A stretch of 64,000 nt of DNA from a virus. Lineage: Duplodnaviria > Heunggongvirae > Uroviricota > Caudoviricetes. Below the pieces are notes generated by a model. It was not told the DNA's origin, ran no database searches, and was given only the letters and a program-made list of their open reading frames with translations. Every line of letters begins with the position of its first letter. Positions within the stretch are counted from its first letter, which is position 1. The stretch is from IMG/VR virus record IMGVR_UViG_3300042888_001115, positions 11,067 to 75,066 of that record; one strand, 5' to 3'. This document shows, piece after piece, positions 1-64,000 of this stretch. A program made the translations under genes and the position numbers.

Positions 1-1
1 T

Positions 2-739
2 TTAAAATATTTGATTATATAATTCCCAATATTGGGTATATTGAATTGCTTCTAATGTTGTTTCATTTAGATATTTATTCCATATCATTGGTTGATATGA
101 ATTCCAATTACAATTTTCACTACATAATGTAACATGTGAATTAGATACATCTACCATTTTTCCAGGATAACCTTCTACTGAAAATCTTCCTTTTTCAAAG
201 TTATCCCATCCATCTATACTAAATAATTTTTCTGTGTTAAACCAAAAAAATGTTCCACTATAATGCCAATTAGTTGTAACCCAAGGAGGACATGGTACAG
301 TTATTTGCATTATACCACTAAATGTTTTATCGGTTGTTAAATTATATTCAATATTAGATAAATAACGTTCTTCTAAATTAAAAAAATACATTGATAATAA
401 CCAAACCTTTACTACATTATTTTCAGCACCACCATTTTTACTTCCTTTATTATGTGCAAAAAATGTAAGTGAATTTTTGTTTTTAATTTCCTTTAAGGAT
501 TGTATAAAATATTCAGATTCTCTAGTTTCTGGATTATTTTGTACTAATTCAATTTCACAATTAGGAAATAAATTAATTAAATGTGAATTATTCCTTAATA
601 AATCATCTACTGCAATTTTAATAATTCTTTGTCCATTAAATAGTGGTAAATATTTATTTATTAAGGTGATATTATAATTTGCAAATTCGTTTATTTCCGA
701 ATTTTCAAAATAACAATAATATACTAAATTTTTAATCAT
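2..739 (-). CDS. hypothetical protein, 3' end beyond window
   Basis: 245-codon minus-strand ORF with no stop inside the window; N/K/I-rich composition like its neighbours. Confidence 0.5.
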   Translation of the reverse strand: MIKNLVYYCYFENSEINEFANYNITLINKYLPLFNGQRIIKIAVDDLLRNNSHLINLFPNCEIELVQNNPETRESEYFIQSLKEIKNKNSLTFFAHNKGSKNGGAENNVVKVWLLSMYFFNLEERYLSNIEYNLTTDKTFSGIMQITVPCPPWVTTNWHYSGTFFWFNTEKLFSIDGWDNFEKGRFSVEGYPGKMVDVSNSHVTLCSENCNWNSYQPMIWNKYLNETTLEAIQYTQYWELYNQIF

Positions 740-742
740 TTA

Positions 743-1327
743 TTATAACTTTTTAATTATTATTAAAACATCATCATATCTATTTTTATTTTTTCTCAAG
801 TCAATACATTCATAAGATATTCCTAATGAATTACATATTTCATCAAAGAATTGTTTTTCGTTATCCCAATCTTGTATATCTTCTATTATAAGTGTACCAC
901 CTTTTTTTACTTTTTCTAACCATTTTTGTATTGAAATTATTTGAGTTTGAATCGTATGTGGTCCATCATCTATTAAGTAATCTATTGAATTATCTTCAAA
1001 TTTATCAATAGTAGTATCTGAATATGCGGTATCTAATATTAGAGTTGTATTTGGTATTTTACTTACAAATTCTAAATCATTGTTATTCATTTCACTACCA
1101 TTATCAATACCTGTTATAGTTGAATTAATAAACCACTTACTCAATAAATTTAGAGAATCTCCTCTTCTAACACCAATTTCTACTATATTAAGTTTATCCA
1201 ATCTAACATCAGTAAATTCTGTTGAATAATATCCATTGATATAATCATGCAATGTTCCTTTGTCACTTTTTGGTTCTATTGAATCATAGAACTCTGAAAA
1301 TGTAATCATATTTTTTATTTTTTCCAA
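743..1327 (-). CDS. class I SAM-dependent methyltransferase
   Basis: Rossmann-like IVEIGVRRGDS motif followed by acidic LIDDGPH; length typical for a small-molecule or sugar MTase. Confidence 0.55.
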   Translation of the reverse strand: MEKIKNMITFSEFYDSIEPKSDKGTLHDYINGYYSTEFTDVRLDKLNIVEIGVRRGDSLNLLSKWFINSTITGIDNGSEMNNNDLEFVSKIPNTTLILDTAYSDTTIDKFEDNSIDYLIDDGPHTIQTQIISIQKWLEKVKKGGTLIIEDIQDWDNEKQFFDEICNSLGISYECIDLRKNKNRYDDVLIIIKKL

Positions 1328-2307
1328 AATGAATAAATGCCATTATCTAATTCGTAAGTATCCCAAACGAATTGGTTTCTTCTAGGTTGTTTTTGTGCCC
1401 ATTCCCACATATCTTTCAAACCATCTTCAAAATTGGTTTTATGTTCAAACCCTAATATATCAATAGATTTTTGCCAGGTTGGAATAGCATGTTTAACTTC
1501 ATGTCTACCCTCTTTATAAACCACTTCACCACCACCAATTACATTTCTTAATACTTCACATGCTTTATTAACTGTCCATTCCTCTACACCACCCAAATTA
1601 ATAATTTCTTTAGATGCGGTAGGTAATATAGCCGATTTCCATAATGGTTCAACAATATCATCAATACAACTAAATGCACGTGTTTGTTCACCATCACCAA
1701 ATATTGTCATTGGTAATCCGTTTAAATGTTGATACATCCAAATACCCAATACATTACGATACTTATCCCAAATATTTTGATTTCTACCATATACATTATG
1801 TGGACGGATAATACACCAATCTAAACCATGTTGCTCACCTGCAATTTGAATATCCATCTCACATCCATACTTAGCTACTCCATACGGGTCAATTGGTGTT
1901 TGTTGTTGCTTCTCATCAAATATTCCACCTTCACCATGTCCATATACTGCTAACGTAGATGTAAACACCAATCTTTTAACATTATGTTTAATACATTGAT
2001 TTAATATTCTTGCAGTTGCAACTAAATTGTTTTCATAATTGTATTGACGAATAAATGGAGATAATCCTTCTGCTGCATACGCTGCTAAATGAAACACATA
2101 ATCAAATTTATGATTTTCAAAACAATTTTCAATTGGATGTTCTACTAAGTTCATTTCCCAAAACGTAACTTTTGAATTCACATTTTCTTTGTAACCACCA
2201 GATAAATCATCTATCCCAACTACTTCTACATTTGGTACATTTTCAATTATATAATCTGCAAGTCTACTACCCAATAGCCCCGCTACACCTGTAATTAATA
2301 CTTTCAT
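1315..2307 (-). CDS. NAD-dependent sugar epimerase/dehydratase (SDR family)
   Basis: N-terminal MKVLITGVAGLLGS glycine-rich NAD fold, catalytic YGVAKYG (YxxxK), about 330 aa. Confidence 0.8.
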   Translation of the reverse strand: MKVLITGVAGLLGSRLADYIIENVPNVEVVGIDDLSGGYKENVNSKVTFWEMNLVEHPIENCFENHKFDYVFHLAAYAAEGLSPFIRQYNYENNLVATARILNQCIKHNVKRLVFTSTLAVYGHGEGGIFDEKQQQTPIDPYGVAKYGCEMDIQIAGEQHGLDWCIIRPHNVYGRNQNIWDKYRNVLGIWMYQHLNGLPMTIFGDGEQTRAFSCIDDIVEPLWKSAILPTASKEIINLGGVEEWTVNKACEVLRNVIGGGEVVYKEGRHEVKHAIPTWQKSIDILGFEHKTNFEDGLKDMWEWAQKQPRRNQFVWDTYELDNGIYSFWKK

Positions 2308-2708
2308 TAATCTTCAAATTTAATTGGTTCTAAATTGTTTTTTTGTCTATAATCATTTATTGCTGATTTTATAGCATCTTCTGCTAATACCGAACAATGG
2401 ATTTTAACTGGTGGTAGGTTTAATTCCTCTACCAATTCCATATTATCTAATTTAACCGCATCTTCCAATGTCATACCTTTTAACCACTCCGTTGCTAATG
2501 AAGATGCTGCTATTGCACTTCCACAACCAAATGTTTTAAATTTTGCATCAATAATTCTGTTATCTTCAACTTCTATTTGTAATCTCATTACATCACCACA
2601 TTCGGGTGCTCCTACTAGACCTGTACCCACGTTAGATTTACTTTTATCTAAAGTTCCTACGTTTTTTGGGTTTTGGTAATGGTCAATTACCTTTTCTGAA
2701 TATGCCAT
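2307..2708 (-). CDS. iscU: Fe-S cluster assembly scaffold IscU
   Basis: Nearly collinear with bacterial IscU: MAYSEKVIDHYQNPKNVG, GAPECGDVMRLQ, FKTFGCGSAIASS, PPVKIHCSVLAEDAIK; three conserved Cys plus LPPVK. Confidence 0.9.
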   Translation of the reverse strand: MAYSEKVIDHYQNPKNVGTLDKSKSNVGTGLVGAPECGDVMRLQIEVEDNRIIDAKFKTFGCGSAIAASSLATEWLKGMTLEDAVKLDNMELVEELNLPPVKIHCSVLAEDAIKSAINDYRQKNNLEPIKFED

Positions 2709-2714
2709 ATTATT

Positions 2715-3821
2715 TTAGTATGTTTTTGTTAAATCATCTTTGTTATCTACTTCGTTTAGATGGTCTCTATATAATTTGTTGTATTTGTGTATAGAATTAC
2801 CATTATTCATCCAATATTTCACTGCCGATGGGTTATTTATCCATAGATTTTTGTTTTCCCAATCAAATGTAGGTTCTGCGTAATAGGGTATTGGTAAGGG
2901 TTCTATGGGTTCATTTTGAGGAATATTTTCCACTATAACCTCATTTTGTTCCTTTTTTGTAGAATATTTTCCACTATCTCCGTATATTTGGTAATTTTTG
3001 TAGTTTTCTTCCATTAAATCATCTAAATTATCATATAAACCTAATTTTTCATCATTTTCTATTATTTCACCTAATAATTTTCTTTGTTTTGTCTTTTTAT
3101 CATCAATCATTCCGTTAAATGCGATAATTAACGCAACTGCCAATGGGTCAAACACAATTACAATCAAAAATATGAAGAATTTTACTACATTTTTCAATTC
3201 CATACCAAATGCTTCAGCTACAAAACGAAATCCACCCACTTCTTTCTCTAAATCTAAGTTTGTCACTTTGATTTTATTGATTTCATCGTTGCTTTTAGCA
3301 TTTTCGGTTTGTAAACTACTAATTTGTTTATTAATAGTTGCAACCTGTCTATCTTTACTATCAATTGAACGTAAAAGTCGGTTACTCACCTTACCTTTAT
3401 CTAAAATTGTGTTCTGAGTTGCCGACAATTGTCCTAATTGTGCCGACAACTGTCCGATTTGTGTTTCATTGGTAGTAATCTTAGTAGAATATACTGCAAT
3501 CTCTCTATCTACTTGTTGTAATTTAAGATTTTGCTGTTGGAATGCATTTGAAAGGTAACCAAATATACCAGCAGATGTAATTAGCATCAATAGTGCCACT
3601 GCTGATACTAAATACCACTTATTAAATCCACCAATATCATTCCATTTTTGTTTTAGATAAGTTGCTGCTACCAGTTTGGCAAATTCCAATGAACCTGCCA
3701 TTACCATAACAGATACAGCTGCTCCACTAAATAGAACACCCAATCCAGTTATAGAAAAAAATGCAGCACAACCAGCTATGATTAATGCTGATATTCCTAC
3801 TAACCATTTTAACCAATTCAT
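2715..3821 (-). CDS. membrane protein with central coiled-coil
   Basis: N-terminal hydrophobic segments, a QLSAQLGQLSAT repeat encoded by a direct DNA repeat near 3410-3450, and a second TM cluster. Confidence 0.5.
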   Translation of the reverse strand: MNWLKWLVGISALIIAGCAAFFSITGLGVLFSGAAVSVMVMAGSLEFAKLVAATYLKQKWNDIGGFNKWYLVSAVALLMLITSAGIFGYLSNAFQQQNLKLQQVDREIAVYSTKITTNETQIGQLSAQLGQLSATQNTILDKGKVSNRLLRSIDSKDRQVATINKQISSLQTENAKSNDEINKIKVTNLDLEKEVGGFRFVAEAFGMELKNVVKFFIFLIVIVFDPLAVALIIAFNGMIDDKKTKQRKLLGEIIENDEKLGLYDNLDDLMEENYKNYQIYGDSGKYSTKKEQNEVIVENIPQNEPIEPLPIPYYAEPTFDWENKNLWINNPSAVKYWMNNGNSIHKYNKLYRDHLNEVDNKDDLTKTY

Positions 3822-4003
3822 TATCCCTCTCTTTCTAGGTCAATTAAATCATTAACTTTACCTAATGCAAATAATAATTCATCAAACATCCTTACTGCAT
3901 CTGCATTAGAAATTTGTTTACTACCTTCTGCCGCTTGTTTTAAGAAGTTTGTTCTGATTTCAATTGCTTCTAAGTTTTGTCTAATTTGTACTTTGTATCT
4001 CAT
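3821..4003 (-). CDS. hypothetical small protein
   Basis: 60-aa ORF packed against its neighbour (overlapping stop/start). Confidence 0.4.
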   Translation of the reverse strand: MRYKVQIRQNLEAIEIRTNFLKQAAEGSKQISNADAVRMFDELLFALGKVNDLIDLEREG

Positions 4004-4015
4004 ATACTTTATTTT

Positions 4016-4873
4016 TTATAATAATTTGTTATTTTTATATAAATATTTGTTATTTAAAAATGTAACTATACCCTCCGCCCATAGTTGGTGGGCTTGAAAT
4101 CCAGGGTGTCCATCATTTATTATATCAACCCCAATTTCATCAAATATTCTTGTTTTAGTTTTTTCACTTAATGTAACAATATTATTTTCAAATTGACCAT
4201 TAATTTCTAATTTTAAAATTCTATTATTAAGAAAATTTGGAATAAATTTATTAAAATCAATTTGGTTAATAAAATAAGTGTAATTACCCGATATGTAATA
4301 TTCTATATTGTGTAATTTAAAAAATGAACATAATCCTAAATATTTTTTAGCAGTTTCTAACTCCCATTGAATTGGATTTATAAAACTATTAGAATATTGT
4401 TTAATTATAGAATCTATATTATCTTTATACACTATATTTGTCATAAACCCATCTGTAATCCAATTGAACGTAGTTGCTACACTATCTACTTTACCATTAT
4501 TATCATAATTAACATTTGCTACCAAATATTTATTATACTTGTTTGAAAATATATCTAATCTATTTATCGCGTCAGGTAATTCTAATATGAATAGGGTTTT
4601 TTTAACTTCATCTAGTGTATTTTTTAGAATGTAATCATATACTTTTCTAATAATTCTATCCGTACCACTACCACTCTTTGCATCGTTTATTATTTTAATC
4701 CCCATTTGTTTTCCAACCAACGTAGGATAACATACATCTACTTGAGATTCATACTCAAACCCATATTGTTTTTTATATGCTTCTCTAACGTGTTCTTTCT
4801 TTGCTTCAAATCCACCACCTTCGGTAAACGAGCAACCATTAAAATATATTTGATTAAATTTATTTTGTATCAT
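4016..4873 (-). CDS. SGNH/GDSL-fold hydrolase paralogue (1 of 5)
   Basis: Block I FNGCSFTEGGG near the N-terminus, SGSGTDR, and C-terminal DGHPGFQAH (DxxH). Paralogous to ORFs at 30219, 33296, 34077 and 35850. Confidence 0.5.
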   Translation of the reverse strand: MIQNKFNQIYFNGCSFTEGGGFEAKKEHVREAYKKQYGFEYESQVDVCYPTLVGKQMGIKIINDAKSGSGTDRIIRKVYDYILKNTLDEVKKTLFILELPDAINRLDIFSNKYNKYLVANVNYDNNGKVDSVATTFNWITDGFMTNIVYKDNIDSIIKQYSNSFINPIQWELETAKKYLGLCSFFKLHNIEYYISGNYTYFINQIDFNKFIPNFLNNRILKLEINGQFENNIVTLSEKTKTRIFDEIGVDIINDGHPGFQAHQLWAEGIVTFLNNKYLYKNNKLL

Positions 4874-4899
4874 AAAAAAAGGTAGTCTTTGTGACTACC
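4874..4899 (-). terminator. hairpin + T-run (intrinsic terminator or 5' attenuator)
   Basis: Gene-sense GGTAGTCACAAAGACTACC (perfect 7-bp stem) followed by TTTTTTT, immediately before the ATG at 4873. Confidence 0.45.
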
Positions 4900-4902
4900 T
4901 TT

Positions 4903-4915
4903 CAAATATACGAAA
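4903..4915 (-). promoter_or_regulatory. promoter -7-like motif TTTCGTATATTTG
   Basis: Gene-sense TTTCGTATATTTG matches the Bacteroidota -7 consensus TAnnTTTG; member of the recurring motif class. Confidence 0.35.
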
Positions 4916-4925
4916 TATAACTCAG

Positions 4926-5306
4926 TTATCCAACTTTAATGGATACTTTTTTTGGTTTCTTTTCTTCTATCTTAGGTAAAGAGATATGTAATATACCATC
5001 TTTTACCGTTGCTAATGTAGCACTAAGGTCCCAATTAGTTCCAATGTTTAATGATTCATCAACCGGAAGTGCAATCGCATTCCAAATTTTATCATCGGTT
5101 TCTTTTTCTATTGATTTAACTTTAATAAAGCTTTCCTCAATTGTAATTTCTAATGTTTCCTTTGTTTGACCAGGAACTGCTAATCCAATTCGTAAGATAT
5201 CTTCGGTTATATCAACTACTACTTGTTTGTGGGTTGATGTAGCTGTTTTTGTTTTTGGTGTTTCGAAAAAATCTTCAAATAATTTGTTGTAATCTACTAA
5301 ATACAT
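4926..5306 (-). CDS. small heat-shock protein, Hsp20/alpha-crystallin family
   Basis: Alpha-crystallin domain pattern, GILHISLPK, C-terminal I-x-I/V tail (VSIKVG), 126 aa. Confidence 0.7.
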   Translation of the reverse strand: MYLVDYNKLFEDFFETPKTKTATSTHKQVVVDITEDILRIGLAVPGQTKETLEITIEESFIKVKSIEKETDDKIWNAIALPVDESLNIGTNWDLSATLATVKDGILHISLPKIEEKKPKKVSIKVG

Positions 5307-5381
5307 AATTTAATGTTTTTTTTGTTAATAATATTCTATATAGTTCAAATACTATACCATTGGGTTTAATCTGACAATTTG

Positions 5382-6056
5382 TTAGAATTTACCAACATTA
5401 AATGAAAATTTGTCATCTTTTACCGACTGTCTTTCAATTACCGTACTCATATGGTCTGCCCAATGCATAATATACTGAATATTTGATTTAAGATATTTTG
5501 ATGTATCATATACTTTATAATATTTTTCATTGTCCTCATCGTATAGACCATCCGTAAGTTTTATACCAAAATATTCATTCTCATTGATTGCAATACCATA
5601 TTGTGATAATGTAAATAATGTTCTATCAGTTATTGCCATAAAAGAGTTTTTTTCATTTCTTTTGTATAACTCACCTCTATTTTCAATATGCCATTTAGAA
5701 TCATTTGGTGCATAATGTAGTTCTTCTTTAGTACCCAATTTACCCAAATCATGATGTATTGCAACAAATAGTAATTCTTCTTCGGTGAAATCACATACTC
5801 CACCCGCTTCTTCAAATGTTTTTTTCATTTTTAATGCGTTCTTACATACATTAAAGATATGGTCAATATACCCACCCTCATATGCATTGTGATAGTTTTT
5901 ATTACCACTTGCAGGTGATACCATTAAGTTTCCACCTAATTCATCATCCGAGTACATAAACAAAAGTTTTTCTAATCTTTCGCCTGTAAAATATTTGTTA
6001 ACGATGGCTAGAAACTTATCGTAGTTCTGCTTTAATTCTGATTCTGTCTTTTTCAT
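5382..6056 (-). CDS. HD-domain phosphohydrolase
   Basis: VAIHHDLGKLGT (HD motif) with an upstream His (YIDHIF). Confidence 0.6.
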   Translation of the reverse strand: MKKTESELKQNYDKFLAIVNKYFTGERLEKLLFMYSDDELGGNLMVSPASGNKNYHNAYEGGYIDHIFNVCKNALKMKKTFEEAGGVCDFTEEELLFVAIHHDLGKLGTKEELHYAPNDSKWHIENRGELYKRNEKNSFMAITDRTLFTLSQYGIAINENEYFGIKLTDGLYDEDNEKYYKVYDTSKYLKSNIQYIMHWADHMSTVIERQSVKDDKFSFNVGKF

Positions 6057-6355
6057 TTTGTTAAATTTTCTTTTGTTAAGATTTTATATAAAAGTTCAAT
6101 TTCTTCTTCAGTTTCTAACATTGGTAAGTTATCAAATAGGGTTACCAAATATTCACCCTCATTCAAATCCATATTTTTCCACTCATCACTTGCTATTGAT
6201 ATTAACGTAGGTCTTTCACTTACATCATCATCTTCTTTTGGTAAAGGTAATATCCAATAATAAAAATCAGTTTCACCATCACTTTCTTCTATTCGTATCG
6301 CTCCCCATCTTTTAAAGGAATGGTCGGTAATCGGTGTTTGTGGCATTGTTATCAT
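6053..6355 (-). CDS. hypothetical acidic protein
   Basis: 100-aa ORF overlapping the upstream stop. Confidence 0.45.
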   Translation of the reverse strand: MITMPQTPITDHSFKRWGAIRIEESDGETDFYYWILPLPKEDDDVSERPTLISIASDEWKNMDLNEGEYLVTLFDNLPMLETEEEIELLYKILTKENLTK

Positions 6356-6379
6356 AACTCAAATATACAACTTTTTTTC

Positions 6380-6988
6380 CTAATCACAAATAATTCTAAT
6401 GGATTTTTGAATTGAATCTAGTTTAGAATTTGAAAATAAATTACTATTTGGGGTTTCAATTGTATATTTTGCTTTGCCTATAATTGTAATTGTATCACCT
6501 TTCATTTTATATATTGGTGCACCCATAGTATTTATTTCACCGGAAAAATATCCTAATTGTGATGTACTATTTACAATAGGAATTATTTGGTCTTGCTGTG
6601 AAACTAAAGAAGGTAGTTGTGATATTTGTAATTGACCTGTATATGGATTAAAATACGTTTTAACCACTCTACCAATCGTATCGCCGGCTTTTAATATCCA
6701 ATAGTGAGAACTACTCCATTCTATTCTACCATTAACCGGAGAAGGTGTTTTATTTGGTTTGCCATCTACTAAGAATTTACCGGTGATTCTACTTAACGTT
6801 TGGTTTGTTAGAGTAGATAACGATAAATGATAAAATCCATTATTATCCAATGGTAAACTTTGCTTACCATTTGAACTTAATGCAGAATCAATTGTAAATG
6901 TAATTGTGTGAGTTTGTGGTATTGGTGTAACTATATCTTTATTACACGCCATTAAAGCCATAATACCTAAAAAGGGTAAAATCTTCAT
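6380..6988 (-). CDS. lipoprotein
   Basis: Signal peptide MKILPFLGIMALMAC with lipobox Cys; preceded by a promoter motif 22 nt upstream. Confidence 0.5.
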   Translation of the reverse strand: MKILPFLGIMALMACNKDIVTPIPQTHTITFTIDSALSSNGKQSLPLDNNGFYHLSLSTLTNQTLSRITGKFLVDGKPNKTPSPVNGRIEWSSSHYWILKAGDTIGRVVKTYFNPYTGQLQISQLPSLVSQQDQIIPIVNSTSQLGYFSGEINTMGAPIYKMKGDTITIIGKAKYTIETPNSNLFSNSKLDSIQKSIRIICD

Positions 6989-7012
6989 ATCTTAGAGTTT
7001 AGTGTTTATACT

Positions 7013-7023
7013 TAAAGATACGA
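7013..7023 (-). promoter_or_regulatory. promoter -7-like motif GTCGTATCTTTAAGTATA
   Basis: Consensus motif about 22 nt upstream of the lipoprotein ATG; TTG about 20 nt further upstream. Confidence 0.4.
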
Positions 7024-7070
7024 CTTTTTTGTGGTTTTTCCAATTATTTGAGAGTATTTGGTATAAACAA

Positions 7071-7081
7071 TTGATTATCAA
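7071..7081 (-). promoter_or_regulatory. palindromic TTGATTATCAA site (weak copy of the upstream 20-mer)
   Basis: TTGATTATCAATTACTTA about 48 nt upstream of the promoter motif. Confidence 0.3.
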
Positions 7082-7085
7082 TTAC

Positions 7086-7523
7086 TTATAATTGTTCAAA
7101 TCCTAATTTTGTGAATACGTTTATTGACCGTATGTTCCAATCATCTATATTGGTTAATATGTTCGTATTGGTATAATTTTGTATAACATAAAATAACATA
7201 TCCGTTGCTCCATACATTCTACTATAATTTGTAGTTTTTATAAATACATTGTAAATATAATAAGTTGTAGAATCTATACATTTTAACCAACAATATCCAA
7301 CAATTTCACCTTTATAATAAGATACAAACATTTTATCACCCCGTTCAATCCTATCTTCTGCAGCTTGGAGATTAAACATACCATCCCAATTTATTTCAGA
7401 GTTGAATAAATCAATACAATATTGAATAATAGTATCATCTGATATTTCTACTATCTTAAAATCCGAATGAATATTACGTTGTATTAAATCTTCATATTTT
7501 AATTTATATTCTATCATACTCAA
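7086..7523 (-). CDS. GNAT-like acetyltransferase (tentative)
   Basis: About 145 aa, YYKGEIVGYCWL and C-terminal FTKLGFEQL resembling GNAT motifs A and B. Confidence 0.4.
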   Translation of the reverse strand: MSMIEYKLKYEDLIQRNIHSDFKIVEISDDTIIQYCIDLFNSEINWDGMFNLQAAEDRIERGDKMFVSYYKGEIVGYCWLKCIDSTTYYIYNVFIKTTNYSRMYGATDMLFYVIQNYTNTNILTNIDDWNIRSINVFTKLGFEQL

Positions 7524-7565
7524 CTCCTAAATAATTAAAATTTTTCGGATTTAATTTAAAATCAA

Positions 7566-8075
7566 TCATATTAATCGTTTATCTATATGTGTGTGTCGTA
7601 ATCTTTCTGGTGAATTTACATCAAATATATCTTCATAATATGTTATATCAATTTTTAATATTTTACTAAGTTCTAATAACTTAGTATAATAGTTATTCAC
7701 CATTTCTTGTACTTCCGTATAGTTTGGTGTTGGTTCCCAAATATATTGCATCCCGCCATTTAAATGAGTACGTTCTCTGTTATATCTTAAGTATGCAATA
7801 CTTTCTGCACAAGATTTCAAATCCCTCCTACCTAGTAGCACTACTTTGTCAAACCTGCCGGCTAAGTCAACCCACCATTTCATTTCATCGGTTATCCCGG
7901 TAGGTATATGCCACATTATAATCTTAACTATGGTATTATCATCCTTGTCATTTGGTAAATAATCACTACCATTTTTAGTTGGTTCGGATACCCATTTTAA
8001 ATTATGTTCGGCTGCTAATTTTAGCAGTAAAGAACTAGTACCGGTTCTAGCCATTGCAATTATTACTATTTTCAT
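7566..8075 (-). CDS. sulfotransferase-like P-loop protein
   Basis: N-terminal AMARTGTSSL (5'-PSB-like) and LLGRRDLKSCAES (3'-PB-like R..S). Confidence 0.45.
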   Translation of the reverse strand: MKIVIIAMARTGTSSLLLKLAAEHNLKWVSEPTKNGSDYLPNDKDDNTIVKIIMWHIPTGITDEMKWWVDLAGRFDKVVLLGRRDLKSCAESIAYLRYNRERTHLNGGMQYIWEPTPNYTEVQEMVNNYYTKLLELSKILKIDITYYEDIFDVNSPERLRHTHIDKRLI

Positions 8076-8578
8076 TATATTAAAGATTTTTTAAATGTCA
8101 AATTCTCAACACATAAAAATAAAATTAAAGACCACCGCTCACCTGTTTTTATTTCCATAACTTCATGTTCGGTGTGACTGTTGAAACAATAAATTTCGCC
8201 TCTTTTTTTTGATAATAATTTATGTGGCTCATATAAATAAAAATCGCCCCCGGTGTATTCTTCATTTAGATTAGTGCCAACCGCCCATATTCTGTTTTTA
8301 TTTGTATCAGAATGTCTTGTAAATTTGTCGCCAATATTAAATTTATGCAAACCTATGTGTGTGGGATAATTATTAACAATAACATTTTTATTATCCATAA
8401 TCAATTTACCAATCATTCTATCAAATATCCATTTATAATTTTGAATATTTGGTATTTGCCATCCGGTGTAGTTAACCGCACTATTATTAGGATACCCACC
8501 ATCGGTTTTTATTACCGTCAATACTTTACTTAAATTTATGATATCTAAACATTCTTTTGGTGTAAAATAATTTTCCAT
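8075..8578 (-). CDS. 2OG-Fe(II) oxygenase (prolyl-hydroxylase-like)
   Basis: HxD...H triad candidates FTRHSDTN and NSHTEHEV, then GERWSL (R-x-S). Confidence 0.55.
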   Translation of the reverse strand: MENYFTPKECLDIINLSKVLTVIKTDGGYPNNSAVNYTGWQIPNIQNYKWIFDRMIGKLIMDNKNVIVNNYPTHIGLHKFNIGDKFTRHSDTNKNRIWAVGTNLNEEYTGGDFYLYEPHKLLSKKRGEIYCFNSHTEHEVMEIKTGERWSLILFLCVENLTFKKSLI

Positions 8579-8582
8579 ATGA

Positions 8583-9182
8583 TTATATTAATGAATTTGT
8601 TTTTTTTGTAATAATATCACCCATTCTATATTTGTTTGTAGTATCTAATAACTCTTTGTAATATAACTCATTATATTCTATTTCTAATTCATTAAATAGT
8701 GGATTAAAATTTCCATAATATAAATCTTCGTAATAAAAAATTGGTAAATTATTTAGTGTTGCAAAATTAAAAAGTGTTTCATTTAAAAAACTATATCTAT
8801 CGTATGTTGTTTGGAATTCGGCATCCGTAATATTGTAAAGGTTATAGATACGTGGTGTATTATTTAAAAATGATGCCTCTTTGTGTACAAGAATTGAACT
8901 TTCAACTTGTTCTTTTTGATTTTTTCTTAAAAGGATTACTATCTTATCAAAATCATTTACCAATGTATCTAATGAGACCGGTAACGTTCTATATGCTGAT
9001 TTTACGAATATATTTCGTTTAGTAATTAAATCGGAATATTCATTTTTATTTTTATGTACGTTTTCAACCATCCATTCAAACCAAGGCTCATTGAAGCATT
9101 CATATTCAGTTTTAATTTTTTCGAAATATTTTAGTATTGAGGTCGAACCACATCTAGGAGTATATAGAAGTAAAATTTTCAT
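8583..9182 (-). CDS. sulfotransferase-like P-loop protein (paralogue)
   Basis: YTPRCGSTSIL and LLRKNQKEQVESS motifs; same architecture as 7566..8075. Confidence 0.45.
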   Translation of the reverse strand: MKILLLYTPRCGSTSILKYFEKIKTEYECFNEPWFEWMVENVHKNKNEYSDLITKRNIFVKSAYRTLPVSLDTLVNDFDKIVILLRKNQKEQVESSILVHKEASFLNNTPRIYNLYNITDAEFQTTYDRYSFLNETLFNFATLNNLPIFYYEDLYYGNFNPLFNELEIEYNELYYKELLDTTNKYRMGDIITKKTNSLI

Positions 9183-9704
9183 TTATAGTTTAACTTTAAT
9201 TCCATTAATCCACACAATTCTATATGTAGAACAATTTAAAACATTTGTCTCATGTTCATGTATTGATGCGAAAAAATAAAGACAATCACCCTCATTTATT
9301 TTATAAACTACATTATTAATAATCAAATCACCACCAGCATCTCCGGTTGAAGTTTTTATTATAAAATGTAAACTCTCGGTATCATCGTATTTTGGGTCTT
9401 TGTGTTTTATTAACTTAGAACCATTGAAAGATATTGCACATATTATACCATCTTTACCTTGTGGTACATTTTCATTTTCTGAAAAATTAAGTTTTTCTTT
9501 TATTTTTTTAAACGCATTTACAATTAAATCCGGATAATCATATTTAACATCATTTGTAAATCTGGTAGTTTTTCTATTATTTGCCGCTCTACCTATTTGA
9601 AAAATGTTAGTATTATGGTTATCTAATGCCCATTTATTTAAAATATTACATTCATCATGTGTTAATACAGATGGGATGATTTCAATTGAATTTGTATCAA
9701 TCAT
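9183..9704 (-). CDS. 2OG-Fe(II) oxygenase-like (paralogue)
   Basis: IKHKDPKYDD (HxD) and ASIHEHET, then YRIVWI; second copy of the oxygenase. Confidence 0.5.
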   Translation of the reverse strand: MIDTNSIEIIPSVLTHDECNILNKWALDNHNTNIFQIGRAANNRKTTRFTNDVKYDYPDLIVNAFKKIKEKLNFSENENVPQGKDGIICAISFNGSKLIKHKDPKYDDTESLHFIIKTSTGDAGGDLIINNVVYKINEGDCLYFFASIHEHETNVLNCSTYRIVWINGIKVKL

Positions 9705-9706
9705 AT

Positions 9707-9988
9707 TTAAAATAAAGTTTTTTCCACTTTTTGTTTTGGAAAATATAGAGTATCAACACTTTCCCATTTTTTCAATGGACAATCATTAAAATCTGCTGAA
9801 AATATTTTTTTAGTTATTGGGCAACCACATTCGTTGCATATAACACCAATATCTAATTTAGTAGTGAGTACCTTTCTAGACGGACATACTTCACATATTT
9901 CATTTCTTTTTTCTGCTAGTAGTTTTTGATTTTCAGAAGGTTTATACGCTGTAACCCATGCATTGAAAATTTTTTTAAAATTCAACAT
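9707..9988 (-). CDS. Zn-ribbon small protein
   Basis: CEVCPSRK...CNECGCP, two CxxC pairs. Confidence 0.45.
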   Translation of the reverse strand: MLNFKKIFNAWVTAYKPSENQKLLAEKRNEICEVCPSRKVLTTKLDIGVICNECGCPITKKIFSADFNDCPLKKWESVDTLYFPKQKVEKTLF

Positions 9989-10003
9989 GTTTTTAAATTT
10001 TTA

Positions 10004-10081
10004 TTAAGAATTAGAACTAACAATTAATGCACCCATTTGTGTCATTATTGTATTTATTGTTTGAGTTTGAGTTGTTGTCAT
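10004..10081 (-). CDS. candidate 25-aa peptide ORF (MTTTQTQTINTIMTQMGALIVSSNS)
   Basis: ATG-initiated ORF with double TAA stop that fills most of the 115-nt gap between the Cys-rich protein and the Zn-ribbon gene; not in the track (<60 aa). Confidence 0.2.
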   Translation of the reverse strand: MTTTQTQTINTIMTQMGALIVSSNS

Positions 10082-10103
10082 TTTTAATTAATTTTTAATA
10101 TTA

Positions 10104-11654
10104 TTAAGATTTTGGAGCTACCGGTGGTACACAGTTAGCAAAATTAACACACTTACATGGAGCGGAATTGGCGTAGCAGGGGAAGGTGCTGAACGTTTGT
10201 TTAGTACAGGCCTCACCCTTTGCGCAGTCGGATTGTGAACAAGAAGCTTTCCTCTCGGAACAACTCGCACCAATATTATGTTCAATTGCAACAAATGAGG
10301 TATTGTCCATAGTTTGTGTTAAAAATAAATGTTGTCTTTCTACACTTATTGCCCATCCACTAAATATGGTATTTGTTCTTACAATTGTCGAAACTTCTTT
10401 TAGGACAGTTGTTAATGTTTCATTTTCAGTATTAATTAATATTACAGAATCACCAATTTGTATAGATTCATCTGACCCCAAACTTCCCAATGAAACAAAT
10501 TTAACATTATTATTTCTAACGATTAAATAATTAGAAGAAATTGTATCTTCCCAATAAGTAGTATCAGTAAATACAAGCTTAACATATTCTACAATTACAG
10601 AAACCTTTTCTTTTGCAGTTACCTCATTTGTACTGTATACTGTATTATTTACAAAATCTTCATATGTTATACCAAAATCAGCTGTATCCAATGTTAAATC
10701 AATATTATTTGGATTTGGAATATCAATTGTTTTTAATAAATCACCTACTTGTAAATCCAACGCAGTTTTGAATGAACCATCTGCCATTTCAACCGTATCG
10801 GTATCTAATAATTTAGGTGCTGCGAACAAATATTCATTATTTAAATATCTATTTTTATATGTATTTACTATCTCAAATGTTTCTGCATTATATTCTACAT
10901 CAGTATCTAATACTGCTCCGGTCAACGATGTGTAACCACCTAATGATATACTTTCTAAATTTGGAGGAAATAATAAATTTAATCCTCTAAAAACTTGTAT
11001 TTGATTTTGATATAAATTGTTCAAATCTAAATGAAATTCCATCAAAAAATACTCGTTGTTAACATTTTGTAAAACAATATTTAATTCCTCATTAGTTGAT
11101 ACTTTAAACAACTTAGGGTAAATATTCTTATCATATGCCGCACCAACTGCTTTTAAAATAAAATTTGGATGAATACCATTATCTGGTATTGTAGTTATGT
11201 TGTTTACAATTTCATTTGTTTCGTTAAGATATGCAAATTGAGAACCAAATGATGAATTTTTAATTAAATTCATAAAATTAATTTTATTTGCACAATACGT
11301 ATCATCTACCAATGCGGTAGTATCATATGCACTTCTAATAATCAACGTTGTATCGTTATCTTCAACATAAGGTACTGTTATAGAATTTGGACTAGAAATC
11401 ATATTTTTAAATTCAAATCCTAAAATGGTAGATAATTCAGTTAATTTGTTAGATAGTGGCTCTAAATTTCCGATGTATACTACCTTAGTAAATGTATTAT
11501 TACTAATGAAATTAGATAGTTCTGTTAAATCTAAGGAGGTTTCAGTACCTTCTAATGTAACATATATCCAGCCTAAATTAGTGTTTATTTCAATTGGTTT
11601 TAAATCACCATTTTTATCGTACATAAAGTCCGAACCTATTAATACTGTTCTCAT
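10104..11654 (-). CDS. large protein with Hint-like segment and Cys-rich C-terminal tail
   Basis: 516 aa; TVEMADGSFKTALDLQVGDLL resembles a Hint N-terminal block and VAIEHN precedes the tail; last ~50 aa hold 11 Cys and are encoded by a locally GC-rich stretch (10104-10270). Confidence 0.55.
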   Translation of the reverse strand: MRTVLIGSDFMYDKNGDLKPIEINTNLGWIYVTLEGTETSLDLTELSNFISNNTFTKVVYIGNLEPLSNKLTELSTILGFEFKNMISSPNSITVPYVEDNDTTLIIRSAYDTTALVDDTYCANKINFMNLIKNSSFGSQFAYLNETNEIVNNITTIPDNGIHPNFILKAVGAAYDKNIYPKLFKVSTNEELNIVLQNVNNEYFLMEFHLDLNNLYQNQIQVFRGLNLLFPPNLESISLGGYTSLTGAVLDTDVEYNAETFEIVNTYKNRYLNNEYLFAAPKLLDTDTVEMADGSFKTALDLQVGDLLKTIDIPNPNNIDLTLDTADFGITYEDFVNNTVYSTNEVTAKEKVSVIVEYVKLVFTDTTYWEDTISSNYLIVRNNNVKFVSLGSLGSDESIQIGDSVILINTENETLTTVLKEVSTIVRTNTIFSGWAISVERQHLFLTQTMDNTSFVAIEHNIGASCSERKASCSQSDCAKGEACTKQTFSTFPCYANSAPCKCVNFANCVPPVAPKS

Positions 11655-11689
11655 AATTTTAGTTTTCCTTATTATTTCTTATAAATATA

Positions 11690-12082
11690 CTAACTTTGTA
11701 ATTTAGTAGTTCTTTTGGTATATTTTCTTTTTGGTTTTGGTAGCGGTGGATTATCAATAGATGTGATTAAATCCCTTATTGCACCACATTGTTCGTATTG
11801 TTCTTTAGATACAAAGTAATCCATCATTTTATTTAGAAGGTCCTTATACTCACTCTTATTGATTGTAGCAAACATTTTACTATCGGTAAACTTAATAATT
11901 GCAACTTCTTCTAAATTTTCTTCAATAGCTCCTTTTAATATTTGTAAAATCCAGGGATATAAGGTATCACCATTCATAGAAATATAGTTTGAAACAGCAG
12001 GAGATGCATCTTCATCAAAGTATTTTCTCCAATTAGTTTTTGCGTACATATCGGTAATTTTTAATAATTTGTTAATATCCAT
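11690..12082 (-). CDS. hypothetical protein
   Basis: 130-aa ORF. Confidence 0.5.
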   Translation of the reverse strand: MDINKLLKITDMYAKTNWRKYFDEDASPAVSNYISMNGDTLYPWILQILKGAIEENLEEVAIIKFTDSKMFATINKSEYKDLLNKMMDYFVSKEQYEQCGAIRDLITSIDNPPLPKPKRKYTKRTTKLQS

Positions 12083-12092
12083 ATATAACTAT

Positions 12093-12821
12093 TTAATTTG
12101 TACGAACCACATCTTTTAAATAATCATCCATACTCGTAACTCTAGTTGTTACCGGCTTTACTACATCTGTTGATGCTGGTAAATTTTCTACTATTACACT
12201 ACCATCTTTGTTTTGATAAGTTTGGATTTTTGAAATTCCCGTAACTCTTATAGTAGTATCTTCAAATAAAAATCTAATTTGATTTATAATTGCATTATCA
12301 TTTAATATAGTTGGTTCGTTATTAACGTAAAATTGATATTCTACACTTTGTACGCCTGCTTGAGTGAATCTACTGCCTATACCTGTTTTACTAACTGAAT
12401 TTACTTGCACTGCAGTTACCGAACCACTAACTGACCCGGATGGATTATCTGCGGTAATTACACTACCACTATAAGAAATAGTATTTGTTTCTATATTAGA
12501 AGAAAATTTGTTTTTATTATATGCTAATGCTTTAGATATATCTAATTGGACTGAAATTATATCTTTAATAGTATAATATGGATTGCCTTCATCATACGCT
12601 TTTTTTAATGCGGAAAATATATGAGATGGTATGTAAATTGAATTACCTACACTTATAGTAAAATTAATATTATTAGAATCAAACACTTTATAGGTAATAG
12701 TATTAGGGTCTATGGTCGGTAATTCAATAAAGTTTTTGTCAAACACACCCGTTAAAAGTGCAGTTGATTTATTCTTTATTGAATAACTACCATAATCATT
12801 TACTATTTCTCTACTAAACAT
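12093..12821 (-). CDS. hypothetical protein (possible virion protein); start trimmed to MFSREIV
   Basis: The track's N-terminal extension (to 12908) overlaps a separate basic ORF in another frame; the internal ATG directly follows that ORF's TAA. Confidence 0.5.
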   Translation of the reverse strand: MFSREIVNDYGSYSIKNKSTALLTGVFDKNFIELPTIDPNTITYKVFDSNNINFTISVGNSIYIPSHIFSALKKAYDEGNPYYTIKDIISVQLDISKALAYNKNKFSSNIETNTISYSGSVITADNPSGSVSGSVTAVQVNSVSKTGIGSRFTQAGVQSVEYQFYVNNEPTILNDNAIINQIRFLFEDTTIRVTGISKIQTYQNKDGSVIVENLPASTDVVKPVTTRVTSMDDYLKDVVRTN

Positions 12822-12822
12822 T

Positions 12823-12948
12823 TTATCTTCCTTGTCCTTTGTACGCCTTTGGACGTGGACTGTGTTTGTTATAAGATTTCTTTGCCGAACCGGATTTACG
12901 AGAACCAAATGAAACCTTTGATGATGTTAATGAACCTTTCTTTGCCAT
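12823..12948 (-). CDS. small highly basic protein (41 aa, MAKKGSLTSSKVSFGSRKSGSAKKSYNKHSPRPKAYKGQGR)
   Basis: ATG ORF not in the track; its stop abuts the ATG of the downstream gene. Confidence 0.35.
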   Translation of the reverse strand: MAKKGSLTSSKVSFGSRKSGSAKKSYNKHSPRPKAYKGQGR

Positions 12949-12990
12949 AAATTGTTACTCCTTTGTTTAGGAATAAATATATGGAAATAA

Positions 12991-13236
12991 TTAATTCGTT
13001 GTATAAGCTACTTCATCTTTAAGGTATTTCTTAAGTGTATCGAACTCCTCTGCTTTTTCTGATACTGTCATTCTCAAACTTTTAAAGATAACTTTTAAAT
13101 CATCTATTGTTTGAATTTTGTTATCCCAATCAAACTCATACCAGTTAATAGGTTGAGGGGTCGGTTGTGGTTCTTGTACCTGTGTTTCTTCAATTGGAAA
13201 CAACTCTAATTGTTCTAATTCTTTTTTCTTTGCCAT
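12991..13236 (-). CDS. hypothetical acidic protein
   Basis: 81-aa ORF. Confidence 0.45.
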   Translation of the reverse strand: MAKKKELEQLELFPIEETQVQEPQPTPQPINWYEFDWDNKIQTIDDLKVIFKSLRMTVSEKAEEFDTLKKYLKDEVAYTTN

Positions 13237-13293
13237 TTTTATTTTATTTTTGTTAATTGAATTATTGTTTACTTACTAAATCAAATTTTTAAT

Positions 13294-13671
13294 CTATACT
13301 AATTTTTTCTCTCTACTTTTCCAATACATCGGTCCATAATGATGCGCAATCTCCTCACCTTCTTCTATATCTTTAATTGAATAAAATTCCATTATATTTA
13401 ATTCTTTCGATTTTATCCTCCAATCACAATTTGGGTGTGAACTATGATTATAAATTGAACCGTACCCAAAAGGTAAGTATGAAGTATCATTATCGTTAAC
13501 GTCGGTGAATACATAATCATACGATGGGTGGGTTGCTACCACAAATAATTTTATAAAATAGCATGTTTCTATAATTGTTCCGTTTGGTATAAATTCGCCG
13601 GCAAACACACCAAATCCCATTACTTCATCAATATAACGTACCTCTAATTTTGTTTGTGGTTTTATAACCAT
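13294..13671 (-). CDS. SET-domain protein lysine methyltransferase (minimal viral-type SET)
   Basis: GFGVFA (GxG), IYNHSSHPNC (NHSCxPN), EEIAHHYG (ELxFDY-like); 125 aa, like the minimal viral and bacterial SETs. Confidence 0.8.
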   Translation of the reverse strand: MVIKPQTKLEVRYIDEVMGFGVFAGEFIPNGTIIETCYFIKLFVVATHPSYDYVFTDVNDNDTSYLPFGYGSIYNHSSHPNCDWRIKSKELNIMEFYSIKDIEEGEEIAHHYGPMYWKSREKKLV

Positions 13672-13940
13672 TTTATTTTATTAATGATTGTATTAAATTC
13701 TTGTCTTTCTATCTTATCTGCGTTATACATTTCAAATTCATCCTTATCCTTATCGTTTCTTAAACAAATGATATGATATTCATTATTCATATCCGATTTG
13801 TATATTACATCTTTAACATATCCAAATTCAGCATCATCCATTGAAGCTCTAAACCTCATTACGAATATTGGTTTAGGTTTATGGACGATATTTGGATTCA
13901 CACTCATTGGTGGCGGGATTGGTATTGAATTTCCGAACAT
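13662..13940 (-). CDS. hypothetical protein
   Basis: 92-aa ORF overlapping the SET gene start. Confidence 0.45.
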   Translation of the reverse strand: MFGNSIPIPPPMSVNPNIVHKPKPIFVMRFRASMDDAEFGYVKDVIYKSDMNNEYHIICLRNDKDKDEFEMYNADKIERQEFNTIINKIKWL

Positions 13941-13946
13941 AGGATT

Positions 13947-13971
13947 GAGAGAGGGGGTTGGGGGGTGAGAG
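13947..13971 (+). repeat. G-rich island GAGAGAGGGGGTTGGGGGGTGAGAG (copy of the GGGGGTTG element, opposite orientation)
   Basis: Runs of 5-6 G in an otherwise AT-rich region; followed by GTCGTTTTTAAAC as in the copies at 24386 and 26557. Confidence 0.4.
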
Positions 13972-14012
13972 TAGTCGTTTTTAAACTTTTTAGTAAATCT
14001 TTTTTGTATATA

Positions 14013-14231
14013 TTAACTTATTGTACATTCAGTTCCATTCCATTGAATTCTATCCGCATCACACGCTATATGCCACTTCTCTACACCATCTACTAATTCT
14101 TTTGTGGTATAAGTAGGTATACTCAATTTAACGAAGGTGGCGAGGTTCTCCTTTCCATCTATAAGTACTCTCCAATGTAAATCACTACCTTCACTTACTT
14201 TTGTGTTATATCTAATTCTTACTTTATACAT
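14013..14231 (-). CDS. hypothetical protein
   Basis: 72-aa ORF. Confidence 0.4.
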   Translation of the reverse strand: MYKVRIRYNTKVSEGSDLHWRVLIDGKENLATFVKLSIPTYTTKELVDGVEKWHIACDADRIQWNGTECTIS

Positions 14232-14233
14232 TC

Positions 14234-15247
14234 TTATTTCTTTAGGTCTTTAATCTTTCCTTTACGCACTTTTGTTTTATCTAACTTAACTACCTCTTTG
14301 GTTTTATTATCAATTTGCCATTTACCCATTACCTTTTCGGTTACCTTTTGGTTTGGTTTCTTTGCATATGGTGCAAAAATTGCTTTACCATCAAATCCAC
14401 CATCATTAGATACCTCACCACTTTCCATATCTACTACATCATTAGCAAACTTAACGGGTTGGTGTTTCTCTTTTACTTCTTCATTATATCTCGCTACCGC
14501 TTTGATTAACTTTTCTTTGATTGGATTTTCGATATTGAATTCTATATTTGCTACATCGGCGTTTAAGATACCTAATTGCTCATCGATGTTATCCATTTTT
14601 AAATCAATATCTACCATTCGGTCTTTGATAAGTGTAATGGAATCGTTGATACTATTAAGGATTGTATTCGATTCGTATTCATAAGATTTAATATTATCAT
14701 CCCAATCAAATCCATAGTGAGTACCTTCGTTACCATTTTGACCAATGATATCCATTCTTCGTTCCGCTTCCCTTTCCATTTCGTCTTCGGCATACTTTCT
14801 CATTTCCTCCACAGCATCTATATTACTTTCATTTTCTTCTATTGGTGTTTCGTTTTCCCAATCTTTAAATTGACCTTTGTAATCTTCTTCTATCATTTCA
14901 TCATCTTCATCACCAAATTCTTTAAATGGAGCTTTGTCTTTACTATCTTCGGTCCAACTACCATATGAATGTCGTAGGTCCTTATATTCATTTTCATCAT
15001 CGTTTTTCCATTCGTTTAACTTTTCTTTTAAGTCTTCTCTTTCATAGTCGTGAATATCGGCGGAAAGTTGTTTGATTACATCATTCCAAGAACTCATTTC
15101 AAAGCCGGAAGCAATGGTGAGACCTTTAAAAACCTCCATTAATTCACTTAAATCAAAATCGGAGTGGTCTAATTCAATAGTTACTTGCTTACCATACATA
15201 GAAGCGGTAAACTTAGCGGGTGGGTTGGGTGTGTTAGAATATATCAT
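14234..15247 (-). CDS. acidic coiled-coil protein (scaffold or internal-protein-like)
   Basis: 337 aa, long D/E-rich tracts. Confidence 0.5.
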   Translation of the reverse strand: MIYSNTPNPPAKFTASMYGKQVTIELDHSDFDLSELMEVFKGLTIASGFEMSSWNDVIKQLSADIHDYEREDLKEKLNEWKNDDENEYKDLRHSYGSWTEDSKDKAPFKEFGDEDDEMIEEDYKGQFKDWENETPIEENESNIDAVEEMRKYAEDEMEREAERRMDIIGQNGNEGTHYGFDWDDNIKSYEYESNTILNSINDSITLIKDRMVDIDLKMDNIDEQLGILNADVANIEFNIENPIKEKLIKAVARYNEEVKEKHQPVKFANDVVDMESGEVSNDGGFDGKAIFAPYAKKPNQKVTEKVMGKWQIDNKTKEVVKLDKTKVRKGKIKDLKK

Positions 15248-15309
15248 TATAGTATTTTTATGTTACTATAAAGATAGTGAAAAGAAATGGAATAAAAAAA
15301 TAAAATACT

Positions 15310-16506
15310 CTAAAACTTTAAGTGTTCTCGTAAGTGTGTATCGAATATAAGATGATTACAATACTCTCTATTCTCATTAGCAATACCCATAGCAACCTCA
15401 ATACGTTCTTTCCACTCACTATCCTTCATATCCCTTATCCACTCTATATTATGGATTAAAGCGGGAATCCAACTACTATCGTATTGTTCAATGGGTTTTG
15501 AAATATTCCAATTAGAGTATATATCCCATAACTCATCCGTATATAGAGAACGATAGGGAGTAAGCCCATTCATTTCCATTAACTTATGTGCAAGGGGGTC
15601 TGTATGTATAAAGGGTTTACCTAAGTATAATAGTTTAGTAGTTTTCTCATTGAACTTAATAAGGTGTAAGTAAGGAGATATAATTGTAAACGTTTCATAC
15701 ACTACTTCCATTTGTGAGTGTATAGTATGTTCTATAAACTGATGTGTATAAGAATCCTTATGTATTCCATTGTTTTGACCTGAATTGGATAAGTAAGGAT
15801 TAAAATATGGAGAAGTGTAGTTTAATAACGGCAAGTGTACTTTATTATGTGTAGGTATAGTATTCGTTGTAAACTTTAATTCTACCTTATCATTTTGGAG
15901 AAAGTGTTTTGCTAACGATATCCTTACTCTATCCGTCAACTTATTAATATGTAGACCTACTCTATGCCCTTTAGGATGCTCTTTAAATACCTCACTTCCA
16001 TAGAAAAACATCTCACCGGGAAAGACCTCATTGTTATAATAGCTTTGTAATGCTACCTTATTAGAAAACTTAAAGTTAGTGTAGTTAATGAAAGGTATAT
16101 CCCATACTATCTTAACTCCTTTCATTTTCTCTATTCGTAGTAGTAACTCATCCGATTCTCTTACCTCATTGTGTATAAAGTAATCTTCGGTATGTTTTGC
16201 TATAATAATTAGGACCTTTGTACCCTCATCTAAACCCTCTAACCTATCTAATAGAGCGAGATAATCACTTTCCATTAGACCATGTTTGGTTATCAATAAA
16301 ACATTAATCCATCCGGCTTTAAATGGAGTAGAAAGGATTTCTTGTGGATTAGTAAACTCCCAATGGAAATTATACTCATCTAATTTAAAATTACGGGTAG
16401 TATGGTTAGAGGACCAGAGACGGGATATATTTTTTATCTCATCCTTTGTCCAAAAATAGGGTTCTATTGATTGCCAATCCGCAATGAAGTTTACATTTAT
16501 ATCCAT
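15310..16506 (-). CDS. large paralogous family A protein (possible glycosyltransferase)
   Basis: Shares C-terminal block LGKPFIHTDP...GL.PY with 16497, 37343, 52877 and 53967. Confidence 0.45.
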   Translation of the reverse strand: MDINVNFIADWQSIEPYFWTKDEIKNISRLWSSNHTTRNFKLDEYNFHWEFTNPQEILSTPFKAGWINVLLITKHGLMESDYLALLDRLEGLDEGTKVLIIIAKHTEDYFIHNEVRESDELLLRIEKMKGVKIVWDIPFINYTNFKFSNKVALQSYYNNEVFPGEMFFYGSEVFKEHPKGHRVGLHINKLTDRVRISLAKHFLQNDKVELKFTTNTIPTHNKVHLPLLNYTSPYFNPYLSNSGQNNGIHKDSYTHQFIEHTIHSQMEVVYETFTIISPYLHLIKFNEKTTKLLYLGKPFIHTDPLAHKLMEMNGLTPYRSLYTDELWDIYSNWNISKPIEQYDSSWIPALIHNIEWIRDMKDSEWKERIEVAMGIANENREYCNHLIFDTHLREHLKF

Positions 16507-17873
16507 CCTAATTCTTTTATCCTACCAAATATTGAGGTGTTATAATATACATCTTCGAAGTGTTTAATATTTTCTTTAGCGATAAGGTTTGCCTCATTTA
16601 TCAAATCGTTATATTCCATTTCATCCATATCTAACAATTGTTGGATTCTCTCAAACAATAAATCTAACCACATTGTGTTACCTACCTCTATGTAAGTATC
16701 TTTATTGAAATAATTAGCATTATACATTTGTAATAACTCCGGTCCTAATAAGCAATCATATTGTTTAAACCCATACTCTTTTACTAAATGATACATAACA
16801 GGATCAGTATTAATAAAAGGTTTACCTAATAAAATATTCTTTAATATTTTTTCAGTAGGTTTTCTATGTGCTTTTGATGGTTCTTTGGTATTAGTTTCAT
16901 ATACTATATCGATATCTGAATTGATAAATAGTTTAGCTAACCCTAAGAAATAATTTGGTGGGTGATACCCATGCTCTGCGTTTTTGTTTGGATTGTACCT
17001 TAGTGTACTACTTCGTTCTATAAAGTAAGAATCATGCTCCATATACTTTTCTAATGGATAATTAGTTTCACTTAATAATCTATTATGATGTACGAACTGA
17101 TGTTTATAGTTAATAGTTAAAAACATTTTAGGATGTGATATATAATCCGTAGTAACAAATCGTTTAACCAGTCTATACCTTTCACCGATACCATTACCGA
17201 TTGTACCCATATGAAACCCAATTCGTTTATCTTTTTTTAATCTACTGAATACATCTTTGTTATAATAGAAATTAGTAATGCCATCCCCACTCAATTCTTT
17301 TTGTAAATTAATATAATCGTAGAAATATATTTTGGGTTCAAACACTGCGGTCTCTGTATTAATCAATGGTGCGTTATGTATAACCTTTATATTATTACAT
17401 TTAGAAATTTTATCAAACATTATATCCTCAATCGCACCTCTAATACTAAATATGCTTTGTTCTAAATTACCACCAATGATTATAATCTTTACATCCGTAT
17501 TGATATATTTGTTTACTATATCACATAACGGTTGGTAATCCTCAGCGAACATTCCTATCTTTATAATATGAATTATGTCACTACACAAATCCGTATCAGG
17601 TATAGTTGTACCTACAACGTGCTCAATGGTATATCCATTCCAGTCACATTTTTGTTCCATAAAATTTTTGGTAAGGTCTTTGATTTCATCCAATTCTGCG
17701 TATGTGAAAAGTAACCCATTATCCTGCCGTTGATAGAAATTTATTTTCTTCATTATAACATATTTAGTTTGTGTACTACACATATAAGTATATGATTTTC
17801 CTAGAGTGGAAATTTTAACCTCACAATATTTGTGTACCAGGTTCACATATAAAAAAAAATTAATTTGTCGCAT
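16497..17873 (-). CDS. large paralogous family A protein (possible glycosyltransferase)
   Basis: C-terminal LGKPFINTDPVMYHLVKEYGFKQY block, 458 aa. Confidence 0.45.
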   Translation of the reverse strand: MRQINFFLYVNLVHKYCEVKISTLGKSYTYMCSTQTKYVIMKKINFYQRQDNGLLFTYAELDEIKDLTKNFMEQKCDWNGYTIEHVVGTTIPDTDLCSDIIHIIKIGMFAEDYQPLCDIVNKYINTDVKIIIIGGNLEQSIFSIRGAIEDIMFDKISKCNNIKVIHNAPLINTETAVFEPKIYFYDYINLQKELSGDGITNFYYNKDVFSRLKKDKRIGFHMGTIGNGIGERYRLVKRFVTTDYISHPKMFLTINYKHQFVHHNRLLSETNYPLEKYMEHDSYFIERSSTLRYNPNKNAEHGYHPPNYFLGLAKLFINSDIDIVYETNTKEPSKAHRKPTEKILKNILLGKPFINTDPVMYHLVKEYGFKQYDCLLGPELLQMYNANYFNKDTYIEVGNTMWLDLLFERIQQLLDMDEMEYNDLINEANLIAKENIKHFEDVYYNTSIFGRIKELGWI

Positions 17874-17890
17874 TACAAGAAATGGAGAAG

Positions 17891-17901
17891 TCGTATTTTT
17901 G
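17891..17901 (+). promoter_or_regulatory. plus-strand copy of the promoter motif (TCGTATTTTTG)
   Basis: GTCGTATTTTTGA on the plus strand, an exact TAnnTTTG; would drive antisense transcription toward the histone-like gene. Confidence 0.2.
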
Positions 17902-17936
17902 ATATCACATTTTGTGACATCAAAATTTTGGGCATG

Positions 17937-17964
17937 AAAAAACCGGATAGATTTCTCTACCCGG
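17937..17964 (-). terminator. intrinsic terminator
   Basis: Gene-sense CCGGGTAGAGAAATCTATCCGG hairpin then TTTTTT, 35 nt after the histone-like stop. Confidence 0.5.
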
Positions 17965-17998
17965 CCCTTACACTATGAAAAACTAACCAATAAAATTT

Positions 17999-18412
17999 CT
18001 ATTCAAACTCACTCGCTAACTCCTTAGATACAGCTCTGCTTTTCTTAGCCGTACTTATAGCGTGTTCATTCATTCTTAATAGTATCTCTTGTCCTATGTA
18101 CCTATTAGCTAAGTTCTCGTTTACAAATCTCTTTAGTGTTCTACTCTTATATACTACACTATATACGTCTTGCATTAAGTTCTCGCTATACTCTGATACT
18201 ATCTTATATAACTTCTCGTACTTTTGCTTTATTGTCTCTCTCTTTGTCAGCTTCTTAGCTATTATCTTTTTAGCTACCGCCTTTGTTTGTTTCTTAGCTA
18301 CTACCTTACGTGCCGCTGCTACCTTCTTAGCTATTAACTTAGGGCTTACTACCTTCTTAGCTCCTTTCTTAGTTACTACTTTCTTTGCTTTCATTGTTAC
18401 TTTCTTACTCAT
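17999..18412 (-). CDS. Lys/Ala-rich histone H1-like DNA-binding protein
   Basis: First ~57 aa are KAKKVVTKKGAKKVV...AKKIIAKKLTK repeats like an H1 tail or bacterial Hc1/Hc2 tail; C-terminal alpha-helical domain. Confidence 0.55.
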   Translation of the reverse strand: MSKKVTMKAKKVVTKKGAKKVVSPKLIAKKVAAARKVVAKKQTKAVAKKIIAKKLTKRETIKQKYEKLYKIVSEYSENLMQDVYSVVYKSRTLKRFVNENLANRYIGQEILLRMNEHAISTAKKSRAVSKELASEFE

Positions 18413-18459
18413 ATGTTTGTTATTTTGTTTTAAAGAATTTATTTTTGTTACCGCCCGTA

Positions 18460-18750
18460 TTAGTTAAGTCCGTATTGTGTTAATATGTTATTGCCTTCCG
18501 CTACCCGCTCTATTTGTTTATTACGTTGCTTTACTACATCATTCATTGCCTCACCCATTGCCATAGTCATACCCATCATAGTATCACTCGCTTGAAAGGG
18601 ACCATTTTCGTCATTGAATAATTTTTCAAGTGTTTGTATCGTAGCTTCGGCAGTATGTTTCGGTGTCCTGTCACTATGTACTATTGCTACTAATACTGAA
18701 TACAATTGACTTATTGCTTCCTGTTCGTTTGTTAGTTCTCTTTTACTCAT
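18460..18750 (-). CDS. hypothetical protein
   Basis: 96-aa ORF. Confidence 0.45.
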   Translation of the reverse strand: MSKRELTNEQEAISQLYSVLVAIVHSDRTPKHTAEATIQTLEKLFNDENGPFQASDTMMGMTMAMGEAMNDVVKQRNKQIERVAEGNNILTQYGLN

Positions 18751-18760
18751 ATGTTATTAT

Positions 18761-18937
18761 TTTATAGTTTTACTCATTGTTTGTAATGCATCGTATAAGT
18801 TTAATAGCTTATCCAATTGCTCATTGCTTAGATTCGTCATTGCTTTACAATCTGATTCCAATGCTATACCCATTGTTAATACTACCATTTTCAATTGCTT
18901 CTTACTCATTGTAATTGTGATGTCGCTTCTTTTCATG
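18761..18937 (-). CDS. small hypothetical protein (58 aa, MKRSDITITMSKKQLK...)
   Basis: ATG ORF below the track cutoff filling an intergenic gap; weak similarity to the N-terminus of 18460..18750. Confidence 0.3.
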
Positions 18938-18941
18938 TTGA

Positions 18942-19271
18942 TTATTTATGTGTTGAATTTAATTTATAAGATTTTTGTTGTAAGAACTCAGTCTCTATTG
19001 TATGTGCTAATTTCTTACCCTTTACTACATCCAGTATCCATACATTGTAAACATCAGCACCATACTTACGCATGTCCTTATGTAATAACCAAGTACATTC
19101 ACCGGTCCTAGCTTTACTCATATGTTTTTGAAATCTACGATTAGCTGCATATCGGACCGACTTAGTATGATAAAATTGTGATAAACTAGTAACACCTATA
19201 TAACACGCACCGGTTATAGTGTTTTCTATTTCGTATATTAAGTGCTTGCTATCCTTTCTTGTCTTAACCAT
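18942..19271 (-). CDS. GIY-YIG nuclease
   Basis: LIYEIENTITGACYIGVT (GIY-x10-YIG), downstream Arg and Glu. Confidence 0.6.
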   Translation of the reverse strand: MVKTRKDSKHLIYEIENTITGACYIGVTSLSQFYHTKSVRYAANRRFQKHMSKARTGECTWLLHKDMRKYGADVYNVWILDVVKGKKLAHTIETEFLQQKSYKLNSTHK

Positions 19272-19273
19272 AT

Positions 19274-19378
19274 TACTTGCTTTTAATTGTTTGAATAATT
19301 GTTTTGATTAATACCGACCCGAATAAACAAAGTGCGGTGATAATGATAAACTCTAAAATTGAAATTGATTGACCCATA
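19274..19378 (-). CDS. small single-TM peptide (MGQSISILEFIIITALCLFGSVLIKTIIQTIKSK)
   Basis: 35-aa hydrophobic ORF whose TAA overlaps the ATG of the GIY-YIG gene. Confidence 0.3.
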
Positions 19379-19413
19379 GTTGATAAAAATTAATGATTAA
19401 AAAAATTGATTGA

Positions 19414-19818
19414 TTAAGCCCAGTACATTATAAGGATATTCTCGACCTGCTTATTACCTAATCCCATCGCCTTCAATTCACGTTTAACCGATGGTATAAA
19501 TTTCTTATCAATCTGCCCGTAGCTCATAGGGTAGTCAGAAATGATACGAGTAATTTGAGCAGACTCTTTTTTCAACATACTAAAAAACGCACACGCCTTT
19601 AAAATTTCGGGTTTGTTTCTACATACTACCTTATGCATACGACCCATAAAATCCTTAAACATTACTATTGAATTAGGTTTTACCGCGTTACTCATTTTAG
19701 TAGCAGAAAAATTAACATAAACAGGTCTCTCGTTACGAGCAGTACTATAAGCTTTGTCAGTAAATTCATTTGTCATTTTGTTATTCATATATGATTTTTT
19801 TATAATGTGAGGAGTCAA
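19414..19818 (-). CDS. hypothetical protein (track start is TTG inside the conserved leader; likely true start MNNKMT at 19788)
   Basis: N-terminal MTPHIIKKSYM is encoded by leader-repeat copy C. Confidence 0.45.
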   Translation of the reverse strand: MTPHIIKKSYMNNKMTNEFTDKAYSTARNERPVYVNFSATKMSNAVKPNSIVMFKDFMGRMHKVVCRNKPEILKACAFFSMLKKESAQITRIISDYPMSYGQIDKKFIPSVKRELKAMGLGNKQVENILIMYWA

Positions 19819-19930
19819 ACCTTCGACTCAATACATAAAGATAACACTATTTCGTGGACTTTTAACACGTTTTAGGTACTATTTTAAAAATTCTTTATTG
19901 ACTATCAACGAGTTACGTCACCAAAAATGT
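19811..19930 (-). repeat. 120-nt promoter/leader module, copy C
   Basis: Contains ATCAACGAGTTACG, the TTATCTTTATGTATTGAGTCGA block and a GACTCCTCACATTATAAAAAAATCATATATG leader. Confidence 0.55.
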
Positions 19931-20084
19931 GGGACCGGCATAAGTCATTGACGCTGAACCACTTACACAAGTCACTCAAAATCAATGACTTATGTATTTC
20001 ACCCCTTCATATTAGAAAAAATCTAAATATATTCGAATTTATTAGATAATTTTCATTTCAAAGCGGTGCTATTTTAAATAATAT

Positions 20085-20450
20085 CTAACGAAACAAATCT
20101 CGTTTACATTTCCATTTCAATTTATCCGCGAGTTCATTGGCTTGATTCTCTAATGGATTGTCCTGGTAATTATAAATTTCTGTATATTCGTAGTATTTCT
20201 TTGTACTTTGTTTGTAGTGTGCCCATTCATGTATAATAGTATGAATGATATCAATGACTGATTTGTGATTGCTTTTATATACACTAATTATATTATCTTC
20301 AAAATCATAATCGCCACAATCATTATCTGATGCAATCGTTGCCCACTCTAAGGCCGGCAATGTGTGTCTTCTATAATTCAGACCAGCATTACGTTTGCAC
20401 CAATTCATAACTCTTAGAGCATCCTTTCTTTTGAATTGTTTTATTGTCAT
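20085..20450 (-). CDS. HExxH zinc-metallopeptidase-like protein
   Basis: IIHEWAHYKQ motif, 121 aa. Confidence 0.4.
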   Translation of the reverse strand: MTIKQFKRKDALRVMNWCKRNAGLNYRRHTLPALEWATIASDNDCGDYDFEDNIISVYKSNHKSVIDIIHTIIHEWAHYKQSTKKYYEYTEIYNYQDNPLENQANELADKLKWKCKRDLFR

Positions 20451-20567
20451 TTCGGTCAGTTTTAAAATAAACGGGTTAGGTGGTCGCTATTTTGAAGGGG
20501 TAAATATAAAGGGAGTAACCAAGCAACCATTTTAGAATAGTATTTATTCTGTCCTAACCCGTTATAA

Positions 20568-20580
20568 CTAAGATACGATA
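20568..20580 (-). promoter_or_regulatory. promoter-like motif TATCGTATCTTAG
   Basis: Variant of the consensus inside the 480-nt noncoding region. Confidence 0.25.
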
Positions 20581-20931
20581 ATTTATTTAATCTACCAAAT
20601 TATATTGAATCTTTTTGTGTGGGGTATGTGTGTAAAAATAGTCTCTAAAAAATTTTGCGGTCCGACTGAATGGATGGATAAGGTCTAAATGCCGTTGTGA
20701 TACCGATTGATTACACTCACACCTCTTTGTAACCCTTATGTGTGTTGAATTGTGGGGGTAAGTGGGTATAAGTGGGAAATTATTGTACGATGGACCTTAT
20801 TATTGCTCTATTCGGTATCAATATACGAATTTAGGGATATGATACACTATTCCATTTGATTTGATACGGTCTAATTAATAATACTTTCATTAAATAAAAT
20901 CTAATTTAAGTTAGATTTTTGGGAATATTAT

Positions 20932-21126
20932 CTAATGATACGTCGGTAATACATAATGGATATCTAATTCGTTTAAGACACTTTGTATCATTGAATCACC
21001 TATTCCACTATTGGTTTTTGTCCTCTCTAAATAGTGGTCCACATACATTTGAGCCGTTACTACCTTACCATCCTTAGTGACTTCTATCTTAATGATACCA
21101 CTTTGATTTGTTATTTCGTTATTCAT
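20932..21126 (-). CDS. small hypothetical protein
   Basis: 64-aa ORF followed by a 9-bp hairpin at 20896-20920. Confidence 0.35.
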   Translation of the reverse strand: MNNEITNQSGIIKIEVTKDGKVVTAQMYVDHYLERTKTNSGIGDSMIQSVLNELDIHYVLPTYH

Positions 21127-21127
21127 A

Positions 21128-21610
21128 TTATTTATTTTTTAATGTACGGATATATTCTTTTGCTTCATCCTTAGAGTAATAAGAACCTTCTATATTCTTA
21201 TCTCTATATTGTGTTTGTGTTATTGAGATATTGATTGCCTCCATTGGATTACCATTATACCATTCTTTACTATGTGGACTATATGGGTAACCTAATTTAT
21301 ACCTACAATAATGTTTCATTCGTAATTCCTCTATTGCTATATCCTCTTTGGGTTGTAAGTATAACACATTCCATTCACCTACGGGCATTGAATGTTTATA
21401 AGTGTTTAATCGTTTAGTAAAATTTTCTTTGGATTCAACCATACCTACCTTAAACCATCCTTTCATTTCACTATTCTCTACTATATACAAATAACCATTG
21501 CCTCTATTGACTATGGTATTTCTATTCCTTATTCCTACATTGATATTCCTTACCTTATGTTTTATACGCCTATCCATTGTATCGTATATTGTTAATTGTG
21601 TTTTATTCAT
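21128..21610 (-). CDS. T5orf172/GIY-YIG-superfamily domain protein
   Basis: GYLYIVENSEMKGWFKVGMV...RLNTY resembles the T5orf172 core (GYIYIL...KIG.T...R). Confidence 0.5.
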   Translation of the reverse strand: MNKTQLTIYDTMDRRIKHKVRNINVGIRNRNTIVNRGNGYLYIVENSEMKGWFKVGMVESKENFTKRLNTYKHSMPVGEWNVLYLQPKEDIAIEELRMKHYCRYKLGYPYSPHSKEWYNGNPMEAINISITQTQYRDKNIEGSYYSKDEAKEYIRTLKNK

Positions 21611-21641
21611 ACTCTAAGTTAAGACTTTATTTCGATATTAC

Positions 21642-21962
21642 CTAATTATTCATTTGTAATATTAACTCTATATTGTGTATAAACATATCTTTCCAACGGA
21701 TTTGTGCAATGGTTAATTGTTTTCTACGTTGTGGCTCATTACTATTGTATAAGGTATAGTAGTTATATGATGTATTCGTTCCACCATTTACCTTATTCCT
21801 TTGTAGTATTAGTGATTCATCTACTATCCCTTTATTAGTAGAACGTATATGTATTTGATAATAGTCTTCGTATTCATATACACCTTCTATATTATACCCA
21901 TCAGTTGTAAGGCTTAATACCCTTTCACCTTTCAGTTTACTTCTATTATGTATTATTAGCAT
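21642..21962 (-). CDS. MLxIxN-family small protein
   Basis: N-terminal MLIIHNRSKLKGE. Confidence 0.45.
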   Translation of the reverse strand: MLIIHNRSKLKGERVLSLTTDGYNIEGVYEYEDYYQIHIRSTNKGIVDESLILQRNKVNGGTNTSYNYYTLYNSNEPQRRKQLTIAQIRWKDMFIHNIELILQMNN

Positions 21963-22064
21963 ATCCTTTACTTTATTAGTTTTATTATTTCTATATACAC
22001 TACTATCATTATTAGTGTTATTATCATTACGCTTATAGTTAGTGTTAGTAGTGACATAGTGTTC

Positions 22065-22298
22065 TTATACATTCCTTCCTTCTATACATAAACTACATAG
22101 ACCATCTGAATTTAATCTTATATGATGTTTAGTACAATAATCTATTTCTATACTATGTGTATTATATGTTGTATTATTATCTGAACTACCGCTATTATTT
22201 CCTTTGCCACTCTTTTCTCTTATCCAATTATACATCCAATCGTTTGTGTTATTCACATCAATTATTTTTATATCTTTTTGTGTGTATCTATAATTCAT
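22065..22298 (-). CDS. small Cys/His-containing protein
   Basis: CTKHH...CSLC possible Zn-binding. Confidence 0.35.
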   Translation of the reverse strand: MNYRYTQKDIKIIDVNNTNDWMYNWIREKSGKGNNSGSSDNNTTYNTHSIEIDYCTKHHIRLNSDGLCSLCIEGRNV

Positions 22299-22305
22299 AT
22301 CTTAT

Positions 22306-22461
22306 TTATTTTTTCCATTCACCACTCTTTAATAAGTTTGTTATATAATCCATACTTTGTAATGTAGTAAGGTATACGGGTGCATCATACGTTTTACCTT
22401 TGTATATTACATACGTCGGATGCCATACCATACTACCATTATCTAATTCTAATTTATTCAT
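22306..22461 (-). CDS. small hypothetical protein (51 aa, MNKLELDNGSMVWHPTYV...)
   Basis: ATG ORF not in the track, in the gap between neighbouring ORFs. Confidence 0.3.
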   Translation of the reverse strand: MNKLELDNGSMVWHPTYVIYKGKTYDAPVYLTTLQSMDYITNLLKSGEWKK

Positions 22462-22636
22462 ATTCACTTTCTATTAAATTATTCTTATGAATCCATTTAC
22501 TTAACTCTAAAATTAATTTAACACTCTTATCATCTAATCTTTTACTTTGATTGACTAACCTTTCAATGGATTCTTTACTCAATAGGATGTACTCGTCTAT
22601 ACCATCCATATTACTAACTCTATTTACTATATTCAT
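22454..22636 (-). CDS. small hypothetical protein
   Basis: 60-aa ORF. Confidence 0.35.
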   Translation of the reverse strand: MNIVNRVSNMDGIDEYILLSKESIERLVNQSKRLDDKSVKLILELSKWIHKNNLIESEYE

Positions 22637-22776
22637 ATTATCTACGTTTGATTTGTTTATTGATTATCTTATTAAGGTATATAGTTGATACCCTACTTGC
22701 CTTACCCCTTTGTCTTATACCCCATATTAAATTATTGATTAAGAATATACTCTTTATACTATGTGCTCTATTCATA

Positions 22777-23121
22777 TTAATTATCGTTTTCAATTATTGT
22801 TTTCAATTCCCATATCATACTATCCATCGTATAAATATTTTCTATTCTTATGATATATCGTCTCAATACTCCTATTCCAACTTCAATTAAGTTTATTACA
22901 TATTCATACTCACTTGCTTTGTCCGGCCTTTCCCTTTCAATCTTCATTGTCAATTCCTTACCTTGGTATTTGTATTTGAATGAGAATGGGTCTTCATGCC
23001 TTATAATCATTTCATATGCCGATTTGGTTTCCTTCATCCGCCATACCTTCCATGATTCGGTAAAAGAATGTGTTATAATACGTTCCCCTTTTAATTTATG
23101 ATAGTTTTGTATTGTTAGCAT
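22777..23121 (-). CDS. MLTIxN-family small protein (start trimmed to MLTIQNYHKLKGE)
   Basis: The track's N-terminal extension overlaps the upstream gene; the internal Met restores the family N-terminus and abuts the upstream stop. Confidence 0.45.
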   Translation of the reverse strand: MLTIQNYHKLKGERIITHSFTESWKVWRMKETKSAYEMIIRHEDPFSFKYKYQGKELTMKIERERPDKASEYEYVINLIEVGIGVLRRYIIRIENIYTMDSMIWELKTIIENDN

Positions 23122-23126
23122 AAGGT

Positions 23127-23405
23127 TTATATTATATTTGCCATAAAATGTGTCATAGTAAGTAGAAACTTTTGACAATCCATTACATCCTTTCTTTGTA
23201 CCCACATTTGTTGTCCCTCATACGTCATACAATAGTAATCCCTATGTGGATGGTGCCGTTGTGGTGGGTGTATACGGCTTAGAGTGACCTTATTTAGTGG
23301 GTATCCGTTATCAATCCAAAATACATATGCCCAATTCGTTGTCTCTACCGATATGGTTGCTTTCGTATATAATCTTATCCTATCTATATTATGTATTGTC
23401 AACAT
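23127..23405 (-). CDS. MLTIxN-family small protein
   Basis: MLTIHNIDRIRLY. Confidence 0.5.
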   Translation of the reverse strand: MLTIHNIDRIRLYTKATISVETTNWAYVFWIDNGYPLNKVTLSRIHPPQRHHPHRDYYCMTYEGQQMWVQRKDVMDCQKFLLTMTHFMANII

Positions 23406-23726
23406 TTATATTGTATTTAATATTTTCTCAATTTTATCCCTAAATTTATCCGGTGTACTTAAACTTTCTTTTGTATAGTGATACATCTGGCCGTCAACTT
23501 CAATTCCATAAAAACTACAATCCTTATTTTCAAGAGGATTAAAAACTATCGTTGCCGTTTTATGTAAGGTTATATTTTTTCTTACCAAATGTGGTGGTGC
23601 GACCTCTCTTATTGAGAAATGTGTAACCTCACTTGTAGTATTATCCCAACCTTTGAAATACCATCCTTTGCCTTTTACATTTAATGAATACCCATTTATT
23701 TTATGGATGTTTTTAAGTATTAGCAT
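23406..23726 (-). CDS. MLTIxN-family small protein
   Basis: MLILKNIHKINGY. Confidence 0.5.
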   Translation of the reverse strand: MLILKNIHKINGYSLNVKGKGWYFKGWDNTTSEVTHFSIREVAPPHLVRKNITLHKTATIVFNPLENKDCSFYGIEVDGQMYHYTKESLSTPDKFRDKIEKILNTI

Positions 23727-24030
23727 CTTCGTCTTTTTTTATATTTGCAATTATACAATTCATATAATAGATTAGCCCTACGGGTGATATATCAATAGGG
23801 CGTATTAGGACCTCATATAATTTACCATTACGATTTGTTTTCATTCTATACATGCCCATTACTTCATCCTTATTCCTATCAAATGTAACGTACCATTGTG
23901 TTGATTTGTAATGGCCTACATTAGTTAGTACAAATTGATATTCGGTAGGGGCTTCAATTGCTTCATACACTTCCCACTTATCCGTTATTTGTTTGCCGTT
24001 AATTTTTTCTATGTTTCTTATCTTTAGCAT
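23713..24030 (-). CDS. MLTIxN-family small protein
   Basis: MLKIRNIEKINGK. Confidence 0.5.
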   Translation of the reverse strand: MLKIRNIEKINGKQITDKWEVYEAIEAPTEYQFVLTNVGHYKSTQWYVTFDRNKDEVMGMYRMKTNRNGKLYEVLIRPIDISPVGLIYYMNCIIANIKKDEDANT

Positions 24031-24031
24031 A

Positions 24032-24337
24032 TTATTTCATTATCATTATCATTTCAACCGCTCTTATAAAAGTTTGTTTATTACTTATTTGTTCTACCTT
24101 TAATAACATACTATTAATAGGAGTAGCTTCATTCCATATTATATAACCCTTATCCGTTTTAAATCTATTCAATACAATTTTAATATCACTATACGTTTTA
24201 TTTATATGTCTCAAATGAATATGATATTGTTCGTTACCCTCTTGATTCCAACTCCATGTGTTAAGTACATAATAAACTCCCGTACCACCATCAATTCTTT
24301 GATTGATTAGTGTAAACATATTTTCTATTGTAAGCAT
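24032..24337 (-). CDS. MLTIxN-family small protein (start trimmed to MLTIENM)
   Basis: Family motif at the internal Met. Confidence 0.45.
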   Translation of the reverse strand: MLTIENMFTLINQRIDGGTGVYYVLNTWSWNQEGNEQYHIHLRHINKTYSDIKIVLNRFKTDKGYIIWNEATPINSMLLKVEQISNKQTFIRAVEMIMIMK

Positions 24338-24385
24338 TGTATATATAGTTTTTACTATCAAAAAATTTAGGTAACGACACTTTTT

Positions 24386-24404
24386 CCCCCAACCCCCGCC
24401 CGCG
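24386..24404 (-). repeat. G/C-rich island (gene-sense CGCGGGCGGGGGTTGGGGGG)
   Basis: Followed in gene-sense by GTCGTTACCTAAATTTTTTGATAGT, as in the copy at 26557. Confidence 0.4.
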
Positions 24405-24728
24405 TTATTTACTGAAATTATTTAATTGTCCGCCTAACATTCCCGGAAACATTTTAAAAGATAATAAACCTTTTGTTAGTGTTACATAATCACTGCTTTG
24501 GTCATTATACATTCGCCATTCGTTTAATGTACTACTAAATTCGTTGTATCTTAATAGTTTAAAGTTTACATACTTTGGATGCTTTACACCAAATGTAGTA
24601 CCATAATCAAATCTTACTTTAATACTATAATCATGCTTTCGTTCCTCTATACTCATTACTACCCAATGTGCGTGTGGTGTATGTATTTTATTTCCTTCTA
24701 TCTTTTGTATGTTATCTATTGTTAGCAT
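24405..24728 (-). CDS. MLTIxN-family small protein
   Basis: MLTIDNIQKIEGN. Confidence 0.5.
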   Translation of the reverse strand: MLTIDNIQKIEGNKIHTPHAHWVVMSIEERKHDYSIKVRFDYGTTFGVKHPKYVNFKLLRYNEFSSTLNEWRMYNDQSSDYVTLTKGLLSFKMFPGMLGGQLNNFSK

Positions 24729-24740
24729 ATCATTTTTGTT

Positions 24741-25055
24741 TTAACCTAATGCAACTAATCTTAACTTATCTAAAAACTTATCTATATTACGAATATCTAA
24801 TAGGTTTATATAAAGTACGTGTCCAGTACTACTATGTAATTTATAATCATAGTTACCATCACGTCCCACCTCATCCCTATCTAATGTGACCGTTATTGCC
24901 CATTTTCTATTAGTTAATTCAAATATGTATTTATGGTTTTTTGTAGTGAACATTGGTACATCCATATCAAATTTTTCCTCAACCCTTTCTACATAAAAGT
25001 TTTTCTTACCCAATGTTTTATGTTGTATCTTATTTATGTTTTGTATTCGTAGCAT
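24741..25055 (-). CDS. MLTIxN-family small protein
   Basis: MLRIQNINKIQHK. Confidence 0.5.
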   Translation of the reverse strand: MLRIQNINKIQHKTLGKKNFYVERVEEKFDMDVPMFTTKNHKYIFELTNRKWAITVTLDRDEVGRDGNYDYKLHSSTGHVLYINLLDIRNIDKFLDKLRLVALG

Positions 25056-25058
25056 TAC

Positions 25059-25310
25059 TTATCTTTTTAAGAACCATTTACCAAATTTGAATATCATTTT
25101 GAAAATACCAATTATTAACAGCATAGGTATTATCACAGGCCAAAATATAGAGAATGCAGTAAATGCTTGTTCGTTACTTTCCCAATCATCATACCATCCA
25201 CCCTCACTTGCATATTTATCATAATCAAATCCAATTTTCACTCCAAAGTATTTGAAAAATGTTAGTGTTAAGAAAAATCCTATTATGTATATTGTTATTA
25301 TTGTTATCAT
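25059..25310 (-). CDS. small two-TM membrane protein
   Basis: Two hydrophobic helices flanking an acidic loop, 83 aa. Confidence 0.45.
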   Translation of the reverse strand: MITIITIYIIGFFLTLTFFKYFGVKIGFDYDKYASEGGWYDDWESNEQAFTAFSIFWPVIIPMLLIIGIFKMIFKFGKWFLKR

Positions 25311-25311
25311 A

Positions 25312-25437
25312 TTATTTCTTAGATTTTGATGCTTTAATCAATTTTGATGCTTTAATCAATAGTATTGTTATCCATACTACTGCCGTCAATACACATGCTA
25401 TTTCTACTATCAATGATATCGTTGCTATTGTTTTCAT
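25312..25437 (-). CDS. small single-TM peptide with LIKASK x2 repeat
   Basis: 41-aa ORF; ATG overlaps the uvdE stop (ATGA); repeat encoded by a 17-nt tandem duplication at 25322-25355. Confidence 0.3.
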   Translation of the reverse strand: MKTIATISLIVEIACVLTAVVWITILLIKASKLIKASKSKK

Positions 25438-26306
25438 TTTATGAATTTTAATATTGCTAAATCTTTTTGTTTTGCTTCTACCATTATGTCCACTATGTTA
25501 CCATACGTTTCAGGTATCCTTTCAACAAAATCACTATGTGCCTGTGGCTTACTACCCATCTTACTTTCAGAATAGTGAACTGCCGGCGTTATACCTTTCG
25601 GCCATGTACTCATAGCTAATTCTAATGCATCTTGCTCACTTAAATTTCCGGTATTGAATGTATGATGATGGTAATCAAATACAATAGGTATCTTTATTGC
25701 ATTGTGAATATACATTAAGTCTTTAACTGAATACATACTCGCCTTATCGTCATTCTCAATTGTTAATCTACTCTTTACTGAATCAGATAGTAGTTTAAAA
25801 TTATCTATGAACCTATCCATCGCACTTTGCTTATCCCCATACACTCCGTTACAATGTATATTAATTTTATTGTAAGGTGTTTTACTTAATCCTAATGCAT
25901 CCATTAATCTACCATGTACTTCTAAATCATTTATTGTATTTTGTACTACCGCTTCTTTAGGCGATACTAATACATTGAACGGACCTGGATGAAATGATAA
26001 TCTTTGTCCATACTTTGTTGCTTTATCACCACATCTTTTTAGTATGATTGCAATTTCATTCCAATCTTTTAATTGTTCAAATTGATATTCAGTAGCCCAT
26101 GGCACCATATCGGAACTCATACGATACATTTTAATACCATTCTGCTCATTCCATTCTATAATCCGTTCTAAGTCCGCTACATTTTGTATAACACAATCCG
26201 ATACATAATCCAGTCCCTTTTCTAAAAAAGTTCTCTTAATCATTGTTCGGTTTGTAGTGACCTTTTTACCCAAACTCATATTAATACATGCATATCCTAA
26301 ATTCAT
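25434..26306 (-). CDS. uvdE: UV-damage endonuclease UvdE
   Basis: N-terminal NLGYACIN, IKMYRMSSDMVPWA (UvdE family R-h-S-S-D), about 290 aa TIM-barrel length. Confidence 0.8.
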   Translation of the reverse strand: MNLGYACINMSLGKKVTTNRTMIKRTFLEKGLDYVSDCVIQNVADLERIIEWNEQNGIKMYRMSSDMVPWATEYQFEQLKDWNEIAIILKRCGDKATKYGQRLSFHPGPFNVLVSPKEAVVQNTINDLEVHGRLMDALGLSKTPYNKINIHCNGVYGDKQSAMDRFIDNFKLLSDSVKSRLTIENDDKASMYSVKDLMYIHNAIKIPIVFDYHHHTFNTGNLSEQDALELAMSTWPKGITPAVHYSESKMGSKPQAHSDFVERIPETYGNIVDIMVEAKQKDLAILKFIK

Positions 26307-26476
26307 ACTTTCTTTGTTTTTCGTTTGAGTAATTCAGTTTCTATTTTAGATATTCTACCTTCCATAGAATGTATTTTAAATCTATGTATGAAATTACCTA
26401 ATATTGTTTTAGGTATTCTAGCTTGCTCTGCAATCAATGATGCTTTCATTGCTCTTAGAATTTTTCTTAGTGCCAT
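26303..26476 (-). CDS. small protein, possibly HTH (start trimmed to MALRKIL)
   Basis: The track's N-terminal 17 aa (..IFRIFKYK..) are encoded by the promoter motif; real ATG lies 12 nt after the motif. Confidence 0.35.
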   Translation of the reverse strand: MALRKILRAMKASLIAEQARIPKTILGNFIHRFKIHSMEGRISKIETELLKRKTKKV

Positions 26477-26496
26477 ACTATGAATTAGTTTATACT

Positions 26497-26509
26497 TAAA
26501 GATACGAAA
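26497..26509 (-). promoter_or_regulatory. promoter -7-like motif TTTCGTATCTTTAAGTATAAAC
   Basis: 12 nt upstream of the trimmed ATG. Confidence 0.4.
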
Positions 26510-26556
26510 TATATATGAAACTATCAAAAAAAAATTAGGTTAAACGACCTTCGCTC

Positions 26557-26577
26557 AACCCCCGCCCCTTCCCCGCT
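26557..26577 (-). repeat. G/C-rich island (gene-sense GCGGGGAAGGGGCGGGGGTTG)
   Basis: Second copy of the GGGGGTTG...GTCGTT.ACCTAA.TTTTTTGATAGT element. Confidence 0.4.
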
Positions 26578-27052
26578 ACAATTGTTTTAGGTAATTGTTA
26601 CGATACAATTCTTTAAAGTATTGCTCAACACAATATATAAATGCATTTGCATTATCCATATCCTTTGGATGTATTGCATATGAAGGCATTAATGTATTCA
26701 AATCTAATTCTAAATGTAGTGAGTAATAAGGTTGTCCATCTTGATTATATTCTCTTTGTTTATCTAATATTAATCTACAACGATGGTTATATTCATATGA
26801 GTATAACTGAATTTCATAGTAATACGGGATTGATTTACTTTTATCTAATGTCTCACATACATTTTTAATCACATAATCAGTACCGGTTAAATGCACATCC
26901 AATATTCTTTTTACATTTCTTATTTCTAGCATATTATTTTGTTTTATCATTCGGTCATCAAACACACTCATATCACATACATCGCACCAGTCAGTATCAT
27001 CATAGTTAATTGGATTGTTGCATCTAATACAATCATGTACATTCATATCCAT
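26576..27052 (-). CDS. Zn-ribbon N-domain fused to MLxIxN-family domain
   Basis: CIRCNNP...CDVCD, then internal MLEIRNVKRILDV. Confidence 0.45.
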   Translation of the reverse strand: MDMNVHDCIRCNNPINYDDTDWCDVCDMSVFDDRMIKQNNMLEIRNVKRILDVHLTGTDYVIKNVCETLDKSKSIPYYYEIQLYSYEYNHRCRLILDKQREYNQDGQPYYSLHLELDLNTLMPSYAIHPKDMDNANAFIYCVEQYFKELYRNNYLKQL

Positions 27053-27372
27053 TTCATTTTTGATATATCTTGAATAATTGCATTCATATCAGTTGCTACC
27101 CAATTCCAATTCTTTATTAATACCTTATCTATATAACGAGTTTCTGTTGTCCTATAAACGTAACTATTAATTATACCCCACATACCATACTTACCCTCAG
27201 GATTAGCTTCTCTTGCTAAATAGATAGAACACAATGGTATGCAATCCTTATCCCTTATTCTAAATTCATATACCAATTTTTTTTCCTCTACATCATATAT
27301 GGTGCAACGTTCAAACAGGAAAAAATCACTTTCTGTCATTGGGTTACCTATATAATTCTTTATTGTTAGCAT
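27043..27372 (-). CDS. MLTIxN-family small protein
   Basis: MLTIKNYIGNPMT. Confidence 0.5.
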   Translation of the reverse strand: MLTIKNYIGNPMTESDFFLFERCTIYDVEEKKLVYEFRIRDKDCIPLCSIYLAREANPEGKYGMWGIINSYVYRTTETRYIDKVLIKNWNWVATDMNAIIQDISKMKWI

Positions 27373-27373
27373 A

Positions 27374-27670
27374 CTATTTAATTATAAGTTCGGTAATTCG
27401 TTTTATCATTTTCCGCTTTGTATCGATTTTATTCTTTGCTAATAAACTTCGTTGAACATTACCCACACTATCCCAATACCATAATTCATATAATGCGGTT
27501 TCACCTCTACCAATTGGATTTCGTTCTAAGCTCATTTCAAATCCAATGTTATGATTATTAGCTACAACTATTCTATATTGTGTATCGGTTTCCTCAATAC
27601 TATGAATAAACACAGTCGTGTCTCTAATCTTTGTATTTACAATTTCAATATAATTCTTAATTGTTAGCAT
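27374..27670 (-). CDS. MLTIxN-family small protein (start trimmed to MLTIKNYIEIV)
   Basis: Family motif at the internal Met. Confidence 0.45.
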   Translation of the reverse strand: MLTIKNYIEIVNTKIRDTTVFIHSIEETDTQYRIVVANNHNIGFEMSLERNPIGRGETALYELWYWDSVGNVQRSLLAKNKIDTKRKMIKRITELIIK

Positions 27671-27957
27671 ATCAATCCGTTTATACACCTAACTACATAT
27701 CGCATATTTTTTAGTTGGTCTTTTGTTATTGCCATATACTCCGTACCATATGTTAGTATGAACAATCCAATAGGTGTAGGTTTGCGGCTTATAGTACAAT
27801 ATATAAAATAGTTATAACCACGATTATTTATACTGATATGATAATGATTGAGTGAACTTCTAATTTTATTTATAGACCAACCATTCCCTACATCTGATAA
27901 TACAATGTTCTCACTATTTTTTATCGTTATCCGATTTTGTTTCAATGTTGGCTGCAT
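27664..27957 (-). CDS. MLTIxN-family-like small protein
   Basis: RITIKNSENIV after an 8-aa extension; 44-nt overlap with the upstream gene, so the start is uncertain. Confidence 0.4.
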   Translation of the reverse strand: MQPTLKQNRITIKNSENIVLSDVGNGWSINKIRSSLNHYHISINNRGYNYFIYCTISRKPTPIGLFILTYGTEYMAITKDQLKNMRYVVRCINGLIC

Positions 27958-28201
27958 TTAAAAGTTCAGTTAGTAATTTATTACCATTAACATCTTTTTT
28001 CTTACTAAGATTAGTATTAATTTCTGATAAAATTTCTACACCCTTTGTGCTATCATGTTCTTTGATACCCGCTAACTTTTGTAAATGTTCTACAACTTCC
28101 GGTTCAGGTGCATACACTTTTGGATTCAATAAACGTTTTTGTTCTTGCTTTGCACCTACTAACCAACCGATAATAAATGCCATAATTAATAATACTATCA
28201 T
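27914..28201 (-). CDS. small N-terminal-TM protein
   Basis: MIVLLIMAFIIGWLVG anchor. Confidence 0.4.
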   Translation of the reverse strand: MIVLLIMAFIIGWLVGAKQEQKRLLNPKVYAPEPEVVEHLQKLAGIKEHDSTKGVEILSEINTNLSKKKDVNGNKLLTELLNAANIETKSDNDKK

Positions 28202-28204
28202 AAT

Positions 28205-28510
28205 TTATTTCTTTTTATGTTTTTCTTTTAATGTTGTTATAATCACATTACGAACTTCTGCTTCAAATTCCTTACTATGTTCTCTCGCATAATCCGTTTG
28301 TGTTTTTGGTTTACTACCAATTGAGCCCATTGTGTCATCATTTAGTGAACTAGTTTTATACGGGTAAACTGCTCCTGTAATTTCCATATCAAAATACCCA
28401 CCATCTTTTTTAATTTGATTGGTTAATTGTTTTGTACCTTGTTTTATTCCTACCATAAATGCAACACACCATACAATAATCAATACAATTAGTGTTATTA
28501 TAATTTCCAT
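28205..28510 (-). CDS. small N-terminal-TM protein
   Basis: MEIIITLIVLIIVWCVAFMVG anchor. Confidence 0.4.
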   Translation of the reverse strand: MEIIITLIVLIIVWCVAFMVGIKQGTKQLTNQIKKDGGYFDMEITGAVYPYKTSSLNDDTMGSIGSKPKTQTDYAREHSKEFEAEVRNVIITTLKEKHKKK

Positions 28511-28851
28511 AACTTAGTTTTTTTCTTTTTTGGTTTAACAAATAAATTTATACCAATACCATGTTCATCACCCGATACTAAATCGTATGAACTATAAAGA
28601 TATATTTTTTTATTCTTTTTATCAATGATTGCCCTATCAATATAAATCATTTGATATTGTTCATTCGTTTCCTTTTCAATTCTATTTTTCCAATGTTCTC
28701 TTTGCCATTCAACCAAATCTCTAAATTGATTGTAATGTATTGTGTCTCTATTTGGATACTGTGCATTTACTAAGCATACCCACAATAACGATACTAATAA
28801 AATTGCTATTACTTTTTTCATATTACTTTGTTTTACTTTTTTTGTTCTCAC
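28498..28851 (-). CDS. small secreted protein
   Basis: Signal peptide KKVIAILLVSLLWVCLVNAQ. Confidence 0.4.
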   Translation of the reverse strand: MRTKKVKQSNMKKVIAILLVSLLWVCLVNAQYPNRDTIHYNQFRDLVEWQREHWKNRIEKETNEQYQMIYIDRAIIDKKNKKIYLYSSYDLVSGDEHGIGINLFVKPKKKKTKLWKL

Positions 28852-28932
28852 TTATTTTTTCATCTAATATTGTTATGCCAAATATAAGAATTGTCATTCC
28901 GCAAAATACAATCATTGAGTAATCCATATCAT

Positions 28933-29253
28933 TTAGTTTTTATGTGCTATACCTTTTTTATTAAATAAGTCATCGTAGCTACCACTTTCGTTTTCAATAA
29001 CTTCATCTTGTTCTAGTGAACCCATAACCCTTACTGCTTCTACAAATCCTTCGGTGAATATTAACTTTTCATTTTCATCGCTACCACTATAAAATTGTGC
29101 AGCAAATCCAGTTAATGTTTCTAAGTTTTCGATTTGTTCTTTTAACTTATCCACACGTACTTGCTTAGACCATTTACCCATATTGTTTACTGATTCATAG
29201 TATTTCCAATATTCTAATTCCTCTTTTAGTTTTTTTAATGCTTTTGTTTCCAT
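28933..29253 (-). CDS. hypothetical protein
   Basis: 106-aa ORF. Confidence 0.45.
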   Translation of the reverse strand: METKALKKLKEELEYWKYYESVNNMGKWSKQVRVDKLKEQIENLETLTGFAAQFYSGSDENEKLIFTEGFVEAVRVMGSLEQDEVIENESGSYDDLFNKKGIAHKN

Positions 29254-29269
29254 TGTATTTTTATTAATG

Positions 29270-29911
29270 TTAAAAAGGATTTGATGGTGTATGTAATTTT
29301 AATTCATCAATTTGTCTTTGTAACTCTTTTATTGTATCTACTATTGAACCATGTGTATATGTTGTATTACCATTAGTGTAAACAATATTAGTTCCATTTG
29401 TAGTTATACCGGGTGAATGAACACCATGTGTTGGTGCTGATGTTAATTGTCTACTTAACATTTCATCAATTATTTCCTCATACCTTACTCTAAATAAAGC
29501 AATAGTTCTAATATCAACTAATTCTATTTTGTGTTTTATATTCAAGCCGTTGCCATCCAATAATTTAAGTATGTGTTCACCATACGCAGGTGTTATGCCC
29601 CCACACCCCAATAATAATTCTAAATGCCATTTTGGTTTTTGTGGTAAGTTTAAATTTAATACATCTGCATAATAACATTCACCTGTTGCATTATGTATTG
29701 GATTAACTATCGTATAACCTTTGTATGTAAACCCACTAGTCTTATCCCAATTCTTAATTTTCATAGGTTTCTTTAATTTACTTTTATTTGTTGGTACATC
29801 TTTGCCACCCCATACTCCTAATAAACAACTGATATGGTCATAATTAACTAAGTAATCATAATCCGTATTAGATGTATCATTGCCACATATACTACATACC
29901 CATTGATTCAT
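29270..29911 (-). CDS. hypothetical protein with N-terminal CxxC
   Basis: 213-aa ORF, VCSICGND. Confidence 0.45.
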   Translation of the reverse strand: MNQWVCSICGNDTSNTDYDYLVNYDHISCLLGVWGGKDVPTNKSKLKKPMKIKNWDKTSGFTYKGYTIVNPIHNATGECYYADVLNLNLPQKPKWHLELLLGCGGITPAYGEHILKLLDGNGLNIKHKIELVDIRTIALFRVRYEEIIDEMLSRQLTSAPTHGVHSPGITTNGTNIVYTNGNTTYTHGSIVDTIKELQRQIDELKLHTPSNPF

Positions 29912-30122
29912 TTCGTTTTGTTTTATACAAAGATACTAAATGAATTATCAATATTGTACTATTCACCACTATAACCGGATTATCATTTCGTATAATTCCG
30001 TATGACATCCATAATACGCAACCAATTGAGTTTAATATTCTCAATAGTTTCATATTTTTAGATGTCATTGATATTAATGTAATGATTGTAGCTACATATC
30101 CTAATAATTCTATTACTTTCAT
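29892..30122 (-). CDS. small three-TM membrane protein (start trimmed to MKVIELL)
   Basis: The track's N-terminal FFRIFKYM is the promoter motif; ATG lies 5 nt after the motif, so the mRNA is probably leaderless. Confidence 0.4.
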   Translation of the reverse strand: MKVIELLGYVATIITLISMTSKNMKLLRILNSIGCVLWMSYGIIRNDNPVIVVNSTILIIHLVSLYKTKRNESMGM

Positions 30123-30127
30123 ATACT

Positions 30128-30140
30128 TAAAGATACGAAA
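30128..30140 (-). promoter_or_regulatory. promoter -7-like motif TTTTCGTATCTTTAAGTATATG
   Basis: Immediately upstream of the ATG. Confidence 0.4.
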
Positions 30141-30160
30141 AAATACCCATTTTACCAAAG

Positions 30161-30183
30161 AAAAAAGGTACTTTTTATGTACC
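30161..30183 (-). terminator. intrinsic terminator
   Basis: Gene-sense GGTACATAAAAAGTACC hairpin + TTTTTT after the SGNH gene stop. Confidence 0.45.
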
Positions 30184-30218
30184 CCTTGCTCCTATTGACT
30201 TCTATGGTATGCCACATA

Positions 30219-31046
30219 TTATAAAATATCGTAATGTGTATTGATATATTGGTATAAAAACTCAGCAAACTTTATGTTGCCGAAATAACCAGGATGTAAA
30301 TCGTTTAATATATCAGCTCCTAATTCATCCTTTATGGTATATCCTTTTTTCATTATCCAATTATGAAAATCAGTATATCCTTCTATATTCAATTCATTTG
30401 ATAATAGTGATTTATCCAAAACTCCTTTTAGTTTTTGTCCACCTTCAAAATATATAAATTTAATTTTATGGTATTTTAAAAATGTCAATAACATCTCTGC
30501 TTCTCTATTCATTTTAGCAACTTCAATATCATATTCAATAAAGTTATCTAAATATTTTTCTAATGCACCATCTTTATTTGCATTTTCAAAATCATTATGA
30601 CATCCATCCATATAATATCCACGTGTTGCGTATATGTGGTCTCTTACCCCATTCTCATTAATCATATGATTTACTATTACCCAACTATTTAAATTTGTTG
30701 AATACATATCTAATCTATGAAAATATGCTGGTAATTCTAATAACAATAGTAACTTATCTTTTTTATCCCAATTTCGTTTTACAAAATCAAAAGCTTCTCT
30801 AACTGCTCTACCAGTTCCGCCACCACTCGCTGCTTTGTTTTCTACCTTACATCCCAACATATCTGCCAATCTACTAGCATATGTAACTTCTAATGTGTTA
30901 TCCCACCATACATTATATTTTTCTTTATAAACATCACGTACTAATGTTACCTTATCATCTGCATATTTAATAGTTTCTAATCCGCCACCCGCACTATGTG
31001 AACATCCGGTTGCAAATACTATTTCTATGTTATGTTTATTTGTCAT
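30219..31046 (-). CDS. SGNH/GDSL-fold hydrolase paralogue (2 of 5)
   Basis: ATGCSHSAGGG, ASGGGTGR, LNDLHPGYFGN. Confidence 0.5.
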   Translation of the reverse strand: MTNKHNIEIVFATGCSHSAGGGLETIKYADDKVTLVRDVYKEKYNVWWDNTLEVTYASRLADMLGCKVENKAASGGGTGRAVREAFDFVKRNWDKKDKLLLLLELPAYFHRLDMYSTNLNSWVIVNHMINENGVRDHIYATRGYYMDGCHNDFENANKDGALEKYLDNFIEYDIEVAKMNREAEMLLTFLKYHKIKFIYFEGGQKLKGVLDKSLLSNELNIEGYTDFHNWIMKKGYTIKDELGADILNDLHPGYFGNIKFAEFLYQYINTHYDIL

Positions 31047-31255
31047 ATGAATTTTTTACACCTTTCGATTGATTCGTTTTCTGCTCTTGCTTTTGCTCTA
31101 TACATTATTCTAACAATAGCACCTAATTGTTCATCGGTTAAATCATCATCTAATATTATTTCTTTACGAATTAATAATGTTTCTTTAGCTTCCTCTGCCC
31201 ATGCTATTATTTCTTTTGCGTAATGTTTTTCCATATTAATTAAACCATTTATCAA
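31043..31255 (-). CDS. hypothetical protein
   Basis: 70-aa ORF. Confidence 0.4.
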   Translation of the reverse strand: MINGLINMEKHYAKEIIAWAEEAKETLLIRKEIILDDDLTDEQLGAIVRIMYRAKARAENESIERCKKFI

Positions 31256-31451
31256 ATTCAGTTGGCTCTGGTCTGTCTACTTTATTTGTGGGTGTTTTCT
31301 TTTTAGGTGTTTGTTTCTTTACAATAGTGGGATTTAATTCTGCTTTTAATTGAATTTTCTCTCTCATTGTTAAATCGGTCATTCTATGATATTGTTTTAA
31401 ATCCAATGCCGAGTCAACTATGTAATATCCATCCTTATCTTGCTTCAACAT
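31236..31451 (-). CDS. hypothetical protein
   Basis: 71-aa ORF. Confidence 0.4.
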   Translation of the reverse strand: MLKQDKDGYYIVDSALDLKQYHRMTDLTMREKIQLKAELNPTIVKKQTPKKKTPTNKVDRPEPTEFDKWFN

Positions 31452-31716
31452 TGCTTTCAGTTTTAATCATTTGTTTATGTATTCTCGCTGCTACTTCATA
31501 CCATTCATTTGTTACACATACTTCTAACATATCGGGTAACATGCTTTCATCAAACTCTAATTCGTTTTGCTCATCAGTATTTTTTTCGTATAACTCAATA
31601 AGTTCATCCATCACACCTTCCATAAACTCACTATCCTTTAATGTGTTTATAAGTTGCTGCATAAATAACTTTCTTATCTCACCATCTCCTTTGTGCTTAT
31701 CACGTCTGCTTTTCAT
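31435..31716 (-). CDS. hypothetical protein
   Basis: 93-aa ORF. Confidence 0.4.
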   Translation of the reverse strand: MKSRRDKHKGDGEIRKLFMQQLINTLKDSEFMEGVMDELIELYEKNTDEQNELEFDESMLPDMLEVCVTNEWYEVAARIHKQMIKTESNVEAR

Positions 31717-31717
31717 A

Positions 31718-32272
31718 TTAGTTATTGGTTGTATCGGTTAAAGGAACTATTGATTGTCTATTTGCATCACCATCACTTATAACTCTGATTGAATTGATTT
31801 CAGCTAAATCCGTTAAAGTGACCTTTTCTATATTAATACCCCACTCTTTAACTTTAGCACCAATTGTTTTTGTTAGTTCAACTTCAATATCAACCAGGTC
31901 TTCCCAATTCCTTTCCTCAATAATTTCTCTAATCATTGCACCGGTTGTATCTACTAATACATCAGTTGGGTGTGCTAACTTAGTTAAGAATAAATATGCA
32001 TCTTCAATATCATATCTAACAATTGCTCTTACTACTATGTTTCTATAATCTAATGATGTGATTGATTGTGGATGTAAATGTATTGATTGTGTTACAACGG
32101 TTTGATGCCATATTGAATCTACAAATGGTATTTTCCAATGTAGACCTGGATCTTTTATATCATTAAACTTACCAAATCTTAACACCAATGCTTTTTCCCA
32201 CATATCCACTACAAATACGGGCATTATTGAATGTCCAAATTGTTGTATTACTGCTATTAATTTATCAAACAT
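31718..32272 (-). CDS. SPFH/band-7 (stomatin/prohibitin-like) domain protein
   Basis: EKALVLRFGKFNDIKDPGLHWKIPFVDSI matches the SPFH N-terminal block. Confidence 0.55.
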   Translation of the reverse strand: MFDKLIAVIQQFGHSIMPVFVVDMWEKALVLRFGKFNDIKDPGLHWKIPFVDSIWHQTVVTQSIHLHPQSITSLDYRNIVVRAIVRYDIEDAYLFLTKLAHPTDVLVDTTGAMIREIIEERNWEDLVDIEVELTKTIGAKVKEWGINIEKVTLTDLAEINSIRVISDGDANRQSIVPLTDTTNN

Positions 32273-32286
32273 ATTCTTATTTTATA

Positions 32287-32297
32287 TAAAGATACGA
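32287..32297 (-). promoter_or_regulatory. promoter -7-like motif TTATCGTATCTTTATATAAA
   Basis: 20 nt upstream of the SPFH ATG. Confidence 0.4.
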
Positions 32298-32390
32298 TAA
32301 ATTTATGAGAATACCAAATCCTATTGAGATTTTCTATTCTTAGCTTTTACATCAATAGTGCCTTTGGTATTAGTTTTACCAACTGAATTA

Positions 32391-32660
32391 TTAGCTACTA
32401 CCTTGTTCTGCTTCTTCTTGTCCGACTTCATTATGTTCTGCAATAGGATGTCCTTTTGACTCATTGATTTGCTCATATTCTAAATCTTGTATTGTTTCTA
32501 AAAATATATAATCGTTGGATGTTTTAGGTCTTACTATGTAATCTGCTCCATAATATTCTTTTGCCAATTCCAAATCGTTTATTCGTTCACCATTGATTGT
32601 TTTTTTAACGATATATAATTTATCATTAAACCGCATCAATTGTCTATTGAATTGAAACAT
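32391..32660 (-). CDS. hypothetical protein
   Basis: 89-aa ORF. Confidence 0.4.
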   Translation of the reverse strand: MFQFNRQLMRFNDKLYIVKKTINGERINDLELAKEYYGADYIVRPKTSNDYIFLETIQDLEYEQINESKGHPIAEHNEVGQEEAEQGSS

Positions 32661-32661
32661 A

Positions 32662-32865
32662 TTATTTAGATTTTGTTTCTTTTGCTTTTTGCTCTGCTAA
32701 ATAATCACCTAATACTTTACTACCTCTCTTAGTAGTCATTAATTCTTTTTGTGAAACTCTTATACCATTACGATATACTCTTAATTCTAGCTCCTCACCA
32801 TTTTTTAACATAAAGAAATGATATTCAGGCTTAAAGAATTGCTTTATTTTTCTAAATATATTCAT
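32662..32865 (-). CDS. hypothetical protein
   Basis: 67-aa ORF. Confidence 0.4.
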   Translation of the reverse strand: MNIFRKIKQFFKPEYHFFMLKNGEELELRVYRNGIRVSQKELMTTKRGSKVLGDYLAEQKAKETKSK

Positions 32866-32900
32866 AGTTTAAATATACAATAAGTTATCCATTATACCAA

Positions 32901-32932
32901 ACAAAAATAGGGGTATTTTTTAATTACCCCTA
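32901..32932 (-). terminator. intrinsic terminator
   Basis: Perfect 9-bp palindrome ATAGGGGTA-N9-TACCCCTAT followed in gene-sense by TTTTTGTTTGG. Confidence 0.5.
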
Positions 32933-32956
32933 TTATTTAATATAAAATATATAATA

Positions 32957-33292
32957 TTATTCTGCTACTTCTTCTGTAATTTCCACAACTGGTCCAACAC
33001 CTGTCTCATGTACATCTTCAGGTGCAATACCATTCACATCTTTATCCCAAACAAAACAATATCCAGGGTTTGCTACTGATGCTGCTGATGCTTTTACTTT
33101 ATCATTTGGAGTGATAACTAAGTATCTGTCGGTTTCAAACTCATCCATACTTAACACATCTGCTGTGAATATAGTACCATCTTCATTTACTAATGTAACA
33201 CCAACTTGTCCAGCTTGAAATAATGCTTCGTTTGCATCTGATAATTCTCTGAATCCAGCGTATTTAACTTCTCTTGTTATTAATTCTGACAT
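32957..33292 (-). CDS. hypothetical protein with atypical (less N/K/I-rich) composition
   Basis: 111-aa ORF, Ala/Val/Glu-rich unlike its neighbours; possibly highly expressed or foreign. Confidence 0.45.
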   Translation of the reverse strand: MSELITREVKYAGFRELSDANEALFQAGQVGVTLVNEDGTIFTADVLSMDEFETDRYLVITPNDKVKASAASVANPGYCFVWDKDVNGIAPEDVHETGVGPVVEITEEVAE

Positions 33293-33295
33293 TTT

Positions 33296-34090
33296 TTAAT
33301 CTCCGTTTTCTTTTATATAAGTATTATGATTTATGTAATTAAGTATGTTTTTGGCTATAAATTTATGTCCAATTTCTCCAAAATGTGAATCTTTTACTAT
33401 CTTAGTAGTTTCAAATTCAATAATTAAATCAGTATTCCAATCTATATGATTACTACATTCATATGCTGTTTCTACAATACCTCTATCACATTCAAATTTA
33501 ATTAAATTAGGAAAATCTAATATAGTTGTATTTTCTTTTATACACTGCTCTATATTTGGATAACTCCATAAAAATACATTCTTAGTTATATTACTTTTAA
33601 TGTAATTTAATAGTGATAATATCATTACAACTGAATTTATTGATATCCAATCTTCAAAATCTAAGTGTGCCATATAAAATTGGCGGTATTTATCATTATC
33701 ATATTTTAAACCACCACCTGCTTGAAATGCAGTAGTTTCCCATTTTCCGTCATCATTTTTATATGGAACTTCGAATCTATGATAATGTGTTAATTGAAAT
33801 AATATAACATCATTTTCTTTTATGTTCGGTAAATCTTTTAATAACTTTTTAAATTGTTGAGAATTACTATCACCACCTTCGGCTCTTAATATCCAATCCA
33901 ATTTCAATTCATCTGCTATTATTTCAAAAAATGGTATTCCCTTTCTACCCAACCATTTGGTATATTCGGTTTCCATAAAATTAATGTCATCTTTTATTCT
34001 TGGTAATCCTGGATCTTCAAAATGTGAATAACCTAATAGATTGCCGGCACTATGTGAACATCCATATATGTATAACTTATCCATTTTCAA
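33296..34090 (-). CDS. SGNH/GDSL-fold hydrolase paralogue (3 of 5)
   Basis: IYGCSHSAGN, EGGDSN, KDSHFGEIGHK. Confidence 0.5.
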   Translation of the reverse strand: MKMDKLYIYGCSHSAGNLLGYSHFEDPGLPRIKDDINFMETEYTKWLGRKGIPFFEIIADELKLDWILRAEGGDSNSQQFKKLLKDLPNIKENDVILFQLTHYHRFEVPYKNDDGKWETTAFQAGGGLKYDNDKYRQFYMAHLDFEDWISINSVVMILSLLNYIKSNITKNVFLWSYPNIEQCIKENTTILDFPNLIKFECDRGIVETAYECSNHIDWNTDLIIEFETTKIVKDSHFGEIGHKFIAKNILNYINHNTYIKENGD

Positions 34091-34802
34091 AATGTTTTAT
34101 TATATAATCTGCCCAAAGTTTATGACCAGGTTCACCAAAGTGTCCATCTGGAATGGTATTGTTTGTTTCTTGTGCTAATGCCATTTTATTATCATACATA
34201 AAAGAACTAAATTTAGTGTATTTATCTGGCATTAAAAATATATTTGCATCATCTACTTCTATTAAATCGTTATCATGTGTCCATACACACACATTATCAC
34301 ATACTGAATTTAATAAATACTTTATTGCTTTAATTTCTCGAATTAATCTATCTTTGAATACTTTATTATTTCTATTTAGTATCACTCCTAATAATCCACT
34401 TTTGCTTAATCCATACATTTCAAATACATCATCCGGTGTTGTTGATATGCTACCTATATTAGTTGGTTGTAATACGTCATTTATTAGTATATCAAATCTT
34501 TCAAAGTAAGATATTCCAATTATAATATAATCATTTTTATTTATATCTTTTATATGTGCAAATACACTATCAAATATCATTTCATTTGATGCACCACCTC
34601 TAGCCGTATTAACTAATTCTAAATTGAAATGGTTAGACACATAATCAGGATAGATTAGAATTTCTTCTCCATCCTGTTTATTTAAATATTTTCTATATGA
34701 AAGTGTGGTCGGTGAATATGGGTTTTCTTTAGGTGAACGAATACACCCATCACCTGCGGTAAAAGAATCACCGAAACACCATAATTTATTTTGTGTAACC
34801 AT
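34077..34802 (-). CDS. SGNH/GDSL-fold hydrolase paralogue (4 of 5)
   Basis: WCFGDSFTAGDG (GDS block), ARGGASN, IPDGHFGEPGHK. Confidence 0.55.
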   Translation of the reverse strand: MVTQNKLWCFGDSFTAGDGCIRSPKENPYSPTTLSYRKYLNKQDGEEILIYPDYVSNHFNLELVNTARGGASNEMIFDSVFAHIKDINKNDYIIIGISYFERFDILINDVLQPTNIGSISTTPDDVFEMYGLSKSGLLGVILNRNNKVFKDRLIREIKAIKYLLNSVCDNVCVWTHDNDLIEVDDANIFLMPDKYTKFSSFMYDNKMALAQETNNTIPDGHFGEPGHKLWADYIIKHFENG

Positions 34803-34819
34803 TATTTAGTATTAATATA

Positions 34820-35086
34820 CTACCATTCAATCAACTTAGCAATAGGCCATGCTGGATTTGAAATACTTACTAAATGTGCTTCTTCTACTAATCTTTCTTT
34901 TAATTCATCATCTTCGATGTCTAAAAAATTAACATGTTCGTATTTCACTAATTCGTCTTCAGCAATTGTTATTGTTGAAAATGTATTATCTTTATTTAAT
35001 ACAATAAGTCCAAATAATTTTGCTTCTACTAATTCTACATTTCCAGCGTGCTCTAAAAATGGTTCAAATGCTTCTAAATTTATCAT
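34820..35086 (-). CDS. hypothetical acidic protein (start trimmed to MINLEAF)
   Basis: The track extension reads through low-complexity sequence. Confidence 0.4.
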   Translation of the reverse strand: MINLEAFEPFLEHAGNVELVEAKLFGLIVLNKDNTFSTITIAEDELVKYEHVNFLDIEDDELKERLVEEAHLVSISNPAWPIAKLIEW

Positions 35087-35121
35087 TTTGTTTTGTTTTA
35101 TATAAATATATGTTTTTATTA

Positions 35122-35853
35122 TTACAATGTAACTACACCACGTTTTTGTACAACTTTTGTTGCACAATCATTTGCGTATTCAATACTAACTTCTATACTT
35201 TTTGTTTTTAAATAACTAATTACTAATGAAGCCATAAAGGTATCACCTGCACCACTCAAATCTCTAACCTCAATATCGTTGTTAACCGGATATGTAATAC
35301 CATCATACATTGCACCTCGTTCACTCATTGTTATAATTAATCTTTCTCGCCACATTTCGTATTCCTGTCCTTTACAATTTTCCCACTCAACTTCATTTAT
35401 CTTAATGAATGTATAATTACGCATTTCTGCTGATAATGGTTTCTTTGTATCTATAAAAGTTAATGGATGTGAATCACTAATCAATTTCAAATCTGATAAT
35501 GATAGAAATCCTTTGTCATAATCACTTACAATAACTGCATCATAATCATTGAATGGAACTCTTTTAACATCAAATGAATTGCTAACCTTATCATTACTGT
35601 CAATTCTGATAATCATATGATTTGCTTTTTCCTCTACATATCTAGTCTTTGTAATTTGTTCTTTGTTAGTAACCAACTCAACTTTCTCAGCTCCCAACGA
35701 TTTAAGATTAGCTACTACATTACCACTCATACCCATATTGGTAATTGTTCTACTCGGTTCAAATATTGGCACAGGTCCTTCGGGACATAATCTTTTACAA
35801 TAACCATATACAAATACATCAGTACAACTATCACCGATAACTAAAACTTTCAT
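35122..35853 (-). CDS. pfkB-family sugar kinase, HldE/RfaE domain-I-like (heptose-7-phosphate kinase-like)
   Basis: MKVLVIGDSCTDVFVYG, PEGPVPI, GGNVVANL, YDAVIVSDYDKG, DLSGAGDTFMASL; collinear with the HldE kinase domain. Confidence 0.6.
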   Translation of the reverse strand: MKVLVIGDSCTDVFVYGYCKRLCPEGPVPIFEPSRTITNMGMSGNVVANLKSLGAEKVELVTNKEQITKTRYVEEKANHMIIRIDSNDKVSNSFDVKRVPFNDYDAVIVSDYDKGFLSLSDLKLISDSHPLTFIDTKKPLSAEMRNYTFIKINEVEWENCKGQEYEMWRERLIITMSERGAMYDGITYPVNNDIEVRDLSGAGDTFMASLVISYLKTKSIEVSIEYANDCATKVVQKRGVVTL

Positions 35854-36515
35854 AATAACGATTTCCTATAAGTATTAATATATTCAAAAAAATGATTAGC
35901 CATTCGTTGATGTCCTAACTCATTAAAATGTTTATCAATATTACCATTCGGTTCTATAATATGTTGTTCCTCTAATTGGTCTTGCCACTTTGTATAAAAC
36001 GAATAGTTTGTAAATTCGTTTGTTGAATTGGGTGCCGGAATAAAGTTTATAATTTCTTTATATTTTTTAAAATCTGAATGGGTTTGTCCTTCCGCACTCC
36101 AATAGTAAATTGGTATTTTATTTTTAATGCACCAATCATTTACCTGTTTCTTAAACCATTTGTAATTAACATTTCGCATTTCTATTAAATTATCTGCAAA
36201 TGTTCCATGATGTTTTATAAAGTATGCCTCCAAATCTATTAATTGTGCTTTTGTTGGATAAATATTATACCTATCAAAAAATGTAAATTCAAATACAACC
36301 TTATCACCTGGTTGAATTTCATCTCGCCTATCTATGAATTGCAATATAGATACCCAATTACATTGTCCAGGATGTGCACTATTTACTAATTCTAAATCTA
36401 ATTTATCCGCTAATACATACGGCCAACTAATTCTTAATTTATCTTCATCCAGTGGGTCAACTAAATTCATTCCAGTTGAAAATGAACATCCAAATACCCA
36501 AAGTTTATTTTTCAT
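35850..36515 (-). CDS. SGNH/GDSL-fold hydrolase paralogue (5 of 5; start trimmed to MKNKLWVF)
   Basis: LWVFGCSFSTG, AHPGQCN, DKHFNELGHQ. Confidence 0.5.
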   Translation of the reverse strand: MKNKLWVFGCSFSTGMNLVDPLDEDKLRISWPYVLADKLDLELVNSAHPGQCNWVSILQFIDRRDEIQPGDKVVFEFTFFDRYNIYPTKAQLIDLEAYFIKHHGTFADNLIEMRNVNYKWFKKQVNDWCIKNKIPIYYWSAEGQTHSDFKKYKEIINFIPAPNSTNEFTNYSFYTKWQDQLEEQHIIEPNGNIDKHFNELGHQRMANHFFEYINTYRKSLL

Positions 36516-36519
36516 TATC

Positions 36520-36657
36520 ATTCCAATTTAAAAAATCTTCACCTTTGTAATCGGGATGATTTTCTTTCATATAGTCAATACCTCTTACCCAAAAAAATGA
36601 AACGATTGCAGCCATTATAAAGCTGCAACCGATTCCTATTACATAACTCATTATCAT
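36520..36657 (-). CDS. small TM peptide (MIMSYVIGIGCSFIMAAIVSFFWVRGIDYMKENHPDYKGEDFLNWNDNEK)
   Basis: About 45-aa ORF not in the track; its stop overlaps the downstream ATG. Confidence 0.3.
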
Positions 36658-36660
36658 ATA

Positions 36661-37371
36661 TTATTCTTTTATTTCTATTGAACTCCAATCATTTGTTTCA
36701 CTGTCCCATATCCAAATAGGATTAGCTAATACATAACGAATGTTTAATAACGATGCATTCAAACTTATCATACCTTCTAGCGGCACTTCGGTTTCCTCTT
36801 TAATCATTCCACCACATTCATGTATGTGTCCAAATACGTGGACCTTAGGGTGTATGTCGTTGATTCTATTGGCTAACATTTCACATCCAACATGGTAGTT
36901 GCCTCTTACACTTACATCAAATCTACCATATCTCGGTGTATGTGTCACTAACAAATCTACACTTCCGTCCGTTGGAACTTTTTGCCATACTTCATCTAAC
37001 TCTGCGTTTCTTTGTTTCATAAATGCCCACATACCGAATACAGGAGACCATGGGCTACCATAGATACCTAATCCATCAATGTTTATAAAACTATCTTCTA
37101 AATAGGTAACTCCATAATTGTTTGCTAATAACCAATTACGCCTATCGGTTTGCTGTAACACAAAATCATGATTACCCGCTACTAATACTTTATGTTTTGC
37201 ATTTTGTTTGCTAAACCAATTCATAAATAAATCGGTTTCTTCAAACTCACCATAACGAGTACAATCCCCACTATGCACAATAATATCTACATAGGGTAAC
37301 TCACCATATAATTCAGTAATCTCAAGATGTCTACCATGAGTGTCACTTAAAAACATTATTTTCATAACCAA
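36661..37371 (-). CDS. calcineurin-like metallophosphoesterase
   Basis: FLSDTHGRH, HSGDCT, GNHD, VTHTP, GHIHE motif series. Confidence 0.75.
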   Translation of the reverse strand: MVMKIMFLSDTHGRHLEITELYGELPYVDIIVHSGDCTRYGEFEETDLFMNWFSKQNAKHKVLVAGNHDFVLQQTDRRNWLLANNYGVTYLEDSFINIDGLGIYGSPWSPVFGMWAFMKQRNAELDEVWQKVPTDGSVDLLVTHTPRYGRFDVSVRGNYHVGCEMLANRINDIHPKVHVFGHIHECGGMIKEETEVPLEGMISLNASLLNIRYVLANPIWIWDSETNDWSSIEIKE

Positions 37372-38500
37372 TTAATTTATCTATTTCTAATATTGTATTT
37401 GTAGGATTAAAACTATCCATTATAAACTTATAATTCTTTTCTAATCTTTGTTGAACACTATCCGATTCATATATTGCCTTAACTTTATCAATTGATAATT
37501 CATTGATTCGTTTTAAAGCATCTACAAATAGTTCTATTCTTTGTGTTTCCGTTTTATTATCATCCCAACCAATTTCTAATCCAAATACATCTTCAAATGT
37601 TTCTATTCCATATTGTCTCAATGCTGAGTTAAATCCATTACATTGTAAAGATAAGAATATATTTTTACATAACCAAGATCTAATTGTTTTTTCTGTTAAT
37701 CTTAAATCATCCCCACTATCACCACTGCTCTCAATAGTAAATGAAATATATGAATCTAATGAGTTTGTATTGATACTATCATACATATCATTTGTATCTG
37801 AACTTTGTATTTGTCCTAATGCTACCGCATCTTTGTTCTCATATATAAAAAACTCATTTACAAATTGATTTAAGTATTCGATATCAATTACTAAATCATC
37901 ATTACCACTACGTCCCCCACCAGGTCTATTTCTATAATTAATAAAATCTTCTATTGTAGAGAGATTACCAAACGTATCTTTTTTTATTATATTACCAAAG
38001 GTATAATAACATTCGTTTAATTCAATACCTTTTTTTTTGAGCAATTCAAATATTTTAAGTCTTCGTAAATTTATAGACCTATTAAAGAAATTAAACTTCT
38101 TTGTTCTATTATTGTTTGGTATATATGCTACTTTTGAAAACAAGTTTGTAAATGGATAACATCTATTTTTAAATGATATATCATTTTCAATACTATACAC
38201 ATCTAAATGCGTTGTTAAGAAATATATAGTATGATTTGTATTTCTATTTTCTACAATTGCTTTACGCCTATGTTCATTACAATATTCATGTTTAATAAAC
38301 AAAAATATATTTAATTTTAAATTTGGATTTACTGATTCATTTATCTTATCGATTGTATCTAATGTAATAAATAATACATCATTATCTTTAAGATTATCAA
38401 TAAAACTAAAATCATTATATTGTAATTCTATAAGATTATACCCAATTGATTCAAAATATTTAAAGTCTAAACCATAAATAGAATCGTAATAAAATGTCAT
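37343..38500 (-). CDS. large paralogous family A protein (possible glycosyltransferase)
   Basis: C-terminal NGFNSALRQYGIETFEDVFG block like 15310 and 16497. Confidence 0.4.
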   Translation of the reverse strand: MTFYYDSIYGLDFKYFESIGYNLIELQYNDFSFIDNLKDNDVLFITLDTIDKINESVNPNLKLNIFLFIKHEYCNEHRRKAIVENRNTNHTIYFLTTHLDVYSIENDISFKNRCYPFTNLFSKVAYIPNNNRTKKFNFFNRSINLRRLKIFELLKKKGIELNECYYTFGNIIKKDTFGNLSTIEDFINYRNRPGGGRSGNDDLVIDIEYLNQFVNEFFIYENKDAVALGQIQSSDTNDMYDSINTNSLDSYISFTIESSGDSGDDLRLTEKTIRSWLCKNIFLSLQCNGFNSALRQYGIETFEDVFGLEIGWDDNKTETQRIELFVDALKRINELSIDKVKAIYESDSVQQRLEKNYKFIMDSFNPTNTILEIDKLIGYENNVFK

Positions 38501-38501
38501 T

Positions 38502-38699
38502 TTATATTTTTAAATCTTTAATCGTATCAACTATATCTGCTTCATCTTTATATATTTCATATACCTTATCCAATGCGTCATTATAGGCCACTTCTGCTAT
38601 TTTATGTGCATCATCTAATTTAATATACGAAAATGTATCACCATCTTTGTTTTTAAGCGAAAGGAAGCCAGTTGCTTTTAATTTGTTTTCCCATTTCAT
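38502..38699 (-). CDS. small hypothetical protein
   Basis: 65-aa ORF. Confidence 0.4.
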   Translation of the reverse strand: MKWENKLKATGFLSLKNKDGDTFSYIKLDDAHKIAEVAYNDALDKVYEIYKDEADIVDTIKDLKI

Positions 38700-38702
38700 A
38701 TG

Positions 38703-38874
38703 TACTACTTTTTTGAATAAGTATCATCCTTTGTAAGTTTCCGTAATAAATCTTGCTGACCCTTTGTAAAATTACCCTTCTCAGTAAGATGTTTATCTAA
38801 CGATTCTAATAATTTAAGTTTGCGAGTAAAGTAATCTCTCGCTTGTTCTAATAGTAATCTATCGTATCTACTCA
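38703..38874 (-). CDS. small hypothetical protein (57 aa, MSRYDRLLLEQARDYF...)
   Basis: ATG ORF not in the track, in the 38700-38877 gap. Confidence 0.35.
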
Positions 38875-38877
38875 TAG

Positions 38878-40083
38878 TTATTCAAATGTATTTGTTACTA
38901 AATTATATTTCCATCGGTGCACTTTACCATTTACAATTATACCATCTAAATAATAAACATTATCTTTCTGATATAAATTTAATTTAAACATCCATGCTTT
39001 TGAATTGGTTTGATAGGTTGTGATATTGGTTTCTTTGAACGTTTTATAGTTATCAGTTGTTTTATAAACATTTAATTGAAATCCATTATACCAATTAGTG
39101 CCACTATCAATTGTTCTATTTAATAGAATTTCCGTTGTACCATCATTATCAATATCCGCTGCTACAATATCCAATACTAATGCCCATCCATTTGAATTAG
39201 GTTCACAAATAATTGTATTGTTACTAAACTCATTATTGTTATTCCAAAATATAGTAGATTTAGAATATCTATTTGAATTTGGAAATCCCTCAAATCCAGT
39301 CATTATAATATCGGGTTGTGTATCTTTATTTACATCCAATATTTCAATTGTTATATAACCAGAAGTTCCATTATATTTCCAATCAGTTGCATTAAAACTA
39401 CCATCACCACTACCATATAAAACTTTAATATAATTACCTGCGGTTACAACAATATCAATGTTTCCATCTTTATTTAGGTCACCACTTGCACCACCATGCC
39501 AAAACTTTTTGCCAATATCAGGTAATGTTCCTAATTTATATTTGCCTGTTTTTTTGTCACTCAATAACAATGTGTTTGTTTCACCTGGCCAATAATTATT
39601 ATCTTCAAATCCATGATTGATTAAAAATAAATCCGGCAAGCTATCATTATTAAAATCACCTACAATTGTTTTACGGGTGTTTTGATTACCATTATACTCT
39701 AATGGAAGCATACTATTATCTTTTGTATAAGAGTTGCCATTATTAATAAACACATCCGGTTTTGTATTAAATTCACCATCTGAACTATATGGATAAAATA
39801 TGTCTTCTCTACCATCGTTATTCATATCCACATATACAAATCCCAAATTATTAGTTCCATTATATCTACCTATATTTTTAATGCCAAATGTATTTCTAAG
39901 TGAATCAATACTAATAAATTTATTAGTATTTTTTAATTCATATGAGGTTTTGCCATAATATACAATTTTAGGTAATTCCGTTGGTATTATTGGTGTAACT
40001 ACAATTGGTTTAACGATTATTGGTGCAGTTTTAGAACATCCAAATAAGGTCACTACGATTAATGCTAATATAATTTTTTTCAT
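38878..40083 (-). CDS. FG-GAP/VCBS-repeat lipoprotein
   Basis: Lipoprotein signal MKKIILALIVVTLFGCSK; repeated D-x-N-x-D-G motifs (DFNNDSLPDLF, DLNKDGNIDIVV, DIDNDGTTEILL). Confidence 0.55.
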   Translation of the reverse strand: MKKIILALIVVTLFGCSKTAPIIVKPIVVTPIIPTELPKIVYYGKTSYELKNTNKFISIDSLRNTFGIKNIGRYNGTNNLGFVYVDMNNDGREDIFYPYSSDGEFNTKPDVFINNGNSYTKDNSMLPLEYNGNQNTRKTIVGDFNNDSLPDLFLINHGFEDNNYWPGETNTLLLSDKKTGKYKLGTLPDIGKKFWHGGASGDLNKDGNIDIVVTAGNYIKVLYGSGDGSFNATDWKYNGTSGYITIEILDVNKDTQPDIIMTGFEGFPNSNRYSKSTIFWNNNNEFSNNTIICEPNSNGWALVLDIVAADIDNDGTTEILLNRTIDSGTNWYNGFQLNVYKTTDNYKTFKETNITTYQTNSKAWMFKLNLYQKDNVYYLDGIIVNGKVHRWKYNLVTNTFE

Positions 40084-40086
40084 ATT

Positions 40087-40437
40087 TTAATTTTTAACAA
40101 ATAACTGAATACCTACTATTATAAATCCCAATGCTAAACACAATCCATTCTTTAAACTTAATGGCTCTTTGAATAGATAGTGTGACATCAATGTAAATAT
40201 AATTACACCGATACCAAATCCTAACAAACGGGAAGGCCATATCTGCCCACCAAACCCAGCTATGAATGAGTTTACACTTTGTATGTAAACCCATCCTAGT
40301 GGTAATGATGCTAATATAACCAACCATTGATACTTCTCATACCAACCATATTTGTAACTACCTTGTAATTGTAAGAATGTACCAATCTGTCCTAAGATAC
40401 CAAATAAGATACCTATGATTATTTTATTATAATTCAT
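40087..40437 (-). CDS. four-TM membrane protein
   Basis: 116 aa, four hydrophobic helices. Confidence 0.45.
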   Translation of the reverse strand: MNYNKIIIGILFGILGQIGTFLQLQGSYKYGWYEKYQWLVILASLPLGWVYIQSVNSFIAGFGGQIWPSRLLGFGIGVIIFTLMSHYLFKEPLSLKNGLCLALGFIIVGIQLFVKN

Positions 40438-41056
40438 TTGTTATATATTTTCTTTTCAAAATACATTCGTAATAATCCACAACCTCATCTTTGCCATCTT
40501 TACTACGAACCCATTTTTGTCCAAATTCTTTTTTACATTGTTCTATTCTCTCTCTCTTTGATTTGGTTTTATCGGTATGATTTTTATAATATAACCAACT
40601 TGTCCAATAGTGGTCGTGGTAAGGACTATAAATTGTTATTGCTATTTGATAACCAAAGAATACAAATGATAAAACAGGATTCCATTCAAATCTATAATCC
40701 TTATCATTCCATTTTGTTTTCCAGCCCAACCCACAATAACTGAAGCCTACTTTAAGTGGTACTGCAAAGTTATAGTTTTTCTTTTCTTCAAATAACTCCT
40801 CAAAAGATTTTATCTTACGTGCATATTGAGGATTTAATGCATTGTATTTCTTTTGTGCTGCTATTTCCGATGTAACGGCTGCAGTTATCAGTTTATTATT
40901 TCCTTTAACCCATTTTCTAGGAAAGAAATAAGGAACACCTATTGCTATTTTACCGGCATAGAAACCAACTTTAAATGGTTTGAATGGTGCGTTTAATATT
41001 CCCAACCAACTGAAACGATTTATTAAGTATTTTAATTCAAATTTTAACTTATTCAT
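40427..41056 (-). CDS. hypothetical protein
   Basis: 209-aa ORF. Confidence 0.45.
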   Translation of the reverse strand: MNKLKFELKYLINRFSWLGILNAPFKPFKVGFYAGKIAIGVPYFFPRKWVKGNNKLITAAVTSEIAAQKKYNALNPQYARKIKSFEELFEEKKNYNFAVPLKVGFSYCGLGWKTKWNDKDYRFEWNPVLSFVFFGYQIAITIYSPYHDHYWTSWLYYKNHTDKTKSKRERIEQCKKEFGQKWVRSKDGKDEVVDYYECILKRKYITNEL

Positions 41057-41057
41057 A

Positions 41058-41582
41058 TTACCTATTTAATTTTGTTATACATTCATCAATCTTATTTCTT
41101 AACTTACCTTTGAATTGCATTTCACCATTTACTTTTACGTGTCTCCATTGTGGGATATTCATAAACTTAAAGTGTAATGCTACATTCAAATCATCAATTG
41201 CTATCCAATTACTAATCTTATTATCTTTAACCCACTTTGCTATTTGTGCCGCTCGCATATAATCATTTGAACATCTACTCATCTTATACCACAGGTATTG
41301 ATATGTTGTTGTATCAATTAAGTGTGAACGATGTATTCCGTAGTGTTGAAAGATTGCTCCCATCTGGTCAAATGAAAAATGATTTCTCCAATCTGAGCTT
41401 AATACTAATTTTGCATTTGTTTCATCTAATATAGTTTTCAATGCTTCACATTCCGGTATATCCCAAGCGTATGGTATTGTAAACGGCTTAACTATTCCTT
41501 CATCAATAGTAACAATTCCATCACCCCAACTTCCCCAAGATAAAGGTCCATCTACATCTATGAATATTATTTTTTGTCTCAT
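41058..41582 (-). CDS. HAD-like phosphatase (tentative)
   Basis: IIFIDVDGPL (DxD motif I), LVLSSDW (motif II Ser), AIDD (motif IV). Confidence 0.4.
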   Translation of the reverse strand: MRQKIIFIDVDGPLSWGSWGDGIVTIDEGIVKPFTIPYAWDIPECEALKTILDETNAKLVLSSDWRNHFSFDQMGAIFQHYGIHRSHLIDTTTYQYLWYKMSRCSNDYMRAAQIAKWVKDNKISNWIAIDDLNVALHFKFMNIPQWRHVKVNGEMQFKGKLRNKIDECITKLNR

Positions 41583-41585
41583 AAC

Positions 41586-41891
41586 TTATTTGTTTGTTAT
41601 TATATCGTAATCGTACACTATTTCATTTAAGAATTTAATAAAACTAAATGGGTCAACCAATGTTTTAGAATCTATATCATATCTAATTGATTTACCACCA
41701 TCTACTGCTAATCGTCCTTTAAATTTGTTTTTATCAAATTCATCTCTATCAAGTGTATATGAACAATCATTATCATAATTTTCATGTACAAAATTAAATC
41801 TATAAAAATCAGGTTCAGTTTGTATTTTCTTTATCTCAACCTGCATTGCATTGATTGGATATAACTTATCTATGTTTTTTATTGTTAGCAT
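41586..41891 (-). CDS. MLTIxN-family small protein
   Basis: MLTIKNIDKLYPI. Confidence 0.5.
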   Translation of the reverse strand: MLTIKNIDKLYPINAMQVEIKKIQTEPDFYRFNFVHENYDNDCSYTLDRDEFDKNKFKGRLAVDGGKSIRYDIDSKTLVDPFSFIKFLNEIVYDYDIITNK

Positions 41892-41892
41892 A

Positions 41893-42186
41893 TTATCTTA
41901 CTTTTATTGGTTTTCTATATTTTTCTATTAAATAAATTATATCCGATATCAGTATTGATTTATTTTCCACAATAGTATTGGAAATCTTAAAGTATTTTGT
42001 TGGACTATATCTTATACTATATTTACCCCCATCACGTTCTTTCATCAAGTCAATTCGGAAATATCTATTAATATCCGTATCTAAAACTGCAAATGAATAT
42101 GAATTGGTAAAATCCTTAACTGAATGTATTTTATATTTGCCCAGTACTTCACCTATTACTTTATCTATATTGTGTATCTTTAGCAT
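41893..42186 (-). CDS. MLTIxN-family small protein (start trimmed to MLKIHNIDKV)
   Basis: Internal Met abuts the ligase stop. Confidence 0.45.
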   Translation of the reverse strand: MLKIHNIDKVIGEVLGKYKIHSVKDFTNSYSFAVLDTDINRYFRIDLMKERDGGKYSIRYSPTKYFKISNTIVENKSILISDIIYLIEKYRKPIKVR

Positions 42187-42187
42187 A

Positions 42188-43327
42188 TTATTCGTATTCG
42201 TTTCTGTCAATATTAATTACATATGGAAAACGGGGTATACCATCAGGTGTTAAATTAAAATACTTAATCGTTGCTTGCTTACCGATTAGTTTCTTTTTAC
42301 TCTTTAACATCTCAGCCGTTTCATCCCAAGTTCCTTTTACATTTGATTTGAAAGGTTTACCATCAATCGTTTCAAATACCATATAACCAGCAGTTCCAGT
42401 TCTATTACCTTCACCCTCTACGATATCTAAAATAGTATATTCATCATCAACAAACGATTTATGTTTTAATAAGTTCTTACTTCGTTTGTTTTCATACTTA
42501 CCATTCGTTCTTAACATCTGACCTTCGTAACCTTTCTCTACATACCCACCATATAATTCCATAACTTCATCTTCATTATCAACTTTATATGTTTGTACTA
42601 TTCTACAATACTTACCTACTTGTGAAAATGTTTCAAATAGTATTCCTAAATCATACATTCTTTTTACAAAGTTATTATCTGAACTAGGTAAATCGTATAT
42701 GTGATACTCTATACTTTTTTCACTTTCAATTAAATCCTCTTTAGTTGGTTTTGTTTTTTTAACCAAAGATACAATCTTATTGAAATCATTAGCGAACTTA
42801 TCGGCATATAACTCACCATCTAATATCAAATCAGGATTCATTACAAATACATGCCATAAGCTATACATGATATGTTGCGCTGAAAGAATAGGTTTACCAT
42901 TTCTGCTAAACATACCATCTTTTGTCACTATACAACGAATACCATCTAACTTAGCTTGCGAATAAATTGGATATGTAACCTTATCTTTACTATCTTCCCA
43001 TTTAGCGGCTAACATTGGTTCAAAGTATTGTGTTTTGTTTATGTGTTTGATATTCTCAAAGTAACCACTCTCTAACTTCTTTGTTCGTTTAGCTACCGCC
43101 TCTGCCATCGTTTGTTCTTTATCCGTAGTTTCATTTGCTCTACCAATATTCTTACCATAACAAATTGTCCACTCATTCGTAGTAATAGCACCGCCAACTT
43201 GTCCACTATGGGTTCGGTATTTATTACCTACTACTTCAATTGTCCATTCTTGCGTTGCACCGGTCTTTGTTTTTTTGTAAATAGTTTCTAATTTCATATT
43301 ATAAATTTTTGTTATATTAGGAGTCAT
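42188..43327 (-). CDS. ATP-dependent DNA ligase (T7-type minimal ligase)
   Basis: EPMLAAKW...QAKLDGIRC (motif I KxDGxR), OB-fold C-terminal region, 379 aa. The first 11 codons (MTPNITKIYNM) lie in the triplicated leader, so an alternative start at 43294 (MKLETIY) is possible. Confidence 0.85.
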   Translation of the reverse strand: MTPNITKIYNMKLETIYKKTKTGATQEWTIEVVGNKYRTHSGQVGGAITTNEWTICYGKNIGRANETTDKEQTMAEAVAKRTKKLESGYFENIKHINKTQYFEPMLAAKWEDSKDKVTYPIYSQAKLDGIRCIVTKDGMFSRNGKPILSAQHIMYSLWHVFVMNPDLILDGELYADKFANDFNKIVSLVKKTKPTKEDLIESEKSIEYHIYDLPSSDNNFVKRMYDLGILFETFSQVGKYCRIVQTYKVDNEDEVMELYGGYVEKGYEGQMLRTNGKYENKRSKNLLKHKSFVDDEYTILDIVEGEGNRTGTAGYMVFETIDGKPFKSNVKGTWDETAEMLKSKKKLIGKQATIKYFNLTPDGIPRFPYVINIDRNEYE

Positions 43328-43344
43328 TCTCTCGACTCAATACA

Positions 43345-43355
43345 TAAAGATACGA
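43345..43355 (-). promoter_or_regulatory. promoter -7-like motif GTCGTATCTTTATGTATTG
   Basis: Inside copy A, about 28 nt upstream of the first ATG. Confidence 0.4.
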
Positions 43356-43410
43356 CTTTATATTGGATTGGCAATGCCCTAAGTGAACTAATTTTGAAAG
43401 TTTTTATTGG

Positions 43411-43426
43411 GAATCAACGAGTTACG
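43411..43426 (-). promoter_or_regulatory. upstream element ATCAACGAGTTACG (UAS-class motif)
   Basis: Member of the ATCAAYKRGTTASG family, about 60 nt upstream of the -7 motif. Confidence 0.4.
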
Positions 43427-43472
43427 CCAATATAACCCTAACATATTAGGTATTTTTAATATATGATACCTA

Positions 43473-43796
43473 TTATTTAAAATTATAGTTATCCAATTTT
43501 GCCAAACATTTAGTTATCATAACTGCCAAATCGGCTGCACTTCTAACATCTGAATTATCTATTTCGACTTCGGTAGCTGCTGCCCATCCCATAACATATA
43601 GTTTATAATTACCTTGTGGTTTTTTATCTCTGTCTAAATAAACTTCACAATCCGGTTTGCCCGCACCATCATCTTTAAATACAAATACATAAGAATCATA
43701 ATTCATTCTTTGATTATGTAGATTATAAAATTCTTTTATGGTTCGGCTATTACACGTATAACCAACCATTTTTTCTATGTTTTTTATTGTTAGCAT
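43473..43796 (-). CDS. MLTIxN-family small protein
   Basis: MLTIKNIEKMVGY. Confidence 0.5.
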   Translation of the reverse strand: MLTIKNIEKMVGYTCNSRTIKEFYNLHNQRMNYDSYVFVFKDDGAGKPDCEVYLDRDKKPQGNYKLYVMGWAAATEVEIDNSDVRSAADLAVMITKCLAKLDNYNFK

Positions 43797-43797
43797 G

Positions 43798-44073
43798 TTA
43801 TATTAATTCATCTATTAAAAATCGGATAAAGATATCTCTATCCCCTATACTCTCTATTGGTAGGTAGTGTCTATTACCTGTCTCTTGGCAATACATAAGA
43901 TAATCACCATTGGATGTCTTAACCCTACCAATGCTAAAGTTAAACATATCAAAGGGTGAGCCATTATGTACTACTTTAATAAGATAGTTATCCTTCGACT
44001 TAGTCACATAGTGTATCTTCCAATGGCCAACGTATGTCCCCGTAAGAGAATCTATGTTTTTTATTGTAAGCAT
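43798..44073 (-). CDS. MLTIxN-family small protein (start trimmed to MLTIKNIDSL)
   Basis: The track has a duplicated motif, MLNLKNYNMLTIKNIDSL; the internal Met abuts the upstream stop. Confidence 0.45.
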   Translation of the reverse strand: MLTIKNIDSLTGTYVGHWKIHYVTKSKDNYLIKVVHNGSPFDMFNFSIGRVKTSNGDYLMYCQETGNRHYLPIESIGDRDIFIRFLIDELI

Positions 44074-44074
44074 A

Positions 44075-44338
44075 TTATAATTTTTCAAGTTTAGCAATTA
44101 CATCCATTACATCTTCGGGTCTTAAATAACCAAGTACATCATTCGTAATCGGCGTATCGTAACATATTTCACCATCTTTGAAAATAGCTAATTCATACAA
44201 TCCGATATCACCACCATACGAGTGCGGACTTTGTACTACTGATACTTCATATCCATTATCTAATTTAGTTCTACTTACAATACCAAAATCAGCACCCATA
44301 GGGTTTGTTTTAAATTCAATATCTTTAAATGTTTTCAT
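44075..44338 (-). CDS. hypothetical protein
   Basis: 87-aa ORF. Confidence 0.4.
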   Translation of the reverse strand: MKTFKDIEFKTNPMGADFGIVSRTKLDNGYEVSVVQSPHSYGGDIGLYELAIFKDGEICYDTPITNDVLGYLRPEDVMDVIAKLEKL

Positions 44339-44391
44339 AATTTGTTTTATTTAATCTATAAAGGTAGTTAATTTTTCTGATACTACCAAAT

Positions 44392-44742
44392 CTATTTATA
44401 TGCTTTAATAGGTTTAATTTTCATTTGCCAATTATTGTTACCCGCCATTTGGCATATCATATAACCAAACCAATCTTTGTTTTTAATACAATTCAAAGTC
44501 ACTTCGGTTCTTAAATGAGATGCGTGTGTTTGATACATAACATAGTTACCACTATATTTTGCACTACTATCCCTTAATAAAGTAAATCCAATATAATCTT
44601 GTATTGTTCCATTTCCTTTTGTCAATGAAACTGTTATTGCATACTTTTCCGTACCTTCGTTTATATCCTCAATAGATAATGTATAACCATCACATTCAAT
44701 ATAATCACCTTTAAGTTCATTATAGTTTTTAATATTTAACAT
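44392..44742 (-). CDS. MLTIxN-family small protein
   Basis: MLNIKNYNELKGD. Confidence 0.45.
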   Translation of the reverse strand: MLNIKNYNELKGDYIECDGYTLSIEDINEGTEKYAITVSLTKGNGTIQDYIGFTLLRDSSAKYSGNYVMYQTHASHLRTEVTLNCIKNKDWFGYMICQMAGNNNWQMKIKPIKAYK

Positions 44743-44745
44743 ACA

Positions 44746-45273
44746 CTATGGTTTAAGTAGTTTAATATGTTTACACGTTTGTGGTGTTTCTTTACTATAT
44801 TGGTATGCAGGACAAGTACAACTCCAGTCACTCGTACCCAATACATTTTCTGTCACTTGATATAATAAATTAGGACCTGATTGACTTGCTACACTATGTA
44901 TAATTTCGGTTAATGTCATATCAGTCATGCCCATTGTATCAGGTTGTACCACTTCTAAATTAACTTTATTTGCCACATCATACATACTATCGATAACAAA
45001 TTCCTTAAATCGTTCTATTGTTAGAATTGAATCTTTTACGATAGGTATATTTTCATGTATATACCAACCATCCATACCATCACCGATTGCACATATTTTA
45101 ACATTATATTGGTTTTTATCCCAATTCATTTCAAACAATACACAATTACTCCAACTTCCGTCGTGTACTTGTTGAACAAAGAATCCCTCTTTACATACAT
45201 CAATTTCAATTTCAGTATTTCCAAATTTAATTTTTTCGTTATCTACTTTGTGAAAGTTTTCTGGCTTTTTCAT
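44746..45273 (-). CDS. SWIM zinc-finger protein
   Basis: C-terminal WSCTCPAYQYSKETPQTCKHI (CxCx12CxH). Confidence 0.55.
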   Translation of the reverse strand: MKKPENFHKVDNEKIKFGNTEIEIDVCKEGFFVQQVHDGSWSNCVLFEMNWDKNQYNVKICAIGDGMDGWYIHENIPIVKDSILTIERFKEFVIDSMYDVANKVNLEVVQPDTMGMTDMTLTEIIHSVASQSGPNLLYQVTENVLGTSDWSCTCPAYQYSKETPQTCKHIKLLKP

Positions 45274-45674
45274 ATTTTATAAATTTTAATTTTTGTTAAT
45301 TTAGTTTGTTTATCGTTTGCTCCAATTAATATATCAATTCGTTTCTTATATCGTTTGTTCATTACATCGTGAACTCTATATGTACCATCATATTTACCGG
45401 CACCAACAATTCTAATCTTTTGTCCAAACTTATATTTCTTTTTTAAATCTCTACTAACTGCAATAATTCTATGTTTCTTTGGATTAGTAATCTTAAATCC
45501 ACTCGCAGTTATATTTGGTGTACTATCCGTTTCGGCTGCATTTGCTTTATATGTGGTTAGTGTCACTATTTCGGGAGTAATCGTTTCAATCATTGTGTTG
45601 ATTCTTAATTCCTCTCGTTCCATTTCGTAAGGTAAACATACCATTGCGATTGCTAGTATTATATTGTAATTCAT
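45270..45674 (-). CDS. 3D-domain (MltA-like) cell-wall-binding/lytic protein with signal peptide
   Basis: N-terminal hydrophobic leader; HRIIAVSRDLKKKYKFGQKIRIVGAGKYDGTYRVHDVMNKRYKKRIDIL matches the 3D-domain pattern with conserved Asp positions. Confidence 0.55.
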   Translation of the reverse strand: MNYNIILAIAMVCLPYEMEREELRINTMIETITPEIVTLTTYKANAAETDSTPNITASGFKITNPKKHRIIAVSRDLKKKYKFGQKIRIVGAGKYDGTYRVHDVMNKRYKKRIDILIGANDKQTKLTKIKIYKI

Positions 45675-45677
45675 AAC

Positions 45678-46007
45678 TTATAATAATTTAGGTGTCCATT
45701 CATCCGTTAGTAATTTAAGTTTGTCCATTAGACTATCCATATTGACAATATCTTCATGCTTTATCCAATAGGGATATCTTACACAATATGCTTCATTACT
45801 CCATTTTCCAATTGTATAATAACCATCCGATATAGCTGATGGGTTAAGTTCTACCGGCCTTCTATTTAATATAATGATATGTCTCATATTACCTCGCCAT
45901 ACATTAATTCTATATTCATCTCTCCTTTCATCAATATCCTCAATGTAGTTTTTATCATCCCATTCTTTACGGAATAGTTTTTCAAAGTTCTTAATTGTTA
46001 GTTTCAT
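45678..46007 (-). CDS. MLTIxN-family small protein (start trimmed to MKLTIKNFEKL)
   Basis: Family motif after the internal Met. Confidence 0.45.
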   Translation of the reverse strand: MKLTIKNFEKLFRKEWDDKNYIEDIDERRDEYRINVWRGNMRHIIILNRRPVELNPSAISDGYYTIGKWSNEAYCVRYPYWIKHEDIVNMDSLMDKLKLLTDEWTPKLL

Positions 46008-46368
46008 AATATTTTCTTTTATGTCTTTCTTCAAATTTATCTTCTACTAATTGTGCTGCTTTATTATATCCTTTATCTTTTAGTAATATGATTGCAAACA
46101 TATCAGCCGCAACTTCATCACTTTCGTTTCTATCCTTTGTGTGTTTCAACATTATATGTGCTACTTCATGTGCTTCTACCCACCGCAATTCATCTTTGGT
46201 CAATTTCACTTCACCATCTATGAATACACAACCCGAACTTGTCTCAGCGAAACCAAAACCACATTGTTCAAATAATGGTTTCATCACTTCATATCGGTAG
46301 TCATCTTTGGTTAGTATTGCAACTGCAACATCACTTTTGAACTCACTAAAATATGTTTTTGTTTTCAT
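45991..46368 (-). CDS. ImmA/IrrE-family HExxH metallopeptidase
   Basis: VEAHEVAHIMLKH plus downstream E..EVAADMFAIILL, typical ImmA architecture. Confidence 0.5.
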   Translation of the reverse strand: MKTKTYFSEFKSDVAVAILTKDDYRYEVMKPLFEQCGFGFAETSSGCVFIDGEVKLTKDELRWVEAHEVAHIMLKHTKDRNESDEVAADMFAIILLKDKGYNKAAQLVEDKFEERHKRKYYETNN

Positions 46369-46727
46369 TAACTTTTAATTAAATCGTTAAGCATACTTTG
46401 AATATTTACTACCGATGATATTCTTTCCTTATCATATCCTTTATGGAATAAAGGTAGATATGAACCATTCGGTCGTTTTTCAAATAACTGAACTTCAATG
46501 TGATTATTTACATTGTTTAATGTAATATCCATTCTCATTATTTCCGGTACTGCAAATGTTGTTGGTAACCAGTTGAAATGAACTCCATATTTTTTATATG
46601 TCCCATCATTTCCTAAATCGGTCACTTTGGTGCATACATATTGTTGTGTATTTGCGGAGAACATACCAATAGTAAATACCTTATCCATCAACATCATTGG
46701 TCCTCTTGCCATTTTTTGAATACTCAT
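46368..46727 (-). CDS. hypothetical protein
   Basis: 119-aa ORF. Confidence 0.45.
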   Translation of the reverse strand: MSIQKMARGPMMLMDKVFTIGMFSANTQQYVCTKVTDLGNDGTYKKYGVHFNWLPTTFAVPEIMRMDITLNNVNNHIEVQLFEKRPNGSYLPLFHKGYDKERISSVVNIQSMLNDLIKS

Positions 46728-46745
46728 AACTTATTGTTTTTAATT

Positions 46746-46997
46746 TTATCTATATAATGTTACAAACTCACCGAACTCTCTATCAAATACTTCTATTAAA
46801 TGGTCATAGTTACCCTTCATCATTTCTGCTTGAATAGCTTTACTATCTAATCCTAATTGTTTAGCTAATCTACTAGCCATACCAATCAATACAAACGCGT
46901 TACCATCAGGTCCCGTCAAATCGATTTCAATTCCTAACTTTTGTTCTTTACTTTTTATCATAACTTTTAATTTTATTTGTGTGTCTTTCCATTTCAT
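46746..46997 (-). CDS. hypothetical protein
   Basis: 83-aa ORF. Confidence 0.4.
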   Translation of the reverse strand: MKWKDTQIKLKVMIKSKEQKLGIEIDLTGPDGNAFVLIGMASRLAKQLGLDSKAIQAEMMKGNYDHLIEVFDREFGEFVTLYR

Positions 46998-47056
46998 GAT
47001 GTTGTTTTATCCACTCTCTAAGAATGAATAGAACTTTTGTTATTATTGTTTTCATA

Positions 47057-47434
47057 TTACCACCAACTTGTGTAATATACTGTCTTACCATTTGCTATTG
47101 CTTCCCTTGCTTTAGTAACAAATAACAAATCGTTTTCATTTTCTTCATCACCATTAGAACTCTCACCAAAAAAGAAACCGGATGTATCAGGCAAATTACC
47201 TTCTCTAATATCCGCTTCTAATGCATCTAAATCAAAAGTATCTAATACAACACAATCACCATTAAAACTATCCGATGTTCCACCCTTTGTATCATATATA
47301 GATTGCATCCATCCATGTAAGTTAGGATGTTTTCTCCAATAGTGAACTTCCTCTGGTTTAAAATTCTTAGTTTCAAAGTCTACATCCGTTTTCGGTTTTG
47401 CGTTAGTAGAAAACGCGTACATGTCTAATCCCAT
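47057..47434 (-). CDS. hypothetical protein
   Basis: 125-aa ORF. Confidence 0.45.
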   Translation of the reverse strand: MGLDMYAFSTNAKPKTDVDFETKNFKPEEVHYWRKHPNLHGWMQSIYDTKGGTSDSFNGDCVVLDTFDLDALEADIREGNLPDTSGFFFGESSNGDEENENDLLFVTKAREAIANGKTVYYTSWW

Positions 47435-47438
47435 AATT

Positions 47439-47777
47439 TTACTTTTTATTTTTTATTGATACAATATGTTTACAATCTTTACCTCGTCCGAAACCATGTG
47501 CCGGACAACTACAACTCCAAAATCCTTCATCATTTACTACTTTGTATATGTTACCTTTACTACCCGCCACTTTAAACTCTTTAAGTTTAGTTTTTATTAG
47601 TTTAGGTTTTTTACCATACTCAATTTTATCCCACATCCTTTCTAATTCATTCCAACTATACCATCTATTTACTTCTATCCACCCGCTGCTTTTTTCACCA
47701 CCGGTACATACAATCCATGTCTTACCGGATAAAGGTGATTCAAAACAAATAGGTGGTAATACTGATTTGATTCTCAT
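47439..47777 (-). CDS. SWIM zinc-finger protein
   Basis: WSCSCPAHGFGRGKDCKHI (CxCx10CxH). Confidence 0.55.
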   Translation of the reverse strand: MRIKSVLPPICFESPLSGKTWIVCTGGEKSSGWIEVNRWYSWNELERMWDKIEYGKKPKLIKTKLKEFKVAGSKGNIYKVVNDEGFWSCSCPAHGFGRGKDCKHIVSIKNKK

Positions 47778-47787
47778 AACTTATTTT

Positions 47788-48123
47788 TTAATATTGATAA
47801 TCTGCAATCTTTTCAACTGCGGTGTCAATCGTGTCAATCAAACTATCAATGTAAACCATATCAAATGTTTTCTTAATTGAACTATCTGCATTAATTAAGT
47901 GTACTTCAAATGTATCACTCCAATCTAATGTAATTAATACCCATCCTTTGTGATGATGTCCACTAACTTTAAATAATAAACCTTTATTATCTAAACTACT
48001 CATTTCACACATTCCCCAACTCCATACAACAGGACCAACGGAACGAATATTGGTTAATAACTCTGATACATTAAACTCTCTTTTAAGTAAAGAGAATGAA
48101 ACTGATTTGATTTTACTTGTCAT
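47788..48123 (-). CDS. hypothetical protein
   Basis: 111-aa ORF. Confidence 0.45.
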   Translation of the reverse strand: MTSKIKSVSFSLLKREFNVSELLTNIRSVGPVVWSWGMCEMSSLDNKGLLFKVSGHHHKGWVLITLDWSDTFEVHLINADSSIKKTFDMVYIDSLIDTIDTAVEKIADYQY

Positions 48124-48268
48124 AACTTATTTATTTTCTTTGAATACTCTTTGTTTATTATTATTGTTTCTATATCCGTATTAGTGGTCAATTGTGTAAT
48201 ATGTGAATAAGATAATTTGTTTATATTTACCCTATCACCTAACTTTGTCACTATGGTTATATCGTAGT
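48120..48268 (-). CDS. small hypothetical protein (52 aa, MKTYYDITIVTKLGDRV...)
   Basis: ATG ORF not in the track; its TGA overlaps the downstream ATG (ATGA). Confidence 0.3.
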
Positions 48269-48277
48269 ATGTTTTCA

Positions 48278-48682
48278 TTAGTCTAAATGATTTCTACCAC
48301 CGGCACCCATTGTACCAAATGATGCCGTACTCATAAATGTTTCAATACCATGTCTCTTAAATGGTTTTTCTTTCTTAGGTTTGATACCCATCTTACGATT
48401 GTATCTTTGTGTGAATAACAATAACAAATCATAGAACCTATCTTTCCAAAACTCTATTGCTTTTGTTTCTACTTTATCGTACCTATCAACACGCTTTGCT
48501 CTACCATACTTAGTAACAATAGGCTCACCCCAAACAGGTGTATAACATTTCACTTTTGTTTCACCTTCCATATCCTTCTTTGTTAAGTATGTTAAGGCTT
48601 CATTACATAAGTCTAAGGCTTCTTTATGATAACCTGCTTTGCTCATCCATTTTGATTTCTCAATCGATTCTATTAAGTTCAT
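48278..48682 (-). CDS. hypothetical protein
   Basis: 134-aa ORF. Confidence 0.45.
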   Translation of the reverse strand: MNLIESIEKSKWMSKAGYHKEALDLCNEALTYLTKKDMEGETKVKCYTPVWGEPIVTKYGRAKRVDRYDKVETKAIEFWKDRFYDLLLLFTQRYNRKMGIKPKKEKPFKRHGIETFMSTASFGTMGAGGRNHLD

Positions 48683-48683
48683 A

Positions 48684-48899
48684 TTAATTATTTTTAAAGT
48701 TTAAGTTAGAATATTTTTTCATATCGTATTGTCTCATTAAGTCACCCGCATTTAGTTTCAATGTTGGGTCCTCATATGATTGAGATATATTTAACTCCCG
48801 CATCCAATTCTGAAATTCTAAACTGCCCATTGTTTCTTCTCGTTGTTCTTCAATTTCTCTCATTTTAAGAAAGAATTTCATTTTAATTGTATCTAACAT
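48684..48899 (-). CDS. hypothetical protein
   Basis: 71-aa ORF. Confidence 0.4.
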   Translation of the reverse strand: MLDTIKMKFFLKMREIEEQREETMGSLEFQNWMRELNISQSYEDPTLKLNAGDLMRQYDMKKYSNLNFKNN

Positions 48900-48900
48900 T

Positions 48901-49095
48901 TTATTTGTTTTTATTTTTAAAAATTGCTTCTGTAATTATTAAGTAATACCATCTCGGTAAGTAAAATAAACATTTAATGAATACATAAAGATTGTATTTT
49001 ACATCATGTTCTAATGCTCTACCTTTCATTTGTTTTTTAATTGTATATAGTAACGGAAATAACGCTACAAAATATACTATCATAAATGTTCTCAT
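48901..49095 (-). CDS. small two-TM membrane protein
   Basis: MRTFMIVYFVALFPLLYTI hydrophobic. Confidence 0.4.
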   Translation of the reverse strand: MRTFMIVYFVALFPLLYTIKKQMKGRALEHDVKYNLYVFIKCLFYLPRWYYLIITEAIFKNKNK

Positions 49096-49096
49096 A

Positions 49097-49783
49097 TTAA
49101 CATCCCCTCAATGCATACTTGCCGTTTAATTGTTTAGCTAAATACCAACCACGCTTTGCTGAATGTTTTGTTAATGATTGATGATGATGAATAAAACTGC
49201 CACCATTCAATATCGTTTTGTTACCCCTAATATCAACATCATAGTACGTTTTCAATTCAGTAAAACTTGCATCAAATCTATTATTCATAAACTGCCATAT
49301 TTGTTTTGTAATCTGCCCATATGGTTGCTTAGAACGTGGATGAACTTTTGGTGTGTTTGTCACTACGGCTTTTTGTTTGTTTTGATAATATAAATTCATT
49401 ATTGTTTGATACACATTACTACCTTTACCTTGTATCGTATTGTAATATCCATCTGCTAAACCCAATTTCATATTACCTAACATACGAGCAATAACTACAT
49501 TATTATCATTCAACTTCATATTCTGTCTATGAATACCTTTTGAACTATTGTAGTTTGGATTCTTAGGATGCAAATAGATGTCAATGTATGTTGCTTTACG
49601 CCAAGGTACATCATTTTGTTTACCAACACTCCAATTTGTTACTACTGATTTTCGGTTATTATGTCTACCTTTCAATACTACCCAACCAAAGATTTGCTCT
49701 AATACTTTTTTAATTTCGATAACTTGCTCCTCACTTTTCATTGGGATAGTTGCGATAAAGGTTTTTGTTCTATTGATACTCAT
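49097..49783 (-). CDS. hypothetical basic protein
   Basis: 228-aa ORF. Confidence 0.45.
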   Translation of the reverse strand: MSINRTKTFIATIPMKSEEQVIEIKKVLEQIFGWVVLKGRHNNRKSVVTNWSVGKQNDVPWRKATYIDIYLHPKNPNYNSSKGIHRQNMKLNDNNVVIARMLGNMKLGLADGYYNTIQGKGSNVYQTIMNLYYQNKQKAVVTNTPKVHPRSKQPYGQITKQIWQFMNNRFDASFTELKTYYDVDIRGNKTILNGGSFIHHHQSLTKHSAKRGWYLAKQLNGKYALRGC

Positions 49784-49793
49784 GTTGTTTGTT

Positions 49794-50144
49794 TTATTTT
49801 ATATAAGAAGGTCCATACTCACCCCATTGTGCAGTTCCATCTATAATGTTACCACGTGCGTGTTTTGCTGGTGCTTTCCAAGTTGCCGGTTTCAATAAGT
49901 CACCTTTCTTAATTGGTGCACCTTTTAAATCACCATCAACTCTACTAATGAAACCCCAACAAGTAGTTCCAGTCCATAAACGGATATACTTATTACCAAT
50001 TTCAACTACTAACTCCTTATATTGTCTAACCATATCAGCAGTAGTATAATACTTTAATCGTTTTGCATTCACTTCATCAATAAATGTGGCAACAATAGGA
50101 TTGCCTTTAAGATACTCTATTGCTTTTGCATCGGTTGTTCTCAT
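49794..50144 (-). CDS. hypothetical protein
   Basis: 116-aa ORF. Confidence 0.45.
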   Translation of the reverse strand: MRTTDAKAIEYLKGNPIVATFIDEVNAKRLKYYTTADMVRQYKELVVEIGNKYIRLWTGTTCWGFISRVDGDLKGAPIKKGDLLKPATWKAPAKHARGNIIDGTAQWGEYGPSYIK

Positions 50145-50145
50145 A

Positions 50146-50634
50146 TTATCTATTTTGGTTTAAGGTAAATAATTTTTTATTGTTATATCTTTGTTCATCT
50201 TGTTTTATAGTATCTGCATAATTATTGAATGCACTATAATCTCTTTGTTTAGCATCTTCATCCGCATCTTCGTTTGATATTACTCTATACTCACCATTTA
50301 CTATTCTATCATCTTCGGTAAAACCCGCACCATCATATTCAGGTTCAATTTCCTCATCAATAGCATTTTTAAGAATATCACGTTCTCTATCGTATTGTTC
50401 AGCATTAAACTTACTTACATACTCTAATGCTTCATCTAAGCTTTTACACTCATCATATAAAGCAGTTTGTATTTTATCTCTCAATACTTCGGATTTCTTT
50501 AATTCATTAGTAAAGTATTCTATACTACTAATATTTGTACCCAACTCTTTTAAGTGAGATTCATTTTGTTCTACTAACTTACTAGTTGCATAATACAACT
50601 GATTCAATTCCAATAATGTTAATTCTAAATTCAT
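50146..50634 (-). CDS. coiled-coil acidic protein
   Basis: 162-aa ORF. Confidence 0.45.
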   Translation of the reverse strand: MNLELTLLELNQLYYATSKLVEQNESHLKELGTNISSIEYFTNELKKSEVLRDKIQTALYDECKSLDEALEYVSKFNAEQYDRERDILKNAIDEEIEPEYDGAGFTEDDRIVNGEYRVISNEDADEDAKQRDYSAFNNYADTIKQDEQRYNNKKLFTLNQNR

Positions 50635-50664
50635 ATGTTATAGTTTTTAATTTAATTAATTTAT

Positions 50665-50898
50665 TTAAGCCGCTCTTAACCATTGTTGATAAATTACATC
50701 GTAGTCACATCCTTTATTAGATGCCAACTTCTCAAACAGGCGTTCTCTTATAATACTATCGTACACCCATAGGTAATCATATACATCACAATAGGTATTT
50801 AAGGTTTTCCATAGACCATCAAAGGTAGCCATTGGATTAATACCTTTACCCATGTCATCGGTTGGGTAATTCTTTAGATAAAATTCTCTAATACTCAT
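50665..50898 (-). CDS. hypothetical protein
   Basis: 77-aa ORF. Confidence 0.4.
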   Translation of the reverse strand: MSIREFYLKNYPTDDMGKGINPMATFDGLWKTLNTYCDVYDYLWVYDSIIRERLFEKLASNKGCDYDVIYQQWLRAA

Positions 50899-50910
50899 AT
50901 TTTATAGTTT

Positions 50911-51049
50911 TTATTTATTTTTACGAGCCCAATTCTTTTGAGCTTTTTTCTTTTTGTTTGGTACTACCTTTGGTTTATACCTACCATCAAACACACCCGC
51001 TTCTTTTTGGTCACTTCGTTTGATAGTTCGTTCATACGCCGTTTTCATT
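50911..51049 (-). CDS. small basic protein (45 aa, MKTAYERTIKRSDQKEAGVFDGRYKPKVVPNKKKKAQKNWARKNK)
   Basis: ATG ORF not in the track; its start overlaps the stop of the preceding small ORF. Confidence 0.3.
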
Positions 51050-51156
51050 ATCTATCTTTTAATCTTACAAACACTTCTTTGATTTTTGGTGTTTCTAATC
51101 TTTTCAAAAATTTCTCTAATTTTTTATCTAAGAATTTCTTTTGTTTCTTTGTCATA
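51049..51156 (-). CDS. small basic protein (35 aa, MTKKQKKFLDKKLEKFLKRLETPKIKEVFVRLKDR)
   Basis: ATG ORF not in the track, in the 258-nt gap. Confidence 0.3.
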
Positions 51157-52005
51157 CTATTTTACTTTTACTAATTTACTTTGAGCGGCTTTTGTTATCA
51201 TTGGATTAACATCATACACACTAAACTTGCTATCCATAGGGATAATGAATTTGTTATGTGCAGTATCAATCTTAGTTCTAACAAACTTAAACTTCAATCC
51301 TACAATTACACCCGTCTCATCTAAGTGTCTCATATCGTATGCATCACCATCAATTACTTTATAACCCATAAATGATATTGGTAATTGTTTACCTTCAAAT
51401 ACCATAGCAACTCTACCTTTATTATTTTCTAATAACTCTAATGATTGTAACATATTGTAACCACTAAAAGAATAAGTCAAATCATAGTTAGAATACTTAT
51501 CTAACAACTTAAAGCGATTAGCAACCTTAGTATAATCATAAAATGTCACTTCGTTGAATATATCGAAAATCACTTTACCATTGAATTTAAACAATGTTGG
51601 CTGAATATCGGATGTGCCATTTAATCTAACTGAAAATGTAAAACCTTTAGCAATTGCATCAGCTTTAGCTTTACTAATCTCAGCTACTAACCAACCCATA
51701 AAGAACTCTCTATGCTCAAAGAACAATTTAGTTTTTTTAATACGAGCTTTATTGATTGCGTTTTTCTTAACGTCAATTCTATTGTGTCCACTTTCAGTTA
51801 AACACGCTTCTCTACATTCAGCCGTTGAACCCGGACAAACATTGTAACCACTTTGTTCAGCAGGAGCAAGATACAATATATAAGTCATTTCATTGTACTT
51901 TAAACCTTTAGCAATTTTAGATGAACTTGCTACACTACCTAAATAAGATAAACCAGTTAACTTTTTAGCATTACCAATTGTTGTAAACTTCATTGTGTTA
52001 TTCAT
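51157..52005 (-). CDS. hypothetical protein
   Basis: 282-aa ORF. Confidence 0.5.
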   Translation of the reverse strand: MNNTMKFTTIGNAKKLTGLSYLGSVASSSKIAKGLKYNEMTYILYLAPAEQSGYNVCPGSTAECREACLTESGHNRIDVKKNAINKARIKKTKLFFEHREFFMGWLVAEISKAKADAIAKGFTFSVRLNGTSDIQPTLFKFNGKVIFDIFNEVTFYDYTKVANRFKLLDKYSNYDLTYSFSGYNMLQSLELLENNKGRVAMVFEGKQLPISFMGYKVIDGDAYDMRHLDETGVIVGLKFKFVRTKIDTAHNKFIIPMDSKFSVYDVNPMITKAAQSKLVKVK

Positions 52006-52029
52006 ATTATTATTTTTAAATTTTAGAAA

Positions 52030-52185
52030 TTATTTACTATCGTTATGTTTAAATACTATTTCAAACTTTCTATCTTCAATAGAAAAACTATCTAAAACGA
52101 TTTGTAATTGTTTAGAAAGATTATCTAATTTAGACTCATCCGTAAATTCAAACTCAATGTTGAACTGAAATGTTACATTACTCAT
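52030..52185 (-). CDS. small hypothetical protein (start trimmed to MSNVTFQ)
   Basis: The track's N-terminal MSPYITKIYNM is leader-repeat copy B. Confidence 0.35.
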   Translation of the reverse strand: MSNVTFQFNIEFEFTDESKLDNLSKQLQIVLDSFSIEDRKFEIVFKHNDSK

Positions 52186-52233
52186 ATTATAAATTTTTGT
52201 TATATAAGGACTCATTCTCTCGACTCAATACAT

Positions 52234-52244
52234 AAAGGTACGAC
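52234..52244 (-). promoter_or_regulatory. promoter -7-like motif GTCGTACCTTTATGTATTG
   Basis: Inside copy B. Confidence 0.35.
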
Positions 52245-52308
52245 TTTATATTGGACTTTGAACAGTCAAAGGTAACTATTTTTAGGTTTTTCAAAGATTT
52301 TTGACTGA

Positions 52309-52324
52309 CTATCAATGAGTTACA
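52309..52324 (-). promoter_or_regulatory. upstream element ATCAATGAGTTACA (UAS-class motif)
   Basis: Family ATCAAYKRGTTASG. Confidence 0.35.
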
Positions 52325-52399
52325 TATATGATTTTTTTATATATGGGTAAAAAGGTGTAGACATAGATAACCCATTGAGAATCAATAAGTTATAACTCT

Positions 52400-52419
52400 T
52401 TGATAATCAATGGGTTAGG
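52400..52419 (-). promoter_or_regulatory. conserved 20-mer TTGATAATCAATGGGTTAGG with upstream imperfect inverted partner (52368-52389)
   Basis: One of three near-identical 20-mers; palindromic TTGATAATCAA core. Confidence 0.45.
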
Positions 52420-52475
52420 AATTTGAGTTATTATATTACATTTTTATATAATATCAACCCTTATTTTATGTATTA

Positions 52476-52880
52476 TTACCAGGAAATTTCCCAATCTTTA
52501 AACTCTGCCGCTAAACAATCTATTTTATAATCCATTCTGCCACCAACAACTTCCTGAATTTTATTTTTTGCTACATTTCTGATACCATTAATACCATGTG
52601 TTAATTCTAAATTGTTTCCCTCTTTAATTCCTTTACGATAGTTCGATTCATTCTGCCAAATATGTGCATTGATTTGTGATAATACTACAATTGCTCTAAT
52701 CGTTTCGCCACTAATTGGCTTGTCACTATTATCTAAACACAATTGAATATCATGTACGATATCCGCAATTTCCTGTGCGTATTCTGCTTTGTGTTCAGGA
52801 ATCTTTACTTCTTTTAATTGAGCTATACTCAATCTGTCAATTAACTCCGCTAATGTTGGGAGATATTTTCTTTCACTCAT
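52476..52880 (-). CDS. hypothetical protein
   Basis: 134-aa ORF. Confidence 0.45.
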   Translation of the reverse strand: MSERKYLPTLAELIDRLSIAQLKEVKIPEHKAEYAQEIADIVHDIQLCLDNSDKPISGETIRAIVVLSQINAHIWQNESNYRKGIKEGNNLELTHGINGIRNVAKNKIQEVVGGRMDYKIDCLAAEFKDWEISW

Positions 52881-53974
52881 AGTTGTATGTTTTTTAAATA
52901 ACGAATTAATGTATTTCTATTGTGTTCAAATTCTTCAAAGTTATCATAATAAATACTATGTAAATCGGAGTATGATAAACTAGCAAATTCATTTACCTTA
53001 GTATTAAATGCATCTAAATCATATCCCATATTATTACAATGATACAAAGGACATTCAAATGAAAATCCAAAGTATTTACTAAATTGTTCCAATGTATTTT
53101 CAGGTCCCCAAAAACTAAATGGATTCATAAACATTAATGGTTTATAAATCTTTTCTGAATAGTGTAGTATATTACTTCTATCTGCGTATGGATGTACGGG
53201 TGTACGTGAACTAAATCCTTCCGTTATAATTTCAAAGTAAGTATTATGAAAATGCGTTACGTTTGTATTTTGTGGTTGAAAGTAAACAGGATTTGCTATA
53301 TGTTTAATATCATTTTCAAATACATAATTTGCATTGTTATCACCATCTAATTCTATTGGTAATACTTTATATGCATCTGATTTTAAAATATATTCCATAT
53401 CCGAATTACTCACATCATACATTCTACTATCAAACTTGTCATTAGCCAATGTCCAATTAAAACTAACTAAACCATCATCTAAATTATTATTGTTGTATAA
53501 TGATTCAAATATTTTGAACCTTTCAGTTCTCATATGATGATTAAGAAACAAATATTTCTTTAATCGTTTTTTAGTTCTTAATACATCCCATTGTATAAAT
53601 TTGTTTGATTGTGTAAACCCATCTTTTGTAAAGTTGTCTGCTAATTGTAAGGCGTGTAATGGAAAAAATACATGCGATTTGAATTGACAATTGAGTATGT
53701 TTACCGTCAGTATTTTAAGATTAAACCCACTCAACTCTGCTTCTAATCGTTTATAGGTATTTACATCAATATAACTTTCAGTAGAAATAAAATCTAAATA
53801 TACGTTTTCAATGTTTTGTTTTTTTATGAATAATCCAATACGTTCAATTTTAGGACGAGATGAATCTTCCATTATACTTAATACTAAACATTCTTTTGTA
53901 GGTTTTATATAACCACACGGTAAATGGTCATATTCTACAAACTCTTTATTCTCATATCTAAAATATTTATTCAA
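52877..53974 (-). CDS. large paralogous family A protein (possible glycosyltransferase)
   Basis: C-terminal YKPLMFMNPFSFWGPENTLEQFSKYFGF block. Confidence 0.4.
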   Translation of the reverse strand: MNKYFRYENKEFVEYDHLPCGYIKPTKECLVLSIMEDSSRPKIERIGLFIKKQNIENVYLDFISTESYIDVNTYKRLEAELSGFNLKILTVNILNCQFKSHVFFPLHALQLADNFTKDGFTQSNKFIQWDVLRTKKRLKKYLFLNHHMRTERFKIFESLYNNNNLDDGLVSFNWTLANDKFDSRMYDVSNSDMEYILKSDAYKVLPIELDGDNNANYVFENDIKHIANPVYFQPQNTNVTHFHNTYFEIITEGFSSRTPVHPYADRSNILHYSEKIYKPLMFMNPFSFWGPENTLEQFSKYFGFSFECPLYHCNNMGYDLDAFNTKVNEFASLSYSDLHSIYYDNFEEFEHNRNTLIRYLKNIQL

Positions 53975-55223
53975 CTGAAAACAATTTTATAGTATTAATC
54001 TTTTCTTTCTCTATTAGTTTAACTAAAACATGATAGTTGTACTCACAATTAAAATAAGTTTCATCAACCAGTTCTCTTAACGTTTCTATATCCATACTTG
54101 CTAATTCATCCAATATCTTTAAAAATTTAGCAAACCTTCTTTTATAAAATATAGCCTTTGCGTTATCCTCATGTCTAACTTCATCCATTATCTCATAAAA
54201 TTCGGTAGTATCATCTAATATACTTGCATCATATAATTGTGGGAACAACTTAAATCCATATTCCTCTAATCCTTTATAGATACCCGCACTACCAAATATC
54301 AAAAATGGTTTCTTACATACGATAGGTCTAAATGCCTTCTCAGTTAGTGAACAAAAATCAACCGGGTCACTTAGCGTTTCTATTACTAAATCAATTAATG
54401 CGTTATTATTCTTTTCAAAGTTTACCCACTTACAATTGTAATAGTGTCCACCTTCTAATTCATTTTGAAATACTCTAACAGGAAATTGAAATGAATCATC
54501 TATATCATCCAATAGTTTTTTATTACCATCTCGTTCTCTCTCTGAATATGTGATATACTTTTTACCATCATCCCAATGTCTAAAAAAGAAAGTTGCTTCA
54601 CACTTACTTAACATCCTATTATCTAATAAGTGTTTGTATAAGTGCATTCTTGCTTCTCTCGGTTGGTTGTTAGTAGTATAGAAATGTTTTTGTGCATTTG
54701 AACTATTAACTACAATATTTTCTGCTTCTATTTTCTCTATATTGTTTTCCAAAAAGTAAGGTAAACATCCTAAGTTATAGATTACATTTATATTTTCCCA
54801 ATCATGCGACCAATTCTTTGATGCGATACTAATAAATACCTTATCAATTTGGTCACCGAAAAAACGATTAAGGTGAAATACCAATTCAGGTACAGGACCA
54901 CCGACAGTAAGAAAGTCCATATCCTCACCATAGAATATGAACTTCTTTATAACACCAGTCCTAAGTTTGTCTAAAATTTCTTTTGATTTCTCTAATTGTA
55001 AGAAACCAGGTATTGCAGATGAAATTGATTCAGTATAGAACATACAATAAACTTCATCATCCTCTACAAATTTTATATCACCATACTTTTGTACGCTGAA
55101 TATAAATTGTTTCATATGTCCTTGTCTAATATAATTGTTTTGACCTTCCTCTGAATAGAAGTCTAAATCAATAACACCCCAATTGGATTTATATTCTGTA
55201 AACTTAATTTTAATCTCTTGCAT
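53967..55223 (-). CDS. large paralogous family A protein (possible glycosyltransferase)
   Basis: CKKPFLIFGSAGIYKGLEEYGFKLFPQLYD block. Confidence 0.4.
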   Translation of the reverse strand: MQEIKIKFTEYKSNWGVIDLDFYSEEGQNNYIRQGHMKQFIFSVQKYGDIKFVEDDEVYCMFYTESISSAIPGFLQLEKSKEILDKLRTGVIKKFIFYGEDMDFLTVGGPVPELVFHLNRFFGDQIDKVFISIASKNWSHDWENINVIYNLGCLPYFLENNIEKIEAENIVVNSSNAQKHFYTTNNQPREARMHLYKHLLDNRMLSKCEATFFFRHWDDGKKYITYSERERDGNKKLLDDIDDSFQFPVRVFQNELEGGHYYNCKWVNFEKNNNALIDLVIETLSDPVDFCSLTEKAFRPIVCKKPFLIFGSAGIYKGLEEYGFKLFPQLYDASILDDTTEFYEIMDEVRHEDNAKAIFYKRRFAKFLKILDELASMDIETLRELVDETYFNCEYNYHVLVKLIEKEKINTIKLFSVE

Positions 55224-55626
55224 ATGTCTTATAATAACTATATAAACTCATTAAATCTCCCCCACATTTTTCAACCGCTTCATCCCAAATATTTAAACCA
55301 AAGACGGTTTTAAAATCATGTTCTAATTTATAAAGTATCTTTTGTTCGTCTTTATGTGCTTCTAATTCTAACTTAATGGCTTTTAATCGTTTCATTCTAC
55401 TTGCTTCTAATGCCGATTCAACACGATTCTTTTCATCAGTACCACCATAGTTGTCATATGTTTGTTGATATGCCTGTTTTGCGGTTGCTCGCATTTTATC
55501 AGCTTCACCAAACATGAACGAATAATCATAATCACCATTTTGTATCTTATCAAATAAAGGTGCTCTATCTGAAAGGGGTTTCTTTCTTTTACCTGTTGCC
55601 CACCATCTGAATTTGTTGTATGCCAT
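55210..55626 (-). CDS. hypothetical protein
   Basis: 138-aa ORF. Confidence 0.45.
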   Translation of the reverse strand: MAYNKFRWWATGKRKKPLSDRAPLFDKIQNGDYDYSFMFGEADKMRATAKQAYQQTYDNYGGTDEKNRVESALEASRMKRLKAIKLELEAHKDEQKILYKLEHDFKTVFGLNIWDEAVEKCGGDLMSLYSYYKTYARD

Positions 55627-55628
55627 AA

Positions 55629-55922
55629 CTAACCATTTAATTGAATATTCATAACTTGTCTTCGTAAGTAGATTTCGTTTAATTTATGTGTAACCTCTGA
55701 TACTATTCTTTCGTCCTTTATAACTTCTGCTACCGCACTTTCAACATCAGCGGTACAAAAACGAGTATCATAGTAGGCATTTATCCTATCCATTGTTTCC
55801 TCTACTTTAGCTTCCCAATATTGCTCGGTTAATTTTGATTCAGATGCAAATTGTTCATATAAATAATCTTCATCACCACTTTCATTAATTGGTGTGTTTG
55901 TTGGTAGTTGTTGTTTGCTCAT
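55629..55922 (-). CDS. hypothetical protein
   Basis: 97-aa ORF. Confidence 0.4.
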   Translation of the reverse strand: MSKQQLPTNTPINESGDEDYLYEQFASESKLTEQYWEAKVEETMDRINAYYDTRFCTADVESAVAEVIKDERIVSEVTHKLNEIYLRRQVMNIQLNG

Positions 55923-56082
55923 AATATTCTTTTAATGTTTTTTCTATAAAGTGTATTCCCTCACTATCACCACTATATGCATCATATGAGGTGTAAAGAC
56001 GGACAAACTTTTCAATTCCATATGTTTCTAATTCATATATAACGGAACTAAGGTTTGATATTTGACAATGATTAAATCCCAT
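55885..56082 (-). CDS. hypothetical protein
   Basis: 65-aa ORF. Confidence 0.35.
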   Translation of the reverse strand: MGFNHCQISNLSSVIYELETYGIEKFVRLYTSYDAYSGDSEGIHFIEKTLKEYYEQTTTTNKHTN

Positions 56083-56407
56083 CTTTTAATCCTCTCTTTT
56101 TTATAAGTATATCCATAGATGCACTTTCGTTTTGTTTTATAATCGGTTTTAAACTATCATACAACCCATCCTTAAACACTTCATCCGTTCCCTTATCACT
56201 ATTTGCTACTGCCGTAGAAATGTGTGCAAATCGTTTTAATTTGTACGGAGAGAGTGGTACAATATGTTGTTTGAGACTTAGGGCTTTAGCATCCAGGTAC
56301 TCGAATAATTCCGAGTCGGTCATTTGTTTTAGTTCCTCGTCTGTCTTATTAAATTCCATACTCAAATATACTAATAAATAATGAATTAAAAAAATAAAGG
56401 GGAACAT
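56072..56407 (-). CDS. hypothetical protein with N-terminal TM
   Basis: 111-aa ORF. Confidence 0.4.
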   Translation of the reverse strand: MFPFIFLIHYLLVYLSMEFNKTDEELKQMTDSELFEYLDAKALSLKQHIVPLSPYKLKRFAHISTAVANSDKGTDEVFKDGLYDSLKPIIKQNESASMDILIKKRGLKDGI

Positions 56408-56418
56408 TTCTGCTCCCC
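56388..56418 (-). terminator. intrinsic terminator
   Basis: Gene-sense GGGGAGCAGAAATGTTCCCC hairpin + TTTATTTTTTT after the 56430 stop. Confidence 0.45.
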
Positions 56419-56429
56419 GTTTGTATGTT

Positions 56430-58277
56430 TTAAACTACATTTTGTGTAGATATATTCATTAATGGATTTTCCAAATCTAAATTATCAATTGTGTTAGTAC
56501 CACGTTTTGATTTAGATTTAATATGTCCTTTATGTTTAGTATTCCCAAATAATTCTGCTTTTCTCTTTGAAGCATTTCCAAATGATGGTAAAAACGATGT
56601 GTATGAAGGCATAGTAGTTGCATCAGTCCAATTAATGTCACTAAAGTAACCATCCTCTTGCTTATTTTCCATTTTAGAAATAAAAGCACTTTTCAAATTT
56701 TCATTAACTACATTAACAATTGTATCGTGTTTATCATGCCATCCGGTTACAAAACTATCTCCAATATGTTTGCGAAATGCTTTGTCTATATTATTCTTAT
56801 CATATTGTGATTCCTTACATTTTGTTTCAATTGATTTGAAGCTTTTCAAAAAGTTAGAATCATCCATTTCTTCTTTAGAGGTAAAATATCTTCGACTAGA
56901 TTGGTTTACCTTATCAAGTGTTTGTTTACCATCTTCTGTTTCCCAATAATATGTATTGATTGGATGCATTGGATTGTTATAATACTCACATATTGCAATA
57001 AAATCAGTAATAACGTTTTCTAAATTACTTAATTCTATCTTTGGTTTCCATATTCTACCAGACGAATCCATATATTGAAATACTTTAGTTATATAGTTAT
57101 ATAAAAATATAGATAAAATAAACATTGATGGTTTTGATATTATCGCAGTTAACGCTTCATTATTATTTTCGTTACTTCCAATTTTGTTAAAAACTTTAGC
57201 AACTTTTAATAAATCTGATTTCATACTCTTTAAATCCGATTCGCTTATTTCACAATCTTTGCTTAAGATAGATGATAACATTTGTTGTTCATTCTTAAAT
57301 CCAAATCTTTGTAATTGCTTTATATCATAATAACATGTATCTGCTATAACTGATATGAGATATTCAAATCCACCATCTTTCTTTTGAAACTTACCTGTTC
57401 CAAATTTTACTGGATTTGCTTTACCATATAACATCTCCAATATCCCACCTACTGAACTATCAGTTGTTTCTGATGCAATATTATCTCTAACAAAAATTGT
57501 AAATGGATTCTTTGTTAACTTAAACTTATGTAGAAATTCTGACCAACTAGTGGATGAATTACTATACCATATAAATTTGGCTATATCTTCAAATGAATCT
57601 GCTTCAGTAATTTCAATTATATTGATAGGGCATTCACTTAAATATTTTAAATATATATTCGTTGTTTCTTCAACTGAAAGTCCTTTGAATTCTTTAATTT
57701 GTTTTGAAGGATTTGTTGAGGTACATTTTGTTTCTAAATCTTTTAAAGATTCAAATTTTATTTCCTTATCATTAACTATAAATGGTGCAAATTGAATTTC
57801 AGCATTTGTTTTTGGTAATTTACCAGTCAAATCACTTATATATTGTGTCATTCTATGTTGCCCATTAACTGAAAAATATTTATCTTTAAATCTCTTTTCA
57901 GAAAAATAGTTAATATCATCTTTCAAATAAGCAATAGATGTATCATATATTGCCTTTTGCGATAATTCTGCATTTAATTTTGAAATTTCTTTAGTAGCTA
58001 ATTCACTTTTCAATACTTTGATAATTGTTTTCGCTGAAATATAATATACCGGCGATGATGTACCAAATCCATTGGTAGCCGCCGTAACCATATTTTTACG
58101 AACTGCTTTCTTTAGTTCTTTAATATATCTATTGATTCTAGTTGAATTAATAAATTTATCTTTATTTTCAAATATATATCTTAAATCACTACCCAATGCT
58201 TCAACTGCAATTCTTAATGATTTTTTGATTTCTATTTTCTTTTTTCCATTTGAAATGGTAAAAATTGTTTTTAACAT
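56430..58277 (-). CDS. DGQHR-domain (DndB/DpdB-like, ParB-fold) protein
   Basis: YFSVNGQHRMTQYI (DGQHR variant) about 140 aa from the N-terminus in a 615-aa protein; preceded by a promoter motif 25 nt upstream. Confidence 0.35.
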   Translation of the reverse strand: MLKTIFTISNGKKKIEIKKSLRIAVEALGSDLRYIFENKDKFINSTRINRYIKELKKAVRKNMVTAATNGFGTSSPVYYISAKTIIKVLKSELATKEISKLNAELSQKAIYDTSIAYLKDDINYFSEKRFKDKYFSVNGQHRMTQYISDLTGKLPKTNAEIQFAPFIVNDKEIKFESLKDLETKCTSTNPSKQIKEFKGLSVEETTNIYLKYLSECPINIIEITEADSFEDIAKFIWYSNSSTSWSEFLHKFKLTKNPFTIFVRDNIASETTDSSVGGILEMLYGKANPVKFGTGKFQKKDGGFEYLISVIADTCYYDIKQLQRFGFKNEQQMLSSILSKDCEISESDLKSMKSDLLKVAKVFNKIGSNENNNEALTAIISKPSMFILSIFLYNYITKVFQYMDSSGRIWKPKIELSNLENVITDFIAICEYYNNPMHPINTYYWETEDGKQTLDKVNQSSRRYFTSKEEMDDSNFLKSFKSIETKCKESQYDKNNIDKAFRKHIGDSFVTGWHDKHDTIVNVVNENLKSAFISKMENKQEDGYFSDINWTDATTMPSYTSFLPSFGNASKRKAELFGNTKHKGHIKSKSKRGTNTIDNLDLENPLMNISTQNVV

Positions 58278-58300
58278 ACTTTTAAATTTTAGTGTTTATT

Positions 58301-58312
58301 AAATATACGAAA
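58301..58312 (-). promoter_or_regulatory. promoter -7-like motif TTTCGTATATTTAATA
   Basis: About 25 nt upstream of ATG 58277. Confidence 0.4.
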
Positions 58313-58331
58313 TATAATTGGATTTACCAAA

Positions 58332-58934
58332 TTATATATTTTGTTCTTTGTATAATTTCATATACTTGTCACTCATTTTTTTGTAGTTCATTCTGAAATT
58401 AGGGGGCATTGCTTCATAGATAGCTTTATTACTATATGGTGCGTTGCCTGGTCTACTCCATCTCTTTGAGTATCTCATCCAATTATAAAACTGAATATAT
58501 GCATTTGCTTTCTTAATGTAATCGTTAAGGTCAATTGGTAGTTTCCATTTCTTAATTAACTTTACCGAGCGTTTCTCATTATCCAATTCTAAATCTCTAC
58601 TCCATTCTATTGCGTTTTTAATGCTACGAATTTTCTTGCCACCCAACCAATCGTCTAAATGGGTCACTCCGGTCGAACCGGTTTTCCATATGTTAGTGCT
58701 CTTATCTTGCCATTGTGTTAAGTGTGCATATTCATGTGTTAATATACCTAACCAATCTTTACTTTTACCCGCTACTACTAATCTCATAGTTTCCTCACAA
58801 AAGTAACCACTACATCTTATATTACCACTCAATACTAAATATTTTACAGGTCGTATTTGGCATCTAATCCCCACTTCCTTACAATGTCCTTTCACATGAT
58901 TAATGAAAGCTCTTACGTTTTTTGTTAATGCCAT
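58332..58934 (-). CDS. SprT-like HExxH zinc-metallopeptidase domain protein
   Basis: LGILTHEYAHLTQW with upstream Cys/His-rich segment. Confidence 0.45.
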   Translation of the reverse strand: MALTKNVRAFINHVKGHCKEVGIRCQIRPVKYLVLSGNIRCSGYFCEETMRLVVAGKSKDWLGILTHEYAHLTQWQDKSTNIWKTGSTGVTHLDDWLGGKKIRSIKNAIEWSRDLELDNEKRSVKLIKKWKLPIDLNDYIKKANAYIQFYNWMRYSKRWSRPGNAPYSNKAIYEAMPPNFRMNYKKMSDKYMKLYKEQNI

Positions 58935-58954
58935 TTTGTTTTATTATTAATTTA

Positions 58955-58987
58955 AAAAATAAAGGAGGGTACAAATTGTACCCCCCT
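58955..58987 (-). terminator. intrinsic terminator
   Basis: GGGTACAAATTGTACCC 7-bp palindrome followed in gene-sense by TTTATTTTTT, after the cobS-like stop. Confidence 0.5.
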
Positions 58988-59043
58988 TAGTTATTTAGGT
59001 ATAGTCGTTATGAGTATGTATAAAACTATACCCTCATAACATA

Positions 59044-60276
59044 TTACCAAACAATAGTATCGTCATTCGCATCTTCCTCTTTCACTTCGTTGAATAACTT
59101 TTCACCTTCATTCTCATCTACTACGAATTTTTGTATAAGTTGCTTAATGTAAGTACGCTCACTATCCATACCACCATCTTGTGAATAGAACGGGAAGATT
59201 GCTACCTCAGCTGCTTCTAACAAACTGAAACCATCATACAACAAACCTGCCATCTCTACTGAAATACGAGTTGATACAGCAGTTGTCAATTTACCCGCCT
59301 CACCTTTGATTTGGTCTCTAGTGTGTGCCGCAATCTCTGCTACTGATTTCAAATTGTAATCATTCGTATCAGGATATAACATCTTTAACAATTCATATTC
59401 CTGCTCAGCATTCAATACATCTACCTCAATTGTCACGAATCTATCTAACAATGCTCTATCCATTACACGCGTTGCAGTATATTCAGAACCGATGTTTGCA
59501 GTTGCAATAAAGGTAACACCTTCTGCCACCTTAACAATTGGTGAATTTTCTTGCTCATCTAATCGTAAGTATCTTTGTGTTTGGTCTAACACTGTCATTA
59601 GGATATTAGCGGCTTCTGGATGAGCTCTACTTAATTCATCTAATAACACAACTGCGTAAGGTGTCTTAATAGCTTTAACGAATGCACTCTCACTAAAATA
59701 AGTACCACTTGCTTTGTTAAAGTGTGTGTTACCAATTAATGCCGCCCTCGGGTCTTGCGTCGCACCTAAGTTAAAGTAATGAAACGGTCTTTTCAATGCC
59801 GCAACTAATGCTTTAGCTGCCATTGTCTTACCACTACCCGCAGGTCCTGTCATCATAATATTTCGCGCTCGAACCGCTGAACGTAATAAATATTTCCACT
59901 TCAACTCGTTCATAATTAAGTTAGCAGGTTTTAACGCCATACCCTCTTTATGAATGAAATCGATAACATCTTTATGCTCCGTTGGATTTTCTACGATAGT
60001 TTCAGCGATATCCGTATTCATCGGCTTAACCAACATATCCGTATATTCTTGCATTTCTACCATACGATAGCTTTTAGCTCCGTTTTTGTTTACATGCGCA
60101 CGAATTGCTTTATTTTGTGCTGATGCTTTTTTTCGTAAAGAACTACCTACTATTGTAGAATCTGAACTACTTAATACATCACCCGCAGTATTAACTAAGT
60201 TAAAACGGGATTTAAGATTTTCTACTTTGTACACTTCATTTGTGTAACCATACTCTTGTGTTGCTTTTTTACTCAT
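59044..60276 (-). CDS. cobS: MoxR/CobS-like AAA+ ATPase
   Basis: Walker A MMTGPAGSGKTM, Walker B VVLLDELSRAHPE, followed by a MoxR-type ANILMTVLDQ segment; 410 aa. Confidence 0.7.
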   Translation of the reverse strand: MSKKATQEYGYTNEVYKVENLKSRFNLVNTAGDVLSSSDSTIVGSSLRKKASAQNKAIRAHVNKNGAKSYRMVEMQEYTDMLVKPMNTDIAETIVENPTEHKDVIDFIHKEGMALKPANLIMNELKWKYLLRSAVRARNIMMTGPAGSGKTMAAKALVAALKRPFHYFNLGATQDPRAALIGNTHFNKASGTYFSESAFVKAIKTPYAVVLLDELSRAHPEAANILMTVLDQTQRYLRLDEQENSPIVKVAEGVTFIATANIGSEYTATRVMDRALLDRFVTIEVDVLNAEQEYELLKMLYPDTNDYNLKSVAEIAAHTRDQIKGEAGKLTTAVSTRISVEMAGLLYDGFSLLEAAEVAIFPFYSQDGGMDSERTYIKQLIQKFVVDENEGEKLFNEVKEEDANDDTIVW

Positions 60277-60322
60277 AACTGAATTTTTAATGTTTATTGT
60301 TTAATTATTGTTTGATATATCA

Positions 60323-60335
60323 TAAAGATACGAAA
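60323..60335 (-). promoter_or_regulatory. promoter -7-like motif TTTCGTATCTTTATGATAT
   Basis: About 50 nt upstream of the cobS-like ATG. Confidence 0.4.
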
Positions 60336-60418
60336 TTCTGCCCACACTACCAAAACTATTTATAACCTATTGAATATCAACACATTATACACATCCATTT
60401 AGGGTAATGTATAACACA

Positions 60419-60438
60419 TTGATAATCAATTAGTTAAG
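60419..60438 (-). promoter_or_regulatory. conserved 20-mer TTGATAATCAATTAGTTAAG
   Basis: About 85 nt upstream of the promoter motif. Confidence 0.45.
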
Positions 60439-60451
60439 TTTTAGTGTGTTT

Positions 60452-62596
60452 TTACGCTTTTTTCATAAAAAGCTCATTCATTGTTTTAATGATAGGAACG
60501 ATTTGTTTAACATCAATAAAACGGCTGTCACTTCCGTACATTGTTTTAAAGTTGTCAGATGAACTACTATATGAACTGCCACCAACAAAGTAACTCATAA
60601 CTTGTATACCCATATCTTTGATTTGTCCTACCATTTTCTTAGTGTGTAACAAAGCGTTTCTACCACTATAAGAACATTGTTGATTTGAGAATGTTGGCTC
60701 ACCATCACATATGTTTAAGAAATAAGAATCCATATCTTTGTTGCTCTCTACAAAATGTTTAAGTATCGCTTGATAACATAAACCTTCAGGTGTTGTACCA
60801 TTGGCGTGTAATGCAGGAAACAATCTCTTAACTTTCTCAAACTTATCAAATCTACTATCATACGCAATACATATGTAAGGTTTATCACCCCACGTACCTC
60901 TGATAGAAACTTGTACATTTAAGTTACTTACCATTGATGCTGCTTTACAAATAGCAATTGTTACGGCTAATGTATCATCCCACACACTACCACTCATTGA
61001 ACCACTACCATCAATAGTAACGTGCAACATTACTTTCTTAAACCTATCTACTTCTTTGGTACTGAATACATTTACATAATCATATCCTAATGCTGCTACC
61101 ATTCTCTTATCAATTCTACCATTCTTTTGGCGTGGATTGATTGTTTCTCTTTCCTCACTACGAACTGCAATACGCTTACCTAAGATTGTACCCATTACGA
61201 TACCTCTTTGTAAAGTATCAGCATTCCAGTTATTCCATTTATCATTCCAAAAACTAGCGAAAGGGAACGAACTATCTTGCATCAATCCTTCGGTCATTTT
61301 CTTAGATACGATACATTGAACCGGTTGAATATATCCACCATTCTCTAATTTAGTATCACCTACGGATTGCATTTCAGTTCCACTCTCAGCCATTTGGTCT
61401 AAGGTTTCATCCTCTTTCTTAGTTAATCCTTTCTTTTTGATATTGTTATTAACGAAGTCCTTTTGCTTTTGGATTTGTTTATCCAATTGTTTCTTAGCAG
61501 TATCACTCATTAAATCTTTACCATTACCAGTTTGTGAAGCACCACTCGTAGAGTCACCTTTCTCACCCATCACAGGTGCATCACCACCACTACCACCCAT
61601 TTCATCGTTTTGTTTATCACCTGCCTCTGCTCCAGTTTCATTACCTGCTTCGTTTACATCTGCAGGGTCACCATTACCCTTACCTTTACCATCTTTACTT
61701 AAATCAACTAAGATATGTTGTAAGATAGTGTTGGTAATCTTTTCTGCTACCTCTAATGAATCGGTTGTATTTTTTAATCTACTAATATTCTTAAGGTCTA
61801 ATGTTTCGTAGATTTCTTTCAAACCTTTCAATTTGTTAAGGTCAGTATTTTGATTTGTGATATTGATAATACGGAACATATACGATTGTAATGTTTCATC
61901 CGTATATTCATCACTTATCAATCCTTTGTCAATAGTCTTATCATAGAAATACTCATCATACAATGCTCTATAATAGTCTCTATAACCTGGACAAGTATTG
62001 TAGATATATTGGTCAATCCTTCTATCCTCTACAAAGTTTACCAATGATTTAACTACATCAAATAATTGTTCTTTGTTTCGATAATGTTGTGTACCATCAA
62101 AAGAAGGGTCATTTACATCTAAACCCGCTGCTTTTGCAAAGTTATTAAACATTTCGGTTGGTGCAGAATAAGCAGGCATTAATTCAAAGTCCGTAAGAAC
62201 AATGTGTGATGCTTCGTGCAATGCCAAACCTACCGCGATATCAAACTTTTCAGGTTTAACCTCAGCTGATAATACTACCGATTTACCATCAGTATAAGAA
62301 TCACCTTTACGCGAAAACTTTACAGGAATGTTTTTGTTTGTAAGAATGTTCACAAAGTTAGCAATTGCTCTCCTATGTGCATTCAACTTAATAAGGTCAG
62401 CAGTACTGCTTTCTACCTTATTGTACTCTTTTGGTTTCCAAGTATCACCACCCCAATATGTAGTAGGTGTGTCATAGGAACTCCATTCATCAGCCCAAAA
62501 TGAACTCGCTGATTTTTTCTCTTTCTTTTTACTAGTGTACGAACCTTTAGTTAAATAATCTAAAGTACCCGTCTTAAAACTGTCATACCAACTCAT
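60452..62596 (-). CDS. cobT: CobT-like protein with C-terminal VWA domain
   Basis: VTIDGSGSMSG MIDAS (DxSxS), central acidic/Gly-rich linker, 714 aa, adjacent to the AAA+ partner. Confidence 0.6.
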   Translation of the reverse strand: MSWYDSFKTGTLDYLTKGSYTSKKKEKKSASSFWADEWSSYDTPTTYWGGDTWKPKEYNKVESSTADLIKLNAHRRAIANFVNILTNKNIPVKFSRKGDSYTDGKSVVLSAEVKPEKFDIAVGLALHEASHIVLTDFELMPAYSAPTEMFNNFAKAAGLDVNDPSFDGTQHYRNKEQLFDVVKSLVNFVEDRRIDQYIYNTCPGYRDYYRALYDEYFYDKTIDKGLISDEYTDETLQSYMFRIINITNQNTDLNKLKGLKEIYETLDLKNISRLKNTTDSLEVAEKITNTILQHILVDLSKDGKGKGNGDPADVNEAGNETGAEAGDKQNDEMGGSGGDAPVMGEKGDSTSGASQTGNGKDLMSDTAKKQLDKQIQKQKDFVNNNIKKKGLTKKEDETLDQMAESGTEMQSVGDTKLENGGYIQPVQCIVSKKMTEGLMQDSSFPFASFWNDKWNNWNADTLQRGIVMGTILGKRIAVRSEERETINPRQKNGRIDKRMVAALGYDYVNVFSTKEVDRFKKVMLHVTIDGSGSMSGSVWDDTLAVTIAICKAASMVSNLNVQVSIRGTWGDKPYICIAYDSRFDKFEKVKRLFPALHANGTTPEGLCYQAILKHFVESNKDMDSYFLNICDGEPTFSNQQCSYSGRNALLHTKKMVGQIKDMGIQVMSYFVGGSSYSSSSDNFKTMYGSDSRFIDVKQIVPIIKTMNELFMKKA

Positions 62597-62632
62597 ACTC
62601 TTTAAGTTTATATGTGAATAAATATTGTTAGA

Positions 62633-62678
62633 AGATAGTAGGGGAATCGAACCCCTACCATGTTTCCAAAACTATCTT
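62633..62678 (-). ncRNA. tRNA-like minihelix (T-arm + acceptor stem, no D or anticodon arms)
   Basis: Minus-strand AGATAGT-TT-TGGAAACATGG-T-AGGGG-TTCGATT-CCCCT-ACTATCT: canonical T-loop TTCGATT in a 5-bp GC stem, flanked by a perfect 7-bp acceptor-like stem; no full cloverleaf could be folded. Confidence 0.3.
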
Positions 62679-62915
62679 AGTTTATCTGCGAATTAAGCAG
62701 AAATCTTAGCTCTACTAGCTAATTGTTGTAATCTTTGAGAATAGTACAACGCTCTACTTGTGTAGTAAGTACGCTTTTGCTCACTACTTGTAGTGTTTGC
62801 ATTTGTTAAAGCTTCTGTCAATTGATTCGTGATAAATTCGAACTTTGATTTTAAAGTAACCATTTTGTGTTTTCCAGTTTTTTATGTGGTGGCTCCACGT
62901 TTATTAAAAAAATCT

Positions 62916-63185
62916 TTAATTGCTTTTCATACCTTTACATACCCCATATCCTTGTCTTTGTGATAATCTATATAATCGTGCAGCATCTGCAGCAGGCATA
63001 ATTTGTATTTCGTTACCCGTCTTATGATTTGCTATTGCAACCCCACCAACTTTTTCTACCGAACTACAATTGATACAATTTCGATATCCGTATTTTTCAT
63101 ATCTAAGTTGCGGCATATCGTTTTTACATTTAATACATTTAATCATTAATAACTTACCCATAATTATTATTGTTTGATGAAACAT
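62916..63185 (-). CDS. C4 zinc-finger small protein (possible DksA/TraR-type); start uncertain
   Basis: CIKCKN...CINCSS; the track's N-terminal YRIFM is encoded by the promoter motif, so the start is at 63185 or 63161. Confidence 0.4.
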   Translation of the reverse strand: MFHQTIIIMGKLLMIKCIKCKNDMPQLRYEKYGYRNCINCSSVEKVGGVAIANHKTGNEIQIMPAADAARLYRLSQRQGYGVCKGMKSN

Positions 63186-63195
63186 AAAGATACGA
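63185..63195 (-). promoter_or_regulatory. promoter -7-like motif TTATCGTATCTTTATG
   Basis: Consensus motif. Confidence 0.4.
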
Positions 63196-63293
63196 TAAAT
63201 ATCTGAAACCGCCAAACATTTTGGAAAGTATTTTGTAAGGTACTGATATTCAGTTAGTTACACATTAGCGTTTATTCTAATATAGATAAGTCA

Positions 63294-63313
63294 TTGATTA
63301 TCAATTAGTTAGG
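63294..63313 (-). promoter_or_regulatory. conserved 20-mer TTGATTATCAATTAGTTAGG
   Basis: About 100 nt upstream of the promoter motif. Confidence 0.45.
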
Positions 63314-63746
63314 TAAATTGGTGTATTTCGTTGTATCTATTCAATATAGACCTAATGTTTTCAGCACCTACCGGATTTGCTGAATGTATTAAATATGTAG
63401 GCATTGGTAAACCATTTTCACTACAATATTCAATTAACCATTTTGCACAATCATATCCCGTTTTTTCTTTGAAATCTGCTTTTAATGGGTCAGGTGGATT
63501 TTCTCTACCACCATTATCAAAATAGTAGTTTATATGTTCCTCACCTAAATCGTGGTCAAACGATACAATATTAGGGAGGCCATTAAGTGCGATTGTTCCT
63601 ATAAATTCACCATAAGACCTAACTACTTTCCATTTTAAATCTTTATACCTACTATCACCACTTTTTTTAAAGGATGCTTTAGGTTCTCTAATATCATCTA
63701 AATATAAATTGTAACTCTCTTGCATATCACGTTTCCATTTAATCAT
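63309..63746 (-). CDS. hypothetical protein
   Basis: 145-aa ORF. Confidence 0.45.
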   Translation of the reverse strand: MIKWKRDMQESYNLYLDDIREPKASFKKSGDSRYKDLKWKVVRSYGEFIGTIALNGLPNIVSFDHDLGEEHINYYFDNGGRENPPDPLKADFKEKTGYDCAKWLIEYCSENGLPMPTYLIHSANPVGAENIRSILNRYNEIHQFT

Positions 63747-63760
63747 TGGTTACCCCCATA

Positions 63761-63790
63761 AATAAAAAAGGGGATAATTTCTTATCCCCT
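63761..63790 (-). terminator. intrinsic terminator (possibly bidirectional)
   Basis: GGGGATAATTTCTTATCCCC perfect 8-bp stem flanked by an A-run on one side and a T-run on the other. Confidence 0.5.
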
Positions 63791-63799
63791 TTATATAAA

Positions 63800-63958
63800 T
63801 TACTTAGTAGTAATTGTAGAATCTACTTTTGTAGAATCCGTAACTACTGATGTTGAATCGGTTTGAACTGACGTTGAATCCGTTTTCACTTCTGTTGTTG
63901 TTGCTCCACCACATGCTGTTAAAGATGCGATAGCAACAATTGCTAACATTTTTTTCAT
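63800..63958 (-). CDS. small lipoprotein with TDSTSV heptad-like repeats (52 aa)
   Basis: MKKMLAIVAIASLTACGG lipobox, then repeated TDSTSVQ/TDSTSVV/TDSTKV; ATG ORF not in the track. Confidence 0.4.
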   Translation of the reverse strand: MKKMLAIVAIASLTACGGATTTEVKTDSTSVQTDSTSVVTDSTKVDSTITTK

Positions 63959-64000
63959 TTGTTTTGTTTTTGTTATTGTTATTTAATGTTTATATGTCTA

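Follow-up and report, generated by a model that had tools for sequence, protein, structure and literature searches.

Palindromic sites and their promoters

The DNA analysed here is a 64,000-nt window from an uncultured jumbo phage of Bacteroidota, about one quarter of a genome that probably exceeds 200 kb, and its genes and promoters are all carried on the minus strand. Scanning the window defines a conserved unit of 25 bp, the palindrome TAAC-N3-TTGAT-W-ATCAA-N3-GTTA with 18 specified bases, of which the 20-mers reported in a first-pass annotation (52400-52419, 60419-60438 and 63294-63313, each with 0 mismatches to the consensus proposed there, and a weaker copy at 7071, recovered with 3 mismatches) form the right-hand (3') part. 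Seven good palindromes occupy four intergenic regions, and three half-degenerate ones lie within repeated leader modules. Matches at 16 or more of the 18 positions number six against 0.01 expected, and the 20-mer consensus is matched 10 times in total against 0.36 expected from shuffles, confirming an excess across the whole window; the true palindromes are confined to its non-coding 8%. The sites follow a stop codon, at gaps of 0-60 nt, and precede Bacteroidota-type promoters, TTTGG-N19-CGTATCTTTA. Because genes and promoters share the minus strand, the sites are truly upstream of the promoters, as first described, although the further claim that every promoter has one fails, only about 6 of about 14 window promoters of this type bearing a site.

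In the 63.3-kb region the distal palindrome (63287-63311, 17/18 matches, TAACTAATTGATAATCAATGACTTA in gene orientation), the first TAA of which is the stop codon of gene 63309-63746 (cREC_REC domain, Pfam match), is centred 107 bp from the TA of the -7 box, and the proximal one (63236-63260, 14/18, TAACTAACTGAATATCAGTACCTTA) is centred 56 bp from it. The promoter (63185-63216, minus strand), of the form TTTGG-N-CGTATCTTTA by the consensus from the literature, drives a small C4 zinc-finger gene (approximately 62916-63161) and a CobT-like vWA gene (60452-62596). At 60.4 kb a distal palindrome with 18/18 matches (60412-60436, 94 bp from the -7 TA) lies 15 nt past the stop of the CobT-like gene, and the proximal palindrome (60363-60387, 16/18, 45 bp) ends 8 nt before the -33 TTTGG of the TTTGG-N19-CGTATCTTTA promoter (60323-60354, minus strand) of a CobS-like AAA+ gene (59044-60276). 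The second palindrome of each region, 49 bp away at 60.4 kb and 51 bp away at 63.3 kb, had been overlooked earlier.

The palindrome at 52393-52417 (18/18) is centred 165 bp from the -7 TA and abuts another at 52368-52392 (17/18), with a centre-to-centre distance of 25 bp; the "imperfect inverted partner" previously placed at 52368-52389 is thus real, but it is actually this second complete palindrome. Module 3 follows, with a half-degenerate promoter-proximal site (52298-52322; TAACTCATTGAT, then an A/T-rich half) centred 70 bp from the -7 TA, an extended -7 box, CGTACCTTTA (52233-52242, minus strand), and after it the conserved leader hairpin GAGTCGAGAGAATGAGTC. Module 2 has its site at 43400-43424 (TAACTCGTTGATTCCCAATAAAAAC, 60 bp) and its extended -7 box at 43345-43354, and module 1 at 19891-19915 (TAACTCGTTGATAGTCAATAAAGAA, 14/18, 60 bp) and 19836-19845, respectively. 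The shorter variants reported from these modules are real, that at 19898 with 3 mismatches; each site keeps one perfect half (GTAACTC-N-TTGAT) and has an A/T-rich tract for the other, and a 10-bp insertion in module 3 relative to modules 1 and 2 gives the 70 bp in place of 60 bp. Lastly, a single palindrome at 7064-7088 (16/18, TAAGTAATTGATAATCAATTGTTTA, centred 56 bp from the -7 TA) contributes its TAA as the stop codon of the GNAT-like gene 7086-7523 and precedes the promoter ATTGG-N-CGTATCTTTA (7013-7044, minus strand) of gene 6380-6988. Six promoter-bearing spacers, scattered over 56 kb or more, thus hold all the sites. Measured to the -7 TA, proximal sites are 45, 56 and 56 bp away, module sites 60, 60 and 70 bp, and distal sites 94-165 bp.

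Conservation and helical phasing among phages

In approximately 100 phage contigs, some related and some not, site centres lie preferentially 45, 56 and 67 bp from the -7 box, and these distances recur in many loci whose spacers are unrelated. When related loci were collapsed by clustering before counting, 22 of 58 clustered loci fell in the phase bins, where 12% would be expected (p = 4e-7). The 11-bp ladder therefore marks the site as a helically phased upstream element, and in the phage copies the phasing is tied to the downstream promoter and not to the upstream stop.

Among unique phage copies 225 of 231 are intergenic, with the next start codon typically 88-274 nt beyond. Syntenic copies persist upstream of CobS- and CobT-like genes in relatives in which the CobS-like protein is only 62-86% identical and the spacers have diverged; such persistence through substantial divergence, together with promoter phasing, argues for selection for function. 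The consensus is identical over many lineages with GC contents of 26-60%, and in related loci the presence of the motif goes along with no particular gene. Phages commonly carry the sites in pairs or triplets, and arrays of abutting 25-bp units are restricted to them, neighbours most often being spaced by exactly 25 bp (28 of 111 pairs). This spacing is tight for two proteins with footprints of about 35 bp that each make a U-turn, which counts against an IHF-like binder.

Occurrence in Bacteroidota chromosomes

Genome contigs, nearly all from Bacteroidota, gave more than 120 exact matches. The intergenic DNA of a Microscillaceae chromosome (loci with pyrH, frr, hemB and acrB) holds about 3 copies per kb, distributed equally over convergent, tandem and divergent spacers. 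With this and other Bacteroidota carrying it, the motif is not private to phages. The conserved stretch in the Microscillaceae copies is only about 35 bp, the size of an IHF footprint. The 45/56/67 phasing is absent from host chromosome copies, and the promoter role may therefore be phage-specific. In another MAG a repeated mobile element carries the motif approximately 24-48 bp in from its end; IHF sites are similarly placed at the ends of IS10 and IS1.

Resemblance to IHF sites

As judged from its sequence, the element is a real site at which a symmetric, dimeric protein binds double-stranded DNA. Spacer and flank positions are complementary at no more than chance level in 289 phage copies, a result that speaks against the cruciform proposed in the first-pass annotation, and the lack of spacer covariation together with the lack of a T-run argues for a protein site and not a hairpin or terminator. 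The symmetric element and the composite upstream-site-plus-promoter architecture of that annotation have held up, whereas a phage HTH binder, a motif private to phages and a cruciform are not supported.

We give about an even chance to the reading that a host-type, IHF/HU-like protein binds the site as a homodimer, bends the DNA there and modulates some of the promoters. In the literature the IHF consensus, WATCAANNNNTTR, consists of WATCAA followed by TTR and has its AA kink steps 9 bp apart. Either half of the palindrome reproduces WATCAANNNNTTR, reading WATCAA from the site centre and TTR four bp beyond (W-ATCAA-N4-TTR). The fit is exact and in register for each half, with W at the dyad, TTR at +10 to +12 and AA/TT steps 9 bp apart. 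The H' site of lambda attP matches 14 of the 18 specified positions, including TTGCT-T-ATCAA and G-TT, by manual count against a verified H' sequence. Parallels with E. coli extend to the roughly 35 bp conserved in host copies and to the module variants, in which a consensus half joined to an A/T-rich half resembles the usual asymmetric IHF layout. E. coli IHF is, however, a heterodimer on asymmetric sites, whereas the present palindrome matches the consensus in both halves, implying a homodimer, and in Bacteroidota and their phages the resemblance is one of sequence only. Bacteroidetes possess one to three classical HU/IHF genes, one of which encodes a host factor for CTnDOT integration; the only Bacteroidota HU with biochemistry found in the literature, P. 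gingivalis PG0121, binds DNA without discrimination. The window holds no HU/IHF gene, and none lies near sites in related loci except L095 and L191.

We know of no sequence-specific DNABII protein described in Bacteroidota and their phages. IHF-assisted promoters (Mu Pe, lambda pL, ilvPG and sigma-54 promoters) are instructive, as an upstream bending site influences initiation there in a position-dependent manner, and a bending-protein-type site upstream of the core promoter is predicted here; the phage sites differ in their strict 11-bp ladder of 45, 56 and 67 bp over many promoters and many phages, in their frequent pairs or triplets and in facing a polymerase of the Bacteroidota -33/-7 type. 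TF1 of SPO1, a homodimeric DNABII protein with preferred sites near early promoters, would be a comparable HU/IHF-family protein at phage promoters, although TF1 is phage-encoded and prefers hmU-containing DNA, and the present window has no such gene.

Alternative explanations

A possible but unlikely explanation is that a dedicated dimeric factor (HTH, winged-HTH such as MarR-like, or RHH) uses the site as its operator or activator element. Its gene would lie in the host or in the part of the phage genome beyond the window, and the factor would act as a class I-like activator or would repress a temporal class of genes from an upstream position. Palindromic symmetry, restriction to a promoter subset and strict 11-bp phasing are traits of class I activators such as CRP, whose sites (-61.5, -72.5 and -82.5) are likewise symmetric, set at helical-turn steps and placed upstream of promoters whose upstream element is weak. 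The phage-only abutting arrays would fit a phage factor that binds cooperatively, and a window of only one quarter of the genome leaves room for its gene. FabT, a MarR-family protein of streptococci, is reported on a palindrome with the same TTTGATTATCAAA core, its operator ANTTTGATTATCAAATT sharing the core palindrome TTGATTATCAA, and the core alone therefore cannot identify the class of protein; FabT sites are nevertheless few and overlap promoters of fatty-acid synthesis genes, and FabT operators lack the outer TAAC/GTTA blocks, free N3 spacers and upstream phased position. Against a dedicated factor, HTH, winged-HTH, RHH and HU/IHF domains went undetected in the 120 window ORFs, including the ORF at 26303-26527 that had been put forward as an HTH candidate, and a regulator-like gene neither recurs beside the sites nor tracks motif presence. 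The inner blocks are just 6 bp apart centre to centre (TTGAT-N1-ATCAA, compared with 5-N6-5 for CRP and TTGAT-N4-ATCAA for FNR), the geometry is thus not that of a typical HTH-dimer operator, and the whole half-site coincides with the consensus of IHF, a protein that reads it from the minor-groove side. Half-degenerate sites with a single intact half are conserved, and the motif, far from being confined to a regulon as with CRP, is ubiquitous in host intergenic DNA, filling convergent as well as divergent regions, a distribution that a specific regulator leaves unexplained.

It is improbable that the motif is instead a REP-like, selfish short palindromic repeat of Bacteroidota that has spread into phages with only incidental effects on promoters. 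It is high-copy and intergenic-only, the host copies are a short conserved core within unique flanks, and inverted doublets 44-53 bp apart recur, much as REPs and IHF-containing intergenic repeats (E. coli RIB/RIP BIMEs and Neisseria Correia elements) are short extragenic palindromes, many in some genomes and partly in inverted doublets. Density differs strongly between Bacteroidota genomes, more as in a REP-type expansion than as for sites of a universal nucleoid protein, and in host copies the spacer and flank positions are complementary modestly more often than by chance (z = 2.8-5.3). Yet this covariation is absent in phage copies, the GTAG or CGTC tag that is a hallmark of two REP super-families is missing, no longer unit surrounds the core, one consensus serves distant lineages whereas REPs are lineage-specific, and the phage copies are syntenic despite divergence and promoter-phased.

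Action at the RNA level, as a 3'-UTR hairpin of the upstream gene serving as terminator, processing site or mRNA stabiliser, is very improbable. The closeness of every window copy to the preceding stop codon would suit it, as would the distant relatives L016, L023, L025 and L028, which have a perfect hairpin with T-run and motif-like arms at that place, and for some copies the folding is more stable than in shuffled controls (z down to -3.4). The palindromes nevertheless lack the T-run, their hairpins are weak (-1.7 to -9.7 kcal/mol, whereas a genuine terminator of the window reaches -15.8), and the phage's terminators elsewhere are canonical GC-hairpins followed by a T-run. Spacers show no compensatory variation, the conserved positions form discrete blocks with free spacers between them, phase is set by the promoter and not the stop, and an Rfam search gave no match. 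A role in replication, partition or packaging (origin iterons, a parS-like centromere or pac/cos accessory sites) is scarcely credible, for although the palindromes are multiple and clustered, the phage genome is large, and lambda cos and many origins work with the help of IHF-type sites, the sites are dispersed among promoter-bearing spacers, are promoter-phased in many phages and coincide with no change in composition or skew.

A proposed role in phage transcription

For the favoured IHF/HU-like protein we infer from the sequence the identity of the binder, the bending of DNA and the direction in which transcription would change. The binder is most likely a homodimeric DNABII (IHF/HU-family) architectural protein, supplied probably by the Bacteroidota host and possibly by a phage gene outside the window, and its site would be set on a fixed helix face upstream of a subset of host-type (sigma-A, -33/-7) promoters. 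Proline-tipped arms would kink the DNA at the AA/TT steps 9 bp apart, and the resulting sharp bend, centred near -56, -67 or -78, would fold upstream DNA, or another dimer bound to it, back onto RNA polymerase, a contact that may raise or modulate initiation where the -33 element is weak. Their position directly past the stop codon of the gene before them suggests that the sites may also serve as boundary marks or insulators between transcription units.

Palindrome copies in the window

The three copies of a 20-nt sequence in which the first-pass annotation saw a candidate activator site are present exactly as it described them, and a search with that pattern at up to three mismatches returns 10 matches in the window against 0.36 expected. 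The conserved unit is longer than the 20-mer: read in gene orientation it is a 25-bp palindrome, TAAC-N3-TTGAT-W-ATCAA-N3-GTTA, with 18 specified bases, and six copies with at least 16 of these are found where a first-order Markov model predicts 0.01. The long ORFs of the window, which has a GC content of about 30%, all lie on the minus strand, and the true palindrome copies all fall within the non-coding 8%, beginning 0-60 nt past the preceding stop codon. Good copies are found at 7064-7088, as an abutting pair at 52368-52392 and 52393-52417, and as two further pairs, at 60363-60387 and 60412-60436 (centres 49 bp apart) and at 63236-63260 and 63287-63311 (centres 51 bp apart); at 7064-7088 and again at 63287-63311 the TAA of the motif doubles as the stop codon of the preceding gene.

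The shorter variant placed by the annotation inside three leader modules, which are promoter-plus-leader repeats, is also real and lies at 19891-19915, 43400-43424 and 52298-52322. One of its halves, GTAACTC-N-TTGAT, is perfect and does not vary among the three; an A/T-rich tract replaces the other. The modules themselves (19789-19935, 43328-43440 and 52216-52335, minus strand, about 120 nt each) consist of this half-site, the A/T tract, AAAGTCGTATCTTTATGTATTGAGTCGAGAGAATGACTCC and a conserved 5'-UTR hairpin, GAGTC-N8-GACTC, directly past the -7 box. A split copy at 19941-19992, in which TAAGTCATTGA is followed after about 30 nt by TCAATGACTTA, could be either a site split apart by inserted sequence or a 12-bp stem closed by a long loop.

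Promoters and helical phasing

Every site-bearing spacer contains a promoter-type element on the minus strand, TTTGG-N19/20-(CG)TATCTTTA. The published consensus for Bacteroidota sigma-A promoters is TTTG at -33 and TAnnTTTG at -7, and the 'TTTCGTATCTTTA' element conforms to it, as is appropriate for a predicted promoter of this class: its -7 box is TAnnTTTG-like, TTTG stands about 19-20 bp further upstream, and its location is intergenic, before genes. Such predicted promoters occupy about 14 spacers in the window, only 6 of which have the palindrome or its variant upstream, and start codons in the window are not preceded by a Shine-Dalgarno sequence. Downstream of the site-bearing promoters are the CobS-like AAA+ gene (59044-60276), a small zinc-finger gene together with the CobT-like vWA gene (60452-62596), a long series of small genes of which the first belongs to the GP88 family, and a putative lipoprotein gene.

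Several other non-coding elements were observed. At 20451-20931 lies a 481-nt non-coding region whose good predicted promoter (TTTGGTAGATTAAATAAATTATCGTATCTTAG, near 20577) leads into no ORF; the region is a candidate for a non-coding RNA, for which Rfam gave no credible match. At 4874-4925, ahead of the gene at 4016-4873, only a few bases separate the promoter-like sequence CGTATATTTG from a GC hairpin and T-run that come after it, AGGTAGTCACAAAGACTACCTTTTTTT, an arrangement that could yield a very short transcript or act as an attenuator before that gene. Two G-rich elements (24338-24404 and 26477-26575, minus strand), unusual in a genome of 30% GC, are situated just upstream of a promoter or start codon and share the order CGGGG.AGGGGCGGGGGTTG..., GTCGTT(T)AACCTAA, T-run, GATAG; they could form a G-quadruplex or represent a further regulatory site.

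The palindrome is found upstream of the CobS-like and CobT-like genes in relatives with 62-86% identity of the CobS-like protein, and in these relatives the spacers between sites have diverged while the palindrome positions are kept. A scan of IMG/VR for the exact pattern recovered at least 118 stretches with GC contents of 26-52%; among the IMG/VR stretches listed, 27 of 117 have any protein in common with the window. Nearly all unique phage copies are intergenic (225 of 231), mainly between co-oriented genes, and they precede the next start codon by 88-274 nt (10th-90th percentile). Measured from the centre of the promoter-proximal site to the -7 TA, the distance takes discrete values: it peaks sharply at 45, 56 and 67 bp, a few cases lie at 77-78 bp, and these peaks are seen across loci whose spacer sequences are unrelated. 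With related loci first collapsed by single linkage, 22 of 58 entries fall into four phase bins of 3 bp each, against 12% expected (p = 4e-7). The proximal sites of the window stand 45, 56 and 56 bp from the -7 TA, and the module variants 60, 60 and 70 bp, the last being that of module 3, where there is a clean 10-bp insertion between site and promoter.

A quantised distance is the signature of a protein that has to occupy a given face of the helix with respect to RNA polymerase, and for this reason the composite architecture of upstream activating site plus promoter, as first proposed, is supported. The palindrome is a symmetric, conserved and helically phased site on double-stranded DNA upstream of a subset of host-type promoters. 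The original interpretation is thus supported as regards a promoter-coupled upstream protein site, and unsupported as regards both a phage-encoded helix-turn-helix (HTH) binder and a cruciform.

The motif in bacterial chromosomes

In bacterial genomes the exact pattern occurs in at least 120 stretches. The matches listed are nearly all from Bacteroidota (Microscillaceae, Saprospiraceae, Cytophagales, Emticicia, Bernardetiaceae, Chitinophagales and Bacteroidales) and include a few isolated copies in GC-rich Verrucomicrobiota, Fibrobacterota and others. Nearly every intergenic region of the Microscillaceae MAG JALONJ01 (stretches L201-L290, for example L248 and L220) carries at least one copy, and these loci are genuine chromosome, encoding AcrB, UMP kinase, ribosome recycling factor, HemB and TsaB. 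Across 32 site-rich host loci, mostly from this MAG, 15 of 219 copies are inside ORFs, and copy density is equal, at 3.1-3.2 per kb, whether spacers are convergent, tandem or divergent. Host copies are conserved over about 35 bp (TTTTA-25-mer-T..AA), and this core is not embedded in any longer repeat. Neighbouring host copies never abut at 25 bp and prefer a spacing of 44-53 bp; in phages 25 bp is the commonest spacing. The 45/56/67-bp phasing was sought in the host copies and not found. Because the motif is common both in host chromosomes and in many unrelated phages, the binding factor appears to be of host type and not a regulator private to the phage.

Some JALONJ01 copies are paired as inverted doublets with a separation of about 46 bp; these doublets turn up at several loci and are REPIN-like. 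In the NPL-UPA2 MAG JAJOKU01, eight contigs (L198, L200, L209, L216, L219, L255, L296 and L306) share the terminal sequence ...TGTAACCCATTGATTATCAAATAGTTACAAAAAGGGTGCGTAACTCGTGT; these ends resemble a repeated mobile-element terminus, with the palindrome about 24-48 bp inside. The IHF sites near the ends of IS10 and IS1 occupy a comparable position.

A candidate binding protein

As described in the literature, an IHF site has WATCAA beginning near its centre, TTR four bp beyond, and two AA steps nine bp apart as the points of proline intercalation; the other half often carries an A-tract. Both halves of the palindrome read W-ATCAA-NNNG-TTA, and each matches the E. coli IHF consensus WATCAANNNNTTR in register, TTA falling at +10 to +12 on both sides with W at the dyad. 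The 25-mer has its TT step at 8-9 and its AA step at 17-18, 9 bp from each other and equidistant from W13, and a logo built from 92 copies is strongest at the C of ATCAA and at the TT. Lambda attP H' is the archetypal IHF site, and it agrees with the palindrome at 14 of the 18 specified positions by manual count (TTGCT-T-ATCAA-TTT-GTTG; binomial chance about 4e-6), the AA of its A-tract falling on TAAC; the H' sequence was verified as 100% identical in lambda and relatives. Since both halves fit the consensus in register and H' matches to this extent, the palindrome is, to judge by its sequence, an IHF site made symmetric, the form that a homodimeric DNABII protein would be expected to bind. 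In the module variants a consensus half is paired with an A/T-rich one, which resembles the usual asymmetric IHF layout.

On the favoured reading, a homodimeric IHF/HU-like protein would bind and bend the DNA at about -56, -67 or -78, positions that assume a transcription start some 11-12 nt downstream of the -7 TA. The bend would stimulate or modulate initiation, chiefly at weak -33 elements such as those of the three modules, and the site might in addition insulate adjacent transcription units, since the site-bearing spacers are without intrinsic terminators. Some observations count against the IHF identification. Footprints of the IHF type, about 34-35 bp including an A/T-rich arm, would overlap on the abutting 25-bp phage copies, so that such arrays are tight for proteins with a 35-bp footprint, and the one Bacteroidota HU for which biochemistry was found in the literature binds DNA non-specifically. 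A six-frame search with an HU/IHF HMM, too, matched nothing in the window and, among 317 loci, only two (L095 and L191). In favour of the identification, classical HU/IHF genes reportedly number one to three in Bacteroidetes, and one of them acts as a host factor in the integration of CTnDOT.

A further-reaching reading, held tentatively and with somewhat less than even confidence, takes the mirror-symmetric sequence of 25-35 bp as a 'perfect IHF site' recognised by a DNA-bending protein that is homodimeric, sequence-specific and as yet uncharacterised, and that would be common to Bacteroidota and perhaps to the wider FCB/PVC groups. The element would have multiplied to thousands of intergenic copies in some genomes, and many unrelated phages of Bacteroidota, those of this jumbo-phage clade among them, would have taken it over as a portable module, phased to the helix, that serves host RNA polymerase as enhancer and insulator.

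Alternative explanations

A dedicated regulator of the HTH, MarR or RHH type, encoded by phage or host, is an unlikely alternative. The 45/56/67 ladder is the helical phasing of class I activator (CRP/FNR-type) sites, and FabT, a MarR-family protein, reportedly recognises a palindrome that shares the core, which also counts against IHF. The main weaknesses of this alternative are that host intergenic DNA is saturated with the motif and that no candidate gene was found. Pfam and PHROG scans of all 120 ORFs of the window, which is part of the genome, detected no DNA-binding regulator and no HTH-type domain, with the proviso that 90 of the 120 were run as concatenated polyproteins, which may lower sensitivity and whose GS linkers gave spurious Serglycin matches. 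The small protein proposed earlier as an HTH candidate (ORF 26303-26527) has no Pfam or PHROG match, and a phage HTH binder is further disfavoured by the presence of the motif in hosts. Clustering of the genes adjoining sites over 197 phage loci yielded CobT, CobS, Mom-like, GP88-like, the small zinc-finger gene and others, and no regulator; a comparison of gene content between 12 motif-positive and 40 motif-negative CobS loci yielded no informative gene, the best being a ferredoxin in a comparison confounded by phylogeny. As to known boxes, TTGAT and ATCAA lie one base apart and not at the 5-N4-5 or 5-N6-5 half-site spacing of class I activators, so the spacing is also wrong for an FNR box. 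The Fur box, GATAATGATAATCATTATC, has only the central TGATAATCA in common with the motif, and was rejected given the ubiquity of the latter.

That the palindrome is a REP-like repeat with incidental effects is improbable. Host copies do have a modest excess of palindromic complementarity at free positions, but in 289 unique phage copies the N3 spacers and flanks have no complementarity beyond column composition (z < 1.5 at all tested pairs), a result that likewise speaks against the cruciform suggested for the inverted pair at 52368-52417. REP super-families are defined in the literature by a terminal GTAG or CGTC tag; the palindrome has neither, its flanks being Y-A before TAAC, and in phages it is phased and syntenic. 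A long MITE-like repeat in hosts was rejected on the limited extent of conservation there.

An element acting at the RNA level is very improbable. The sites fold only weakly as RNA (-1.7 to -9.7 kcal/mol) and have no T-run, covariation is absent, and Rfam matched no family in the window; the conserved blocks are separated by free spacers, which points to a site read on double-stranded DNA. Nor are the sites intrinsic terminators, having no stable GC-rich stem with U-run; genuine GC-hairpin and T-run terminators of the phage are found at 58962-58988, 56399-56418, 63767-63792 and near 32.9 kb. In four loci of more distant relatives (L016, L023, L025 and L028) a canonical terminator stands in place of the palindrome ahead of the CobS-like gene (about 9650-9720), and its stem reuses the motif arms, for example TAACTCATTGG-TTT-CCAATGAGTTA with T9, which suggests that protein sites and terminators interconvert in evolution. 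A replication or partition site is also very improbable, the copies being scattered at promoter-bearing spacers and phased to promoters.

Phage affiliation and gene content

A megablast of 12 kb against GenBank phages gave no nucleotide match, and protein matches outside IMG/VR are remote only and concern CobS-like genes from cyanophages and others. IMG/VR contains relatives, both close and distant, on contigs of up to 288 kb, and on this basis the uncultured phage is placed in a jumbo-phage clade. A family of paralogous small genes with at least 15 members is found at about 21.6-28.0 kb and 41.5-46.0 kb (minus strand); the products, about 100 aa long, start MLTIKNI../MLKIxNI... and have no Pfam match. 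This is a large lineage-specific expansion. The non-coding spacer at 62597-62692 (minus strand) contains a tRNA/tmRNA-like T-arm, GGTAGGGGTTCGATTCCCCTAC, with a weak Rfam tmRNA match (model positions 347-363, 14 bits, far below gathering) and no tRNA found by ARAGORN; it may be the remnant of a tRNA-type attachment site, or a mimic. The window also encodes a cREC_REC (cyclic-phosphate processing receiver) domain protein (63309-63746), a SET-domain protein (13294-13671), a UvdE UV endonuclease (25434-26306), an ATP-dependent DNA ligase (42188-43327) and a NifU-like protein (2307-2708). In other motif-bearing phages a Mom-family DNA-modification gene (PF25680, E = 1e-44; for example L192 6740-7540) adjoins sites in 15 viral loci and is the commonest neighbour after the CobS/CobT-like genes.

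Significance

No earlier description of the motif was found in the searchable literature. IHF-type architectural sites at phage promoters are known; what appears to be new, as far as sequence comparison goes, is that these are symmetric, phased and in Bacteroidota. The palindrome is a precisely defined cis-element with fixed geometry relative to the -33/-7 promoter. Hundreds of phage contigs carry it, some host chromosomes have it in great abundance, and a homodimeric IHF/HU protein is on offer as a concrete candidate binder. To our knowledge, almost nothing is known of transcription regulation in Bacteroidota and their phages beyond that promoter. If that candidate is confirmed, this would be the first sequence-specific site of a nucleoid or architectural protein defined for the phylum, and it would provide a marker for promoter and host prediction in uncultured phages and a ready-made part for the tuning of expression in Bacteroidota.

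Follow-up and report, generated by a model that had tools for sequence, protein, structure and literature searches.

The window, that is, the whole stretch of 64,000 nucleotides of viral DNA that we analysed, carries four adjacent open reading frames on its minus strand. In the order of transcription these encode a VWA/MIDAS protein of 714 aa (60452-62596), a MoxR-class AAA+ ATPase of 410 aa (59044-60276), a small HExxH protein of 200 aa (58332-58934) and a 615-aa protein with an NGQHR motif (56430-58277). The four reading frames and the motifs that the first-pass annotation had claimed for them are all present. On the other hand, the 615-aa gene does not lie upstream of the others, as had been stated; the direction of transcription puts it last of the four, downstream. 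The genes do form a co-directional block, but this is uninformative, since nearly all long reading frames of the 64 kb share this strand.

Two terminator-like hairpins, both on the minus strand, flank the segment with the 200-aa and 615-aa genes. The first (58962-58988; a 12-bp stem with 6 G-C pairs, then a T-run) lies after the AAA+ stop codon and before the 200-aa gene begins. The second (56399-56418; an 8-bp stem with 5 G-C pairs, then a T-run) lies directly 3' of the 615-aa stop codon, within a flank that is common to the phages L022 and L023. A 54-nt spacer (58278-58331, minus strand) precedes the 615-aa gene on its 5' side and marks the left boundary of the exchanged cassette described below. 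A similar element lies between genes at another place in the related phage L023, and the spacer may be a promoter region typical of the lineage.

The AAA+/VWA pair and the small HExxH protein

The 410-aa protein has a Walker A motif (GPAGSGKT) and a Walker B motif (VVLLDE), and it matches AAA_5 (9.3e-19), CbbQ_C (5e-5, above the cut-off), bpMoxR (1.9e-5) and phrog_249 (4.5e-30). Its nearest solved relatives are NorQ (9e-10) and CbbQ (4.5e-6). The 714-aa protein, which matches phrog_5298 (2.8e-5) and phrog_1576 (1.2e-5), consists of an N-terminal HExxH domain, an acidic, glycine-rich and variable linker (about aa 300-360) and a C-terminal VWA domain. In an alignment of 12 sequences (A7) the MIDAS residues of this family are invariant (D529xS531xS533, T601/T602 and D631). 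So is the HExxH of the N-terminal half (HEASH, aa 127-131), the second such motif at the locus, which the first-pass annotation had not seen; the same domain contains EDRRID (aa 190-195). CobT_C is matched by 5 of the 12 members (best 0.0029) and VWA by 3, and the protein can be called "CobT-like" only loosely.

Large aquatic phages of a widespread lineage carry the VWA and AAA+ genes as a conserved pair, found on thousands of contigs. Homologues of the 714-aa protein number more than 4,500, on contigs of up to 249 kb, and the pair occurs without the 615-aa gene alongside for more than 4,500 proteins. The description of the pair as CobS/CobT-like stands insofar as it is of the kind that is usually given this label in phages, and the PHROG families that it matches are labelled porphyrin or cobalamin biosynthesis; however, the 410-aa protein fails the CobS equivalog model TIGR01650 (18 bits against a cut-off of 558.55). 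Phage "cobST" clusters are among the known MoxR-class AAA+/VWA pairs that come closest to it (PMC8651126). As in NorQ/NorD, CbbQ/CbbO and CobS/CobT, an ATPase with AAA_5 and CbbQ_C adjoins a MIDAS-bearing VWA protein with an acidic linker. Unlike in these systems, the VWA gene precedes that of the ATPase, and the VWA protein bears an invariant HExxH...E domain at its N-terminus. By analogy, the ATPase would be a MoxR-class hexamer, and the MIDAS site of the VWA protein would bind a client, with the adaptor bearing an HExxH domain in addition. Cobalt chelation is an unlikely role for the pair, and no CobN was found among the window reading frames that were scanned.

The 200-aa protein contains HEYAH at aa 67-71 (H67-E68-x-x-H71) and is a putative metallopeptidase. 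The label "SprT-like" was not supported; the sole match is to DUF6782 (6.6e-4, and 3e-5 to 3e-4 for the orthologues), in all cases under the cut-off of 27 bits. In L022 and L023 the homologue of this gene also comes after the AAA+ gene; in the jumbo phages XacN1, Xoo-sp13, RAS14/CM1 and LR756502 the homologues do not adjoin AAA+/VWA genes. The small protein would be a unit that follows the pair, beyond the terminator-like hairpin.

Two conserved motifs in the 615-aa protein

The family of the 615-aa protein is tiny, with 12 representatives among 1.84 billion proteins. Its members are 611-628 aa long and have a mean column identity of 63% over the full length. There is no direct match to models of Pfam, NCBIfam or PADLOC. 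Along the protein, a motif near aa 140 is followed by some 300 aa of helical sequence and, at the C-terminal end, by a nuclease-like motif; a helical hairpin of 45 residues (aa 82-125) is inserted before the strand that carries the first motif. This motif, VNGQHR at aa 137-142 (codons of N138-G-Q-H-R142 at 57852-57866, minus strand), is the counterpart of DGQQR in GmrS or DGQHR in DndB. It is real, non-random and strongly constrained: 0.007 occurrences of [DN]GQ[HQ]R are expected by chance in the minus-strand proteome of the window and one is observed, NGQHR is invariant across the 11 closest members (alignment A1), and P0014 and P0016, two divergent members, retain it. In alignment A2, which includes members at 23-28% identity, it is at least 90% conserved.

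The second motif, HKGH-x2-SKSKRGTN-x3-NLDLE-x4-N, lies in the last 35 or so residues (aa 582-613, codons at 56439-56534, minus strand) and had been missed by the first-pass annotation. In 11 diverse C-termini (alignment A3) the residues H585, G593, N599 and N608 are invariant, and the form common to the family, H..(A/S)(K/R)..GG(S/T)...N......N, is unchanged throughout the 11 closest members and is kept in the most divergent ones too. Among 177,635 PDB sequences the profile of this region matches just EssD (E 0.011) and the HNH domain of IscB (E 1.6), in both cases on the His-Me finger active site. The pattern xGH..A(K/R)..GGS...N(L/I).......N aligns with the active-site segment of EssD, DGGHLIARMFGGSKDIDNLVAQSKFINR, and with the HNH segment of IscB. 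Weak matches to Pfam HNH_5 and HNH are found in three members. The motif is therefore a putative His-Me finger nuclease of the HNH/EssD-like kind, although the stretch in common with EssD/EsaD and HNH is just some 30 residues and AF2 does not model the His-Me fold, giving the C-terminal 40 residues a pLDDT below 50. Two further details speak against a GmrSD-like assignment: the N-terminal motif opens with N where D is usual, and H585 is preceded by G instead of D or E.

A proposed divergent GmrSD-like endonuclease and its alternatives

Taken together, we see about an even chance that the 615-aa gene encodes a stand-alone, nucleotide-regulated DNA endonuclease with a GmrSD-like, highly divergent architecture, and that the block consists of independent units. 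GmrSD, BrxU (PDB 7P9K) and Eco94GmrSD are type IV restriction enzymes that combine DUF262/GmrSD_N (PF03235) with a DUF1524 HNH domain. The published description of GmrSD, with its motif, helical region and C-terminal nuclease (PMC4619093), matches the architecture found here, and so does that of BrxU (PMC8565348). Common to both sides are a single polypeptide of about 600 aa, encoded by a stand-alone gene that is mobile between contexts, (D/N)GQ(Q/H)R some 100-140 residues into the chain with hhhxxN(S/G) after it, a long helical middle and a C-terminal H...N-L-x-L....N motif of the nuclease type.

Each family-level signal towards GmrSD is below conventional significance. When the inserted hairpin was spliced out of P0014, Pfam GmrSD_N was matched with E 9.4e-4 over profile positions 52-183 of 199, at 19.8 bits against a cut-off of 33.2 bits and for this artificial sequence only, one of 10 members. 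Using hhalign against an alignment of eight BrxU/DUF262 sequences, NGQHR was paired with DGQQR (D98-R102 of BrxU), FIWYSN with IFIRMN (the FxxxN motif) and NLDLE....N with NLQLL....N of DUF1524, that is, in the right motif order but with probabilities of 1.5-9.3%. HMMER profile searches of the 1.84 billion proteins and the PDB did not find DUF262, DndB or ParB relatives. Foldseek found no match in the PDB, and the top 60 matches of a model of the N-terminal domain only (pLDDT 79) are dominated by helical hairpins and do not include BrxU or a ParB fold. Apart from having no significant sequence-profile match, the protein differs from GmrSD in N for D and H for the second Q of the motif, in the 45-residue insert before the motif strand, in the missing upstream QR..W motif (RINRY is a candidate counterpart) and in a nuclease motif that lies in the last 35 residues and is nearer to EssD/HNH (..GH..) than to DUF1524 (DHIxP). 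Moreover, the gene resides in a large phage of the lytic type, not in a bacterial defence island.

What the sequences show is the anatomy of the genes, the conserved motifs, the rarity of the family, the exchange of the cassette and the varying neighbourhoods; for the fold, the catalytic roles and the target we infer the following. An N-terminal domain of the ParB/Srx type (DUF262-like) with an inserted hairpin would bind the gamma-phosphate of an NTP through the arginine of NGQHR, the helical middle may serve dimerisation or DNA reading, and the C-terminal His-Me finger would cut DNA, with H585 as the general base and with N599 and N608 to keep the fold and the metal in place. In a lytic phage the target would be DNA that is chemically unlike its own, be it the chromosome of the host or the DNA of another phage infecting the same cell.

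Within the genome, the 615-aa gene forms a rare accessory cassette that has taken the exact place of a ParB_N-type gene. In a phage with flanks that are 84-90% identical, its slot is occupied by an unrelated 437-aa ParB_N gene, and the breakpoints of L022 and L023 relative to the window fall exactly on gene boundaries. Because functional analogues commonly replace one another in phage genomes, the protein could be a stand-in for the replaced one, a nucleotide-switched DNA-binding clamp or regulator (ParB/KorB-like) for genome organisation or gene control, which would use its C-terminal motif for DNA binding or nicking and not to restrict DNA. The exact cassette boundaries, the canonical ParB boxes (NPLNR and GHHR) of the 437- or 429-aa proteins in the slot of close relatives and the BLASTP pairing of KYFSVNGQHRM with KYMLFEGHHRL speak for this. 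However, the two families are unrelated in profile-profile comparison (hhalign probability 1.3%), other homologues sit in unrelated slots, and the invariant C-terminal H...N...N looks catalytic, so that we regard a ParB substitute as improbable.

Somewhat less probable still, the gene could be a selfish element encoding a free-standing HNH homing endonuclease, perhaps with an extra DNA-binding domain, that has invaded different intergenic positions and plays no part in conflicts of phage with host or of phage with phage. This would agree with the patchy distribution (about a dozen clusters with differing neighbourhoods), with an insertion or replacement that is exact at gene boundaries and brings its own upstream element, and with the HNH-like motif. 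But typical HNH homing enzymes of phages have 150-300 aa, and this family, at its length and degree of conservation, is larger and more uniformly constrained; the gene also swaps out a whole gene instead of adjoining a conserved target gene.

That the four genes act jointly, with the AAA+/VWA machine and the HExxH peptidase activating, loading or processing the NGQHR protein, we consider quite unlikely. MoxR/VWA systems are known to work on particular clients (e.g. NorQ/NorD and CbbQ/CbbO), ParB-type genes recur 3' of the pair in L022 and L023, and the adjacency of the four genes is kept in the window and in L012 and L013; these three are, however, one lineage (93-97% identity) and do not count as independent evidence. 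The functional link proposed in the first-pass annotation found no support: a strong hairpin (58988-58962), at the site of which L022 has an inserted 186-aa DUF1281_C gene, lies between the units, the 615-aa gene is exchanged one for one with an unrelated ParB_N gene in a nearly identical backbone, and homologues of the 615-aa protein occur in at least five other neighbourhoods, without the pair. Moreover, L025 has the pair and no ParB-type gene nearby, and in XacN1 and RAS14 the 200-aa homologue occurs without the pair and without the 615-aa gene.

The proposal of a DndB/DpdB-like DGQHR sensor or regulator of DNA modification, working with the AAA+/VWA proteins in modification or anti-defence, fares worst and is very improbable: the Pfam DndB, NCBIfam DGQHR/DndB and PADLOC Dnd/Dpd models are unmatched by the intact and the hairpin-spliced sequence, none of the 24 window reading frames scanned matches dnd/dpd, the window has no methyltransferase homologue or motif, the linkage to the pair is not conserved and is interrupted by the terminator-like hairpin, and the nuclease-like C-terminus is absent from DndB, a family of which the 615-aa protein has about twice the usual length. 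What survives is the wider affinity. The best evidence, albeit weak, points to the ParB/Srx-type superfamily, in which DGQHR (DndB; PF14072, TIGR03187, including DpdB) and DUF262 are placed together as sister families (PMC4619093), and the family-level signals lead solely to the GmrSD side. An origin from DGQHR proteins would be compatible with these weak signals. For the DndB-like reading speak also the GQHR core, in which motif and DGQHR signature agree fully, and the marine clade, where genes resembling N6/N4 DNA methyltransferases are found at a distance of one to three genes from the homologue.

The region and its phage

Four open reading frames occupy 56430-62596, all on the minus strand. 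In the order of transcription they encode a 714-aa VWA protein (62596->60452), a 410-aa AAA+ protein (60276->59044), a 200-aa protein with an HExxH motif (58934->58332) and a 615-aa protein with an NGQHR motif (58277->56430). These are the genes and motifs that the first-pass annotation had reported, and this observation we could confirm. Since almost every long ORF across the 64-kb window lies on the minus strand, co-directionality is no evidence for an operon.

The G+C content of the window is uniform at about 30%, and no tRNAs were found in it. The contigs nearest to it come from metagenomes, measure up to 249 kb and have its gene order at a protein identity of 80-96%; no near-identical DNA was found among 50,697 deposited phage records. 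The source is a large aquatic phage. Other genes in the window encode a DNA ligase, an FG-GAP protein, a GP88-family protein and a cREC_REC protein (cyclic-phosphate processing receiver domain, PF20274, 9.5e-22). The gene of the latter (145 aa; 63309-63746, minus strand) precedes the VWA gene by a few genes, here and in the related contigs L021-L024. Upstream of the region, some of these relatives carry an Endonuclease_NS gene and a TonB-dependent receptor/SusC-like gene with CarboxypepD_reg, Plug and beta-barrel domains (L021/L022:1-2525, L023:1-1469); this hints at Bacteroidota hosts. Just downstream of the 615-aa gene there are two ORFs of 418 and 365 aa (52877-55223, minus strand) which are 82-96% conserved in L022 and without a Pfam match; at 37571-37771 the window contains a weak paralogous match to the 418-aa protein.

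The AAA+/VWA pair and the 200-aa protein

The 410-aa protein matches AAA_5 (9e-19, 68 bits), CbbQ_C (23.9 bits, cut-off 20.6) and phrog_249 (4.5e-30), and its nearest solved relatives are NorQ (9e-10) and CbbQ. With an AAA_5 core, a CbbQ_C domain and an adjoining VWA protein with a complete MIDAS, it is a MoxR-class AAA+ ATPase. We rejected a true cobaltochelatase, because the CobS equivalog model TIGR01650 scores only 18 bits against a cut-off of 558.55. The label "CobS/CobT-like" is fair as a statement of resemblance, but not of membership in CobS.

For the 714-aa protein, more than 4,500 homologues were found. In an alignment of 12 members (59-89% identity) the MIDAS residues (D529xSxS, T601/T602, D631) are invariant, as are two N-terminal motifs, HEASH (aa 127-131) and EDRRID (aa 190-195), while the acidic, glycine-rich linker varies. 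CobT_C (PF11775) weakly matches five of the 12 (best E 0.0029), the window protein not being among them, and Pfam VWA weakly matches three; the window protein itself matches phrog_5298 at 2.8e-5. The HExxH domain on this subunit had been overlooked in the first-pass annotation. It may be the reason why phage cobT genes often carry a peptidase annotation (PMC8651126).

The AAA+ and VWA genes adjoin in the contigs L022, L023 and L025 and in LR756508, where their order is flipped; in the Microcystis phage Mel-JY01 they are 13 kb apart. The pair would form a separate machine that remodels some client protein.

The 200-aa protein carries H67ExxH71. The sole family match of this protein and its orthologues is DUF6782, at 19.5-23.8 bits and thus below the threshold of 27, and no PDB or PHROG match was found. 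SprT (PF10263), which had been proposed, has no profile support beyond the HExxH motif, and we have dropped the label; as far as the evidence goes, this is a small putative metallopeptidase. Its gene comes after the AAA+ gene in L022 and L023 too, and in L025 this place is taken by a different small HExxH protein (HEICH). In the jumbo phages XacN1 and RAS14, homologues are found near portal and prohead genes, without AAA+ or VWA genes nearby.

The 615-aa protein as a candidate GmrSD-like nuclease

The intact 615-aa protein has no relevant match in Pfam, NCBIfam, PADLOC or PHROG. A tblastn search of the 50,697 phage records gave no match, and phmmer and profile searches of the PDB sequences, with full-length or N-terminal profiles, gave nothing relevant. 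The family is very small: it makes up only 11 clusters among 5.8 billion proteins, and a HMMER search with the family profile in 1.84 billion representatives recovered only 12 proteins and no bridge to a known family.

Two motifs stand out. At aa 133-142 there is KYFSxNGQHR, of which NGQHR is invariant in the family alignment and kept even in members at 23-28% identity; by chance, [DN]GQ[HQ]R would be expected 0.007 times in the window proteome. The second motif, missed in the first-pass annotation, is C-terminal: [HD]xxH-x2-3-(A/S)(K/R)xxGG(S/T)-x4-N(L/I/V)-x8-N, with H585, G593, N599 and N608 invariant. A 41-column profile of it, compared with 177,635 PDB sequences, gave only two matches, EssD (E 0.011) and the HNH domain of IscB (E 1.6), both of which land at His-Me finger nuclease active sites. 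Furthermore, Pfam HNH_5 and HNH weakly match three family members (E 0.06-0.07).

An AF2 model was built from an alignment of 11 sequences (pLDDT 71). It has a mixed alpha/beta N-terminal region (aa 24-240), in which a long helical hairpin (aa 82-125) is inserted immediately before the strand that runs into NGQHR, followed by a nearly all-helical part at about aa 247-540 (pLDDT mostly 70-90); the C-terminus is left unmodelled. A Foldseek search with the full-length model gave no PDB match below E 1.7. The overall layout fits that published for GmrSD and BrxU (PMC4619093, PMC8565348). For example, GmrSD has a helical linker of 200-400 residues between its two domains (PMC4619093), and the predicted helical stretch agrees with this. 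The GmrSD nuclease residues are (E/D)-H-N-N, and the 615-aa protein has the invariant H585, N599 and N608 but not the acidic residue before the histidine; a DUF1524 profile match was not found.

Deleting the inserted hairpin in silico gave a match to GmrSD_N (PF03235) for P0014, the most divergent family member, at E 9.4e-4 and 19.8 bits (cut-off 33.2), covering profile positions 52-183 of 199; the other nine spliced N-domains had no match to this profile. In a comparison by hhalign with an alignment of eight BrxU/DUF262 sequences built from plasmid records, the spliced N-domain reached E 0.0035 and a probability of 9.3%, which is not significant. The register of this alignment is right, pairing NGQHR with DGQQR, FIWYSN with IFIRMN (the FxxxN motif) and NLDLE....N with NLQLL....N of DUF1524. 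Taken singly, each of these lines of fold evidence is weak; all point toward GmrSD and none toward DndB. We read the 615-aa protein as a divergent GmrSD-like nuclease, with moderate confidence because no family-level statistic reaches significance.

The mechanism that we infer is that of a stand-alone, NTP-regulated endonuclease. As in the models of GmrS and BrxU, its ParB/Srx-type domain would bind an NTP and place R142 at the gamma-phosphate; the helical region would serve dimerisation or the reading of DNA, and the C-terminal His-Me finger would cut. Encoded by a lytic phage, such an enzyme would probably attack DNA chemically unlike the phage's own, that is, host or rival phage DNA. A broader proposal, that the protein founds an unrecognised phage-borne branch of ParB/Srx nucleases, being an NTP-gated His-Me finger endonuclease that is interchangeable with ParB_N genes at a fixed slot of large aquatic phages and used offensively against host or rival DNA, is one we make only tentatively. 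If the offensive use were true, bacterial type IV restriction would have a counterpart encoded by phages. If the assignment holds, a phage-encoded GmrSD-like nuclease is of a kind that we did not find described in the literature searched, with a sequence too divergent for any family model to detect the intact protein, and it would extend the ParB/Srx-nuclease superfamily.

One database protein, P0019 (164 aa), consists of a DnaJ J-domain-like N-terminus (YYNVLGV...HPDKN) fused to the last ~75 residues of a marine homologue, with the His-Me finger-like motif retained. It could be a true recombinant or else a chimera produced by assembly or gene calling.

The cassette slot and alternative readings

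On both sides of the 615-aa gene, the DNA of the window is 84-90% identical to L022. The homology breaks off precisely where the 200-aa gene has its stop codon (58332) and restarts 6 nt past that of the 615-aa gene (56424); in the slot between, L022 has a gene of 437 aa that is unrelated and shows canonical ParB_N boxes (NPLNR, GHHR). The same right-hand junction is found in L023, after its 429-aa ParB_N gene. If the nuclease assignment holds, it would also follow that large phages exchange ParB-type cassettes at one defined locus, a matter of relevance to competition between phages and to the degradation of host DNA.

The slot gene of the relatives (L022:12855-14168, L023:14926-16215) belongs to a family of 429-447 aa with the boxes NPLNR...GF...VVP...Y.LFEGHHRL.A and without any PDB sequence match. 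Before the boxes there is a conserved N-terminal domain of ~160 aa (G..FE...LL.K.G....R......DG..ISDH....W.ESTT..DK.R..EF), which by eye resembles the nuclease-type signature D...E.(S/T)..K.

No ParB_N homologue was found anywhere in the window. In another reading, the 615-aa protein would be a ParB-like DNA-binding switch that stands in functionally for the lost ParB_N gene. We consider this unlikely: the family has no Pfam match to ParB_N (PF02195), hhalign finds no relationship between the two slot occupants (probability 1.3%), and the His-Me finger-like motif is invariant. A selfish HNH homing gene, a reading to which the HNH matches and the exact breakpoints lend themselves, is less likely again.

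Two minor observations concern the surroundings of the slot. A 186-aa gene with a DUF1281_C (Api92-like ferredoxin-like) domain, L022:11679-12239, is inserted exactly where the window has a terminator-like hairpin (58962-58988), which makes this point the second hot spot of indels within 2 kb. The spacer of 54 nt that precedes the 615-aa gene (58278-58331) occurs once in the window and is ~73% identical to an unrelated intergenic sequence, L023:6479-6557, with ATACAAA.AA.AAAA..TA.ATAATTTGGTA.. in common; the resemblance suggests a promoter-like element particular to the lineage, one that moves along with cassettes or receives them.

That all four genes are one functional module is improbable. 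The window and the contigs L012 and L013 do share the arrangement, but at 93-97% identity they are one lineage. The hairpin just mentioned (12-bp stem, 58988-58962) separates the stop codon of the AAA+ gene from the start codon of the 200-aa gene, and a second one (56418-56399) comes after the 615-aa stop codon. The neighbours of homologues with 41-44% identity include HAD_SAK_2, phosphoribosyltransferase, SnoaL_2 and small unannotated genes. In a marine clade (36% identity) the homologue is situated between a GNAT/asparagine-synthase-like pair and an N6/N4 methyltransferase-like gene, which itself adjoins a family-B DNA polymerase. Neighbours of the same length in a marine contig and the window (418/416 aa, 111/111 aa) proved to be unrelated, so that we rejected them as corresponding genes. 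With a terminator-like hairpin intervening and linkage not conserved, a four-gene operon was rejected. Together with the exact cassette breakpoints, the evidence speaks against the suggested functional link of the 615-aa gene to the AAA+/VWA pair, and its "CobS/CobT" neighbourhood is uninformative on the role of this long-unexplained phage pair.

The least probable reading, if only slightly behind the module, is the DndB-like modification protein of the first-pass annotation: its idea is plausible at the level of the superfamily, but the DndB assignment finds no profile match. DGQHR proteins have a near-invariant DGQHR, a QR pair upstream and FxxxN downstream (PMC4619093). In the 615-aa family the invariant NGQHR has N in place of D, and RINRY (NR, not QR) and FIWYSN (FxxxxN) are the candidate counterparts of the other two motifs. 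The DndB/DGQHR models (PF14072, TIGR03187/TIGR03233) in Pfam, NCBIfam and PADLOC match neither the intact protein nor, at E<=10, 16 family members, nor ten hairpin-spliced N-domains. No dndCDE, dpd or other DNA-modification genes were found among the window ORFs scanned, and no DNA methyltransferase homologue or motif in the 64-kb window.

Methyltransferase-like neighbours of a 615-aa homologue were seen in the marine clade only. There, the homologue is one to three genes away from SPPY-motif proteins of 410-416 aa; the methyltransferase-like genes are L005:2183-3433, L017:4344-5576 and L017:10623-12275, the last being the second such gene of L017, with 550 aa. The SPPY proteins match N6_N4_Mtase at 1e-5 to 7e-5, just under the cut-off. 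Such neighbours are consistent with a distinction of self from non-self, without proving it. Close to the marine homologue there is, besides the family-B DNA polymerase, a Cpn60 chaperonin gene.
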